A stretch of DNA of 58,389 bases, counting the filler, from Circinaria calcarea (lineage: Eukaryota), in assembly GCA_051942165.1 (NCBI GenBank). It is 9 parts of 9 records of this genome, joined end to end, with 100 filler letters (N's around TTAATTAATTAA, not from the genome) between each part and the next. Parts side by side here need not be neighbours in the genome. Positions count along the whole stretch, not along the records: positions 52,011 to 58,389 come from JAVECS010001600.1; 8 more parts are not named here. The stretch is one strand, 5' to 3'. The notes beneath the pieces were generated by a model that saw only the letters and a program-made list of their open reading frames with translations, ran no database searches and was not told where the DNA came from. Positions 1 through 58,389 of the stretch are shown here, piece after piece (within the stretch, counting starts at the first letter, position 1; each line of letters begins with the position of its first letter). The position numbers were made by a program, and so were the translations under genes.

Positions 1-131
1 CTCTTGGGGCATCTTGGGGGCACTTGGGGCATCTTGGGTGCTTGTAATCTGTTGTGACCGGACGGAGGGAGAGAGGGGAAGTTGTGGTGGAGAAGGAAGG
101 AAAGGGGACATGGAGATTGAACGAAGATGAA

Positions 132-194
132 GACGAAAGACGAAAGACGAAAGACGAAAGACGAAAGACGAAAGACGAAAGACGAAAGACGAAA
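132..194 (+). repeat. (GACGAAA)9 heptanucleotide microsatellite near the contig start
   Basis: Nine perfect tandem GACGAAA units read directly. Confidence 0.95.
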
Positions 195-880
195 GATAGG
201 GAGGTAAATGATTTTAGAATTTTTGTGGGGAAAAAAATGTGTGTAAGTAGGTAGGGATTTTTGGTTTTTGTTTCCCCCCCACCCCCTTCGAGGCCGTCAG
301 GTCCCTGGGAACATTGGCGACATTTCTCCTTTTCCTTTCCCTTTCCCAAGGGGAAGGGGGCCCGGGAGGGATCACGCAAGAATAAGGGTAAAAGTTAAAA
401 AAAAAGGAAAAAAAAGGAGGAGGAGGGATTCACAACAGTTGCTTTTTCCGTAGTTTGGTTGGTATTTTTTGAAGGGGGGGGGAGACTCTAGAAATATGGT
501 TATGAACCAGGCAAGGGCATGGGCATGGGGAATTTTTTTTTCTTGGGGCGGATAAATACGTAGTAAATTGCAAAAGGGACCCTGGGATGAATGGAGACCA
601 CAGGATGTGGGTATTAGGTAACAACCGTCTACTGTAGATTGACAATGCGGGGAATGGGATTAATCCGTGGTGTAATCACAAAGGTTGAATTTCTCTTTTT
701 TTTTGCGGCTTCTTTTTCTTCGTCTTCTTCGCCTTTCTTTACGCGTTACGGGCCTTCTCTCATAAAAGTACAGACGAGTTCGAACGAGCTAGAAAAAAGA
801 ACTATACGTAGACATGTAAAACCTCCCTCTTCCGGTCATTATCCCCTTTCCCTTTCCCCCATCACCGAGTCAGTTACATT

Positions 881-1839
881 TTACATCAAAAGCACAACTA
901 AAGCCCCCAGTCCCATCAATGTACCACCCGCACTCTTGGCCACTCTCCCGGCGCCTCCGGTCGAAAACGCTGTGATAGCCGGGGCATCTCCGGTCGAGCT
1001 ACCAGACGGTGTAAAGGTCGATGTCCTCAATGTAAGTTGTCCGCTACCGGTTGCCTGAATGGTGGTGGAATTAGCCATAACCGAGAAACCTGTACCGACC
1101 GCGATCGGAGACGAGGTGATAACGGTTGCTGCAGCGGTGGAGCTGGCGGAGGAAACCAGCGCACTGGTAGAGACGGCGTTGCTGAAAGAGACGGCAGTAG
1201 GGGTCGCGGAAACGAGGGCGCTGGTGGCGGCCGTCACAGGCGCTTGGATTTGACCGTCCCCGATCTGGCTGACGGGATAATACTGGAGCGGGGTGGTGGC
1301 GGCTTGGACTTGACCGTCCGAGACCTGAGTGACAGGCGCATTTCCTTGAGCGATGGTGCTTGTCATTTCGACGCTGCTAATCGAGTACTGGGAGTTGGAG
1401 ATGCCGAATTGCGAGGTATATTGGTATGCGCCAGTTGCGTCGACGATGAGCTGGATGCCGTAGCCGGTGGTGTCTGGCACCAGCCCGGTAGAGGGAGTCC
1501 AGCTGTAGGTACCGGTGTTGGGAATCTTATCGGCGATGAGAGATAAGGGAAGGATATTGGTCGAGGGGCCGCGGAGGAGGACGAGAGTCACGGTTCCGGT
1601 TGTTGTGGGCTGCGTGGATGGTCAGTTCTGAGATCGAAGTAGAGGAGGGAGGTTGTACGTACGTCCCAGGTGATGGTGTAGGGTTCCCCGGCTGGGACAA
1701 TCTCGTTGAGAGCAGGTTCATAGATTGAATTACCGCTGGGCTCTGCACCCACTGGGGTGGTATAAGGGGGAAGAGAGGACGAGGCCGAGGCCAAGCCAGC
1801 GAAGGCTACCGAGACAATGGTAGCTACGGAGAAACGCAT
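881..1839 (-). CDS. GPI-anchored Ser/Thr-rich cell wall protein with Kre9/Knh1-like N-terminal domain and two PIR-type repeats; exons 1839-1663 and 1609-881 (~301 aa)
   Basis: Signal peptide MRFSVATIVSVAFAGLASA; IYEPALNEIVPAGEPYTITWD|PTTTGTVTLVLLRGPSTN..IPNTGTYSWTPS..YGIQLI..YQYTSQFGI; 53-nt GT..CTGAC..CAG intron 1662-1610; hydrophobic C-terminal GPI signal. Confidence 0.88.
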
Positions 1840-3766
1840 GGTGAATTATGCACGAAAAGTACTGATGCTGTAGATGACTGTTTGTGCTCGGTGTACCGCG
1901 AATAAAGAATGTTTGATTGGAATGAGTGACTTTGGTGAAAGCGTGTATATATAGATAGAGGATATTAACAAATGCTAAAGAGCGACTGTAGTTTGAAGCA
2001 CTGGAAAAGCTGCAGAGTAAGAAGGAGAGGCTGACCACAATATGTAGGCAGGCTACTTCCGTCTTATAGGGGCGTGGCGCATTTCATCTCAACCGACTTC
2101 GAGGCTCGGGGATTTCCCCTGAGAGCCACCATCTCTCATTCCGTCCAGCCGATGATCTTTTATTAGCCTCCTGTTGGAAATCATCCGTAATATCCAACGC
2201 CTCCGCCTCCTCGGCCGTCGTTTCTCGTCGTTGTGATTGGAATCGTCAACCGAAACAATTTCCTTTCGTCTGGAACCGGTAAGGCTGGTTTCTCGCTAGC
2301 CTCGAAGTCGACCGGGGTACGGGAGATTGGGGGAGAAAAGATCCGGGCGTGCCGGGGGTAATTTTAAGCGGCATCTCTCCATCAACTACAAGTACTCCGT
2401 AAAAACGAATGATACTTTATATTCCCGCTCGCATCTCTGGGGGATGGGAAGTTGGCGAACCGGTGGTGGTCAAACTCGCGTCTAAAAGGCACGCCGTCAA
2501 AGCTTCCTGCAGTCTGTTGACCTTACGGATGACAGTACGGAGTAGGTGGCCAAGGCACGTAACAAAGTACTCGTTAACACGACGAGCACCGGGTATTCCG
2601 ATAAGAGCCCTTCACCCGTCTTTGCAGCGGCTACAATAGACATGATGGAAATGGTCGACGGCCTGCGCTGCGAGGAGTGCACTCGGTATAGTTGAAAGAT
2701 TTTGCGACACGGACTATTCTTCGATGGGTCGGACTTGTTGTGGCGTGTAGTAACATGGAGTTCGGAGGCAGGCGGATTACACAGACGGGATTACATATGC
2801 AGGGACACCCGTCCATTTCACCCGTGCCCACTGTACAGAGTACACAGAAGGTCGACCGCCACGCGGATCCCGTGTCAATGGCATGGCGGGGCATACCATA
2901 CTTCTTTTCTAGAACACCTCTGCCAGCCCTGTAGATCATCCCGCCCCGAAGGTGGTGGAGCATCGGAAAGAGGGGGTTGATCAAGTGAATTAAGAAGTCA
3001 ATTAAGCTTTCCTCTATCTTTTAGATGTTCATCTCTCACAAACGCTCAAGCCCAGGCCCCACCAAAAAACAAAAAAAAAAGATAATCCATCGAGTTTAGC
3101 TAGTCGATAGTCGATAGCCGAGACCCTGTCGCATCTGGAGACGAAACACGCTGCGCAGATTAGTACCTTTGTACCTGATTTGATCTCATCTCTGTTTGTT
3201 GCTGTCGCTGGCGTCAAGCAATCATCGTGTCTGGAAGTCAACTCGATCGTCCTCTGATTGCCTCCCACTCCGCTTCAACTCCGACGAGTTCGGCGAGGAA
3301 ACCCCTTCCCTATCCTTCCCTATCCTGTACCCCTCTCTTCCCAAAATCGTCGATACAGCACCCAACGAGCCGAAGCTGTTCTGCCGACTCACAGTTGACG
3401 GAGAGACCTTCCGGTCCGACGGCTTGTTGATCCTCACTCAGTCATCATCCTTTCTACGCTTTCCGGACCATCTTTCCTCAATGCGATCCTCGCTGCCCCT
3501 CACGCGCCAAACTGCAGAACCCCAAAGGGTGCAATTGCTTGAATAGCAGCGAATACAAGGGATAGAATCAGAAAACGTGCACAAGGAGAATCAATAATTG
3601 TAAGAGGAGGAGATTTGTACGACGACTTCACAACTGGCCGACCAGATGCGCGTCTCGGGAGCTATGCAACTACTCGTTCGGTGGTGCTGCGAAGGTTCGT
3701 AGCAAGCTTTCGGGCTACCTCTGCCATAGAATACATCCTCCCCTCGGCATATACGCAGAAATCACG

Positions 3767-6421
3767 ATGCGGCGTCATCACAGGAGCAGTGCCAGTGCAG
3801 CGACGTTTGCAAAGGCCAGCAATGTCCCTATCCCTGACGCGATATCGTTGATCAGGACCTTCAACTCCGAGACTAATCCGTCCAGACCTGTTCGACCATC
3901 ACCTTTGACGGCATCGCCCATTCAAGGGATGCCGCTGGATGTGCTCGATAGAATTCGCTCCTTTCCTCTATTTCTCTCCGCGCCAGAGTCGTTTCTAGTA
4001 GCCATTGGAGCTCATCTGCGGCCTCAATCGCACTCGACTCATGACTACATCCTTACCGAAGGCGACGAAGCCAAAGCCATGTATTGGTTGGTTAGAGGGG
4101 TTGTCGCTGTCACGTCTAGGGACGGCGAAAGTACATATGCAGAACTGAAGCCTGGAGCTTTCTTCGGAGAAATTGGAATATTAATGAATATACCACGCAC
4201 TGCAACTATCGTGGCCCGGGCGAAATGCTTGTTGGTGGTTCTGAAACAGGAGGACCTGAAAAAGGTGCTGCCAAGTTTCCCAGAGGTTGAGCGAGCGATA
4301 CGAGACGAAGCCGAAGAAAGGCTTGTCATCTTGGACCGTAAGAAGAAAGAGAAATTGACTACCAACTCTCCGGATTCTAGTTTTCTGCAAGCTCGTGGAG
4401 AGAAGAGGGCCTACGGTGATGAGGATGGCGACGTTATCATGCATAATGATGGGTCTACACGATCGAATGGGACGATTAATAACAAAAAAAGAAAATCTCC
4501 ATCTCCAGGCCTCGTAAACGTAACACCATCCAGCGCGCTTGGAAGCGGAATGGTGCATGTGAGACAGCTACTCAAGGAACTGCCTCTTTTTTCCGAACTA
4601 CCACCTGAAATGCTGCATTTCCTGGGTTTGAATGCCCAACCGCGTACGTACCCACCATTCACCGATATCATCCAACAGGACTCGCAAGGGCGGGAGATAT
4701 ACTTCATCGTTCGAGGAGAGGTAGAAGTGATTGACGAAAAGGCAACCGGCCAAACTTGTAATCTACGCCTGATGCCAAGTGGAAGTGGCAGGAATACAAG
4801 GGGAGGACTCCAAGTCAAGGCCCGCTTGAGGCAGGGTCAGTACTTTGGCGAAGTCGCAAGCCTATCACTCGCTCCTCGAAGGACCGCCACGGTTCGCTCT
4901 ATTTCTTCGGTTGAATGTTTGGTGATCCCCGGGGAGGTACTGGCCGAATTCTGGACGCGATGCCCACCATTACTCAAGGAGCAAGTGGAGAAAACGGCAC
5001 GGCAGAGACTGCAGTCGAAACCGGACAACGATATTATTATGACAGACTCCACAGATTCGACTCCTCCGATAGATGAACTGGCAATTGGGGACAAAGTGCC
5101 GAAACCACCTAGAAGGCAGTCTGTTCCCATGGTAACATTGAGTTTCACCAAACCGGAAAGCCCTCATAAACCTAGTCGGATTGAGGACCGTCCGGTGATA
5201 GAACCTTTTGATCCCGACCCATTCCTCAACGCAGACCTTGACAACATCCGCTCTCGCTCCAGACGACCTTCTCTGGCACCTCCACCCCCAGACGCTCCAC
5301 CCAATGGCCATGAGAAGAGACCCGTAACAAAGTCTGCTGCACCTGCTAGGATCAAACATGCCATTACACCTCCTGACATCTACCTAACACCCAAGCGACC
5401 TAAAATTCTACTGCAGAGGCCGAGCGAAGTTAGCAACGGCATTTTTCATAACAACATCCTCATCTCGATCTTCTCACATTTAGATTTACATCATTTGATG
5501 CAACTGCGACGAGTGTCAGTTCATTGGTCCAGGCTGCTTCGGGAATCACCAGATTTACTACAACATCTTAATCTTTCCATGTACAACCGTAGGATTACGG
5601 ACTCTGCTCTAGTCAATCAAATCTGTCCTTTCGTCGGGACAAGGCCTCGCCATATCGACATAAGCAACTGCTTCCACATGACCGACGAGGGTTTCACCGC
5701 GCTTGCGGTTACCTGTGGAGGTAGAGCTATATCGTGGAAGATGAAAAGCGTCTGGGACATCACGCAGGTCGCCGTTGTCAAAATGGTCGAAACCGCCAAA
5801 AATCTGGAAGAAATCGATCTGAGCAATTGTCGGAAAGTTAGCGATACCCTTCTTGCAAGAGTGGTAGGTTGGGTGGTCGAAGGTCCATCGACACAGATCC
5901 AAACACCTCATCCTAATGGTCGACGCGGTGCTTCCCGATTTGGTATATCTCAGAATGTCCCTATCGGTACCGTCCACGGATGCCCGAAGTTGAAGAAACT
6001 CACTCTGTCGTATTGCAAGCACGTAACAGATCGGTCAATGGCTCACCTAGCAGCTTATGCGCATACCAGACTAGAAGAAATTGACTTGACGCGCTGCACC
6101 ACCATCACCGATCAAGGATTTCAGCAATGGGGTCAGAAGGCTTTCACGAGATTGAGCAAGCTTTGTTTGGCAGACTGTACATACCTGACTGATAATGCAA
6201 TCGTCTATCTGACCAATGCGGCCAAGGGGTTGCGAGATCTCGATTTGGTGAGCAAGCATCAATGTCTTCATGATGAAATACGTTTTAACATAAAACTTCC
6301 TACAGTCCTTTTGCTGCGCTCTCTCCGATACCGCCACCGAAGTCCTCGCCCTGGGCTGTCCCCATCTCACCCACCTGAATCTCTCGTTTTGTGGCTCCGC
6401 CGTCTCAGACTCCTCCCTCCG
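3767..6421 (+). CDS. Protein with two cyclic-nucleotide-binding domains, an F-box and leucine-rich repeats; 3' truncated by contig end; intron 6248-6305
   Basis: CNB motifs FFGEIGILMNIPRTATIVA and YFGEVASLSLAPRRTATVRS; F-box ILISIFSHLDLHHLMQLRRVSVHW; Cys-containing LRRs (LEEIDLSNCRKVSD, LKKLTLSYCKHVTD); GTGAGC..TACAG intron restores SFCCALSDTATEVLALGC. Confidence 0.9.
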
Positions 6422-6521
6422 NNNNNNNNNNNNNNNNNNNNNNNNNNNNNNNNNNNNNNNNNNNNTTAATTAATTAANNNNNNNNNNNNNNNNNNNNNNN
6501 NNNNNNNNNNNNNNNNNNNNN
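6422..6521. other. Artificial 100-bp contig spacer (N run with TTAATTAATTAA). Identical spacers at 12933-13032, 19435-19534, 25936-26035, 32437-32536, 38932-39031, 45423-45522 and 51911-52010
   Basis: Same linker with stops in all six frames; genes are cut at the spacers; contig lengths fall or stay equal from one to the next. Confidence 0.98.
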
Positions 6522-7265
6522 CACGGTATTCGGTTCAGTCGAGGCTTTGGAGAATAAATGGTTTGACGCCGATGTGAAGGGATTGGCGGGAAAACAAAGC
6601 AAGACGGCCAATAGAGATTTCGCAAGACAGGTCTCGGAGTGGACGTTTATGGAAATCGGAGTCTTGAAGGTTGGCAAGGTTGAGCATCATCTAAGCTCGA
6701 TTTCACATGGAACGGTCGGAAATGATAGTGTGGCTCAGCTAGGGTACTTGAATCCTCAAATCTATAGGGTGAAAAACGATGTGGTAAGTCCTCCTCAAAT
6801 TCCTTACTCGGGAAGCTAGCTTCTAATTAATATGCCTAGACCTTCAACATTGAGCTTTCCGAATATACCTCTACTCACTTCTCCCCCTTCACGGTCCCAC
6901 CCTTAGACTCCCTCCAACTAGAATTCACAATGCTCTCTCCCTTCCACCGCCTCAACCTTAAGCCAATTTCCACCACTCATAACAGCACCATCTTCAGCGC
7001 TACTTTCACTCTCCCAGACCAACATGGCATCTTTGCTTTCCGCGTCAACTACAAACGCCCCTTTTTGACAAACATCGACGTTAAGAAGGAGGTCACGGTC
7101 AGACACTTCGCTCACGACGAGTGGCCGCGAAGTTGGATGATCAGCGGTGGATGGGTATGGATTGCCGGGGTCTGGGTCACAGTGATAGGGTGGATGGCGT
7201 TTGTGGGGATATGGCTTTGGAGCGAGCCAGCGTATGAGAAGGGGAAAGGGAAGAAGATGCAGTGA
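6522..7265 (+). CDS. WBP1: Oligosaccharyltransferase subunit Wbp1/OST48, 3' part (5' truncated); intron 6784-6839
   Basis: NPQIYRVKNDV|TFNIELSEY..QLEFTMLSPFHRL..FTLPDQHGIFAFRVNYKRPFLT..VRHFAHDEWPRSW; C-terminal TM helix and KKMQ dilysine ER-retrieval signal. Confidence 0.93.
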
Positions 7266-7623
7266 ATTAATTGTAGGATTATATCAGGTAGATAGAAAAG
7301 CTTTGACCCCAGAGATCGTCCAACAATACTTAGTGACTCGGTGATTGCTTATATTCGGGCTTCCTGAGTTTAGCTCAGCTTGAATCCTGCAACCACACAT
7401 GACATTGTGATTTACAGCTTCTTGCCAATATCTTGCAACAGAGCCCCGGTTTTCCAACACCTCAAGGCAAGACTCCAGAGAGGAGGTATACCCTCCTGCC
7501 TTCACCATATATAAAAACGCCGCCGATGCTCGCTAATGATCAACAACCCTCCATCAAGCCTCTTCATCGACGTACACCGGCCTCTTCTCCGTTCTCAATA
7601 TCTATGCAATCTCCCTCTTCCCA

Positions 7624-8134
7624 TTACGGCTCCTCCCCCTCCCCATCCGTCGTCCCAACTACTTTTCCCACAGCTGGCCGCCCTCCATACAACTGCCTCC
7701 TCTCGCCGTCTTCACCCGGACCCGTGCCGGCTTCAAGTTCTGTCGAGACGGCGATGGGCTGGTTGCCGCGGAAGCGCTTGCGCATGTCGACCATGCCTTT
7801 TCTGTAATCGGATTAGAAGCCGTGAGGGAGGGTGAGGTTTGCGGGGGCTGATGGATGGAGCCGGGAAGAAAAGACGAACTTGCAATCCCCATACCCTCGC
7901 TTTAGCTGCTGGCAGCGCATGGGCAGCGTGTCTGCCAACGGTGGGCGCAGGCAATCAGACGGTTTGTTCCGCTCCAGCATGACGCAGTCGGAGGATTGGA
8001 GGCAGGCGGCTAGAGCGGCTCCTGCTTGGTGAGAGTGTCTGTTAGTGGAGAAGGTAGGAGGGAGCGAGGAGGAAAGGAGTAAGAGGGTTGAGAGTTGGGG
8101 GGGAAGTACGGATTTCTTTGCAGGAGGAGGGCAT
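7624..8134 (-). CDS. PET191: Cytochrome c oxidase assembly factor Pet191/COA5; exons 8134-8110, 8021-7880, 7801-7624
   Basis: Spliced translation MPSSCKEIRAALAACLQSSDCVMLERNKPSDCLRPPLADTLPMRCQQLKRGYGDCKKGMVDMRKRFRGNQPI, with a twin CX9C-like pattern; not recovered by the ORF track. Confidence 0.92.
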
Positions 8135-9178
8135 GATTGCGTAGGGGGAATAGTGTGGTAGTTGCGCTGGGAGATTTTAGATAGTACAGGATGGGATTTG
8201 GGCGTGGCAGTTCCTGTGGTGGTGTATCATCTCGTAAATATACTGTTGGAGGGAGTATCGATAGAGATCTCGGCTACTGTAGGGCAAGAGGTTTGCCAAG
8301 TCTTGGATGTATTTAGTCAATCTTAGGAATTACGTCGGTTTTGCAGCATACATCTACTGATGGCTACCAGCGACTGGCCCAGATAAGGGGCGTTGAAGAT
8401 TATGCACCGCCTACAGAGCTGGTAATAATTGGAAACTTCTCCTCAAATGAATGATCATTAGGGCTTTGTAGAACTGTTCCCTCTATTTACCCCATGTGAC
8501 ACCAAGGGTAGACTGCTTCTGGAGCACTATCATCCAATGGCGGAACCTTTATATTTTCGCAGGTTATCTATTTGTGGAAGCCATTGACAATTGGTGGAGT
8601 GCGGTTTCTTAGAGGAAGAGGAAAAAAAGATGGAACTATGTTGGCCGATGCAGCTGAGCATGAGGATTTTTCGTTTACCACACTGACAGTTGAGACTGGT
8701 TGAAGTGGCAATACCTATACTACAGAGCGAGCCAGCGATAATCTGCTGATGTTACATTTCATATGAGAAGTAGTATAGAGGAGTTGATAGCTGTGCCTTT
8801 ACGAAAGCCCGTGGGAGGTATTAATAATGCAATATAGCAAGATATTGGGGACTCGCCTGTCTATAGACCGACGTATAAGTCTTTCAGAAGGAAAGTACTG
8901 AGGGAGTTGACAACGTTGACGACTCTATGGTTGGCACTTTCCTCACTCGATGATCAACTTCCCTCATGTTGTTACTTCTCTGATCACTTCTCATCTTCAC
9001 CTCTTCTCTCCTTGCTTGTCACTCTTTGCTTACCAGCCGACGTTCGTTTCGAATACTTTGCTTTCCTTGCTCATACAATTTTGGATAGATTGCTTTGCTT
9101 TGCTCTCTTTTTGGCAAGGGTAATGCATTTGCGTTTGCCAAAATAATTTACAGCAGGCCTTCTTTCTCTTAGCCCCAG

Positions 9179-12100
9179 ATGCTATCCCGTGGGGACAGCA
9201 ATGCTTCGTCAAATCTTCGTCGAGCTAAGTCTACATCTTCGGCCAGAACAAATGTGCCTCCATTGGATCCCCAAAGTCTTGACCCAGAACTCGCCCGTCG
9301 TCAAGCTCTTACTGCTGCAAACATCGCCTTCGAGCGCGCCCATGATCGTGTGTTTGGCTCCAGTGGCGCGGACAGTTCCATGACCAAGGGGGGTAAAGAT
9401 GAGACTGGAGTGATGGAAGATGGAGATGAAGCATTGCATCGGAGACAAAGTGTCCGCTTCACGGGGCCAACAGCTGGTCCAAGTCTACAACGTTCGATAA
9501 CCAGACGTCAAGCGCCAACCATAACTGTTGATCCAGCATCAAGACTGCAAATACCACCGTACACTCAAACGCAGAGAAGTTCATCTCCTCATGGCTCCCT
9601 AAGTTCGGCAACCGCTACATCAAAGTCCAACGATTCGTCCTCGCGTAAGATTAGGAAGTCGAGGTCGGTGTTCAATACCCGAAAAACACCTCCGATGGTG
9701 CTGAGACGTCGAGGCTCCAATGCCGAAGGTCCTCAGGAACAAGGAAACCGTCGGTTCTCATCAAGCAGTGACTGCAAAGTGCACACGAGTACCAAGTCGC
9801 AAGGTACGGTATTTGTCTGTCGTCCGAATGACAAGGGCATACCAACCTTACAACAGCCAGAATACACCCATGACGCGGCAATCCAGTTAGCTCGGGATGA
9901 GTATCTTCGCCAATTGGAAGAGCAGAGGTTGAGGGAACGGCCTTCATTTCTTTCCCTTAATAATAACCGGTCTCAAAAGTCCTTTCGGAGAACAGTTCGC
10001 ACTAACAGTACCAATGGCTATGGAAATGCAATAGCGTCGCCCATGTCTCTACCATTGACAAAGCCCAAGGGGATCGGAACCAAAGCAAGAGATATTTCCA
10101 TATCACTCAAGAACAAGCTCAAACGTATGTTCCAAAAGGAGCAAACCTCTGATCCTGTCTTCCCGAACCAGCAGATAAACTCACAGCGTCAACACTTTGG
10201 AGACCAAATTAATCTCACATCAAAATCAGACCGTGGGCCCCAATCCATACCAGTTCCAGGCCACGAGTTGCTTCATCGGGTTAATTCACGCCCGGTATCA
10301 CCGCTTCGGATGCCAGTCCACCTTGATCAAGCGGATAGTCCAGGTAGCATCAGAAGTATATCTGGAAGTGATCACCCTAGCTTTTCAGCTTCCCGGGTCA
10401 CCAGCTGGGCAAATTCCACGGCTGCAAATACATTGAGCAAACAAGAGCTTACGGAAAAGCAACGTCTCTCGATTATTCAGGAGAACGGAGGACCATACCA
10501 ACCGTCGTCAATAGCGAATAGTCGAGCTGGTATTGCTGCTCGTAATGGCTATGCACTGTTTCGAAGACCTCTGCATCGCAATAACGACAGCGACAAGACT
10601 AACGCTCCCATCAATAGCCAGCGCGTATTCTCGGCATTACAGAAGAGACTTAATGGACAGAATCACAGTAAACAGCCAGACGTGCGTACACAACACAACA
10701 CTTCTGCGCCGCAAGAGAAAGAACATGAAAAAGAACAGGATTATTTTGGAGATTACCCACGAGATGTTACTCAGATCTCCCGAACCCCTACGCCTACCAA
10801 CAGAGGTATAACGAGGCCGTTCGAAAATGGGCTGACAGGCGACGCTCGGATCAGAGGATCGAAGTCTTCCAACTTCGAAAACTTACCTATTGGTTATGGT
10901 AACAATGTATTCAGATCTTCATCTGCGGGCTCAGCAAACCGCAATCCTGTACCAGGAGGTGCAGATCGCCTTCGTGACTTGACACCGCAGCAAATTGCAG
11001 ATCTCAACGAAAAGTCAAAGAAACCACTGAGAGAAGTCAAATCAGCATTTTTTCCGTCCACTACCGACTATCAAAGTGCGATTATTAGTCCATTCAGAAG
11101 AGCACTTCTCTCCAGTGACGAGGATGAGAAGAGTGAGATTCAGAGGAGAAAGAAACGGCACCGCCATACAGTACAATTACTCCAACCATCCGGTAAGCCA
11201 TATCAGTCATCCAAGTCAGTCAAAGCTGGGTTCCAAGTTGGAAGTACCACTGGTTCAGAAAGCGCGTATTCTAGAACGACGAGTGGCCGCACTCCCCGAC
11301 CTTTCGATACCCCACGGCCTTATGAGAGCACCACGTCGCTGGCGAGATCTGAAAGTAGTGTTGAGCCGGGTGTTGCGCTAATCCATACTGACGACCCTAC
11401 CAATCTCTCTCGTTCTAATCGACCTGCCATTCGCCGCCGTATGTCACTTTCCGAGCCCAGCGGAGAATGGAAAGAGTGGATGGCTACCCAGGTGTCTAAT
11501 CTGGAAGTCCCCAGCAGCAGTGATATTCAGCTATCAAAGCCATACGCTGGTAAGGAGAATGCGCATAGAAAGGGAAAAGGTCACAAAAGGGAGAACGCTC
11601 AGATTCACGGAGACGACACAGACATTGGCTTAAGTCGGCCCCTGATTTCTGCTCCAAAGCAGCCCTTGGGGAACCTGCAAAAGAGCGCTACCCCCAGGCC
11701 GCAGCTAATGCACAAGACCTCTGATCAAATGTTCGAAAAGTATCCCCTTCGTTTCCCTCTGATTGAGCGACCGGCATCAAGGACAGATAAGCAAACGAGA
11801 CAGGTATCTACCAAAACAAAAGATTCGTCGGAGTCGTTGAAGCAAACGGTTTCTAACGCCGAGAATCTGCGAGTACCCTCCCAAAGGCACCGTCAAACGA
11901 GTACGCTGCGCCCATCAGCATCATACGCATCTCTCGGAGTACAAGAAGCACATCAGCTGAGATCTGTAATGGATAACGAGAAACTACAAAGACCGCAACT
12001 TCGGGAGAGCCGTAGTATGGGCAATAGTCGGACCTCATTAAAGATGAGCCCTTCGACCAACTCGGGCAGTCGATACAGTCCGGAGCGGCAAGCACGTCTT

Positions 12101-12385
12101 CGCCGTAGACGAAGCAATACCACATTGGACTGGAAAGAGAATATGGGCAACCCTAGCCAGCTGCATCCACTACGGAGCAACCGACCGGAAAACCAGGGCA
12201 TGAATGAAACTAGATCGAGTTTTTCGGCAGAAGATCTCTCTGGCGCTCGTGGCACCAGCCTACTGTATCCGGTTACGACGCGGCAGCAGGTCGAAGGGAC
12301 GAAGAAGCTGGTGGATCTCTTCTTGAACAGCCGACGAACGAGCATACAGATGAGTGAGGAGCATTCGGCCCCTGCTTTCATCTAG
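9179..12385 (+). CDS. Large intronless Ser/Arg/Pro-rich, probably disordered hypothetical protein (1068 aa)
   Basis: 3.2-kb uninterrupted ORF from ATG; no domain recognised. Confidence 0.75.
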   Translation: MLSRGDSNASSNLRRAKSTSSARTNVPPLDPQSLDPELARRQALTAANIAFERAHDRVFGSSGADSSMTKGGKDETGVMEDGDEALHRRQSVRFTGPTAGPSLQRSITRRQAPTITVDPASRLQIPPYTQTQRSSSPHGSLSSATATSKSNDSSSRKIRKSRSVFNTRKTPPMVLRRRGSNAEGPQEQGNRRFSSSSDCKVHTSTKSQGTVFVCRPNDKGIPTLQQPEYTHDAAIQLARDEYLRQLEEQRLRERPSFLSLNNNRSQKSFRRTVRTNSTNGYGNAIASPMSLPLTKPKGIGTKARDISISLKNKLKRMFQKEQTSDPVFPNQQINSQRQHFGDQINLTSKSDRGPQSIPVPGHELLHRVNSRPVSPLRMPVHLDQADSPGSIRSISGSDHPSFSASRVTSWANSTAANTLSKQELTEKQRLSIIQENGGPYQPSSIANSRAGIAARNGYALFRRPLHRNNDSDKTNAPINSQRVFSALQKRLNGQNHSKQPDVRTQHNTSAPQEKEHEKEQDYFGDYPRDVTQISRTPTPTNRGITRPFENGLTGDARIRGSKSSNFENLPIGYGNNVFRSSSAGSANRNPVPGGADRLRDLTPQQIADLNEKSKKPLREVKSAFFPSTTDYQSAIISPFRRALLSSDEDEKSEIQRRKKRHRHTVQLLQPSGKPYQSSKSVKAGFQVGSTTGSESAYSRTTSGRTPRPFDTPRPYESTTSLARSESSVEPGVALIHTDDPTNLSRSNRPAIRRRMSLSEPSGEWKEWMATQVSNLEVPSSSDIQLSKPYAGKENAHRKGKGHKRENAQIHGDDTDIGLSRPLISAPKQPLGNLQKSATPRPQLMHKTSDQMFEKYPLRFPLIERPASRTDKQTRQVSTKTKDSSESLKQTVSNAENLRVPSQRHRQTSTLRPSASYASLGVQEAHQLRSVMDNEKLQRPQLRESRSMGNSRTSLKMSPSTNSGSRYSPERQARLRRRRSNTTLDWKENMGNPSQLHPLRSNRPENQGMNETRSSFSAEDLSGARGTSLLYPVTTRQQVEGTKKLVDLFLNSRRTSIQMSEEHSAPAFI

Positions 12386-12622
12386 GAGTGTGGGTTCCTC
12401 ATGTTCAATCGGTCGTGTGTTTGGCGAATAACTGTTGTTGTCTGGTCTGTTTAAATCCCGGCATGCCTTTTCTATTTGATAGCATTGATACGATAGATGA
12501 TTGGTTTCCAAAGGCGGCAGACACTTTTTTCGCCTTTGATCTCAGCAAGCCACTCGTTACTTGATTAGAATACCGTGTTACTCTTTCATATCAGTTGGCA
12601 TCCTTTGGCCTTTCTTAGGCTA

Positions 12623-12932
12623 TCATCGAACTACCGTTTAACGAGTGCAGTGCTACGAACGAGGGATGCTTGCATTACATACAGAATACAGTTGGGCAGC
12701 TCAGATTTGGGTATATTAACGTCGGGCATCGTGTCACTTTGTACAAAGGAATCAAATCAGATAGCTCACAGACAGTTGCCAAGAAGAATGTACGATTTGC
12801 AGTAGCATCAACGTCATGATTCCTGCTCTGGCCATCTATTGCACTCTTGAAGTCGTCCAGGTCCCGGAAGCGTCCTTTCTGCTTCATCTGCACGGCTCCC
12901 CATTCGCCGCCGAAGCGAGGTCGGAGCGGATC
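12623..12932 (-). CDS. Possible 3' end of an unidentified spliced gene (5' truncated)
   Basis: Open frame from the contig edge (DPLRPRFGGEWGAVQMKQKGRFRDLDDF..DATAN) and two plausible GT-AG introns giving ..LTRCPTLIYPNLSCPTVFFR*; family not recognised. Confidence 0.35.
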
Positions 12933-13085
12933 NNNNNNNNNNNNNNNNNNNNNNNNNNNNNNNNNNNNNNNNNNNNTTAATTAATTAANNNNNNNNNNNN
13001 NNNNNNNNNNNNNNNNNNNNNNNNNNNNNNNNCATTGTCAAGATAGCTTTGTGGTATGCTTCATTACTGATGCAGCCGCCAATAG

Positions 13086-13483
13086 CCCAGTGGCATTCCT
13101 GGCTTCGCCATCTACGAGCGGATGCCCCTAGCATTCATGAACAACAGTCCGATCTTCAAAGGCAAGCGCAACTTAAACAATTAGCACGGTTGGCGGATGA
13201 ACGTTGGGCTTCGAAGCCGTCTTTCCTCGACGCACCAAGTCAGACATCACAGCCAGGACCAGCAACAATACCAAGGGATAAAGCCGGCTACGTTGGGCAG
13301 ACCGAACCTGATGAGAAGCAGGGTGTCAGAAATGCTGTGGGTGGGTTAGGTGAGGTCGGAGATGTAGAAGCTACAAGACCAGAGAAGGAGCGTGAAAAGA
13401 TTAATCCATGGAAGCAACAGCGAGGTAATCCTGGAGAGAGCTGGCAGCCGGAAGCTTGGACTCCTGGGCCAGTGAAAAGATAA
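13086..13483 (+). CDS. Complex I assembly factor, NDUFA12-family (NDUFAF2-like); last exon, 5' truncated
   Basis: QWHSWLRHLRADAPSIHEQQSDLQRQAQLKQLARLADERWASKPS and C-terminal PGESWQPEAWTP; acceptor AATAG at 13081-13085. Confidence 0.8.
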
Positions 13484-13772
13484 GGCAGTTTATCCAGAAT
13501 GACTTCCTTATGATTACTTCTTCTGGACGTCCCATGGGACTTCAGACGGACAATACATTTCTTAGTTCCTGAAGTCTCCAAACTGGTGATGTATCGCACG
13601 TATCATTACTTCCTTGCTTGTTCTAATGGCTTCCAACAATTACTTTGCCACATTTCATTGCATTTACAGTGCACGAAAATTGGTTTTCACCGATGTCTCT
13701 TTTGTATATAGCATTTCAGTTAACAGCTATATAAAAATCATAGGCTTCTATCCTTTTTTCATTACATCTCAT

Positions 13773-14260
13773 CTACGCCTTTTTTGTACATCTGAACCGG
13801 GGGCCCACCGAGGACCACACATTTTCGCCATCATCCTTTTGCAAAGCTATCCAGAAGATCCACTCGTCCTTGGACTCGATCAGTTCCACCCCATCACTCT
13901 CCAGAGCCGCAATCCGACTCCACACCACTTCAATATATATACAGATGATCCTTTGCACCCATTCCTACCCTCTTGATTCGGCATCGGAGGTGGTAATACG
14001 GACCATATCCTATATACCTCTTTCACCAGTGAAATGCAGGAGCACTGCAAAAGCCTGCCGCCCAACCCATGTTTCCATCTCGGTAGCGCTCATAGGATGA
14101 TGGGCCGTGGTTTATCTTACTGCTCAGCGCCAAAGCCTTCATATCCCGCAGTCCAGGACTCTTGGATGCTTGCTTCATAATCTGCAAGACCAACTCTGGT
14201 GGCAGGCCTCCGAATTGGCGGCGATTGCTCGGTTGGGTTTAGTGTTGAAGTCTGAAGGGG
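13773..14260 (-). pseudogene. Probable decayed F-box-containing gene
   Basis: FGGLPPELVLQIMKQASKSPGLRDMKALALSSK (L at 14205) with an in-frame TAA just upstream; downstream frame broken by two TAG stops. Confidence 0.35.
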
Positions 14261-16132
14261 GCTTGGGCGTGCGAGTTTTGGGTTTGGACGCAAAAGAATG
14301 GGAATTGGGTTGTCGTTTGAAAGGGAGAGACTCGAAAGAGTGGAGAAATGGGAGTATATGAAGGTATCGGGGTTTAAAGGAGCAGTTACGATTCACATTG
14401 GATGAATGACCAAATCAGGCCCCAAGCGGTAAGATCTCATGTGATGCTACATGCTTCGTTATAGTACGTTCCTTTTCTATGTGATAGGTTCGAGCTTCGT
14501 CTTTTCTCCGGATCTTCCCTCCAACATAGTGAGTGCCCCACTGCTTTTAGCGTACCTAGCCCTGTTATGGAGAAGTCATGCTGACTTTACGTCGCGGAAA
14601 CTAGAGGAACCAGAACGAAGATATCTCTTCGTAAACCCTCAATGAGACTCTGTCCGAAAACTTCAAACAAGTAGAAACAGACGCAAAAAGCAGAACAGTT
14701 ATAAAAGCTCGGCGGGGGGCACGCCATTCGTACCTATACCGAGTACAGAATACTACCAAGTCCTTACAGCACTGAATGTCCGCCCTTTTCATATTAGTTA
14801 ACCAGTCTAAGCAGAAGGTCGCCCAACTGTTTGGTGGTGGAATTTAAAATTAAGATTGTTACCACCTCTTATGAGCCGCTATGAGCATTAAACGTCAGGA
14901 GCGCGAACTGTTACTCGACTTGAGTACAAAGTCTACAAGGAATGCGGCGAGCTCATTACCTGACCACCTGGACTCATAACACCGGGACCTCAAAGAGTTC
15001 AAACCTATCATCCTAGAGTTTCTCAAAGGCCTTGCGGAATCAAAAGTGCTTGTAGCTCCCTCTCAACAAGCCAGGACCTTGTCGCTCAATGAGGTATCAG
15101 AAAAGCTTAATGTTGACTAATGTTGATTATATATGATATGTCGACTATATTTGAAGTTTGCCTAAAAATCGAAGCAATCCAATCTTTCATCTTTATGCCG
15201 TATGTTGACTACTGCCTGATCACTATCATTCTAGAAGGCTAATATTATTGATGGTTAGTGAATATAGTTATGATAATCCGGAACTCGTTATATTTTCCAA
15301 AGCTGAAGCCTGAATCCTTAACAATGACTTATCATCGATATCCTATTATGTAACCGCCTAGAAGACCCTGCAAGAAAAAGATGCCAACCATCAGCTACGA
15401 GTCTATTCCGAGGCTGCCATTTAGCACCAAGGTCAAGAACCCGGCACGGGCTAATACATCGCTGGATGGGGCTGACTGGGCATTGGGGTGGGAGGATAAA
15501 ACTGACGTTCAACATGTTTCTTTGATAATAGAAACGAAGATGGATGGCATTGGCCAAGTTCTACGCTGCTCCAGCTTTTCTACATACCTGACTGGGCGTC
15601 CAAGATGCACGCAGAAAACGGTGGCAAGAAAGACCATTTCGAATAACTCTCCTACAATATATTCATAGGAATATAGACAAAACGCAACTCCTCCCATTTT
15701 TAGGTTAGCAAACGGATTCCGAATGAGTTTTATTTAGTTTATCCTGCATAGCGACCCAAAGAGCGTTTATTTTCAAGTAGTCCCGACCTAGTTCGAGAGG
15801 ATAAGGGAACAGTCATCGAATTCTTTCGACCATGTCCTCAGAATTTTGCTGTTGCGGCATCTCCTAGCACGACACTGGTGAAGGCTAGGCATACAATTAT
15901 AGCCCGGAGAGAACTTCTCAAGATTTCTGGGACCGTGTCTTTATCCTTTGGCGATAGAATTAGCGAGGAGGACGATGGTGACGCTATCGAATACAACATT
16001 ATCGAAGAAGATGGTGTGTCTCTTCTTGAAAGGTGTTAAGTCTATCTATTACGCTACCATTCTTTCGTGTAAATAGTATTATGTAAATAAAAATAGTCCT
16101 AGTTGAAACTACAAGCTAACGTACCGAGATAG

Positions 16133-17128
16133 GCCGGTAATCTCTATGTCACTCTTTAAAATGCAGTTACCAATTAGACCATGGTAATCACATCATTAGC
16201 AGGTTTTATGCCCTCTGCCCAATTGGTGGCAGACGGTCTTAAGTACACGATAAGCAGACTCGGTAGTCTTGGCTCCTCTCTTCATGGAGCAAATCGCCAC
16301 ATCCCTCGAATTGTTGGACTTCGTTAGAAGCAATCTGGACACGATAACTTATGGTGGCGGCGATGTGTCGCAAGCATCTGGTGACGCTATTGCCTCTAAG
16401 TCCAACGTGTTTAACTTCAACGGCTCTACGGAAACGGGAGTTACCCTATGCTTCGTCCTACAGGTCCATATCCTGCTACGGATTGGAAATATGTATATCC
16501 ACATCCAACAGCTAGAATTGAATTTCGGCCTTCGGCGCATGGTCTCTACGAGGCTTATATTGTAAGCAATGCAGCATCCGAGAACGAACAGCCAGTATTC
16601 AAGATTTTCCTAGATCTCACAGATTATTCTACGAAAGACCTGTGGACTCTGCACCCATCAAAACCTGGCCTGTGGAAATATCACGGCAGGGCCGATGGGA
16701 TCATCGTCTTCGGGCCTGGCTATATGTGCAATCCAATTTCCATGGAGCAGCATGTCTCGAACCATCCAGAGATCCGAGCTGCATTGATGGCCGTAACTGG
16801 CAGGTTTCAACCAGTCCTCTTAATAGAGCTGGTGAGCGAGCAGTCACCGTCTGCCTCAGGGAAACAAAAGCTTGCTGAACGGCTTTGGCCAAAAATCGAA
16901 GAAGCTAGCCAGACTTACAAGATAGGCGCCCGTGTCTCGGAAACTCATGTTCTGTTGGCGGATCCACAACAGCCGTTTCAGCGCGCTTGAAAAGGCACTA
17001 TACAGCGGGTTCCTACGCTGAAACTATACTAGGACGCACTGGGTGCGCTCTACGCGAGAGAGAGCGACGAGGTGCGAGGGAACGAATTAGTCTCACCAGT
17101 CTTTGATTCCGCTACCAGTAAACAGTAG
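16133..17128 (+). pseudogene. NRPS-like (carboxylic-acid-reductase-type) adenylation domain pseudogene fragment
   Basis: A-domain motifs TYGGGD, NGSTETG, YSTKDLWTLHPSKPGLWKYHGRAD, NPISMEQ, RA*KGTIQR; frameshifts near 16250-16270 and 16440; in-frame stops at 16988 (TGA), 17030 (TAG) and two near 16160-16180. Confidence 0.85.
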
Positions 17129-17613
17129 GTGATTGGAGCCAAGAGCTTAAGGCGGGCTCCTCCGAGAGTGAAGCTCTGTGGGCTTGTTTGTTTCGATATC
17201 AAGCAAGGGCATGTCCATATTAATACCGGAAGGGTGAAGCAAAATGCCGGCCAAGAACAAGCAAGGCAGGACTAGGGTTCTTTTTCCAAGGGACATCAAA
17301 ACGCCGAATGCATGTACTACATATACATTCGGGGGCCCGCACATTATATGGATGTAAACCCGAATTGTGAAATAAAATCGGGTTTAGTTTCCCTGCCACC
17401 CTAGGATTCCTTCCGAGGTAGTAATTATTCAAGATCGGCCCACTGCCCTTGCAATCCTGCCTTAAGTAATAATTAACAGCTATTTCCCTTTAACGTCCTT
17501 ACACCTTTAAACCAACATCTCCATTCTCTAAGAGGAAAGCACAAATTTAAAGCGAATGCAGAACCTCGGTCTTATCCCATATCCAATCGCCACCTCTCCA
17601 CTCACTGTTTGTC

Positions 17614-19050
17614 ATGGCCGATCCTACTAGAGCAGACCTCGCTGCTGCAGTCAAGAGAGCCCGCGCTATGTTCGCAGCTGGAACGAAGACGGCGATAGCT
17701 ACCCGTCAGCGAGAAACTACCATCGATCGTGACGCCAAAGGCCCCTCATTGGTGAGCCGTGTAGTGTTTCCAGCGCCGGCAGAGGATGGTCCTCGCCAGG
17801 TCGTCCTAGACGCCATCAATACTCTTGGTGTCGGAGACGAGCGGTATAAATGCCCTGCGCTCGTGGATGTTCGAGCTCAGTGGACTGGATTCCGGTCCGG
17901 AGTCCCTAAAGACGAGCCCGAACCGGCCATGTCTGAAGCAGAAAAATTCCTTCTTTTGATCGATGAGGTGAAGAGTCCAACGACCATTCTCTACATGTAT
18001 GGAGGCGCCCATTAGTAGGTTCGCTGCAATTTCTTTTTATTCTTTTTTGGTGCACGAATAGTTTCTGGCTTCTTGGAATTTGGATTCATGAGCTCTAGTA
18101 TCAACGGTCCTGCCACGCGCCGTGCAACAGCCACAAAACTTGCTCAGCTTACCAGTGGACGATGTTTGATTGTCCAGCCTCGCCTTGCACCTCAAAACCC
18201 TTTCCCAGCAGCCCTCCTCGATGTCCTTGTTGCCTACCTCTCCCTGCTTTACCCACCGCCAGGCTCGCACCACGCGCCTGTCCTTCCCTCACACGTTGTC
18301 TTCGCTGGTGATAGCAGTGGTGCCCAGCTCGCGCTCTCCCTCATCCTCACGATTCTCGCCGCCCAACAGCGTCAGGCTACCTCTCAAGTCACGCTTCGCT
18401 TCCACAAGCGCACCGTGGAGCTTCCCCTTCCAGCCGGAATCGCCATTCAATCCCCCAGTCTCGACCACCAAGGCGACTGCCTCCCCTCATGGTATACCAA
18501 CGGTGCTTATGACATCTTCCTTCATAGATTACCCACCTATGAGCCTGGGTTCCCAGCAGACGAAATATGGCCGACTGAACCGCCGCGAGGGAACTTGTAT
18601 TGCGAGACGAGCATGCTCTGCCATCCGCTCGTGAGCCCAGTAGCCGCGAAGTTCTGGAGAGGCGCACCCCCAATCTACGTTGCTGTTGGAAGCACCGAGC
18701 GGGTTGCGGACGCTGCAAAGGTGGTTGCGCAGGCGGCAGCACGGCAGGGGGTGCCTGTATTATGGGACGAGTACGAGTTCATGCCACATAACTGGCCGAT
18801 GATCTTGACGGATTATCCTCAAACGGTCAAGTGCTATGAGGCTTGGGCAAGGGCCTGCTCGAGTTTTGTGCAGGGCGACAGGGTGAGAAGTGCAGGGACT
18901 TTTACCACGTTCGAGGGGCTCAGGACAAGGAAGCTTGATGTTGAGCATCTCACGTACTTGACTGACGAGGAGGTTGGGAGATTGATGAGGAGTCGTCAAG
19001 GCACTATAAAGCCGTGGACAAATGACCTAGTAGTGAAACCCGTGCTCTAG
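17614..19050 (+). CDS. Alpha/beta-hydrolase (hormone-sensitive-lipase-like esterase); exons 17614-18014 and 18099-19050
   Basis: ILYMYGGAHY oxyanion region across a GTAGGT..CTAG intron; RLAPQNPFPAALLD; nucleophile elbow AGDSSG; HPLVSP; MPH near the C-terminus. Confidence 0.88.
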
Positions 19051-22000
19051 ATCAAGAATGAATATTATTTTTCTTTTAGAAAAAAAGACGAGGCAAAGGG
19101 CAAAAAAACGAGGTCTTCTCAGGCGCCGTAAGGGTGAGGGTGAGGTTGAGGGTGAAGGTGAGGGTGAAGACGAAGGTGAAATTAACAGGTGACAAGATAG
19201 CCTGATTCGAAGCCATTCAAAATCCTGCTGCTACCTACCCAATTATCCCCCCTTTTTCCAACTCCCAGGCTTAAAGTTTGAAAGCTTATAACCACCACTC
19301 TCGCGTAGGGTACATTTTGGGGGGGCATGCTACTCTATATTTTTTTCCTTTCGACCAGACAAAACCTCCAAAACTCACAGCCCCGGAGTTATACTGTACC
19401 TCCTACCTAACCCACCCGTGCCACCAAACACCTCNNNNNNNNNNNNNNNNNNNNNNNNNNNNNNNNNNNNNNNNNNNNTTAATTAATTAANNNNNNNNNN
19501 NNNNNNNNNNNNNNNNNNNNNNNNNNNNNNNNNNATATAGTACAGACAGTTATGGATGATTCCGTTCATATCAAGATAAAGACAGTCGAATTCCGGAATC
19601 CGATTCTCAGCAATGAGCTGAGAGATGGCTGGATACCGCTCGCTCAGCCAGCGAAAGAACTTAGGAACCCCCTAAGTTTAATAACATAAATTAACGGATG
19701 CTACGGGCACGGGGGTTGTATTTCCTTACCATGTTGATCGAGTGGTCGTGTTATGCTATACCGTTATACAAAGTAAGATCCAACGAAGTTTCGGAATCCG
19801 GATGAATTCAATCTCATAGCGCGTTATGGCGTTGCACGGGCCACTCTGCCAAGATCACCAAACTTCTCATGTCCCCATCGCTGCCAAAATAACAATATGA
19901 TACCGGAGGACCCCTCACAAGGCATCATGGGCTCGTCGAATAACACCAAACTCTGAATGTATCAAGTCGAGTTTAAAAGACTCGATTTAAAGGTCGTGGG
20001 AGCGGAGCACCCCTCATACACTGATTGTCTATCATCAGTTACGCAATTTCCGGAATAATGTCATGCATCCGGGGATCTTTGTGCAACGTTTGGGAGGGGA
20101 GGTTCAGACCCACAGTTCTTTCCGTGCTATTCAGGATTCTTGTCTCCAAGACGTTACTTCTATAGCACTATACAGTGACAGTTACCTTCCTACTTGCCTA
20201 ACGTTGGCATAGAACCCTCTTGTGCTTTGTTGACGGAGCTCCTGCCTTGTAGTAGTAAGAAGCATTGCCGAAACTTTGTGACTACAGTCACTATACGCCA
20301 GCTTAGGGACGTAACAAAAAAAACATAAGCCCAATCGCGCTCCGAGCTTGTGGAAAGAACCTAGAAGGTAGCGGAGGATATCTTCAATACCACCCGTTTT
20401 TCTTCTACGAATCTGCGTGGTCTCTGTCAAGTATATAAAAGATGACCAGATTTTAGCACACTACGGTATATATGATAAAGTATCATAAATTCTTAGGATA
20501 AGCAGGTGTATTATTGAGGGTGTCCCCTGGCTTGTATGCCTGTTTTCGAGTTCGATGTTCAGCACGTAATGGATTACATCGAGCCGGGAGAAGAATCTTT
20601 GAGTGAGACTTTTACGTGTCGGTAATGTGATTTTGAGCTACCTAGCTTAATAGGAACCAAGTTTAACGGCTTCACACCGTTTTGTCTTTATGTTTATACC
20701 TGCGCCGCAAATCTCGCGCAGTACAAATTCGACGACGGGCAGGTAGACGGCGGAAAGTAAACATCTTATCTCATTTCTCGAGAGTGGCAGACGACATTAT
20801 CCTCCATGGCCGTTAATGAATATTTCCGGCACCATTAGGAGGACGCGCTAAAATTGTTCGACGAATCGAGTACGAAAACACCAACCTCGGTGCGCGGCAA
20901 TTGCTGCCGCGGTTTCATATTTTCTGCTTTCATACCACTGATCCGATAGCCACGTGGAAGAAACGGATAAACGAGTCGAGATCGACTTCTTGCCAGGGAT
21001 AGATAAGTCTATTAGGAATATATATCTGTCCTGATAAGATTCAGCACGTTTTCATCGGGGCCCGGCTAATCCGATTATGGTTTTTCTACAAGCAGAACTT
21101 ACGAGTGTACAGCCAATATAGTATCACAAGACTTTACACCGTATTAGGGCGTCGAAGGCGAACCTAGTTAAAAGAATAAGAAGAGACCCGTTCGGGGAGA
21201 AAAGCCCGTTAGAAAACGAGCTTTAACCGGCAAGAACACCAATGCGCGCGTGCCCGACATAGGAAGTAAAGATCCCGATTTGGCTGACACGGATACCGAT
21301 TTGGTTTAGGAGAACCATAACGGATTAAAAAGGCTCTTAATCGAGGTTATGCAAAGTTAGAAAACGGGTAGATAAGTGGCGAGGGCGATGGATAGGAATA
21401 AAGGTGGAACAAACGGGGAGCTACTAATATAAAACTGTTAAGCGACATGTGTGGTGGCATGTATGTATTGCTATCTGAGAGTGTAGCTATCCAAGCTGCC
21501 ATACAGGAAAACTGTCTTAAGAGGTGTGTAGAGAGAGTTGGGTATGGAACACGCATGACCCGTGTGTAACACGTGACTCTGTAAGCCCTATGCCCTTTCA
21601 ACAAAATCATAAGGAGAACTGTTCAGATGGCGGCTTAACTGTAATACTTACCTGGGAATAAACTTGGAGTGATTGTTATGATCAGTAGCAATAGCTTGCT
21701 TTGGAAATAGACTTGGAATCGTATGGCTTAATAATAATGCCTCTATAACTCTATTGCCATATTGCTTCCAAAACCTTATAAGCCGCAAAAATCTAAGAGA
21801 TGAATTGGGAGGTTTAGTTATTCTGCGTAAGAAGAAACTAGATAAGAGCAACCAATAGAAATGTCTCACTAAGATTTCAAACCTGCTAGCACAGCATAGC
21901 TCCGATGTTATCAACATTGGAGCTATGCTGCACTATGTTGTCTTAAACAGGCAATAGATCAGCATATGAGGTCATGGCGGCCACCAACAGTCCAACGTCC

Positions 22001-22499
22001 AAACTTGAACACGCCTAAATTCAGTAGTAAAATGTCTGAAACCGTAGACCACTAGGTGCGAGTAGTAATACCGGTAAACGTCACGAATCCAGCGAAGCGC
22101 ATTCTTTTCGGCGGCAACCCAAAATAGGTGGGCTGTTGCTGCAATGAAAACAGCACGAAGCTGTTTCTGCCGCAAATGGCGCCTTAAAGGCACGGAAGGG
22201 CGTTGCATGGTTACGGAATTATGAGAGGGGGAAAAAGCAAGTATTTTACAGTGTAATGAATTTAGAGTTTTGATATTGATTAATTGGGCTTAGCTCTCGG
22301 ATAATTATTATTCCGAGCCTATATCACATCGGATGGGTATTGCTCGTTAGCGTGGCACTAGTAGATCGATGTCTAATATGGTTAGAGCCTCATCCTCCAC
22401 CCAGTTAGATCAGTCAGTTAACCATAATATTTAGTGGCTTTAGCGTAGGGCTAACGACTAATACCCCTACGACCAAAGTAAACAAAACCACCTAAGATA

Positions 22500-22694
22500 T
22501 CCCTTAACCTGTTGCTCAGGCACGCCGAATCGTGCACGCTATACTAGTAGGGGGGATTTTTAGTTTCCCTGCACAAATTACTATGTAAATGGGCATCTCT
22601 TCTCCGCTGATTGGCCAGAATTAAGATTTTTATTAGTGCCCGAAGCCCCCTGTACCGTGCACGGTTCGGCGTGCCTGAGCAACAGGTTAAGGGA
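22500..22694. mobile_element. 195-bp MITE with 39-bp terminal inverted repeats and TA flanks
   Basis: TCCCTTAACCTGTTGCTCAGGCACGCCGAAtCGTGCACG at 22500-22538 matches the reverse complement of 22656-22694 at 38/39; TA at 22498-22499 and 22695-22696; no ORF. Confidence 0.85.
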
Positions 22695-23335
22695 TACCGT
22701 CGCGCTATAAATCAGCCGATCCGGTGATCCAGCCTCGTTTGTTTACTAGGTCACGGGGTATTAGTTTAGCGAGGAAGGTTTTCCCGCGAAGCGTTACACC
22801 AAAATTCTTTAACAATAATTCATACGCTATGCGAACCAATTGAGCACATTACCACACATTTTACCGACCCTGATTCGTAAGATCATTATACTACTCGTAA
22901 AGGATCCTTACAGTTCCGCTTTACTTCATTCACCTTTTCACTTATCACTCAACTTGAAAACTCCAGGCATACTACGAACTACTTTCCTTGCGTGCTCGCC
23001 ATGATGGGGAAACGTGTCAAAAACGAGAAACCGTTATCCTCCCCATCCGTCGAGTGGGATCTCGCAGCCATCGAAATCATGATTTACACCGAGCAGATTC
23101 GAAAACGACATGGAGAGTCAGACTTGCTTGGCAAGTGTGGCGTCTAGGTATTTGAAAGCATGGGAAGATTATATGCCAGAGGACGAGTAGTCGGTCAAGA
23201 ATTTACCACCTTTTTTACCGTCGCCTATCGGATGAGCAGACTGATAAGCTTCATAGGCAAGTAATACTAAAATAAGTATTCCAACCAGAAAATAGGGCAA
23301 TTGTATATATGAGTGGATAGATAGTCAGGAAGACG

Positions 23336-24300
23336 ATGCTTACGACTCTGACGCCAAGCTTCCGGATTTCGCACTCCGATTATAAATCGGAAGTAGCTTT
23401 AGGCGATGTAGGTGGGGCAATCGAAGAAACCCTAGTTATCTTGGATATGCACGGTTATGTTGTTCGGATTCAGCAATCTCATTCTAATAAAATTAACCTG
23501 CAAAAGCTCGATACGGCCGGAAAGGTGATCGGAAGCATAGAAGATGAGGAGGAGATTAAAAACAATTATCTCTGCCCGAGAAAGGCAGATCGACAGGCAG
23601 GAAAGCCGGCGAGAGTGGTAAAAATGGCAAGAAAATGCCAATCCGGCCATTAAAGCAGGTGTAGCGGAGGAGATTGGAGAGATATGAAATTCCTGCCGGA
23701 AAAGGACAACAACAAACGGGGAGTTACCCCATTAGATGAAAAGGAGCCTAGTAATGAACGTACGAAAGGAAATCAGTAATTACTATTCGATTTGGGAACT
23801 GGCTTTTCCAGCTATGGCAATCTTGGCAGCAAGCCTAGGATATGAGATTACTTTTTGAATTTCAAAAACGGAAAGTTGATTGGAGAACTGTAGTCAATTT
23901 AGTCATTTAATCATTGGATCGCTAACAGGACGATCCCTCCAGCTGAAATCAGGGCAAACAATGGTAAGCGTCTACCTGCATAGAATAAAGGCGCAGTGGA
24001 TAGAAGCTGTAGCTCATGCGGAGCAACGGAATAGTTGATGCATTATATATGAGTGCTGTAGAAAATGGAGAAGAGAGAGGGAGTATTAAGAAGGCGCTTG
24101 CTGAAGTTAAAATTGACTGGCTATTAGCGTCGGGCAAAAGATCGCTAGCGGACTTGATAGGTATGAGAGAAGCAGTGGCCCCACTGCTAGAATACCTGAA
24201 CAACAGAGAAATAGGACGAAGAGAAGGAGCGGAGGAGAGAGATAAGACATGGAGAGAAAAGAAGGGCAAAGAGAGGGAGGAGAAAGCATAGACTCCTACC
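23336..24300 (+). mobile_element. Degenerate non-LTR retrotransposon (Tad1-like LINE) pol 3' remnant
   Basis: Broken frames give YLHRIKA..CSSCG..H..ECCRKWRRER (CCHC knuckle), then SLADLIG..AVAPLLEYL..EIGRREG, typical of fungal LINE pol C-termini; weak RNase H-like text upstream. Confidence 0.45.
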
Positions 24301-24697
24301 TCTTGTTTACTTAGGTCACTACGCAACACCAAAAGAGAACCTGCGAAGCAGCGATCAGTCTTTAAAACCGATAAGCGGGAGTCTATTTCTGCGAGGAATA
24401 GCCAGCAATCAAAAATCAAACCAAAGACGAGGCCTGCCGTATGTCAGCCAACCTCCGCTGAGGACCCACTTTGGAAAGGGTAATATGGGCGCCTACGGCA
24501 CACGCAAGCAGCAGGACAATGCCTGAAAACTTGACGCTTCGGAAGAAAGCGAGAACACGCATATTGACGGTTAGGGATACGGAAGCTTCGGAAGCGAGGT
24601 ATAATACAGCGAGCTTTGGTAGCCATAGATGCTCCAGGGTGAGATAGCGATGTCTGTCTTGGCCAAATCGGCTGCAAATAGACGTTAAACTTGAATA

Positions 24698-25061
24698 CAG
24701 TGCGTTCCATAATGGTAGGCGCGTTTTCAAGATGTTTTATTTTTTTTGGATCTCCGCAAGGGTTAGACGAAGGCACTAGCTATGATAGCCGTACCATAGT
24801 AATTTGCTAGTAAACACTATCTTTGTTTACATGTATCCCGAGTTTTCGCCGGAAAAGTTTCACCCTCAAGATTTTTCCATCTTACTACAATACTACTATC
24901 AATATGGTTCAAGGTAACCTAAGAGAGAATATGCTTTATATAATACGTGCGGAGTATCTGCGAAGAACATATTTATAGCCATTCGAATCTCTTTACCCCT
25001 TGCGGAGATCCAAAAAAAGTAAAACATCTTGAAAACGCGCCTACCATTATGGAACGCATTG
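24698..25061. mobile_element. 364-bp Tc1/mariner-type MITE with 65-bp TIRs and TA target-site duplication
   Basis: TA|CAGTGCGTTCCATAATGGTAGGCGCG...CCGCAAGGG at 24698-24762 vs reverse complement of 24997-25061, 63/65 identical; TA at 24696-24697 and 25062-25063. Confidence 0.9.
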
Positions 25062-25524
25062 TAACTAAATCCATCAAATCTTGGATATTCCCTCGTAATT
25101 GCCTATGTGAGCTTAGCGTATTCTACCGCGGAACGATAAACTCCTGTAGACCTTCATTACTCGACACGTGCTTGAGTAACCAGCAGCATAACAACCGCTC
25201 GATCAACATGGTAAGAATCTACATCTCCCTTGCTCATAGCATCCGTTAATGTATGTTATTAACCTTAAGGGGTTTTAGGGCTTAGCTAACCCAATTAATT
25301 ACAAGGGTAGCAGGATCTCACCGCGCGTCGGGAGCCATTCGAGTGTCGCGTTATTCTAAAGGGGTCCTTCGCCTCTGCGCTACGAAGGTACTTGGTCGGC
25401 GAGATTCAAGCCAGATGAAACAAAGCGTAGCACGCAGGACAGGAGCCCTCAAGTCGCTCTTTATGCAGCTGTTACCCCGCTATAGCTTCACCTAAAGGTA
25501 GGCTCTCGTTAAACATTCTACGTA

Positions 25525-25935
<411 letters not shown>

Positions 25936-26035
25936 NNNNNNNNNNNNNNNNNNNNNNNNNNNNNNNNNNNNNNNNNNNNTTAATTAATTAANNNNNNNNN
26001 NNNNNNNNNNNNNNNNNNNNNNNNNNNNNNNNNNN

Positions 26036-26250
26036 TCATTGAGCTGCATTCCAAAGCCATACAAGTTTTGCGGTTGGCGGGAGTCGAATTTACTGACGGA
26101 ACGTGGAAAGGCTTCCTTGAGCGTCTAAAGCCACTGACTCTCAATCTGGTTACTTTCGACACACGCCAGTTCTCGAGATATCGTGGTGACGACCAGGAAT
26201 GCCCTGTAATCGCTTTCCTCAACGATACTGGTCCGAATCCGTACAAATAG
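26036..26250 (+). CDS. 3' end of an unidentified protein (5' truncated)
   Basis: Open frame from the contig edge: IELHSKAIQVLRLAGVEFTDGTWKGFLERLK..GPNPYK*. Confidence 0.45.
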
Positions 26251-27226
26251 CCGAAAGTCGTATTATATGGGAATCTTCGCTAAGTAATGATGCTGGCCCG
26301 GGGGTTTTGGGCTGGAGTTTTCGAGGGCGGCCTGAAGATGGAACTATTCAGCAGATGATGAGTCAGCGCAAGGGCATCCTGCTCACGATCAGTGTAGAAC
26401 ATGGCACCGAAGATCTGGCCAGGTGGGGAGACATGTATAACTGGCCATGGTTAGATATGCCGATTGTGCAACGTATGCCCTTCCATAAGACATGCTACTT
26501 GAGAATGATTGAGATTTCGGCAAAGTCGAATCATCAACGTGCTTTGACAGCTTGTGCTTTGAAACCTAGTTGTAACTCTTGTGACGTGTATTATCCTTTG
26601 ATCCAACTTCGAAACCACCCCACCCATCGGGCATCATCCGTAGAACCATTGTGCAATAAAACCCCCATACACGAACCACAATGTTTCCATTCTTTGGCTG
26701 GTCGGTACATCCAGTGGTTGAAGATTGCCGTTTTGGGATCTGCCCTACACTAGCGTAGCTACGCTCAAAATAGAGCGGCTACTTCTCGCCACATACGCGT
26801 AAGATGTCGCGCGCAGAGAGCAGCATCAGGATCAATGTGAGTGGAGAAAGATGGGGTTGCAGACCCATCAGTGCCGTCCTCGGCGACCAGCTCCATTGGC
26901 CGTCACACGTCGTTGCCATTCCACTGATCCGTTCGACGACTCTTCAATGTGCTTACAAAATGCTCCAGCTTCCCAGGGCGCAGTCATCTGCGTAATCCTC
27001 GTGTAGGATTTGGGTCTGTGAAAGAGGCACTATACAGCACAATCTCTTTAGACTTGAGCCATCACTTTTCACCTTCCTTTCTCAACCATCCAGTTTCTCG
27101 CTTCTGCTTCCTAAAGGTCTTGTCTTCTTTGTTACCCTTTCCGGTTTACTAAGCTATTCACCCTCCGCGCGCTCGACTATCCAACCACTAACCTTCCCAC
27201 TATCCATCTCCCAGGACCTTTGCATC

Positions 27227-28435
27227 ATGGTAGCCTTTTTGTTGACTGCACCTCTACTTCTATTCCTGTTGTTGCCAGCTACGTTGGCATCACTGCTGCG
27301 GCCAAGGAACTTGACAGTAGCCTGTAACAACTCGCCACAGATATGCAGCGCATCCTACTCGGAGATAACGCATCTGGGCGCCCATGACAGCCCTTTCCTC
27401 CGAGACGCCTCCACGGGATTTAGCGATTCTGGCAACCAGTAATCCGGAGCCGCTCATCTTTGACAGCATGAGCTAATCAGGATTTAGGTTTGTAAATACC
27501 ACTGCGCAATTGAACGCTGGCGTCCGGCTTCTATCTGCCCAGGTTCATAACAACAACGGATCTTGGAATGTGTGCCACACGAGCTGCAGCCTTCTTGATG
27601 CTGGGACTTTGGGCAACTGGTTGGCAGAAATCAAGGCATGGATGGATGTCAATTTAAACGATGGTGAGAAGTCTGGAAGCTACCGCCTGGCGAATAGCAG
27701 CATCTAATGTGGAATGGGGATGTAGTTGTGACCATCTTACTGGTGAACTCGGACCAAGCATCCGCCCAACAGTTAAATGAGCAGTTCCAGGCTGCTGCCA
27801 TTATACCTTATACATACACGCCTCCATCAACCACCACCGCCCTGGCGACCTGGCCCACCTTGCAAGAAATGATTGCAGCATCTACCCGCCTTGTCACCTT
27901 CGTGGCATCTCTTGATCCAGCATCCAATACCGTTGCTCCATACCTGCTTGACGAGTTTACTTTTGTATTCGAGAATCCTTTCGATGTTACAAACACCAGT
28001 GATTTCTCTTGCACGCCAGATAGACCACCCTCAGTACAAGGCAATACACTCTCTGCGATCCAGTCTGGTAGATTGCCGCTTATGAATCATTTCCTCTATA
28101 TCGCACAAGCGTTTGGTATCCAAACACCGAACTTAGGCGCTATAAATAACACCAATGCTCCGTCAGGGACCGTGGGCAACCTTGGGACTGCTGCATCCAA
28201 TTGCAGGTCTGTATATGGCAAAGCGCCAACGTTTATACTTGTGGATTTCTTCGACGAGGGACCGGCTATTAGTACAGTCGATACCTTGAATGGGATTTCG
28301 GCGATGGGCAGGATAAGCCCTGTATCAGCGAGGGTGGTAACATCCGCTAATAGCGGTGCTGCTTTCGGCAAAATTTTATTCTCTCGTGGGATTCTACTCT
28401 GGACGATTAGTATTGCCGTGGTAGTCTTGGCGTGA
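27227..28435 (+). CDS. Secreted, probably GPI-anchored PLC-like phosphodiesterase; introns 27439-27487 and 27664-27725
   Basis: Signal peptide; [69 protein letters not shown]; hydrophobic tail. Confidence 0.88.
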
Positions 28436-28614
28436 TGGGTTCTGGAACCAGTTGCGACGAGACTGTTCAATTTGCAGCATTGCGATGGCGTTGAGGGAAC
28501 CAATTGACCGCGTGGATGGTGTTTGGATAGTATTTGCATAGCGTGGGTACGTGTCCATGGCAGAACAGTAGATCACGGAGCATCATGACAGCATAGCGAA
28601 AGTTACATGGGATA

Positions 28615-29209
28615 TTACGGTTTCACATCCTTGGCAAGGAGATTATTGACGGCAGTGACCTTGTCACTAAAGGACTGCTTCTTATCGATTCTGATTTCCC
28701 ATCAGTGTTCTTAGGCCTTATATATGCATATAGATAAACGTACCTCGAGCCAATCCTGATATCCGTTTGGATCCTCATCACCCCTTTCTCGTGTAACATT
28801 GTGTGTGCCATACCAATCACTTTCATGACTTCATCCCAAGGACCTTCTGAGAAAAAGTCAGATAGATGAGCTATATCCTGTCGCTCCCAACTCCCTCCCT
28901 TCCGCAGTCTACAGCATTCCACCAAAGGGGAACCTCGGGGTAGGAGATGATCTCACCAACCGTGGTGCCAGCACTATGCATTGAATACTCCAAACCGCAC
29001 TTCTGCATCAGACGCTGCACGTCGGCTATGTGCTGCGAGACGGATGCGGTTGGAGTGCCAATCTAGAGAATGGTCCATGGTTATTTGGGGCTTGAGGGCA
29101 AAGAATGAGTCGGGGAGGAGGAAGTGTGGCCTACGGGAATCAGGCAAAAATCGGCGACACATGATGGAGGGGTGGAGTATGAAGGGCGTTGGGAGTTGGA
29201 GTCGCTCAT
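28615..29209 (-). CDS. ECM15: Ecm15 / thiamine-binding (UPF0045) family protein, 4 exons
   Basis: Spliced [90 protein letters not shown]. Confidence 0.88.
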
Positions 29210-29574
29210 GCTGTTGATGGTTCTTGAGAGCGGGATATCTGAGAAAATTGTATTGAGGGTCAAGAATGGCAACAGTTCTTTGCGTGAGGTCTTGAGGAGT
29301 GCCAAGCTTTGAGGTTGGGGATCCTTCGCGACAATACCCGCAGTTCGCTTCTCCTTCATGCGCTTTCAACCACTGTCACTCTGCTTTCACTTGACTGTAT
29401 GGCATACTGATTGAGATATATAGTTCACAGCCGGGAGGGTTTAATGAGTTTCAAATCAGTGCTCATGGATTTCCAGGTCTCTGTCACATCTGTCTCCTCC
29501 ATACTAGTCAAACGGTACTAGATCATGCGTATCTCTTCCTATCCTTATCATCCTTTTAGGTGCTTGGTATTACA

Positions 29575-30704
29575 ATGCAGATCCTCGAGCTTCCACCAGA
29601 TATCCGGCTAGAATTACTAGCAGAAGGGGCCGCAAACATAGTTTATCGACTTATTTTCCCTCCGAGGAGCCCTACTATCAACTCAGAATCTTACTCTGAA
29701 GACGAAGACTATGGCCCTGATACTCCGCCGCCCACGGAAATACCGATGCTACGCCCAGATCAGTTAATCAAGGGCAAGCTATTGCGGCTCAGAAAAGATC
29801 TTCTCACTTCAACCTCCGTCTTCGATGCTCAGCAGGCTTTCGAGGAGTGCATCAAGCCTCGCTTCTCCAAGGATGATTTGGTAGAACAGGACTTAATCCG
29901 ACTACCTCCAGGTCTGGTTGAGACCTGCAATAAAGAGTTACGGAGAACGGAGACCGAAATGATTAGACCCAGAAAGCGCCATGGGGTCTATCTGTCCAGT
30001 GCTGAGCCTTACGGGATCGTAGTGACGGACATGTCTTTGAATGGTCACGAGGATGTCCTTGGCATTGAATTCAAACCCAAGTGGCTGGCCCAGTCTCCAT
30101 CTGCCCCAGCGGGCGCAAGGAGATGCAGAACCTGTGCGCTGCGCATGATGCGGATTGCCAACAATAGAAACACTGGAGAGCAAGTACTCACATTGAAAGA
30201 AAGTTTCTGCCCTTTAAACCTCGTTTCCCTCGACAGAGCCAAGGTTGCTGCCACAATCAATGATATACTACGCGGTTCTAGTTGCTCAGAACCTCTGAGT
30301 TCCCGCATCCTCGATTTCATTTATCAGTCGCCCTTGTTACCCTCGTTGAAGGAGCAGCAGGTGCAGCTGGATCCGATTGGTGTGTTCGCGATTTCGAATG
30401 ATAGCATTGATTTCATGACAGCGATGACGTTGAGAGACTGCACACTGTTCGTCAAAGTACGAGACTTGTATCCTTTTGACTAAACGTAGCAGATGATGCT
30501 GACGATTTCCAGATCAACCAAAGCCAAGATTTCGAAATCGAGGCAAGACTCGGAGATCTAGACCTCAAGTCTCCAAGCAAGTTCGATTATTGGCGATCAC
30601 TCGAACGGGAGTTGATTGATGGAGGTTGGTACACGGGTACGAAAGAGTATCCAGCGATGGGAAGTGCGAGGTGTTCTTTGGAAGCAGCAGAATTGCAAGC
30701 ATAA
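29575..30704 (+). CDS. IPK1: Inositol-pentakisphosphate 2-kinase; intron 30457-30512
   Basis: AEGAANIVY, EFKPKWL, RRCRTCA, FCPLNL, AMTLRDCTLF and DLDLKS motifs. Confidence 0.9.
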
Positions 30705-31134
30705 ACTTGGGATAACGGTTGGTTGTAGCATCTTCTTCTTCATCAGGTCAGGTGTGTATGTAATGCAGCAAAGAATGGTAGTTGCTGCTGGTCATCACTA
30801 AACGTTTCCTACTCAATCGTTTATTCACCAAGGAAGCTGCTAGCCATATAGGCTTAGGTACAAACCATGCACCTTGCAGTAGTAAAATAATAGATTAATG
30901 AACACAGTGTCTCGAGATGGAATCTCAATTCATCTGTCTTGACTTTATTCCTCAAGTGAAGAACACTTCATCTTTGTTTTCTATTTTACAACCATGTCCC
31001 GGGGAAATCCTTCATATTTGATTATAGGACATTATAATTTCATCGAAAACAGCACTTATGGCGCAACCGGATAGAAACCACCTTCCGCAGTACGCCTACA
31101 GAATCCGCTTCTGTACGTGTACGGTTGTTTCCTA

Positions 31135-31218
31135 GGGCGGATAAGACGTCAATTCTCGCCTGATCTTTTTGCACCAATTTTCCAAGGTCAGGTTCGAGTT
31201 CGATTCACGCTCCGGCCA
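31135..31218 (+). ncRNA. Degenerate tRNA-like cloverleaf (possible pseudo-tRNA or Pol III element)
   Basis: GGGCGGA/TCCGGCC acceptor-like stem (6/7); CCTGATCTT/AAGGTCAGG stem; GTTCGATTC B-box; T7 run at 31224. D arm and T stem are poor. Confidence 0.3.
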
Positions 31219-32536
31219 ATTGATTTTTTTGTATTTTTTGACTTTTGAGGTTCTGGTCTCAATTAATTTGAAATTAAGTGTGGGTTTCCAGCGTTTTTGC
31301 CTCCGCTGCTCAGCAAGTTCCGAGTGGAACTCCCAGGCACGAGAATTCCATCGTCCTCCGAAGCTCTGCGGGTTATATCATAGTAACTACCGCTCTCGAA
31401 CAGAAACAGTGACCTTGGTTGGACGGTGTTATCGAATGCCCGTTTTTCGTTTACCCGTTTTCCCCATATCCGAGTTCGAATCACGCTAAACCTCTTCCCA
31501 AGGGGTGTGGGCTATTACGCCTCCACCCCTACCCAATCTGGAGTAAACAACATCTCGACTCGGTCGCTGTTTCAGGGTAAAGTCGGGTGAGTTTCGTAGC
31601 CACGACCTTTCGCCCTTTTTTTTTTGGTTATTATCGACTTTGTTTTCGGGGTTTTAAGCCTTCAGGGATAATTGCGCCAACAACGAGAGTTTATCATGTT
31701 ATCAAGAGCAAACAAGCTGAACTGTTTTCCAGACTCTATCGTGCCTTTGTTAACAGTTTAGGCTCCCACTATTTCACCTCCGGTAAGTACACTTTCATCA
31801 AGCGCACATCGGACTTTTATATCTCGGCTTCGTATTTGCATCCTCACCGAATGTACCACCTCAGCTTCGCACCGTGCTAAAAATGGAGACCCCCTTGCAG
31901 CATCAACGATCAGACATGCTTCCAGCAGCCGTAGGCGATCCTGCAGGAGAGACCACTAATCGCAAAACAGCATGTTTTGACACGACATCCCAGCATCTCG
32001 GGGGCTGGGTCAGCACGAATTTAGCCCATCACGAAAGAGTACCTACCAACTACTTTGTGTCCTCCCGCAACCGCCAACCTACGCATTCCCGTTTAAAAAA
32101 AAAAAAGAAGTCCTACCACCTGGAGCTAACACTTCCAACCGTATCCAGTACACAATGTATCTAACATGCAGCAAACCTCCATCTCTCTCCGTTCAATCCG
32201 ACCACACCATCCCCCACTCCCTATCTACCGCAAACTACACGGTCCTCTATCCCGGCCCCTGCCTCACCCGGCCCTGTTCACCATATCAGTATCCCAACTC
32301 CCCTCAATCCATTTAAGCCTCTCCCCTCTTGGTTTTCTTACCCAGCCCTCCCACTCCTCCAATCCCTCCTCTTCAATCTCCTATCCCCGAAACCGCAGGG
32401 GTCGGGGGTCAGGGCCAGGGGCGCAGAGTGCAGAGANNNNNNNNNNNNNNNNNNNNNNNNNNNNNNNNNNNNNNNNNNNNTTAATTAATTAANNNNNNNN
32501 NNNNNNNNNNNNNNNNNNNNNNNNNNNNNNNNNNNN

Positions 32537-34276
32537 TCTCGCTCTGATCATTCTTCAACCGTTGATTGTACGTATCAAACACCGGTCGTTCAAGAAGCAA
32601 GCCTAAGCCGGGAGCTTTAGGGATCGTATATCTGTCTGCATTGTAAGAGTCCTGGATCCTTCCTTCATGACAACCGCATCGAACCACCAGAGCCACCATG
32701 CTCACCATCTTGCGGATCTGATGCATCATGAAGCTCTGTCCGTGGACTTTGAGAGAAAGCCATTCTGTGTCGTTGATGATGATAGGCGTCCCATTCACCA
32801 CAAATGATTTGATTACTCGCTTGGCTGAAGGGTCCCTGGAAGATTTCCCAATTGTGTAGTTATGATATTTATGTGTTCCAACGTAACGAGAAAGCGTTGA
32901 GCGAACTCTAGCAAGTCGGTCTGGATGGATCCGATAAGCTTTTTTAGCTTTAACGTACCCTTCCTTAAGCTCCCTGACCCTCACATCGAGAGGTGATGTT
33001 TCCTTTATTTGTGCTGTACAAACATCTCTGTCTTTTGTGGACTGAGGGTCTGCCATTTGCGGAGACTCGACATGACCCTTGCTTATTTCCTGGTGCGCCA
33101 TGTCTTCTAGCTTAGAGCCGACGTCTAACTGCCGATCTGTGACAAGCCGTCCATTGAGTTGCTTTGATGACTTCTCTGACTGAAATTCTGCATCATTGAT
33201 GAGCTGGTCAGGCGCGCGATCGTACAACGCTCTGATGACCAAGGGCCGGATTGATAAATCAGTGAGATCAAGGATGGGTTTAATATATTGTGCTTCCGTG
33301 TCTGACCAGAATGTAGAGACATCCCGTTGTCTTTCCTCGAATCCGGTGCGATCGTTAGCCTCTTCAGCAAGCTCGACTAGCTTCTTGCCTAGGAAGCTTT
33401 CGGGATGGGGTGGCAGGAAGCAGTGAGTTGGTATTAGATATTCGTAGATCCGCGAATCACAAAGCTGGTAGGCACTGAAACTTCCGTTGGTTCTCTCCAT
33501 GCCCCATACCCGAATTTGAGGTGATAGGTTGTCATTGATTCTTTGGACAATATCCTTGTCTTCAACTATGAGCTTCATAGATATGACGTTGCCGGCCGCA
33601 TGGACGCCTTTATCCGTTCGCGCACAACGAACAAGAGAAGATTTCTTTGGGTCGTCGGCATTAGCTTTTGAGACTGCACCGGCAGCAACAAAGGCACCGA
33701 ACAGATCGCCCTCAATGGTCTTCTCATGGTGGTTGCTGTGTATGTATTTATTAGGACCAACAAAATCTGATCAAGGAGTGCTTGGTTTGTCCTATCTTAC
33801 AGTTGCATGCCTTTATATCCACTCCCTGAATATCCTATCATCACAGCTACTTTCCTCTTAGGCCTGCGCTCCTCCTTTTCAATCTCCTCCTTTGAGTATT
33901 CCACCGCGTAAATTGGTCGGTCCTCCTTCTCATTTGCAAGTTTTCGACGCTTAGCAGCCTCATGTGCAGCGTCATTGCGGGTTCTCTTATTAACTTGCAT
34001 TCGACTTGATTAGTTAGTCCGGATGATGGTAGGAGAAAAGCGGCAGCTTAGCTACTTGTAATCTGAGCGCCCCATATCAGATCTCTTATTGCGACCACCT
34101 CTTGATCCCCTACCAGCTGAATTGTCTCTCCCCCTCCCTCCCCTGTGCGGAGATTTTGCCCGCTTTCGTGGATTTGCCTCTGTGATGGATTTAGATGGGT
34201 CGTTTGCAAGAGGCGTTGGGCCCTGCTGAGGTTGCAGATCTACGCTGGGCGCCATTTCGTCCTTGGAAAAACCCAT
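32537..34276 (-). CDS. PUS1: tRNA pseudouridine synthase Pus1 (TruA family); multi-exon, 3' truncated; start at 34276 or 34255
   Basis: RRPKRKVAVMIGYSGSGYKGMQ; TIEGDLF; RCARTDKGVHAAGN (catalytic Asp); GTHKYHNYT; GQSFMMHQIRKMV; PKAPGLGLLL. Confidence 0.93.
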
Positions 34277-34704
34277 AGCGATGCAGAACCTCACATGAGA
34301 GATTTTAGATAATTTGAGACAATTCGGAGGTACTACTTAGCGTCATGAGGCTCAGCCCTACTTCAGCCATAGCTCCGTACCTTGCGTTAGCATAACCTGG
34401 GCAGTCATCATTCAAATAATTTGACTCCCACATCCAGCAACCCATCGTGGGCCTCACGGCTTTTTCATTCTTTCAACAAGCTGTATAGTAACCGTATCTT
34501 CTGTTAACCTCGATCGGAGCACCTTTGCTCTATCGAATTTACGTTTGCGACTCACCATCTCAGCCCAGGGCGCTGGCAGATAGTGAATGATGGGCGACCA
34601 TAGACCTTGTCAATATTCTCTTTAGTGGACTCAGCATCTCCCTCTGAGGCAGCTAGGGAGCACTCTCTGAGATCAGTTCCTTTTCCTCTGAATATTCTAC
34701 CGCC

Positions 34705-36203
34705 ATGGATCTAGCCAAAATCCTCATTCGCAGCGTTGTGCGTGCCTTCTACGATACAAAGCATGTGCTGGTCATTGATGCTTTGATGGTCCACTCGGCG
34801 TCTGTGCATTACCTATGTTTCGAGCGGTGGACAAGTGCTGATGCCACCATGCAGGTTGCCCAACGAGGATCTGGCGTTACTACTGGGTATGCAACAGAAG
34901 GACCTACGTAAGCTGTGTGGGAAGTTGAGAGAAGATAGACTGTTAGCTGTGTGAGTTTGAGATTATGTTCTTACGGACTGATTTGTTTCATTTGCTAATG
35001 ATGGGTTCTAGTCACTCACGACAGGAAACTCGAGAGGGCCAACAACGACCGGTCAATAAGGAATATTACTACATTGACTTTCACGCCACCATTGATGCTA
35101 TCAAGTACCGCATTTTCCGGCTTACGAACCAACTCAAAGATATGTATAAGCCCAGCGATGAGAAAAAGGACTATCACTGCCCGCGATGCCGCGCCCAGTG
35201 GACTCAGCTTGAAGTGCTTGATAGAATTTCTATGACGGGCGACTTCCTCTGCCATCGTTGTGACGGCGTTCTCGAGCGTGATGACATAAGCGCAGCCGAT
35301 ATGGCTGGCCACGAGCGACAGAGTAAACTCATGGCTCAGCTTGAAAAACTCTTGAAGCTCATGCCTCTGATTGACTCTCAAGTCATCCCAAACAATAATT
35401 TCGAAACAGCTTTTTCAAACGCTGTCCCAGTGGAAAGAAACGAAGCAATCAACCCTGTTCGAAAGACGGAGCCGCTCGAACTTGGAAAAGGTCTTCCAAC
35501 TGCTGTGAAAGGCATGACTCAAACCGCGCTGGCACCTTTAGAGATATCTTTAACCACAACATCCGAGCGTACAGCTGCAGAACAGGCCGCGGAAGCCAAG
35601 CGTAAAGCCGAAGTCGCTGCCCAGAATGTTCTTCCAGTCTGGCATACAGCATCGACTGTGACGGGTGAAGCGACTGCTCTCGGTAATAGAGAGCGTGAAC
35701 GCATTGCTAGTGGTAGTACTCCTAGTGTCCTAAAAGGCGAGGAAGAGGAGAAGAAAGATGGTAACGTGCTAAACGATGAGTTAGCAGCTTATTACGCTCA
35801 AATGCAGCAAGAAAAAGAAAAAGAAGCTAGAGAAGACCGAGACGCCGACGCCGATTCTGACAGCGAAGACGAGTTCGAAGACGTTGGTGTCGGCGCTTCC
35901 GAGGCAGCCACCCCGTCTAGCTCTGTTTCCGTCGGCCTTAACGGTTCCAATGCGCCTTCAGTCTCGATTAATGGCTTCAAAAAGCACAAAATCGAGAGTG
36001 AGTCTGGAAGCAGTGCTCCCGGCACTGGCATGTCAACGCCGGCTGCCTCTGGTACGGCTGCAGATGATGGAGCCATGGCAGCTGCAAAGAGGGTCAAGTT
36101 GGAAGATCCACGGAATGGGACCCTTGTGAGGAAAGAGAGTTCGGAGAAATTGGAGAAGGATTCCGATGAGGATGAAGAAGCCGAGTTTGAGGATGCCCTC
36201 TAG
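34705..36203 (+). CDS. TFA1: Transcription factor TFIIE alpha subunit, 3 exons
   Basis: MDLAKILIRSVVRAFY; YYYIDFHATIDAIKYRI; zinc ribbon CPRC..FLCHRC; QNVLPVWH; acidic C-terminal EFEDAL. Confidence 0.93.
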
Positions 36204-37114
36204 CGCAATGCGGAGGTGGGCTTTGTGGATCTTGAGGTTCTAGAAAGGAGGAAGAATTGACTCCCAATGGCATGATACCCGGATTTAGGCGCACTTGTGA
36301 GGTAGTCTCGCTAGGTCAAGTGAATTGAACGATTAGATCTACTGGTTCTACACGATAATCAACTTTCCCAAGAAATCCATAGTCAACTTATGCGCTTCTC
36401 CCAATCATGTTCAAATCGGTCCCTGGGGAGATCTGTGTGAAAGCGGGAAGGAGGATCTGAGGGGAAGGGGGGGCTTATAGATAAGCTAGTGATTAGCATA
36501 TTGTTCGAGATAAAACTATTGGTCCAAGCTCTGGAATTAGGGCTGAGCCCCCGCTACCCATTCGCCGTGGAATTGTGAAGAGTTGATATAGGAAGTCATG
36601 TGCTCAAAGTCAACAGAACTAGCACCGACTTATGATTGTGACACCTCCTCTATCAATCAACCCACTTCGCATATATCTAATAAACATCAGGGGTAATTCG
36701 ACACTCTACCGACAATGGAGGCGGTGAGGCTCTCACTGTTGTATCAGTCTACTCATTCAACTGTGAAGTGTGGAAACCAGCAGGCGCCACCTTGAACGTG
36801 CCGGCCACGATACTTTTCTTTTCAAGATTAGAGCACCTATAGAGTGGCACTGTTCATGGGTCAATGTATTGCTACACCTTTCTAGCTTTTCGCATACGTG
36901 ATGACAGTCGTTTCAGCCTTCCGATTTGGAGGAAGAGCAGTTTCATCGTTTTCCACTCAGCTTATGCCTATTGCCCCTGATGCGTGACAAGTCCGTTCCG
37001 AGACACTGCAATAGAGTTCTGCGCCAATCGGCAATATTCTACCATATATCCTATATCTGATAATAATATGCAGCGCACGGTAGTTACACGAGCTACGGTC
37101 CTACAAGTTTAATC

Positions 37115-38608
37115 ATGTCCTTAGGTTCCCTATTAAACGTGGCTCCGGCTCATCCTGACTTCCATATTTGCGATGCGGTTTACGGATCAGACCTACTGAT
37201 CAATGATTGCATCTTAGCAAAATATATGCTTGTAGCTACAACACATGAAGAAAATTACTATTGGAGCAATCCCCGCTCTACAAACAATTTCCCAATCACC
37301 GCAGCTCATGGTAAGTAATTGGTGCAGTCGATAACCTTTCCACGGGTTCACTCTAGCCTAGGCAAATGTCATATTGCGGTCGAGGTGGCGGGTGCAGTCC
37401 ACAGTCAGCTACCGATACCAATCTCTCCTAGAGTGCTCAACGAACTGGCATCTTGGCTCATCAGACAATGTACAATCGGGAGAAATGGCCTTGGTGGAAT
37501 GGTCACCCGCGGGATGGGGCCTATAGTTGAACACTATCAAAGCATCCCCGCAACAGAAGATTTGCTGTCTTCCGGGCGTAAGTAAATCTTTGTTGTCAAA
37601 GACCCAGGCTAATCCATGAAGCCGAATCGAGCCATTTCATCACCGTCACCATTACCGACAGTGACGAGTTGACTGAACCGGGTGACCATGATCCAGCAAT
37701 TCCTTTGGCCATTGCAAACGCAGAAAACGTTCATGCTAGAAATCACCCTGAGGACCGGAGTAACGACATGCACAAGGACAACGCAGCCTTCTTTACTCGG
37801 AGAGCCGAACGCATGACACGCGGAGGTCGGACGTCGTGGTGGGATAATCAAAATGATGGCGAGTTTACGGATGATACGGCCTACGAATGCGATGCCGGTC
37901 TGGGAACCCCAAGAGAAGTCGATTGTACTCAGATAGAGTGGTACCAACTCCAGCCGGCCTCTGATTCTTTGAAGGTGAAAGCCGGAGAAGTCTTATTCTA
38001 TCATTCTAGTAGGTCTTTCACAGCAAAGATTTCGATCCTAGCAATTAGTGTTTCAAACAACAATCAAGTTGGGTCGAAACTTGCGAATGTTATCTACCAG
38101 CCTTGGACCTTCGAACCCGCAAAATCACCTCATTCCATGCCTACTTTCTCCACAGCTCGCTAACCTCTTTCCGCTCCTACATAGACACATGCTACCTCGC
38201 AATCTCCTCTACCGTCTCCCTCGTCCTCAGTTGGGCCCAAATCCGCACCGCCCTCTCCACCCTCCTAAGCGTCTGCGTCCAACCTCCGATTCAGTTTCCC
38301 CAAGGAGGACGAGCTTATTACGCACCTCAACCGCTCCGCGTTAGCGGTCCAGGCCATGGCAAAGCAAAAGGTAAAGGAAAAAGAAAGCGAGGAACCGGTC
38401 TCACTGGTACGTTAGATTATACTCTTCCCGTCTCGGTCGCCGTAATGCTAAATCTACTTTAGGTTGGAATGCCCTCCCGCCACACGCGAACATCACCGTC
38501 TTCCAGCAAACCGAGCCGTGGACGAATCCTGTTGACGAAATCAAGAGTTGTACGTGGAACGCGGTTGTACGTGGAACGCCTGTTCAGCGGTGTATACGGC
38601 AGAGATAA
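37115..38608 (+). CDS. Five-exon cysteine-rich hypothetical protein with two similar domains
   Basis: Four GT-AG introns join the ORF-track fragments into one frame: CDAVYGSDLLINDC..G|KCHIAV..LIRQC..GG..PGDHDP..ECDAGLGTPREVDC..N|TCYLAI..LLSVC..GGRAYY..KRKR..CTWNAV..C*. Confidence 0.72.
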
Positions 38609-38788
38609 TATTGGGGTTGGGGTGTGATGGGAGAAGTTAGGTATAAAAGGAAATGGGGAATGGGGAATGACTAGCAAGTTGGAATCATTGTGATGTGTGA
38701 GAAACTCGCGCTGCTGGATGGAGATCTTGATTTTCTTAATACGGAATACACAAAGACAGAAGGCACGATATATACTGCATATAGAAGA

Positions 38789-38908
38789 CAGCATACAGCA
38801 TACAGCATACAGCATACAGCATACAGCATACAGCATACAGCATACAACATACAGCATACAGTACAAAGGTACAAAAGTACAAAAGTACAAAAGTACAAAA
38901 GTACAAAA
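38789..38908 (+). repeat. Compound microsatellite (CAGCATA)10 + (GTACAAAA)6 near the contig end
   Basis: Read directly; one variant unit in each array. Confidence 0.95.
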
Positions 38909-39031
38909 TCTCGCACACAATAGAATAATACNNNNNNNNNNNNNNNNNNNNNNNNNNNNNNNNNNNNNNNNNNNNTTAATTAATTAANNNNNNNNNNNNN
39001 NNNNNNNNNNNNNNNNNNNNNNNNNNNNNNN

Positions 39032-39829
39032 ATTGCCTGATCTGCTCTTTGGAGACAATATGCTTCTCTACCTCGCCACTGCTCAGCTGTAACTGATAAC
39101 GGAAATTTGGTAGTGCAGTCTTGACCAGTTCCTCCAACGGTGTGTTGACCTTTGTGGGAGACCAATACGGAGTACAGATGGAGAAGACATGCGATACGAA
39201 AGCCGGGTGCCAAAGTGCCGCTCGGTATACAACCGCTCCTCCCCTATGGCTGGTTAGTCATAGCTCTGAATGAATGATTGGAGTATAATGAATTACCAAT
39301 CGTGGCCGCCCAAGATTACTCGTGAGGTACCGAGCTGCTTCGCTAATTCTTTGATATCATCAGCGGCCCTTTTGAAGCCATAGTTTGACATCGATTCCGG
39401 TGGCACAAGCGGAGCATCCTGAGAAAGCTTCAGTGATAAGGAGGTTGAGTTTAGGGTCGCTTCTGAAATACAGTCCCTCCATAACCCATCATGTCTGGGC
39501 AGACTACCCGGAATCCCATTCCTAGTAGCATGGGAATCTGATATCTCCATCCCACAGACAAATCAGGCCAGCCGTGGACCTTGACTCGAATGTAAGTCCC
39601 AAAACCATTAAAACCCCATTTCATCTTACCAAAATGATGGTATCACAAAATCCTCCTTGAGGCAATCCGAGAAGGTAATCTGAATCTCACCATCAGTACC
39701 CCGCTAGAAATTGACTACATTGAAGCTCTCCTAGGGAGCAGATTGCTCACGGTATGTCCTTCCATTTAAATCCGCTTTGCAGTGGCGGATTCGTGGGTCG
39801 TCAACAGGATCAATCACGTCAATACCCAT
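39032..39829 (-). CDS. Epoxide hydrolase-like alpha/beta-hydrolase; multi-exon, 3' truncated
   Basis: VHGWPDLSVGWRYQIP, PDMMGYG and GGHDW|GG motifs across GT-AG introns. Confidence 0.9.
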
Positions 39830-40410
39830 GTTGAAGAGACGATGGCTGAAGAATATGAAGTCAAATGCAGTTCATCTATGTATGAATTGTTATAGAAGTG
39901 GAAGGGAGCTGTTGTAATTAGCATGTTTGACGGATTTAGTTCCGTCTCAACCAGAGATTTATAAGCCCCACCCCAGTCCACAGTTCCGCTCGATGAATCC
40001 TATTTATAAGCACTGTGCGCCTATCGGGTCAAATCATACGTGTTCGGAATAACTCCGAGGCATAATATAAACTTAGACCTAGCAGCAGGTCTTGTACGGT
40101 TGAGGGTTGAGAAGTTGCGGGACCTCGGGCAGTAACGATCAGGTTTAGAGTGAACAACGATAACAAGAGCATATGACCTTCTAGTATCGGCGATATCAGT
40201 GGCTAGAATTCCCTTAGAAATCTCAAGTGTCGCATTGGACTATGCTTCTCTAGTATTATCTGCCAACAGAGGCTATTGAAGCGATGGTCTTGCACCCGCT
40301 CCAATCGACGCGGAAATGTAACTCGCCAAATGAAATAACCTCCGTCAATGCTGAAAAGCTAGAGAAAGGAAAGTTGTTGGGTACTGAACCAAGAATAAGG
40401 CTGGATTGAG

Positions 40411-41458
40411 TTAGTAAATGACAGTGTCCTCGTCCGCTTCAAACACAACTTCGCCACCATCGTCTCCCTGGTCTTTAGACGTGTAAGTCGCAACATGCGG
40501 TGCTTGAATATCGCCGGTCATAGTAGGACGATCAGGATTAGCAGGTCTCAGTAATGAATCATCGGGCGCTGGCTGGTTAGCTTCTGGACCCACCGTCTCC
40601 AGGTTCTCACTGCTGTGGTGATTTGTAGTAGTATCATTGTCAATAGCCACCGCATCTCTGGTGTCTTCAGATATTTCCTCATCGTTGTATGCGGCAGTTT
40701 CACTATCAATGAGGGCCTCAGCTTCGACGACCTGGGCCGAGATTATATCTTTATCACCAGGTAGGAGCTCCCAGGGCTTGTAGTACTACAACCGAACATT
40801 AGTCAAAACTGACAGGAGTGCGGATAGATAGACTTACCAGTGATGGCTCTGCCTTAGTCTTGAGAAACTGCGCCATGGCTAGGAGGTTGGAATGGCGGAT
40901 CTGCATCTGGAGGAGACGTATTAGGCCGTGGTAAGAAGTTGACTTATGATCCCATCTTTGGACTTACGGATTGCTTATTGTATTTCTTTTGCTCTTGACG
41001 CCGAACATCCAAGAGAGCCTCCAACTTCTGCTTCTTCTTCTCGTCATACTCTTCTGCCTGTGACCTTAGTTTCGCCTGCTGCTTTCTCTCGATGTCTACA
41101 CGACGTTTATGCGCTGTTGAGGATGAGCTCTGTGAGAGGGTACCAAGCAAAGCACCGAACAGTCTCTGCCCTCGCTTGCGTTCCTCCATCTGTCCGCTCT
41201 TTCGCCGCTCCGATACATCGCTTCTCAATGCCAAGGATGGCGATTTGGAATCGGGGCTGTTTTCACTCTTGATCTTGGGCCGCTTTTCGGGACCTTCTGT
41301 AAAAGATGGTAATCGGCGTTTTACAGTCGGCGAAAAAGGCTGATCTACAGGTTCTGGAAGTATGACTGCCGATGCGACGGCCCTATACATAACAGGTGAT
41401 CAGTGAAGCAAAAGTCAGATATGTCGAGGGCAAACAAATACATCTGAGGATCTGCCAT
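40411..41458 (-). CDS. Pinin/SDK/MemA-domain protein, multi-exon
   Basis: ERKRGQRLFGALLGTLSQ..RRVDIERKQQAKLR; MAQFLKTKAEP..YYKPWELLP; C-terminal EADEDTVIY. Confidence 0.82.
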
Positions 41459-41766
41459 CTTACACCGTTTCCGACCACCGCAAGCTGAGATAGATCATCA
41501 GCTTCTAAGAGTACAAACACTGATCGAGAAACGTTGAACGGGTAAACTTTTCGGATAGTACCGCGCTAGTGCACTGGCTTGCATTATCTACATGTCGGAT
41601 TTTCTCTCTCCCGGTTCGCTGCTATATATCAAATCTCTCTGCTTATGAAGGAAGTAAATACTATTACATTGCACAAGGCAAGCCTGAGTCTAAACAAAAT
41701 TCTTTGTATCGTATTACTCGACCGTTACCGAATCCCCTATTATTAAAACCCCTTTGCTTCGTTGAC

Positions 41767-42265
41767 ATGTCTCGCCATCATCCGTGAGTTGTCGCAAAGC
41801 CCATCTGCTCCGATCAGGAAGACTGACAATCAACAGCGATTTAGTGATGTGCCGTAAGCAAGCAGGTATAGCCATAGGGCGCCTCTGCGATAAGTGCGAC
41901 GGTAAATGTCCCGTATGCGACAGCTATGTCCGACCCACAACACTCGTTCGGATCTGCGACGAGTGCTCCTTTGGCAACTATCAAAACAAATGTGTAGTGT
42001 GTGGTGGCGAGGTACGTCTTCGAACAGCGGTGATCGAATGAACATGTTCTAACATAGTTATTTGCTAGGGGATATCAGATGCGTTCTACTGCTTTGAATG
42101 TACACGGCTGGAGAAAGATCGTGACGGGTGCCCTAAGATCATCAATCTTGGCAGCAGTCGGTGAGTGCCTAGACGGACCTCTCTCCGATAGACCCTGCTA
42201 GCGAACGCTAACATATTTGCAGCACGGACTTGTTTTATCAAAAGAAGAATTTTAGAAATCATTAG
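41767..42265 (+). CDS. RDS3: SF3b component Rds3/PHF5A (Ini1), 4 exons
   Basis: [85 protein letters not shown]. Confidence 0.96.
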
Positions 42266-43272
42266 TTGGCCTTTCACGTCCATCTAATGCGATGCCTACC
42301 TCGAGGAAGTTTTGGCCTATCGACTTACAGTAATCGTATGTTCAGGCGCTCCGGCCGTGGTGATGTACTCCTTGGAGAATCAGTTTAACTCCCTGCATGC
42401 GATTCTAAATCAAGTCGTCATTGCAGAGGCGAGGAAAGACGATAGAGAGGATGTCCGTGGGAGCAATCAGTCCTTCTACATTGATACAGGGCGCTAGGGA
42501 GAATGCAATGCTCCATTTGGAATGCGAAGGGTCTGCTATTACAATCGAAGAGAGCATCTAGCGGCTATGCTAACAAATATAATTAGTGGATATTACTTTC
42601 CTCGGGCGGCACGTTCAAGCTATATGTCGCCATTAATACTTAAAGTCTTCATTGGAAACCACGTTTAGAATTCGGTTGGAGAGAGGTCATAGAAGGAACC
42701 TTCAATATTACGCCTCAAGCTCACATGTACGGTAACTGAATGAGAAATTATACGGGGTCTACTTCAGTACAAATTTTAATAGTCGACGCTAAACGATGGT
42801 GGATGGAAACCTTGATTACATCGCCCAGTGCAAGGCTGCTATTTTGGCAGGCTGGCTACAGAAGTTGGTAGCACTTAACCACGGATCTGTACTCAACTTG
42901 CATATGCGAAAAGCGATGGATTGCGCCTGGGATTTTCAGATCGTAGCCAGTGAATTTGTAGCTGAAGTGCTCAGCACTTTCTACAGAATTAGGGTTACTT
43001 TGGTGGAGGGCTAGATATTGATATTACCCTCCGAACCTTGGTCGTCTTTACCTCTGTACAGTACCTTTTGGTTAAGCCCACCGTTACGAACAGTTAACCG
43101 ATCATCTGGTTACTGCAGTCATTTTATCTAAGTTTGACATGCAAGGTAGCAGTCATTGCAGAGTCAACTTGTTGTACGGCAAATTTTATCATAATTAGAC
43201 CGGATCCCACCAGATATTTGAAGTTAGATCTAAAGAAGTATGCTCGAGAACGTCGCTTCACTATCCCTATTT

Positions 43273-44716
43273 TCATATGTAGCTAACTTTAACCCCCATA
43301 CCCACAGTCCCTCTGACCTTCTCCCACCCTATTGCCGTAATCCTGCTAACCCTCTCTCGAACGTCACGCCTGCTAAATGCTAGTATCACGCCTACGAGGA
43401 ACATAATAGTCCTTAAGAGCACCGTAGGGTTTTGGGACATAGATCGCTTGATTTTGAGTATGATGTGTTGCAAAGTGACGAGCACAGCCAGACCACGTGT
43501 GTAAAAGCCTTCCGTGGGTAGCTTGTTCGGGGTTGAAGAAGGGCGAACAGTCGGTGAGAGCTTGGTACGACTTGAGTGCGGTGGTTGCGGGGTTTTGGGA
43601 TTAACACTGCCGTTTGGTTTCGTTTCGCTCTTGGTAGTAGAAGGTCCTTCAAGCCCATAGTCTTTCTCACTATCCGATCTTCTATGACTTCCAGATGCTG
43701 GATCAGTGCCTGGAAGATGCCGTCGAACGGGGGCAGTATCGAACTTTCGATGATCTTTTGGCTGCTCGTCTTGTTCAGTTTCGCAGTTTCGTTCTTTGAG
43801 AATGGTTGCTTCGTGGGCAACATCCCTGTTCTTCTCGGCCTGTAAGGTCTGCAGAGTCTGAGAGAACACTTCTCTTGTTTCGTCGTCTAATACCTGACTC
43901 ATCGCAATAAACTCCTCAGCATATTGCCACTCTTCATTGAGGGGTAGAACGTGGAGAGTGTATAACTCCAGTATCTTGATCCGCAAATTGAGATCACGGG
44001 GTGTATCAGTAGCGTTCCTAACCGAGGGTTGAACTTGCCATTCTATAGAGTCAACAACAGAATATTTGAATCGGTCTGTAGGGTCAACACCGGGCTGACT
44101 GGATGCTGAGAGGTACGACTCTAGGCGTTGCTGATTGTGAATTTGCGACGTCGACTGGGCGAGTAGTAGCGTTGCACTGTAAATGATCAGCCTCAATGAG
44201 GCCAAAGCAGTATAGCTCAAGTACCTACAGGCTGATTACCACTTCGGCGTCGACATCTCCTTCGATGCCTTTATATCCAGTCCGCACTACCTCCTCCCAA
44301 ATCGTCCCGTCTCGGACCATGGCCACGAGCCTTGTCCATTCTCTGCTCCCAAACGTATTTTTCCCATGCTCGGGACCAAGATCTATAATCGAGCTGAGTA
44401 GAGTAAGGTAGAGACTCCAGACTTTGATTCTGATTTTCCGGCTTGCTCCAGCGATCAGAGGCCTTTGCTCGCACCTCGCGTCACCTTGAGTTGTGTTCCT
44501 GAAGTGGTCCGGGGCCAAAATAAGTTCGAGCGTTGAGAAGGCCTCGAATAGACGTCGTGTAAGGAAGAGCTCTGACGCCTGCTTGTAAGTTCTTGAGATC
44601 AATGAGTTCACGCGTTTTGAGGACGCAGATAAAATCGAGCCATCAACCAGTTGAGAAGAACCGATGGGTTCTTTCATGTTGTCAAATAGAACAATGCTGG
44701 TTGATAATCCGTTCAT
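43273..44716 (-). CDS. PEX26: Peroxin Pex26, 2 exons (start codon uncertain)
   Basis: TYKQASELFLTRR; RIKVWSLY; VDAEVVISL|ATLLL; RIKILELYTLHVLP..EW.YA.EFI; C-terminal KVRGTVGMGVKVSYI. Confidence 0.85.
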
Positions 44717-45344
44717 GGCCACATTCCAAGTGCTTTCAATGGACCTATTCTAGTTGCAGAGCCTCGGCATGGATCCCGCATCAGTACCCCGGATTTCCCA
44801 ACAGTCAGCCTGGCTTAGCGTGTCAATCCACTGTGGGGATCGCCAGTGTTTCCCTATTCATCCCACATCCCTCCAAACACCGTAAGAGCAATGGACTCCA
44901 TTACATTTCTCCGATTTTCCTTCACAACCCATCACCGTAATGAATTCGGGGATAATGAAATAAGCCTTCCACGCATCACTGTCAAGGAGAAAACGCAACC
45001 TGGCCGGACACCTACTCACGCCAGAGTAAGGTCAGGTGCAATCAGCAACCAACACAAACATTATCTTCTGGAGCTTGGTCACGTCTGCTGTTCACCTGCA
45101 GCGCCATATCTCTCATTTCTCTTTGTTTACAACTCACAGTTTACTTATGACAGAACCGGAAGGCCATTGCCCGACCTCGGAAGCTCACCACCAATAGAGC
45201 CTATCTGTGTTGGTGCCCAAACTGTAGATAAGCAAGGCATCGCACGCAATTTCTAGCTTGGAAGGTGTTAACGTTGATATTCGGAAGAATGAAAGGCGCA
45301 ACATAGGAGATTTTTGGACACGGTCACCTGCTTCTTCCGGCAGA

Positions 45345-45422
45345 ATGGACGTCGACCAGAGGGCCTTCTCGTGGCAACTTCCACGTATACTGAAGGCCAT
45401 TGCCAATGCCCATTTTGTCTCT
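45345..45422 (+). CDS. Start of a CAF1/PARN-family ribonuclease (truncated by contig end)
   Basis: MDVDQRAFSWQLPRILKAIANAHFVS resembles the PARN N-terminus just before the D-x-E motif; only 26 codons visible. Confidence 0.6.
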
Positions 45423-46211
45423 NNNNNNNNNNNNNNNNNNNNNNNNNNNNNNNNNNNNNNNNNNNNTTAATTAATTAANNNNNNNNNNNNNNNNNNNNNN
45501 NNNNNNNNNNNNNNNNNNNNNNCCTTGGCCCCGGGCCCCCTCTCCCAAACCCGCAAACCCCCTCAACAAAACAAACGATAAAAAAATGAGTAGGGAGAAA
45601 AAACAGGGTTGGTGTTATCGAGAGGTTTGGCTCGGAGCGGGATACGGAGTCAGATCAGATTGGGGAGGTTGGAGATGGGAGATTAAATATTGGGGATTGG
45701 ATATTGGGGGTTGGATATTCTTAGAGAGGTAAGAGGGGGAAACGGGAGGAGGAAGGGATAAGGGTGTTGGATTGGGGTATGGGGTGTATTTCAGTTTGGA
45801 GTGTTGTGTTCATTGTTTTTCTCCCTTCTGTTGGGAGCCAGGGGAGGAGTGTGAATGGTAGAGCACAGAGTGATGGAGAAGAAGTTTGGGAATGAGTATT
45901 GTTCCGTCTTCAGAAGGGGGTGGGGGGGGGGGACATTAGAATCTGAGTTTGATTTTAGCTGTGAGGAGGAGTGGAGTATGCTATTCTCGATTCTTTTGTA
46001 CAAGAAAATCCCTTTGACCTCGCTTTGGCAATGGAACATTATAGACAAGGCCTGATAAACAGCGCTAAGCTGGCATACGGTACTCCTATTTCCCATGATG
46101 CAGAAAGACCTGACCCCTGCCCGTTCCTTCCAAATGCAGGGTACCTCTAACTGACTTCTTTCATTGTATATGGGTATGTTATACATCCAGCGAGGGTCCC
46201 AAATTCACAAC

Positions 46212-48763
46212 TTACTTTTTATTCTTCTCGGCCAGCTGTTTCTCATGTGCTGCAATGAGCTCTTGCCTAGATATCAGGTCAGCCATTATAAGACAGCAGC
46301 AGAGATTGGACCGAATACGTACTGCAGTTGCGGAAGCGCAGCGGCGTAATGTGAGAATTCCATGGAGAACTCGCCCTTTCCTTGTGTGGCTGCTCGCAAT
46401 TGACTCGAAAAACCAAACATGCTATTGAGACTGCAGTCTGCGTAAAGAGAAAAGTCCTCTGGGCCATTCTCCGTGTCGTTGATGATCGCGTTTCTTTTGT
46501 TCAGTAGTCCAACAATGTTGCCTTGAAACTCATTCGGTGCGGTAATCGTCGTTTTCATGACCGGTTCCAGTATCTGCGGTTTGCCCTTTTTGAAAGCATT
46601 CCTAAATGCCTGCTGAGTAGCGTTCTTGAATGCCATCTCCGATGAATCGGTCATGTGGGTAGCACCATCGTTAACAACCATTCTCGTGCCAAGAACCCGA
46701 TGACCAACAAGTGGACCTTTCTCACAAGATGCTTGGAAGCCCTTGTCACAGGCGTAGAGGAATTTCTCGGAAATGGAACCACCACTGACTTGCTCCTCGA
46801 ATTCGTTGGCTTGTACGGTCCCGGTAGGTTCCATCCAACCCATGACCCTAGCATAATCACCAGCTCCACCACTCTGCTTCTTCAACAGATGATCAAAGTC
46901 TACCTTTTCGGTAATGGTTTCACGATATGCAACTTGAGGCTGCCCGGTAACACATTCGACCTTGTATTCCCGACGCATACGTTCGACATAAATGTCAAGA
47001 TGTAACTCTCCCATTCCTGAGATGATAGTTTCTTGACTCTCCGAATCGACGTGAACTCGGAAGGTAGGATCTTCGCGCTGAAAGCGAGACATGGCTTTTG
47101 AAAAGTTGGCAGTGTCTTTGTTGTTCTTTGGCTTAATCGAAAGGGATATGACAGGTTCGGGGACAAACATGGAAGTCATCGAGTATCCTAGAGTACCATC
47201 CGTAAAGGTATCTCCAGAGGCACAATCAATGCCAAACACTGCGCATATCTCCCCGGCTCCAATCTCGGTGACATCTTCCATCTCATTGGAATGCATGCGC
47301 ACGATACGAGGTACCTTGACCTTCTTATTTGTCCGTGCATTAAAGACATAGGCACTCTTCTTCAGCGAGCCCTGGTAAACCCGAATATAGGTAAGTTGAC
47401 CAAAATTGCTTTCTTCCAATTTGAAGGCTAAACCGACAAAAGGCAGGGAATTGTAGGAGACAAGCTTGACAGATGCTTCGTCTCGCCGCCTATCAAGGGC
47501 AAGGTTCTCTACCTCGGCGGGATTGGGTAAGTAGTCACAGACTCCATCCAGCATCGGTTGCACGGATTTATCTGCAAGAGCAGAGCCCATAAAGACTGGA
47601 GTAAATTTGAGTGATATGGTAGCTCTCCGGATAGCAGCCTTTAATTGTTCCATTGTGGGTGTCTGCTCTTCGAGGAAGATTTCTGCAATCTCATCATCAA
47701 CGTCTGCAAGGGTTTCGATCAACTTCTTCCTCCTCTGCTCGACAAGCGATCTCACACTCTCGGGGATCTCATCTGATTCGACAATGCTCTCACCCTTCAG
47801 CCCTTGATTGTATATGGCCTTCATCCGGATCAGATCAACCACACCCCCAAAAGTATCTTCTGACCCTATTGGCACTTGTACAGCTGCGGCATGTATCTTG
47901 AGTTTTTGGTTTATCTGGTCAATGGCCTTGAACGGATTTGCTCCCATTCGGTCCATTTTGTTGACAAAGGATATTCGAGGGACATTGTATCGTTTCATTT
48001 GCCTGTCTACTGTGATTGTCTGAGATTGCACTCCAGAGACCGCACAAAGAATCATGACTGCCCCATCCAGAACACGGAGAGCTCGCTCGACCTCAATAGT
48101 AAAATCAATGTGTCCGGGCGTGTCGATTAGATTGATGTGGTATGTCTCCTGCTTGCCATCTTCTACCTTTACCCAATCACAAAATGTAGCGGCCGACTGG
48201 ATCGTGATGCCCTTTTCTCTTTCCAAATCCATCGAGTCCATTTTTGCCCCGACGGCATCTTTTCCACGGACTTCGTGTATCGATTTGATGCGACCAGTGT
48301 AATATAAAACACGCTCCGTAGCAGTGGTTTTGCCACTATCGATGTGAGCCTGGAACTGTTAATAGAATGCCTTGATTCTCCAGGACTATTGTAGCTTACA
48401 GCTATTCCAATGTTTCGAATACGAGAAAGTCGCGCGGCCTCTTGAGGAGCTAGATTCTCGATAATGGTTTGTTGCGCAAGGTTTTCAGGTTCCGCTGCTT
48501 GCTGGAGTCTATTGCTGTTAGATTGAAGTTCTGCGAGGATCCTCAAAATAGTCAAAGACATACACAGCAGCAGCGGCGCTGGATTGGGGACGTCGGCCTT
48601 GCCATCGCCTATCTAATGGCCATCTTCGTGGTTGTAATCGCTGTGGAGCTAAACATGAAATACATCGGGGCGCATTGAGGCAGGCCGGTCGAGGGAGGCA
48701 GGATGATTGACGCAATGACCGCAGTAGAGTTCTCTGGTATTTAAGAGCAAAATTGGATTGCAT
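46212..48763 (-). CDS. MEF1: Mitochondrial elongation factor G1, 4 exons
   Basis: Arg-rich presequence; [54 protein letters not shown]; last exon [17 protein letters not shown]. Confidence 0.96.
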
Positions 48764-49200
48764 GGCTACGCCAGTATGTTCGAAAGGAAGCAGTCTCGCA
48801 GTCACTGCAACTGGGCTTAGACAGGATTGTCCTCGTCCATAACTTTTTCAGCCCTGTAGGTATTCAATGAACCAATGTAGCCTAGTACCATATGGTACAC
48901 CCAGAGCCCTTGTACAGGGATTGCATTCCTAAAGTCCGAGTGTACTGGTATCTCCGGATTTCGCTCTTTGTCCCCTCCACTGTCAGAGGAGATTCCTTTT
49001 CATATTCACTACACTTGAAAGTAGGGAGGATTCTCCTGTTTACATACTCCATCGCCTCAAACTACCCCTAGATTGAAAAGTCCCTCCCTCGAAAGATCGA
49101 TCAAGTCACTCGGGCAAAAATAAAACCATCAGATCTCCCCTGTAATATCGGCAAAATAAAACAATGTTCTGCCTGAGACAGATGATGGCTTTGAAAAGCA

Positions 49201-49287
49201 CTCCTCGACGGGGAATCGAACCCCGGTCTCCCGCGACTCGACAAACGGGTTGACAAGCGGAAATCATAGCCACTAGACCATCGGGGA
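49201..49287 (-). tRNA. tRNA-Asp(GTC) with a 15-nt intron (49236-49250)
   Basis: TCCCCGATGGTCTAGTGGCTATGATTTCCGCTT-GTC-A[intron]CGCGGGAGACCGGGGTTCGATTCCCCGTCGAGGAG; A and B boxes; TTTT downstream. Confidence 0.93.
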
Positions 49288-50256
49288 AATATTGAATCAT
49301 ATTTATTTCAATCTTATAGTGTTATATATTGGTATTATATGAATGACCTGCTGCGACTGCACGTTCTGTTCCCTTCCTGGTATCACAACTACGCGTAGTT
49401 TCACTGTACTTTGAAGCATCTCGACAACAGATGACTGCTTCTCAAGTGTCCTCTAATTGCAAGATCAATCATGTTATTCTACTGTTTTGGACAGGCCTCA
49501 ACTCTGCTCAATCTATCATATTTCATCAACTGGCTTAAAGCTTAGAATAAGCTACTCCGCATATTTTCTAGAATCCCTCGTCCCTACAATGAGCAGCGCA
49601 GGTGGGAGGTGAGCACTCTAAATTTAATGCTACTGCTTCGTCCTGATAGAGCATATCCTTGGACGTTCTGCTCAACGGTTCCTGTTTAGCATAGTCATCA
49701 AGCTATCAAGTTGATTGCTTGTTTCTGCAAGTGACCCGACTAGCGACGGAGCAAACAAGACCTACCAAGGTCTTGCCTGTATTTAACCACTCGGGCATTT
49801 TGACCGCCCGGCCATTAGCCTAAATAGAAGGCCTAGTGCAGGAGCAAACAGTAATCTCAGCGCGTGGCGTCTAAAAGCACAAATCGGAGCCCGCTCTCTT
49901 CCATGGATGGCTTCACTCAGGAGTAAAGGGAGCGCCTATCGACACAAAGCCCGACTTCGACCTCGTCAAGCAGGATAGAATTATTACGTAGTCCTGTGGG
50001 TATAGCAATATCTTAACGATATTCAACCGATTAGCCGGAGGGGATACAGTCAATTTTGCGTCAACACGAGTTAGTATCCCACATCGATAGGTCCATATTT
50101 CGCTTAAACATGGAATTTTGAGAGAGCACTGCCCATCGGAAAGCAAGTACACCAAGCAAACATATTCTGGAACTTATTAGTGAGCATCTTTTGCACCAGG
50201 TTCAATTGTGCTGACCGCACTACCAATTCTACACCGATAAAGGTCATCTAATAAAG

Positions 50257-51279
50257 ATGCCTCCCAAAGTAAGGATTACTGCTAAAGGCAAGAGCTGGTG
50301 TCCGGCTACTGATCAGGCGTGTAGCTCGATGGCGACAACAAGGATACAACGGCGGTGAATGCTCCACAGACTGAGCTAGTAGACAGTCTTGCGTTGTAAG
50401 TGATTGCTCCTCACTTCATTATGCCTACGTCTTCTATATGCTCGAGAGAGTATCAACATGATTACGGTTTCTGCAATACCCCCTTCTTTATATAATACTA
50501 CAAAACCCGGTTGGCAATAGGATAATCTATGTATGTTAACCTTGAGCCCTTAGGCTTAGGAAAACTGTCAAATACCACGACCTTGTCATCCACTGTGGAG
50601 ATCAAGAATGGAAAGCTCACCGTGTGATCGTCTGTTCACGGTCAAAATTCTTCGACAAAGCCTGCGATGGGACATTCAAGGTAGTAACCCCATCCACGTC
50701 CTCACCATTCAAAGCACTAAACAACCCGCGGTATGCCAGGAGGGCAAAACCGGCGAAGTTAACCTCGTGGAAGACGAGCCCGAGATGATCGACCGGATGC
50801 TCGACTATCTCTACCGCCTCGACTACAGCGATCTAGTCCCGCCAACCCTCAACATGTCCGAGGGCCGCTTAATCGTCAATGCCCGCATGTACGCCCTCGC
50901 CGACAAGTACGAGATCTGGGCTCTCAAGGAGCTTGCGAAGCAGAAATCAATTAATGCCTTGGAGGAAGACTGGAGCGGCGAGAGCTTCCTGACGGCTTTA
51001 GAGATTGTCTGGACGACGACGCCGTATTCGGACCGGGGACTCCGCGACTGCTTCCTCACTGCGATTACCACCCACAAGCTGGATTTGTACAAGAGGGAGG
51101 GTTTCATGGAGGCTGTGAGAGCGGTGGACGAATTGGCAGCGGATATTGTCGATGTGGAATGGAAGGGCAGCGGATCGATTCCGAGCATGTTGTTCTGCAA
51201 TTATTGCAAAGCGAATCGGAATGTGCGGTGCAGTTGTACCCAATGCGGTCAGATGCAGTTGGCACCCTTTAAGCACTAG
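50257..51279 (+). CDS. BTB/POZ-domain protein, 4 exons, with a Cys-rich tail
   Basis: YHDLVIHCGDQEWKAHRVIVCSRSKFFDKACDGTFK|EGKTGEVNLVEDEP..MLDYLYRLDY..MYALADKYEI..DRGLRD; tail CNYC..CTQC. Confidence 0.88.
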
Positions 51280-52010
51280 GATTACTGTACTACTCGACAA
51301 GGTCGGTGCAGCATCCATCTCCCATCTTTACTTCACAGGGGAATGAACCTACCCCACCTGAATTCTCACCTCCCCTTGCTTTCCCTCCCTCCCATATCCT
51401 CGTTCTCCCCACCACCCTATCTGCCTTCCAGCCTCTCCCCGAAATCTCAACATATATCAACCCCGCGGACTAGCGGATCGAGTAAACCCGAACTAGACCA
51501 TCTATGCGTGTAAGAGCATCAAGTAAAAAGTCACCAGACGCTTTCCCGCTTAGAAGCTTGTGACCGGTTCGGCGACTTTTGCGCCATTCTATACGTACCA
51601 GTAGCCGGTACATACACCAAAAAATAAAAAAGGAGAGAAAAAAAAAGGGAAAATCCCACCGTAGCAGCGCGGCTCGCTCGCTCGCTCGCTCATGTTCAAA
51701 AAAGACCCTAATTCACTTCACTTCAACAAGGGACTAGAGGCTAGAGGCTAGAGAGGCAGGCAGAGCACTCACTTCTCTGGGCCACCACCTACCATAAGCA
51801 GGGGGCGGCGGCCGGCCTTTTTTCATTACATACAAATTAGTGGAAAGTATTTTTATTTGAAAAAAAAACCCCCCGATAAACTCCTCCTGAGCCGCCCCCC
51901 CCTTTTATATNNNNNNNNNNNNNNNNNNNNNNNNNNNNNNNNNNNNNNNNNNNNTTAATTAATTAANNNNNNNNNNNNNNNNNNNNNNNNNNNNNNNNNN
52001 NNNNNNNNNN

Positions 52011-55000
52011 AGACCTGATACCAGAGCATTTCTCTGCAAATCAGCCAGAGTCCGCTGTTCGAGAAAAACGTCGGCTTCATCCAGCAGCACAACTGACTTT
52101 TGTTAGTAAGAATATTCAGTAGCTATGTGCGAGCGACGGACCGCAGCCCCAAATCTTGCCCAAATTGAGAACCGTCGCCAAGTACTAAGAAAGTTAGTAC
52201 TTGATCTCGCTTGTAAGAACTTCCTTGTTGCTTAGGCAGCGAAATGAGGCACACCTTCTCAACGGCCTCTGGATCAGTGCCGATGTCGCCGCAAGTAACA
52301 CGGTATAGGGGCTTCTCAGCAATTTCCGCAACACTGGTATATTTGGTCATGTTAAAGGCAGTACTCTTAAGTGGTACAGTCCCACTCACCTTTCAGCAGT
52401 GAGTGTTTTTCCGGTTCCAGGCCCCCTAAACTTGTCAAACCCCCAGTATTTATGCTGATAACCCTATAGATACTCACCCGTGTAACAAGACAATAAGGCC
52501 GTTTCCCTTTCCATCCATCAAATCGGTTGCTTTCTCGGCTACCAACTGGTTCGTCACCAGTGCAATAATCAGTTCCTTTGTATCGTCTTCCACAACTAGG
52601 CTTTCAAATGCTTGTTTGTTCCATATGACCGGTGATATGAATTGGACTTGAAGCTCGACTATAGAGTGTTTTAGATTAGTACTTTTTCTAACTTGGATTT
52701 TAGGGACTACTAATTCGTACCCCACTTCTTCTCCTGCATCTTGAAACCGTAAACGTGTGCAGGAAGTAACAACAGGAACTCTCCCCCTGGTGGTTCATCT
52801 TGAGCCATCTTTTCCGGACCAAGCTCGTCTCTCAATCGGCGATGGAATACTGCTGCCTTCGGATGCATTTTCCGGTAGGTTGCAATGTCAACCATATATC
52901 TTACGTCGATCTGCGACAAAAATCAGCTACTATGTAGTCCTTCTTCAGGATAAAGTTCAATAACGACGTATCCATACATTGTCTTCCTCGTGTGAGGCGT
53001 CCGATCCGTTGTAGCAAACATAGTTCTGAAACCGGCATTGCCAAAACTTCCTACCTCTATCACGGATTGACATTTCTACCTTGTGGTCGGCATATTGAAG
53101 AGGGTAGATATCTATATCTCGGACAGGCTTTACTTCGCCCGATGACGCCCCATACTGAATTGTAAGCTGTGTGCTGATTTTCTGAAAACAGCCATCAAAG
53201 TCCCATGAAGAAACTTCAACTAGACCCTCTGGTGTCGGTTCCTGTTCCTGATATGTGGAGGAATTTTTAAAAATCCACTTCGGCCAAGTCTCCAATATAT
53301 GGGCCATGTCTTGGTCTTTTGCATGGGAAATCAGGACGGTATTCGGCACAAAGAGATATTTGACATATTTAGGTGATACAAGGCCTTGAGCAAAAAGCTC
53401 ATCAACTTCATTATATTCCTTACCCAAGCTTTCATTTACGTATGTTTTAAAAAGATCGAGCTCTTTTACATGATGTTTCTTCATCTGAGCAACCTTTTGC
53501 TCAAAGAAAGCCCGATCGTGATAGTAAAACAGATATGGACCCTGAATTTCCGAGTAAATATTGAATGCTGGGTATCGTCTTTCTCTTTGCACATCTCCAT
53601 CCACGAGTTTATTTAAGGCCTCACAAAGGATACGAGACACAATTGTTAGTGATTCTCCTGACTTATAAACTTCCTGCTCAGCCCCTACAACTAGGGCATT
53701 TCCACGACCATGGGCTGCTCGCTTCTCTCGCACTCGACCGCCATGGCCGTCACATATATAGTCCTTATAGACAACAAAGGATATATCTGCATGGCGCTCG
53801 CAGTATAGTTCGACATCGCTGATCCTTAGTCGTCCCTGAAGATGAGTTTCGCGATCACCATTCGATAAGAATGAAGGTCACAAGTAACTCGGTGAAGTTC
53901 CTGCCATCTTGGAGAAGGAGGATATACTGCTAATTTTTGTAGTGTCTCATTCTCATTCTCCAGCTTTTCTATTGTTGCCAGAAGGGAGGTCACTGAGTGA
54001 AGATGACTATCATTTGGAGACATTGCAGACGGCTGTTCCTGGCAGAATTTAGTCCTATCGGCTTCCGCAGCCACCGTTTTACCATCACCTTGGCTTGGGA
54101 AACTATTTGTGAGCATGCGAACCTGCTGATCCCATGAAACGGTACCACAAGAATTATACATGTTACCTGAAGCTAAGCGTTCTGGCATGTTAGCAGTATC
54201 TCCCATATCATGGTCCTGGCCCGAGGCTCTGCGGTCTAGCATGTCAGCAGTATCTCCCATATCTTGGTCCTGGGACATCTTTTCGGAACCGTAACGTTCT
54301 TTGTCAGCTTTGGTCTTGGCCTCATATGGTTCGCGCGCATTGGCGTTAAGTGCATTCCATCTCACTCCGAGGACTTTGCCGATTTGATCTGTAGGAGAGA
54401 CATTACAGTCAGTACGGTAGACTCGGCGGAAACATGAGGTAAGGAATGATAGTACCAGAAGTCATGCCAGGGTTGTTCTCTCTTACATTGTCACGTTCTT
54501 CATGGGCGTAGAACATTGGGAGGGAAAGACCCTGACGTGGCATACCCTGAGACATAGTGTTACGGCGTTGCGAGGCTATGTTCTGCGTATATGTTTGTAT
54601 ACTCTTCTTCTGTACATGTGGTTTCTGAGCGAGAAAGGACTCCAACTGCGTTGCTGATAGAAAGCTGGGATTGATCCCAGCTTGCTTTAGAAGGGCGGTG
54701 GCTCGCGCCGATTCTCCTGGTACTTTCTGACGTTGTGGTTGCGATTGCAACACCTCCAGACGCTGACGCTCTTGCTCTTGCTCTCCCCTAGCCACAAGAA
54801 GCCTCTCCTTATTCTGCTGTTGCAGCAACATAAGTTGCATCTGATAGTCTTGGTTGGCATGGCTGCCGGCCTCAGTCGGTAGTGAACCTTCAGGTAGTGT
54901 TGGGGAAATGATTCTGCCAACAGTACGTCGTCCTATAACCTCTCTCGTTACCTGGAGATGTCAACGTGATTGTAGTACCAATCTACCTGCATTGCCCGAG

Positions 55001-55280
55001 AACATACTTCGTTTGAATCTAGATCGAATCTTTTAGAGAGCTGATTGTAGAGAGCAAAAAGTTGTTGTTCATTGACAGAATCAACGTTGGTTTGATCTTG
55101 AGAGATGGTGGATTTCACAAGGAGTTGATAATCATTTGGGATCCTTTGATCTTGGGTTGAATGAAGGGGCTGTTGTGAACCAGCATCTGTTGGTACTTGT
55201 CTCCCTCTGTAGAGTTCTTGTCGTTCTCGGTTAGACTTGGCCACTTGGCTGGCCGTATTTCCCAGTCTTTCTTCAGACAT
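52011..55280 (-). CDS. Fungal AAA+ ATPase with mosaic N-terminus (Som1/SomA-like blocks, Nhp6-like HMG box); multi-exon, 3' truncated, apparent frameshift near 53878 (possible pseudogene)
   Basis: Spliced Walker A GKGNGLIVLLHG|GPGTGKTLTAES; Walker B VVLLDEADVFLEQR..RNALVS; upstream family motifs PYLFYYH, RGRKFWQCR, RYMVD.ATYRKMH, WNKQAFESLV; exons 55280-55008, 54951-54456, 54388 onward. Confidence 0.85.
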
Positions 55281-55705
55281 TGGGCGATTTTAGATATGCA
55301 ATTGCTGTCGACCTTTCGATCCAAGAGGCCGCGTGCGAAAATTTCAGTTGGTCAACCAAGCATGTACAGATGACTCCTGTACGAAACAAGTGGTGCTTGG
55401 GACGAAGAGCGTCAATGAGCTATCGACCTTTGCAAATGTGCTTCGCGCATTCCCCCGCGTTGTCAATGTTCTTCTTGAGCTATGATACTGGATACGGGAG
55501 GTTTGGAATCGGTAACTATTGATGCCAGAATTTTGAATAGATTTACTGCGTACACAAGCCAGAGAAGATGTGGTGCCTCCCCGGCTATGCACGAGGCTGC
55601 GCCCCAGCCCTGCAGGATATCTAAGCAATAGATACGGACTTCGTGTCACACGACTATGAATTTCACCGTCTTTGGTGATACATGTAAAGCGTACATATCC
55701 TAAGA
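55281..55705. promoter_or_regulatory. Putative bidirectional promoter (425 bp) between the AAA+ ATPase and NACHT-like genes
   Basis: Inferred only from divergent start codons at 55280 (-) and 55706 (+). Confidence 0.5.
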
Positions 55706-57476
55706 ATGAACACCAGCATCACATTATCGGCAAGCAACCTTTCAACTTCGCTAGTTACTGGGTGGTACTCGGCTGCTACGAACGCAAGGTAAGTTCATAA
55801 TTACTATGCTCCCGGCTTGCTGCCAAGTGAGTAACTAAACTAGAGAAGCTCGATAGACCCCGCCCGCGAAGCTTATGATGAAGCTATCAAGCTCTTCAAT
55901 GCTGAGCTGACCGGCGATGAGTGCAAGCGAGTATGGTTGAGCGACAAAAACAGCTTGGAGGATGTGCAGAATGCCGTCCTTGACGCGAAGGAAGCATACG
56001 ATAAGAGGCCGAAGCATTCGAAAGCCCGCAAATGGCTCTTAAAGCTTTCATCCCGGGTCACACACTATGGAGCTATAATGGATATATTGGCTCAACACCA
56101 TCCGGAATACACGGCTCTAGTTTGGGGAGCTATAAAACTTCTCTTCGTGGTAAGCCGAGAGAAAATATTGCCATATCCACGAGACGGTATACTCATAGCT
56201 CTATGGCAAGGCTATGGTCAACCAAGGGGAACTGATAGCTCAGCTATCCAAAGCGCTCTCCCAAATCGCGGATGTCCTCCCACGGATTGAGATCAAGAAC
56301 TTGCTCTTTCCGACCGAGATGATGAAAAGCGCGGTGGCAACGCTCTACGCGTACATCATCAAGTTCTGTCAGAGAGCGGTCGGTTGGTACACGGAAGGAA
56401 AGCTGAAGCATGCATTAACCTCTATAACGAGGCCGTCCGCCCTACGGTTCAAAGACCTTGTGGAAGAGATTGCCGAATGTTCGCGCCGAGTAGACAACCT
56501 TGCAGTGGCCTCGGCTCAAGCAGAACAGAGAGACATGCATCTACTTCTCCAGAGGGTGGAACGAATGATCATCGGTCAAGGCGAACCATCCTTCAATTTT
56601 CTAATCGTGTTGCTGATACGCCCCACAGCAAATCAAGGCATTAACCTTGCAAATCATCTCGATACGAATCGAAGAGTATGCGAAATACAGTTTTCTCAAA
56701 TACTCACATTTGCCGCCTCAACGACACTGCTAGATCCGGAAGAAAGCTTTCGTTATTCCATAGCGATGAGCAACCGGCGTCGGTCTCGAAGGATCAACGA
56801 CAACGATCCCATCTGGAAGTCACCGAAGATGCAGGCATGGTCATCTGCAAGATGCTCATCCCTGACGATGATTAACGGGAACTCTGCCACTCGTCACCAG
56901 GCTAAGGACTTTGCTGCAGATATGGTGCACCTTTTACGCACGACGAATAATCCTACAGTTTGGGTCCTCAATGCGTCGCGAGAGATCTCAAGTACTGCAC
57001 CAACAACTATAGATGTGCTCAAACAAATTACATTGCAAGTTTTGAAGATCAACTCGACCCTCCTCGATGAGCGATCCCTGTCTTTGAACGCTGCAAGATT
57101 TCAGAGCGCATGTTCAGAATCAGACTGGTTTAACTTGCTTGGTTCAGCTCTTACAGGTCTTCCGTTAATCTACATTGTCATTGACATTGAGACTGTAACA
57201 TCCAAACTGCCATACAACTTTTCCTGGTTAGCGGCATTCTACACACTATTTGAAGACCTTTCAAAAAGGAACATTTCTACACCGATCAAGGTTATATTAA
57301 TTAGCTATGGCGCTGTACCCTTGGTATTCAGCGGATTCTCGTCAGAGAAAGTGGATGAATGCATTATCAATATCGCGAAGAAGCCTCGTTCTCGTCGCTC
57401 CGCTCGTGTTGCAATTCGAAAGCGAGGAGTAGGAGCATTGCGGCCTCTACTTATTGATACTACAGTCTCGGCGTAG
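55706..57476 (+). CDS. NACHT-N-terminal helical domain plus degenerate NACHT-like domain, no C-terminal repeats; introns 55789-~55848, 56150-56210 and probably 56575-56628
   Basis: RVTHYGAIMDILAQHHPEYTALVWGAIKLLF..LSQIADVLPR..LYAYIIKF is typical of fungal NLR N-terminal domains; then AWSS..SSLTMING, IYIVID and IKVILISY without a GxxGxGKS/T loop. First acceptor site is uncertain. Confidence 0.78.
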
Positions 57477-58389
57477 GGTCACTCGAATTTTATTGTGGAC
57501 CGAAATAGGTATCCGAGCGCGGTACCTAGAGGACGGTTCCTTCTTTTGGGCACGGCTTGTTTCCGTCGACTACGAGATCAGTCTGGTTAGTTACCAACCT
57601 AATATTACTCCTAGAAAAATTTCACACTAAACGAGCCACAGTCATACTCTCAGACCTTGCCGGGATCCGAAGGCACCATCTTCTCAATGACTTTTCCCAT
57701 CCGCATCCTGCCGCCTTCCGTCACTCATTCATCTTTCCAAGGAATCCGTCCGAAGTAGCCTCATTCTCCTAATAGACCCACTCCACCTCGTATTAGTGAA
57801 TCATATCATGTTGCATGTTCAGCCTCACCAACGGGTTCGGCGTCCTCTCTCCATCAGTCTTGGATATATATTGCTGCGTCAAGTCAGTCTTGAAATCGTT
57901 CGACCTGGACCCATGATCGATAACTCTATAATCCTGGCAGTGCTTTCGTGGAAGGCTCTTGGCATAAACATTGAATTACGACTTGATGCTATCACGTCTT
58001 TTGGCCATAATGACCTGCGTGAGAAGTTACGTCGGGTTTGTGAAAATGCAAGAGAAAGTAAGGGGTTTTTTGCATGAGAAATATACAGGATTATGAAATA
58101 GGGCCGTAGGAGTATAATAAGAACAGGTCTTCTCCGCAGGTTTAGCCAGATTGAAACTAAAGACTTTGTCGATGCTCGTCGGGGCCATTCGCCTTTTTAC
58201 TCGAGGAGAAATCCTCATACCCTGAGACGATCTAACTATGAGGCCTAGGTCGGAGCCTCTCTGTCCTTCTATCCCCGTGCATATCCCTACAGCCTGTGGA
58301 AAACTCCCATTGTCCCGGGCATCTATACCTCGAAAGTTATGACCTCGCATCTCACCCCTCCCCCGACCCAAAAAAACCCCTCCTTCCCC

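Follow-up and report, generated by a model that had tools for sequence, protein, structure and literature searches.

A divergent gene pair encoding a DUF7025-type AAA+ ATPase and a DUF7708 NLR-like protein: a candidate two-gene unit of filamentous ascomycetes

Introduction

Do two genes that start back to back on a contig of the lichen fungus Circinaria calcarea belong together, and is their partnership of the kind known from paired immune receptors? To our knowledge, fungal NLR-like genes are numerous, yet for hardly any of them is a partner or a mechanism known. The window (the whole stretch of DNA analysed here, 58,389 nt) consists of nine contigs separated by linkers of the form N44-TTAATTAATTAA-N44, and the pair lies entirely within the last contig (52011-58389; 6,379 bp). 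A sequence-only reading of this contig had proposed a head-to-head immune module, with an AAA+ gene on the minus strand and an NLR-like gene on the plus strand diverging from starts 425 bp apart. This layout holds: the DUF7025/AAA+ gene (gene A) has its ATG at 55280 and the DUF7708 gene (gene B) at 55706, and both gene starts are spanned by one contig of run X1 (bridging 55273-56467), which is about 90% similar to the window.

Results

By its sequence, gene A is a member of the DUF7025/AAA_lid_13 group of fungal AAA+ ATPases (PF22942, PF00004, PF23232), which are often labelled 'related to TOB3' by their sources; a literature search for DUF7025 found no paper using the word. The features of gene A and of the region that it shares with gene B are as follows.

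52011..55280, minus strand: DUF7025-type AAA+ ATPase gene (gene A), 5′-complete, 3′ end cut by the contig end
53880..55280, minus strand: Q-rich N-terminal extension in frame A, which ends at a TAA at 53826-53828
54456..54561, minus strand: HMG box, first half (NHP6A residues 14-51, E 0.0025); exon end at 54456
54389-54455, minus strand: intron splitting the HMG box
54276..54388, minus strand: HMG box, second half (Pfam HMG_box, E 9e-7; NHP6A residues 35-86, E 3.3e-8)
53877..53879, minus strand: site of a 34-nt deletion, the boundary between frame A (N-extension) and frame B (N-domain, DUF7025 and AAA)
52978..53877, minus strand: conserved N-domain exon, including DUF7025 at about 53089-53406
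52390..52425, minus strand: micro-exon with Walker A (GPGTGKT), from the contig sequence and P0001
52011..52092, minus strand: last exon present, with Walker B (VVLLDEAD...), broken by the contig end (ORF 51959-52102)
55281..55705: shared intergenic region of 425 nt, a putative bidirectional promoter

Because gene A runs off the contig at 52011, its distal AAA domain and lid are missing. DUF7025 was matched by PF22942 with E 2.4e-7 (31.4 bits, cut-off 27; ORF residues 158-263), and a PF00004 AAA domain is precomputed for P0001, the partial 821-aa public model of gene A on the same contig, with both Walker A and Walker B present. Relatives of gene A carry the PF23232 lid as well, alongside DUF7025 and PF00004.

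Gene B is intact and would encode a protein of 554 aa.

55706..57476, plus strand: DUF7708/pseudo-NACHT gene (gene B), exons 55706-55788, 55846-56149 and 56199-57476
56030..56528, plus strand: DUF7708, a Goodbye-like helical domain, interrupted by a 49-nt intron (56150-56198)
56766..57386, plus strand: STAND/NACHT-like alpha/beta domain without Walker A, with S-Y-G at the sensor-1 position
56859-56897, plus strand: P-loop position, which reads G-N-S-A-T-R-H-Q in the window
57168-57191, plus strand: Walker-B strand
57387..57473, plus strand: basic C-terminal tail, with no repeat domain after it

The two halves of DUF7708 were matched by Pfam with E 7e-17 and 9e-38, exon 2 gave a weak Goodbye match (E 0.0022), and weak NACHT_N and Goodbye matches were seen in 6 and 3 of 43 relatives respectively; the NLR-type N-terminal helical domain attributed to this gene earlier is thus borne out. 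Pfam detected no C-terminal WD40, ANK or TPR repeats in gene B, whose product ends ~30 residues past the alpha/beta domain. No NACHT or NPHP3_N profile matched the window's protein at E ≤ 1; NPHP3_N was weakly matched in 9 of the 43 relatives (best E 4.5e-5) and is found in 15-48% of the members of the nearest Atlas clusters (scores 0.96-0.97). The AF2 model of gene B (pLDDT 85) allowed a fold search with the C-domain, which aligned 186 residues to Avs3 (8dgc_A; Z 11.7, rmsd 3.6), followed by Cdc6/Orc1 (Z 10.7), CED-4 (9.1), MLA13 (8.7), NRC2 (8.5) and Apaf-1 (8.4); the Geoglossum orthologue gave the same outcome (Avs3, Z 11.9). As modelled, the C-domain is of STAND/AAA+ type, a fold for which Z values of 8-12 do not single out NACHT.

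Is the missing Walker A a local defect? At E ≤ 1e-3 the gene B family counts 1,247 representative proteins (248 at E ≤ 1e-30), mostly of 500-580 aa (about 540) and matched end to end, and all 44 matches listed in another search with gene B carried either DUF7708 or no Pfam domain. In all of 183 family proteins the P-loop position lacks G-x4-GK[ST], its consensus being SSLxxVKGxxx[TS]R; two of them have the motif elsewhere. The Walker-B Asp is retained in 36 of 43 relatives and the sensor-1 position reads SYG, so that the family has Tyr where the sensor-1 Arg would stand, in addition to lacking the Walker A lysine/serine. An Arg/Lys-rich C-terminal tail is likewise found across the family. The description of gene B as an 'eroded NACHT' therefore survives in part: the NACHT-like fold without a P-loop is there, whereas erosion is not, since the Walker-A-less state is conserved throughout a large family and gene B shows no local decay.

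To learn how often the two genes stand together, we fetched 26 metagenome loci of gene B relatives. In 13 of these, gene B has an AAA gene upstream of it on the other strand, and never in another orientation. When near-copies were merged and loci with too little upstream DNA left out, the pair was present in 7 of 11 distinct groups, or 7 of 9 counting complete plus genes only; under a model with a generous local AAA density, the chance of the observed adjacency is 2.5e-8. Divergent adjacency, which the sequence-only reading had suggested counting, is thus far commoner than chance. The seven distinct loci agree in orientation and have the two genes spaced by about 300-800 nt, with gene B products 34-46% identical to that of the window. 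Most paired loci have short AAA N-termini, with 700-1,100 nt between the first conserved AAA and plus-gene matches. For two complete plus genes (L007 and L022/L023), the 2.3-10 kb of upstream sequence hold no AAA gene, and the gene nearby is a P450 or a transcription factor.

In annotated genomes, adjacency was judged from the order of locus tags or accessions. These are consecutive in Geoglossum umbratile (M1839_005669/005670), Phlyctema vagabunda (KAL3419659/60), Mollisiaceae sp. (EG329_012139/40) and Phyllosticta capitalensis (KAK8240491/92), and two apart in both of two assemblies of Clarireedia jacksonii. Including the window (Lecanoromycetes), the pair is therefore found in Geoglossomycetes, Leotiomycetes and Dothideomycetes as well. 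For 12 pairs, the gene A and gene B trees have every split with support ≥ 92 in common and their distances are correlated (Mantel r = 0.906; none of 20,000 permutations as high), a congruence that the earlier reading had suggested testing; it shows that the two genes are co-inherited, but it is equally expected from shared descent in the same genomes and is not proof of co-evolution. In a tree of 126 AAAs, the 12 AAAs known to be paired do not form one clade, and eight changes are needed.

Our literature searches yielded no description of a DUF7708/DUF7025-AAA+ pair. As the pairing recurs across distant filamentous fungi, it is probably a two-gene unit new to the literature, and on balance, if by no great measure, we favour the view that the pair in the window is one copy of a conserved, divergently transcribed two-gene unit of filamentous ascomycetes (Pezizomycotina).

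Alternative explanations

Whether the copy in the window still works is a separate matter. Gene A has no uninterrupted reading frame: the frame breaks at 53878, where an alignment to a close relative places 33 letters between identical window coordinates (from = to = 53878), the relative being 34 nt longer. P0002 and P0003 continue in frame across the equivalent site. Because this frameshifting deletion falls in the conserved N-domain of gene A, the unit may be inactive in this genome unless a 53-nt splice in frame rescues the gene. The public model regains the frame solely by such a 53-nt intron, whose GTTACT donor is weak and whose removal costs conserved residues. We thus consider it a serious prospect, falling just short of probable, that the pair is a decaying remnant here, with gene A a pseudogene and function left to gene B alone or to neither of the two. 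On the other hand, the AAA exons still present have open reading frames in which Walker A and Walker B are retained, gene B is intact, and the contig stems from a metagenome assembly, so that mis-assembly at the break is possible. Decay would moreover concern this copy only and is compatible with a conserved two-gene unit.

The pair could instead be co-regulated for a housekeeping or nuclear role, for example as a remodelling ATPase associated with chromatin or nucleic acids, together with its adaptor, which we regard as rather unlikely. HMG box and PAH domains on AAA N-termini would fit such a role, and so would the basic tail found throughout the gene B family. Also in keeping with it, the AAA domain is closest in sequence, among solved structures, to NVL, a nuclear AAA protein, if weakly (E 1.6e-6), and Orc/Cdc6-type folds are among the best structural matches of the gene B C-domain. 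These Orc/Cdc6-type matches, however, reflect a fold common to STAND proteins, and the weak Goodbye/NACHT_N matches of DUF7708, its co-occurrence with NPHP3_N in one Atlas cluster and a relative, P0129, in which the plus-family architecture is fused to a HET cell-death domain all point away from housekeeping, as do the family members that lack the pair.

A third possibility is a receptor pair of the plant type, in which the role of sensor would fall to the AAA+ protein, with the HMG box as integrated decoy, and the pseudo-NACHT protein would be its co-expressed helper or executor. The head-to-head arrangement with its 425-nt spacer is reminiscent of such pairs, and the N-terminus of gene A holds a complete NHP6-like HMG box, both halves of which match yeast NHP6A; other N-terminal domains are found on related AAAs (PAH in P0197 and P0216, ULD_2 in P0195). 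Among the AAAs examined, though, the HMG box is confined to this lineage (the window contig and P0002): Pleopsidium P0003 has an extension with motifs in common with that of gene A but without the box. Furthermore, the 700-1,100 nt between conserved matches leave little room for a decoy in most paired loci, neither partner is a canonical NLR, and there is no known effector or target. A pairing of two NLRs as in plants, the analogy drawn in the sequence-only reading, is not what the pair shows, the partner being a classical AAA protein (DUF7025 plus PF00004) rather than an NLR, and we judge this explanation very unlikely.

Least probable of all is inherited synteny around a shared promoter region without functional coupling, for although no shared promoter motif was found in the intergenic region and the neighbour is missing beside some family members, 7 of 9 distinct loci preserve orientation and spacing at such low gene B identity, no third gene is conserved in the flanks among the loci compared, and the pair occurs in four classes at a frequency far from the generous chance model.

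Discussion

Returning to the conserved two-gene unit, gene B would be a repeat-less NLR-like protein with a Goodbye-like/DUF7708 head, long helices, a NACHT/NPHP3_N-like STAND fold and a basic tail, and gene A a classical AAA+ ATPase with a conserved, DUF7025-containing N-domain and a lineage-variable N-terminal extension. We infer that the two proteins act together and that the AAA+ partner regulates the NLR-like protein, which is predicted to be ATPase-dead. The AAA+ partner could provide NTP-driven remodelling in trans, which would either restrain the gene B protein or release or assemble it, with the helical head as the putative output. The pair would probably serve in cell death or non-self response.

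A more specific and speculative version, to which we give little credence at present, sees the pair as an NLR-like switch split in two. A STAND scaffold that has lost its nucleotide cycle and bears an MLKL/Goodbye-like executioner head would have its assembly or release gated by a dedicated AAA+ unfoldase encoded beside it, whose variable N-terminus (HMG, PAH or ubiquitin-like) would read the trigger. If true, innate immunity or regulated cell death in fungi would here follow a new logic, one conserved across Pezizomycotina.

In any case, the pair offers a testable hypothesis for how a STAND scaffold without a nucleotide switch of its own is controlled, and is found in no fewer than four classes, tractable species included. 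NLR censuses that need a NACHT/NB-ARC match or C-terminal repeats miss it, and fungal immune repertoires may thus be undercounted. Should the role prove nuclear or housekeeping, the pair would still give context to DUF7708, the gene B C-domain and DUF7025.

How does the pair compare with known systems? Among fungal NLRs, Goodbye-like/NACHT_N N-termini combined with NACHT (NPHP3_N) domains were reportedly described by Dyrka and colleagues in 2014. Gene B resembles such NLRs in its Goodbye-like/DUF7708 head followed by a STAND fold related to NPHP3_N/NACHT; it differs in having no Walker A, sensor-1 Arg or WD40/ANK/TPR repeats, in its size (~550 aa) and in what we would call a constant AAA+ partner. 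The same fungal NLR architecture is set out in a more recent study (Wojciechowski et al., 2022; PMC9815663).

RGA5/RGA4 and RRS1/RPS4 are plant head-to-head sensor/helper NLR pairs. The pair described here shares with them the divergent arrangement, a short, putatively shared promoter and an extra integrated domain in one partner, and departs from them in combining a classical AAA ATPase with a repeat-less NLR-like protein that is predicted to be ATPase-dead. PMC12258605 presents the plant sensor/helper concept and a screen of Sordariales for head-to-head NLR-NLR pairs, which found 13 and called them rare; a screen as outlined there would miss a DUF7708/AAA+ pair. In Podospora, the NLR gene NWD2 is reported to adjoin the cell-death effector HET-S (PMC4344463), and there, as here, an NLR-type gene lies next to a putative functional partner; NWD2/HET-S reportedly works by amyloid templating from the NLR to a HeLo pore-former, whereas the partner in our pair is an ATPase.

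Set against other DUF7025/AAA_lid_13 ATPases, the window's copy of gene A stands apart by its HMG-box extension, its frameshift and its missing 3′ end. Finally, the nucleotide-binding-domain fold of the bacterial STAND defence proteins Avs3/Avs4 is also that of gene B (Z 11.7-11.9, at a sequence identity of 7-8%), but the Avs proteins are active NTPases that carry sensor and effector domains in a single chain.

Results

The divergent gene pair lies within a single contig

The nine contigs of the window, whose lengths fall steadily from ~6.42 to 6.38 kb, are joined by spacers of the form N44-TTAATTAATTAA-N44 (6422-6521, 12933-13032, ... 51911-52010), and features are not to be read across these joins. 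The pair is located wholly in the last contig of this lichen-forming fungus (Circinaria calcarea, Lecanoromycetes), at 52011-58389 (6,379 bp). It has the following features:

55280, minus strand: ATG of the AAA gene (gene A), a DUF7025-type AAA+ ATPase gene
54389-54455, minus strand: intron that splits the HMG box of the AAA gene
55706, plus strand: ATG of the plus gene (gene B)
55706-55788, 55846-56149 and 56199-57476, plus strand: exons of the plus gene, encoding 554 aa

A distance of 425 nt separates the two ATGs, in agreement with the sequence-only reading. Elsewhere in the window, the large ORFs belong to ordinary fungal genes, including:

3566-6421, plus strand: cNMP-binding F-box/LRR protein gene
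29560-30483, plus strand: inositol-pentakisphosphate 2-kinase gene
46286-48358, minus strand: EF-G-type elongation factor gene

A 1,070-aa open frame on another contig (9173-12385, plus strand) matches no Pfam family at E ≤ 1e-3.

Pairing of the two genes exceeds chance

Using an alignment of 10 sequences, we scanned metagenome contigs from JGI; this yielded 26 loci, which were searched for AAA genes by tblastn with P0003, a Pleopsidium relative of the AAA protein. An AAA gene was found directly upstream and on the opposite strand in 13 of the 26 loci, with identical orientation each time. Eight loci with < 1.7 kb upstream of the match (L001, L002, L004, L006, L009, L012, L017 and L025) were set aside, and five with 2.6-10 kb upstream (L007, L010, L020, L022 and L023) had no AAA gene there; a P450 or transcription factor gene lies upstream of the unpaired plus genes. 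After near-identical loci were collapsed, seven distinct groups were paired and four unpaired. Two of the latter, L010 and L020, are N-terminally truncated copies, so that seven of nine complete plus genes are paired. The ~121 kb of flanks contain just one or two additional AAA genes, and at this density the chance of at least seven of nine is 2.5e-8. The spacers between the paired ORFs measure ~300-800 nt. No third conserved gene was found around the pair, as only the two families and antisense ORFs recur in at least three groups. A shared promoter motif was also rejected: the best 7-mer is present in 4/8 intergenic regions, and counts of 4-6 are obtained with random sequence drawn from these loci.

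Two locus groups contain another DUF7025-type AAA gene at a distance of 4-8 kb from the pair (L015:1031-1927, plus strand; L026:2-473, minus strand), which suggests that these ATPases are locally clustered.

Annotated genomes supply evidence independent of the metagenome loci, in which adjacency is read from the order of locus tags or accessions alone and not from orientation:

Plus-family and AAA genes with neighbouring identifiers in annotated genomes
Geoglossum umbratile: M1839_005669 and M1839_005670
Phlyctema vagabunda: KAL3419659 and KAL3419660
Mollisiaceae sp.: EG329_012140 and EG329_012139
Phyllosticta capitalensis: KAK8240491 and KAK8240492
Clarireedia jacksonii: one gene between the two, in two assemblies

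Pairing is thus seen in four classes, the window's own species included. The arrangement is also retained in a close relative of the window, where a contig of X1, a biocrust-metagenome DNA run, bridges 55273-56467. In five species (Phialocephala subalpina, Xylaria cf. heliscus, Xylaria arbuscula, Trichoglossum hirsutum and Botrytis cinerea) a plus-family protein and an AAA protein among the best 120 of 2,308 AAA matches are encoded on separate contigs; because only these best 120 are considered, such cases are uninformative on pairing.

The two gene trees are congruent

Maximum-likelihood trees were built for 12 pairs (the window, seven loci and four genomes) from stitched HSP sequences, that is, from approximate gene models. 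The two trees agree on every split with support of at least 92: {L003, Geoglossum}, {L015, L016, L018, L024}, {Phlyctema, Mollisiaceae, window, L003, Geoglossum} and a deep split into two halves. Conflicts are confined to weak nodes. Patristic distances in the two trees gave a Mantel correlation of r = 0.906, with none of 20,000 permutations as high; the correlation remained 0.88 (2/20,000 permutations as high) when the tight four-locus clade was omitted. Adjacency above chance and congruent trees, both looked for on the strength of the sequence-only reading, are borne out, and inheritance of the two genes as a unit fits these data. Congruence is not proof of co-evolution, because orthologues in the same genomes would give it too.

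The 12 AAAs known to be paired do not form one clade. On a FastTree of 126 AAAs they are spread over several clades and require eight changes, a count for which 12 rows are known to be paired and the other 114 may include paired ones. Either much of the AAA subfamily is paired, or pairing has been gained or lost several times.

Gene B encodes a STAND-like fold with no Walker A motif

DUF7708 spans the 49-nt second intron of the plus gene (E 7e-17 and 9e-38), and exon 2 gives a weak Goodbye match (E 0.0022). When exon 3 was searched against 1.84 billion representative proteins, 1,247 matches passed a threshold of E ≤ 1e-3 and 248 passed one of E ≤ 1e-30. Most are 500-580 aa long, with the alignment beginning near residue 120 and reaching the end. 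Named members belong to Leotiomycetes, Dothideomycetes, Sordariomycetes, Geoglossomycetes and Arthoniomycetes, and DUF7708 is the only Pfam family found in any of them. In one relative, P0129 (1,089 aa), DUF7708 and an NBD-like part are joined to a heterokaryon incompatibility (HET) domain at the C-terminus. For the Botrytis cinerea B05.10 member, BCIN_01g00620 (P0076 and cluster members), three protein isoforms are listed, and to judge by the low number in its identifier the gene may be located close to the beginning of chromosome 1.

As modelled with AF2 (pLDDT 85), exon 3 consists of long helices followed by a beta-alpha-beta domain. Aligned with VIA-align to 48,161 PDB representatives, residues ~190-396 superimpose on STAND and initiator NTPases, with Avs3 as the best match (Z 11.7, rmsd 3.6, 186 residues), followed by Cdc6/Orc1 (Z 10.7), ZAR1 (9.7), CED-4 (9.1), MLA13 (8.7), NRC2 (8.5) and Apaf-1 (8.4). 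A full-length model of the Geoglossum orthologue (pLDDT 80) returned a matching list (Avs3, Z 11.9). Matches of the N-terminal helical part were not counted, being generic helical bundles with Z ≤ 10 (MLKL N-domain, 8.1). Foldseek against the PDB gave weak matches (best E 2.9e-3, ORC) and none at E ≤ 1e-3, and a family profile search of PDB sequences gave no match at E ≤ 10. In the nearest ESM Atlas feature-space clusters (scores 0.96-0.97), NPHP3_N occurs in 15-48% of members, and weak NPHP3_N matches were found in 9/43 relatives (best E 4.5e-5).

The consensus of the family at the position of the P-loop is SSLxxVKGxxx[TS]R. The motif G-x4-GK[ST] occurs there in none of 183 family proteins, and elsewhere in two. 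The Walker-B Asp is retained in 36/43 family proteins, and the sensor-1 position reads S-Y-G. After the alpha/beta domain the plus protein has a basic tail alone, with no repeats. 'Pseudo-NACHT' is therefore a fair name. The word 'eroded' in the sequence-only reading does not fit; judged from the aligned relatives, the lack of Walker A is a stable trait of the plus family and not local erosion.

The window copy of the AAA gene carries a frameshifting deletion

The layout of the AAA gene was determined from the window sequence read alongside relatives. Its ATG is followed by a Q-rich extension that has motifs in common with P0003, and then by an NHP6-like HMG box, the second half of which is matched by Pfam (E 9e-7); against yeast NHP6A, the two halves match residues 14-51 (E 0.0025) and 35-86 (E 3.3e-8). 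Next come a conserved N-domain with DUF7025 (E 2.4e-7) and a classical AAA domain spread over several short exons, in which GPGTGKT and VVLLDEAD are both present. The gene leaves the contig at 52011, and the distal AAA domain and lid are therefore missing.

The reading frame is broken at 53878: the upstream frame runs ...ELHRVTCD to a stop (TAA, 53826), and the downstream frame begins PSFLSNGDRETHLQG. P0003 and P0002, a relative 76% identical, are uninterrupted here and have ~11 residues more. X1 contigs, which align to the window at 80-95% likeness and cover 29/30 bins, have 33 additional letters at 53878, and their flanks overlap by one base, making 34 nt; reverse-complemented, these letters encode DQETQDVFLDV, a stretch found in P0002. 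The additional X1 letters, together with the read-through in P0002 and P0003, indicate that 34 nt have been deleted from a conserved segment of the window copy, which shifts its frame. P0001, the public model of this gene (an 821-aa partial hypothetical protein from a C. calcarea metagenome-assembled genome, 98% identical to the minus-strand gene), restores the frame by bridging 53826-53880 with a 53-nt intron, GTTACT...TTCAG, which has a weak GTTACT donor and takes out conserved residues. The same model splices away the first half of the HMG box (54389-54561 region), and the ENA model of P0002 reads through the HMG-box intron rather than splicing it.

The AAA N-terminus varies among relatives

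The HMG box was seen only in the window contig and P0002; P0003 has the Q-rich extension without it. Among related AAAs, P0197 and P0216, sisters of the paired Phlyctema AAA on the FastTree, carry a Sin3-type PAH repeat, P0195 carries a ubiquitin-like ULD_2 domain, and the Mollisiaceae partner AAA (P0251) has a ~990-aa extension. Most paired loci leave little space for a long AAA N-terminus. The sequence-only reading had proposed that the ATPase would be a variable, decoy-bearing sensor or switch. Variable the N-terminus is, because the HMG, PAH and ULD_2 domains differ among relatives; a nuclear role would fit the HMG and PAH domains equally well.

Discussion

Functional coupling of the AAA gene and gene B is likely, and an immune or cell-death reading of the pair is plausible but unproven. 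Gene B could be viewed as an NLR that has lost both its sensor and its own nucleotide switch and has kept a Goodbye-like head. Goodbye-like domains are described as related to the MLKL/HeLo four-helix bundle, with their function left open, in the text of Wojciechowski et al. (PMC9815663). A dedicated AAA+ neighbour would be an obvious candidate for energy-dependent control in trans: it might keep the gene B product disassembled, or unfold an inhibitory element.

Full-text searches gave no description of the pair, and no paper naming DUF7708, DUF7025 or the Botrytis gene ids, BCIN_01g00620 included. The text of PMC12258605 reports 13 head-to-head NLR-NLR pairs in Sordariales and terms them rare; the AAA/gene B pair would escape such an NLR-NLR screen. 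In plant paired NLRs, both partners are NLRs, unlike here. Canonical fungal NLRs combine a profile-level NACHT match, a Walker A motif and C-terminal repeats, whereas gene B has none of the three.

Follow-up and report, generated by a model that had tools for sequence, protein, structure and literature searches.

Yeast Nhp6A has a basic N-terminal arm (residues 8-16), and without this arm it does not form stable complexes with DNA, according to the accessible part of PMC8421229. The regulator SomA carries a conserved nuclear localisation signal, PSPSKRPRLE (given in an excerpt of PMC4631450), and an aptamer motif for the PAH1 domain of Sin3 has an aromatic residue and two critical leucines at a set spacing (PMC1557813, in the part available). 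For the NLRs of fungi (in Sordariales), a model of integrated decoys has been put forward (PMC12258605, likewise from part of the source). A string search of the literature found no report on DUF7025, and an exact-substring search found none on the helix that we will term motif 1.

Here we describe a fungal ATPase gene that contains pieces of two regulators. The window, which is the whole stretch of DNA that we analysed (58,389 nt, filler included), ends in a 6.4-kb piece that is a 6379-nt contig of a Circinaria calcarea MAG. The ATPase encoded there is publicly annotated as hypothetical protein Q9187_006162, partial (annotated protein P0001). The best explanation for this gene, with a probability of roughly 55%, is that it is a lineage-specific chimeric DUF7025-AAA ATPase, that pieces of SomA and NHP6 entered it at the level of DNA, that the resulting extension steers it to regulators, and that the copy in the window is damaged.

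The ATPase gene and its family

The gene and its neighbour have the following features (positions count along the window):

52011-55280, minus strand: DUF7025-AAA ATPase gene; the ATG is at 55280 and the gene runs off the contig end within the AAA domain
55008-55280, minus strand: exon 1, 91 codons, homologous to residues 44-107 of P0158
55112-55089, minus strand: STISQDQT family box in exon 1
54952-55007, minus strand: intron 1, 56 nt, GTATGT...CAG, phase 0, in agreement with P0001 (the acceptor was chosen as the shortest in-frame option)
54775-54867, minus strand: motif 1, a 31-residue helix of the widespread DYQMQLMLLEQQNKKRL type
54529-54738, minus strand: block 2, a copy of a conserved helical block of SomA/Som1, P0281 residues 289-357
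54544-54545, minus strand: alternative phase-1 donor G/GTATGC, used in the public annotation, which would leave out helix 1 of the HMG box with the rest of the first half
54456-54540, minus strand: Nhp6-type HMG box, first half (helix 1; Nhp6A residues 14-47)
54389-54455, minus strand: intron 2, 67 nt, phase 1, GTACTA...TACTGAC...CAG, at the codon for Gly49 of Nhp6A
54279-54388, minus strand: HMG box, second half (helices 2 and 3; Nhp6A residues 50-86)
54165-54272, minus strand: two tandem 54-nt units, QDQDMGDTADMLDRRASG and QDHDMGDTANMPERLASG, directly after the HMG box
53854-53888, minus strand: frame break, by comparison with P0008
52960-53877, minus strand: open frame with the DUF7025 domain of the ATPase core (31.4 bits)
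52426-52404, minus strand: Walker A (GPGTGKT)
52093-52070, minus strand: Walker B (LLDEAD)
55844-57476, plus strand: divergent neighbour gene with a DUF7708 domain (62 and 129.8 bits in two overlapping frames), outside the chimera

An earlier note on this DNA had taken the gene for an ATPase, and domain profiles bear this out: the DUF7025 score exceeds its cut-off of 27 bits, and the AAA domain of P0001 scores 28.5 bits against a cut-off of 21.2. Similarity to P0158, the nearest full-length relative, extends to 52016 (tblastn). The family of the core (DUF7025 + AAA + AAA_lid_13) is large in Pezizomycotina and is often annotated as "related to TOB3"; among the candidates scored, 1140 relatives of the core reached E ≤ 1e-10. 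In its DUF7025 region, the window protein is 40% identical to P0158 and 64% identical to P0161. The AAA domain of the motor belongs to the classical class (PF00004), and we found no sensor repeats in its full-length relatives.

The N-terminal extensions of the family vary. A Sin3 PAH1-like domain lies at the N-terminus of P0162 and P0171, P0237 carries an inter-block piece of SomA, and ULD_2 and GATA domains occur in other members. Two sources, SomA (its block and its inter-block sequence) and Sin3 (PAH1), are joined in these extensions by the HMG box of Nhp6.

The DUF7708 neighbour also has a weak match to the Goodbye domain, a kind of domain that fungal STAND proteins carry at their N-terminus. 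The two tandem 54-nt units match each other at 45 of 54 positions, and both are also present in P0008. Tandem Repeats Finder found no repeat array on the contig, the composition profile of the contig showed no AT-rich, RIP-like tract (GC 0.40-0.51), and the other eight pieces of the window hold no paralogues of the ATPase gene or of SomA.

Sources of the N-terminal extension

All three of the segments that the earlier note had picked out were found where it had placed them, on the minus strand. Exon 2 encodes, without interruption, motif 1, block 2, and the HMG box as far as intron 2. The extension consists of an older part that belongs to the family, namely the STISQDQT box and, after it, the motif-1 helix, and of two short internal fragments of other genes. 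These fragments stand head to tail, in frame, in one exon: about 210 nt of SomA/Som1 and then about 250 nt of genomic NHP6. The NHP6 fragment is the HMG box without the basic arm and with NHP6's own phase-1 intron.

The sequence at 54867-54775 (minus strand) encodes GSHANQDYQMQLMLLQQQNKERLLVARGEQE, which scores 50 bits (i-E 9e-16) against a motif profile that was built from other proteins. Motif 1 (pattern DYQMQLMLL.QQNK.RL) is the most invariant stretch of SomA outside of its N-terminus, and the motif 1 of the window is 67% identical to residues 393-436 of P0281, the SomA orthologue in the same MAG (locus tag Q9187_006461). The proposal that motif 1 was captured from SomA is not supported, because the motif (GNHALQDYQMQLMLLEQQNKKRLLMARQEQD, 31 residues) is widespread in fungal proteins: it is common to SomA, an Rsc7-like subunit, GATA factors, and many DUF7025 ATPases, and it occurs in 466 library proteins at E ≤ 0.001. 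Also, a profile search found it in 23 of 118 other family members, and it is collinear with residues 168-191 of P0158, which has neither block 2 nor the HMG box. Nor is there an "echo" of motif 1 in exon 1: the motif-1 profile matches nothing in that exon, even at a domain E of 10 with filters off, and the stretch in question is a separate family box, STISQDQT, which is found in five of the 118 members (P0158, P0162, P0163, P0171, and P0262) as well as in P0105. So, the earlier idea of captured regulator fragments survives for the second and third segments, and it is not borne out for motif 1 and for its supposed echo.

The AF2 model has a helix at residues 31-64 of exon 2, with a block-mean pLDDT of 64-71 over motif 1 and of 54 past residue 50. 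No Pfam model covers the motif-1 helix in any of the motif-bearing proteins scanned. We considered P0204 as a motif 1-block 2-motif 1 intermediate and rejected it, as its two motif-1 units are simply duplicated in tandem and do not flank a block 2.

Block 2 is a SomA-type piece, as had been suspected. The sequence at 54738-54529 (minus strand) matches residues 289-366 of P0281 at 64% identity over 81 residues (E 4e-27) and at 74% identity over 57 core columns. P0281 is a donor-type orthologue: it aligns with LisH-bearing orthologues of 800 residues, and it has PSPSKRARLD at residue 259, which matches the conserved nuclear localisation signal of SomA. The source of block 2 in SomA lies between this signal and SomA's own motif 1. 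Because the window's block 2 is closer to P0281 (74%) than to P0008 (63-67%) or P0105 (39%), the donor was probably a SomA of the Circinaria lineage (P0008 is 72% identical to P0281). Of 18 columns that are conserved across 11 SomA-like proteins, block 2 keeps 17 in the window and 16 in P0008.

The order of these elements is indeed swapped. Motif 1 precedes block 2 in the window, whereas 40 of the 42 proteins in our data set that have both elements have block 2 and then motif 1. The two exceptions are the window protein and P0105, which are both DUF7025 ATPases. A Pfam-type profile search found no LisH in the exon translations or in P0001, and the window protein lacks the SomA signal (PSPSKR.R). 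AF2 predicts block 2 to be a small helical unit (pLDDT 79-87). The best hit of a fold search with the exon-2 model had a Z of 6.4 (3n6s_A, 48 aligned residues, rmsd 2.0), which is within the chance range for helical bundles, so we assign no fold to block 2; the best score for exon 2 in the ESM Atlas was 0.76, which is under the lead level.

The third segment is an Nhp6-type HMG box, as the earlier note had recognised. When 54540-54456 and 54388-54279 are joined, they match a native Nhp6-type profile from end to end (positions 1-66, 85.9 bits). (The profile comprises 82 distinct sequences, and the natives came from a DNA-pattern scan of metagenomes.) Among solved structures, each half matches yeast Nhp6A (1cg7) best, the first at residues 14-47 (E 0.022) and the second at residues 50-86 (E 3.6e-7), and the second half alone exceeds the cut-off for HMG_box in Pfam (PF00505; 27.4 bits versus 25.4, positions 30-64 of 69). 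The first four residues of the box, PRQG, are also the last ones of the SomA match, and similarity to native NHP6 loci at the DNA level begins at 54531. The two halves are collinear across intron 2, with no residue missing. With the annotated splice (donor 54545), only positions 26-66 of the native profile are matched, at 46 bits versus 85.9 bits for the splice at 54455.

It had been suggested that intron 2 (54455-54389) might coincide with a native NHP6 intron. It does share its codon and phase with 62 of 114 sampled native NHP6-like loci (45 have no intron there, 5 are not Nhp6-like, and 2 are unresolved), and the eight natives that are most similar to the window all have the intron (best identity 41/62). 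The likeness is one of position and phase only: the best similarity of its sequence to native NHP6 introns is 0.69, which is not above chance (shuffles had a mean of 0.65 and a maximum of 0.70). Intron 2 keeps a donor, a branch-point-like TACTGAC, and an acceptor. Because this intron has the codon and phase of NHP6, we infer that the HMG piece was copied as genomic DNA.

Could the HMG box bind DNA and bring the ATPase to chromatin, while the SomA piece aids import? The box keeps F4, R10, V13, R14, K27, L29, W33, L36, Y44, K47, K52, R54, Y55, and K59 (columns of the native alignment), which include the fold-determining residues and most of the basic ones. Nhp6A is its closest solved structure, and other members of the family have Sin3 PAH1-like or GATA domains. 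Nevertheless, we consider this role to be improbable. First, the SomA piece meets the box at position 21-24 of Nhp6A, so that the basic arm of Nhp6 is missing: NTMSQGMPRQG stands in the place of KKKDPNAPKRA (natives have NAPKRGLS). Second, the DNA-inserting Phe48, which is invariant in the 82 distinct natives, is Ser in both the window and P0008, and Met29, which is kept in the window, is Lys in P0008. Third, the SomA signal was not copied. As stable Nhp6A-DNA complexes need the arm (PMC8421229, accessible part), these changes weaken the view that the extension is a nuclear-targeting module. More broadly, the window keeps 22 of 33 Nhp6-conserved columns and P0008 keeps 24 of 33.

The sister sequence and the frame break

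P0008 comes from a separate contig of 3128 nt; its 639 residues form a single open frame in which motif 1 and block 2 are followed by the HMG box, the linker, and DUF7025. P0008, the window protein, and P0161 group together in the phylogeny (SH-aLRT 99). P0161 is the sister of the other two, and it has no module in the 158 residues before its core, in an ORF-level prediction that may miss upstream exons. A comparison of the HMG region of P0008 to shorter proteins gave four candidates, none of them significant.

Relative to P0008, the window copy is missing 11 residues (DQETQDVFLDV) and its frame is shifted, which interrupts the conserved element HR[VI]xC...FLDxP...HL[RQ]G. There is a stop in the upstream frame at 53826-53828 (minus strand). 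The public annotation bridges the break with a 53-nt "intron" (GTTACT...CAG, 53888-53836) and thereby removes conserved residues. The window copy is probably either a pseudogene or the product of a faulty assembly of its locus.

The fusion itself might be an artefact: the fragmented MAG could have been misassembled into a chimera, or the gene model could have merged two separate genes by error. The contig is from a MAG and has only 6379 nt, the public gene model includes three doubtful splices, and the frame break falls between the module and the core. However, exon 2 runs without a break from motif 1 through block 2 into the HMG box, and in P0008, on its own contig, a single frame leads from motif 1 all the way to DUF7025. 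Furthermore, P0105, which is a phylogenetically remote member of the family, joins the box, motif 1, and block 2 to DUF7025. An artefact is thus extremely unlikely: since P0008 has the same order in one open frame, the fusion is real and is not the assembly chimera that the earlier note had allowed for. As P0105 has the same order without the HMG box, block 2 may instead date far back in the family; gene conversion would then have renewed it, with no recent capture.

A more serious concern is that the captured pieces are functionless filler from a repair accident, in a fast-evolving and partly pseudogenised family. The window copy has a frame-breaking deletion in its conserved core. The identity of the window to P0008 is nearly the same in the linker (73%) as in the HMG box (75%), block 2 (63-67%), and DUF7025 (76-77%), which fits weak constraint throughout. 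The window has changes at 11 of the 33 Nhp6-conserved columns and P0008 at 9 of them, and the differences between the two copies are not significantly depleted at conserved columns, either in the HMG box (P = 0.57, Fisher exact test) or in block 2 (P = 0.084). On the other hand, the frame of P0008 stays open for 639 residues, across all of the module and the core, both junctions are in frame, and intron 2 retains its donor, TACTGAC, and acceptor. Block 2 also keeps nearly all of the SomA-conserved positions (17/18 and 16/18) in two lineages that differ by 33%. We therefore view functionless filler as rather unlikely and prefer a chimeric ATPase whose copy in the window is damaged.

A proposed role and comparison with known systems

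We propose that the SomA and NHP6 pieces were copied as DNA and not via mRNA, and that these events would predate the split from P0008. Ectopic repair, template switching, and gene conversion are all conceivable mechanisms.

The N-domain of a classical AAA+ protein determines which partners or substrates it engages. By analogy, we suggest, with low confidence, that the extension might steer the motor to complexes of transcription regulators. Because block 2 keeps the positions that are conserved in SomA, it probably binds whatever SomA's block binds, by mimicry or by competition, although this too is tentative. Motif 1 might be a docking helix that is common to many nuclear regulators. As determinants of stable binding to DNA are gone from the HMG box, which evolves free of its native constraint, the box may contribute little or may have a new role; we hold both suggestions loosely.

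Alternatively, the copies of SomA and Nhp6 could be baits that report an attack on these regulators to an immune-like ATPase, as the earlier note had also considered and as has been proposed for fungal NLRs (PMC12258605, in part). Different members of the family have different modules in the N-extension (PAH1-like, ULD_2, and HMG), the HMG box keeps its fold residues while having lost DNA-binding determinants, as a bait might, and the neighbouring DUF7708 gene has a weak match to the Goodbye domain. Still, this seems very unlikely because the motor is a classical AAA (PF00004) and not a NACHT or NB-ARC, because its relatives lack sensor repeats, and because we know of no case of SomA or Nhp6 as an effector target. 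Also, only two sequences (among 120 listed) have the HMG box, and the window copy is broken.

A chimeric ATPase that is steered to regulators remains our preferred reading. Going further, DUF7025 ATPases in general may be fungal motors that are wired to transcription-regulator hubs, with N-extensions that repeatedly take up pieces of nuclear regulators. Motif 1 would then be a docking helix of the Sin3-PAH1 type, the ATPases would remodel or guard the complexes built on this motif, and the Circinaria copy would mimic SomA. This broader scheme is speculative, and we think it improbable as a whole.

The gene offers a clean and datable case of a new coding exon made from two short internal fragments of housekeeping regulators, and the retention of the donor's intron in one of the fragments is evidence for copying as DNA. 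It is also a first handle on a very large and uncharacterised family of fungal ATPases, whose N-extensions carry pieces of nuclear regulators plus a widespread conserved helix. If block 2 or the helix could be tied to a partner (such as PtaB/Mfg1 or Sin3 PAH1), then both the ATPase family and the conserved middle region of SomA/Som1 would become testable.

How does the gene compare to known systems? As in SomA/Som1/Flo8, block 2 has 17 of the 18 SomA-conserved positions, and motif 1 is also common to both. In contrast to them, the window protein lacks the LisH/LUFS domain and the PSPSKR.R signal, has the elements in reverse order, and includes just ~70 of ~770 residues. Judging by sequence, it shares pieces with SomA and is not a SomA.

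The HMG box is collinear with residues 14-86 of Nhp6A (1cg7/1j5n), without an indel, and has an intron at the same position and phase as many natives do. It differs from Nhp6 in being a fragment inside another gene, in lacking the basic arm, and in having Ser for Phe48 and Pro for Tyr28; 11 of 33 near-invariant native positions are changed.

By our own reading, the core of motif 1 (Y-x-x-x-L-M-L-L) resembles the helical ligands of Sin3 PAH1 (FXXLVXLL / LXXLL type): its aromatic residue and two leucines are spaced like the aromatic residue and the critical leucines of the PAH1 aptamer motif, and Gln stands in place of that motif's first Leu (PMC1557813, in the part available).

As in NLRs with integrated domains (PMC12258605, in part), a copy of a host regulator is attached to an NTPase with a variable N-terminal region. 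The class of NTPase differs and there are no sensor repeats, so the resemblance is one of idea only.

Finally, the core is a clear member of the DUF7025-AAA-AAA_lid_13 ATPases, and a subset of that family shares the STISQDQT box and motif 1. The window copy differs from these relatives in its frame break and truncation, and among the 120 members listed, only the window protein and P0008 have the HMG box.

The chimeric gene and its setting

The chimeric gene lies on the last of nine contig-sized pieces in the window, each of about 6.4 kb, and adjoining pieces are not neighbours in the genome. That piece (52011-58389) is a 6379-nt contig of the Circinaria calcarea MAG. The gene encodes a DUF7025-AAA ATPase, and its N-terminal part contains motif 1 (a 31-residue helix), block 2 (a SomA/Som1-like conserved block), and an HMG box.

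Features of the DUF7025-AAA ATPase gene
55280 (ATG) to 55008, minus strand, exon 1
55007-54952, minus strand, intron 1 between exons 1 and 2, 56 nt, GTATGT...CAG
from 54951, minus strand, exon 2, one open frame with motif 1, block 2, and the first HMG half
54867-54775, minus strand, motif 1, in exon 2
about 54738-54529, minus strand, block 2, in exon 2
54540-54456, minus strand, first half of the HMG box, in exon 2
54455-54389, minus strand, intron 2, 67 nt, phase 1, GTACTA / TACTGAC / CAG
54388-54279, minus strand, second half of the HMG box, opening exon 3
54165-54272, minus strand, two tandem 54-nt units directly after the HMG box, 45/54 identical

After the tandem units come a linker and the DUF7025 domain; the contig then runs out in an AAA domain, of which Walker A and B are still included. 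Tandem Repeats Finder did not report the duplication at 54165-54272. It is also found in P0008, a sister ATPase from another contig, so it is older than the split between the two copies.

The public model of this gene (P0001, 821 residues, partial) departs from ours at three places. It takes an upstream phase-1 donor at 54545, so that HMG helix 1 is lost (54456-54545); it spans a frame break with a weak 53-nt GTTACT...CAG "intron" (53836-53888); and it leaves out 34 residues (VEMSIRDRGRKFWQCRFQNYVCYNGSDASHEEDN, 52960-53061) that are kept in P0008. With the donor at 54455, the protein covers positions 1-66 of a profile of native Nhp6 proteins (85.9 bits), as against positions 26-66 only for the annotated P0001 (46 bits). 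As both donors are in phase, the gene may be alternatively spliced.

We found no paralogue of the chimeric gene in the other eight pieces of the window, which carry unrelated genes.

Linkers and other genes in the window
6422-6521, 12933-13032, 19435-19534, 25936-26035, 32437-32536, 38932-39031, 45423-45522, 51911-52010, linkers N44-TTAATTAATTAA-N44
3566-6421, cNMP-binding protein gene, another piece
32537-33770, pseudouridine synthase gene, another piece
46286-48358, EF-G gene, another piece
55844-57476, plus strand, DUF7708-domain neighbour gene, divergent to the ATPase gene

The neighbour's DUF7708 domain lies over two overlapping frames (profile positions 1-43 in 55844-56290 and 41-146 in 56199-57476), which would reflect either an intron or a frameshift. 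The same gene has a weak match to the Goodbye domain.

Block 2, motif 1, and SomA

The earlier note described the ATPase N-terminus as a mosaic of two pieces of the regulator SomA/Som1 and an Nhp6 HMG box, with an echo of motif 1 in exon 1. Apart from the echo, the segments are as it described them. Its capture reading is right in part: block 2 was captured from the host's SomA gene and the HMG box from its NHP6 gene, but the reading does not hold for motif 1.

Among longer proteins, a search picked out four that carry block 2 and then, about 60 residues later, motif 1. The 90% cluster of one of these includes a protein from the same MAG, P0281 (Q9187_006461; 771 residues), which is 50-57% identical to 800-residue proteins. 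(LisH scores above the cut-off in one of these relatives, P0039, and below it in another, P0072.) P0281 contains PSPSKRARLD, and PSPSKRPRLE is described as a conserved nuclear localisation signal of filamentous-fungal SomA/Som1 (PMC4631450). We take P0281 to be the SomA/Som1 orthologue. Residues 72-152 of exon 2 (counted within that exon) match residues 289-366 of P0281 (64% over 81 residues, E 4e-27). Across the 57 core columns of block 2, the window protein is 74% identical to P0281, at most 67% identical to other SomA-like proteins, and 63% identical to P0008, which is itself 72% identical to P0281. So, each ATPase copy is nearer to the native gene than to its sister. Such closeness to a slowly evolving native is what would be given by one origin from a Circinaria-lineage SomA before the two copies split. 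Block 2 retains 17 of 18 SomA-conserved columns in the window protein and 16 of 18 in P0008. The two copies differ at 3/18 conserved columns and at 17/42 others (p = 0.084), so a depletion of differences at the conserved columns is only suggestive.

In an AF2 model of exon 2 (13-row alignment, mean pLDDT of 61), block 2 is a small helical unit (pLDDT 79-87) and motif 1 is a long helix (pLDDT 64-71). A fold search with this model found no outstanding solved fold (best Z of 6.4). Block 2 also turns up in other contexts: P0010 (174 amino acids) has three tandem block-2-like units without motif 1, block 2 adjoins a Zn2Cys6 domain in P0120, and P0006, an ankyrin protein with two motif-1 units, has a partial block 2. 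Block 2 is thus a mobile module in its own right.

Motif 1 is the most invariant stretch of the SomA orthologues outside of their N-terminus, and the earlier note took it for a SomA piece. However, a HMMER search over 1.84 billion representatives gave 466 proteins at E ≤ 0.001, most of which match over the motif-1 region; a single protein can have as many as 9 matched stretches (P0081; P0009 from Halenospora varia has 8). The consensus is a 31-residue unit, GNHALQDYQMQLMLLEQQNKKRLLMARQEQD, in hundreds of fungal proteins. Among the best 83 of the 466 matches, 75 have no Pfam family at E ≤ 1e-5, and the rest include an Rsc7/Swp82-type subunit, a GATA factor, a LisH protein, ankyrin proteins, and an NBR1-like protein. 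Pfam places no family over motif 1 in any motif-bearing protein that we scanned, and an exact-substring literature search for its sequence found no paper. A motif-1 profile (145 instances from 114 proteins) matches the N-terminal extension of 23 of 118 other DUF7025 ATPases (i-E ≤ 1e-4). P0158 from Pleopsidium flavum, the closest relative of full length, is collinear with the window protein across exon 1 and a degenerate motif 1 and has neither block 2 nor an HMG box. Motif 1 is not a mark of SomA, but a feature of the ATPase family and of hundreds of other proteins besides. The supposed exon-1 echo is a separate family box, STISQDQT, which the motif profile does not match and which occurs in 5 of 118 relatives and in P0105.

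P0105, a 734-residue DUF7025 protein without an HMG box, also bears on the order of the elements. We collected 42 proteins with both elements, and block 2 precedes motif 1 in 40 of them; only the window protein and P0105 have the reverse order. The N-terminus of P0105 is collinear with the window protein from the box to motif 1 to block 2 (34% over 202 residues, E 4e-14). Its core is remote (28% identity), it falls in a different well-supported clade (IQ-TREE, 42 rows), and the two block 2 sequences are 39% identical. Two explanations remain. First, this order could be old in the family, with the Circinaria-lineage block later overwritten by gene conversion from SomA. Second, block 2 could have been captured twice.

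Another ATPase of this clade, the Pleopsidium flavum paralogue P0237, has a second, different SomA-like fragment at its N-terminus: residues 1-44 match the part of SomA that separates block 2 from motif 1 (49%, E 6e-6). As P0237 begins where its 2474-nt contig does, it may extend further upstream.

The HMG box and the NHP6 intron

The second half of the HMG box alone exceeds the Pfam HMG_box cut-off (27.4 vs. 25.4 bits), and its best match among all solved structures is yeast Nhp6A (residues 50-86, E 3.6e-7). Nhp6A is also the sole meaningful solved-structure match for the first half (residues 14-47, E 0.022), and the two halves tile it without an indel. Each HMG half of P0008 matches Nhp6A as well.

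We collected 114 native NHP6-like loci (L001-L114) by scanning metagenomes with a degenerate AYMFFAN[DE] pattern. A phase-1 intron in the Gly codon after the conserved Phe is present in 62 of them; 45 lack an intron at this site, 5 do not resemble Nhp6, and the last 2 are cut by the contig end. (The intron is thus polymorphic among these fungal loci. The 62 native introns are 40 to 94 nt long, with a median of 53, and at least 10 have GTAC-type donors, as intron 2 does.) The earlier note had proposed this comparison, and intron 2 of the window gene has the same codon and phase as these 62. The intron is found in all eight of the natives that are closest to the window box (identity of 39-41/62 for the first seven and 38/62 for the eighth). 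This shared position shows that the HMG piece was copied from genomic DNA and not from a cDNA. The sequence of intron 2 is no more similar to the native introns than shuffles are; since the donor species is not among the sampled natives, no more was to be expected. Just before the box, natives have NAPKRGLS and the window protein has ...MSQGMPRQGLS, where all of the residues preceding PRQG continue the SomA match. The captured piece is an internal fragment of NHP6.

The box has diverged from the natives. We considered 33 of 62 columns to be conserved (at least 95% among 82 distinct natives; seven of these are fixed by the search pattern). Of these, 11 are changed in the window copy and 9 in P0008, and six are altered in both (four with the same replacement and two with different ones). 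Differences between the copies are not depleted at the native-conserved columns (9/33 vs. 6/29, p = 0.57). Both copies have Ser in place of Nhp6A Phe48. In the window copy, Tyr28 is replaced by Pro and Met29 is kept; P0008 has Lys for Met29. In Nhp6A, Met29 and Phe48 are reported to intercalate into the base stack, and the protein without its basic N-terminal arm is described as forming no electrophoresis-stable DNA complexes (PMC8421229).

State of the copy and the possible role of the N-terminal extension

P0008 (639 residues, from a 3128-nt contig) stays in one frame from within motif 1 until DUF7025 ends, and 22 of these residues come from reading through the NHP6-type intron. Compared with P0008, the window copy lacks DQETQDVFLDV and has a frame shift at 53888-53854; a stop at 53826 closes the upstream frame. 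The missing stretch lies within a conserved element, HR[VI]xC...FLDxP...HL[RQ]G, whose strict pattern is found in 16 of 118 relatives from distant genera. Because of this damage, the window copy is probably a pseudogene, or else the contig has an assembly error. Identity between the window copy and P0008 shows no clear contrast between the domains and the linker (block 2, 67%; HMG box, 75%; linker, 73%; DUF7025 region, 77%).

One possible role for the N-terminal module is nuclear targeting. This reading is weakened because the nuclear localisation signal, which SomA has about 45 residues upstream of block 2, is absent from the window protein and because the captured HMG box lacks both the basic arm and Phe48. 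We prefer the reading that the extension is a partner-selecting N-domain, in a now damaged copy, which would act by mimicking part of SomA.

The ATPase core family is very large (1140 proteins at E ≤ 1e-10 among 7999 candidates scored), and its N-terminal domains vary. Among the 120 matches listed, an HMG box is confined to P0001 and P0008; ULD_2 occurs in one protein and a C-terminal GATA finger in one. In two other members, one of them from Botrytis cinerea, the STISQDQT box that the window gene has in exon 1 is preceded by an N-terminal PAH domain.

PAH1-like domains in the ATPase family
P0162, residues 29-73
P0171, residues 30-72

The PAH domain of P0171 is nearest to the first PAH of Sin3/Pst1 and to the solved PAH1 domains of Sin3A/B. 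PAH1 is reported to bind FXXLVXLL/LXXLL motifs, in which the final two leucines are critical (PMC1557813). The core of motif 1, Y-Q-M-Q-L-M-L-L, has an aromatic residue and two leucines at the spacing of this motif, so, as only a lead, motif 1 might be a helix of the PAH1-binding type.
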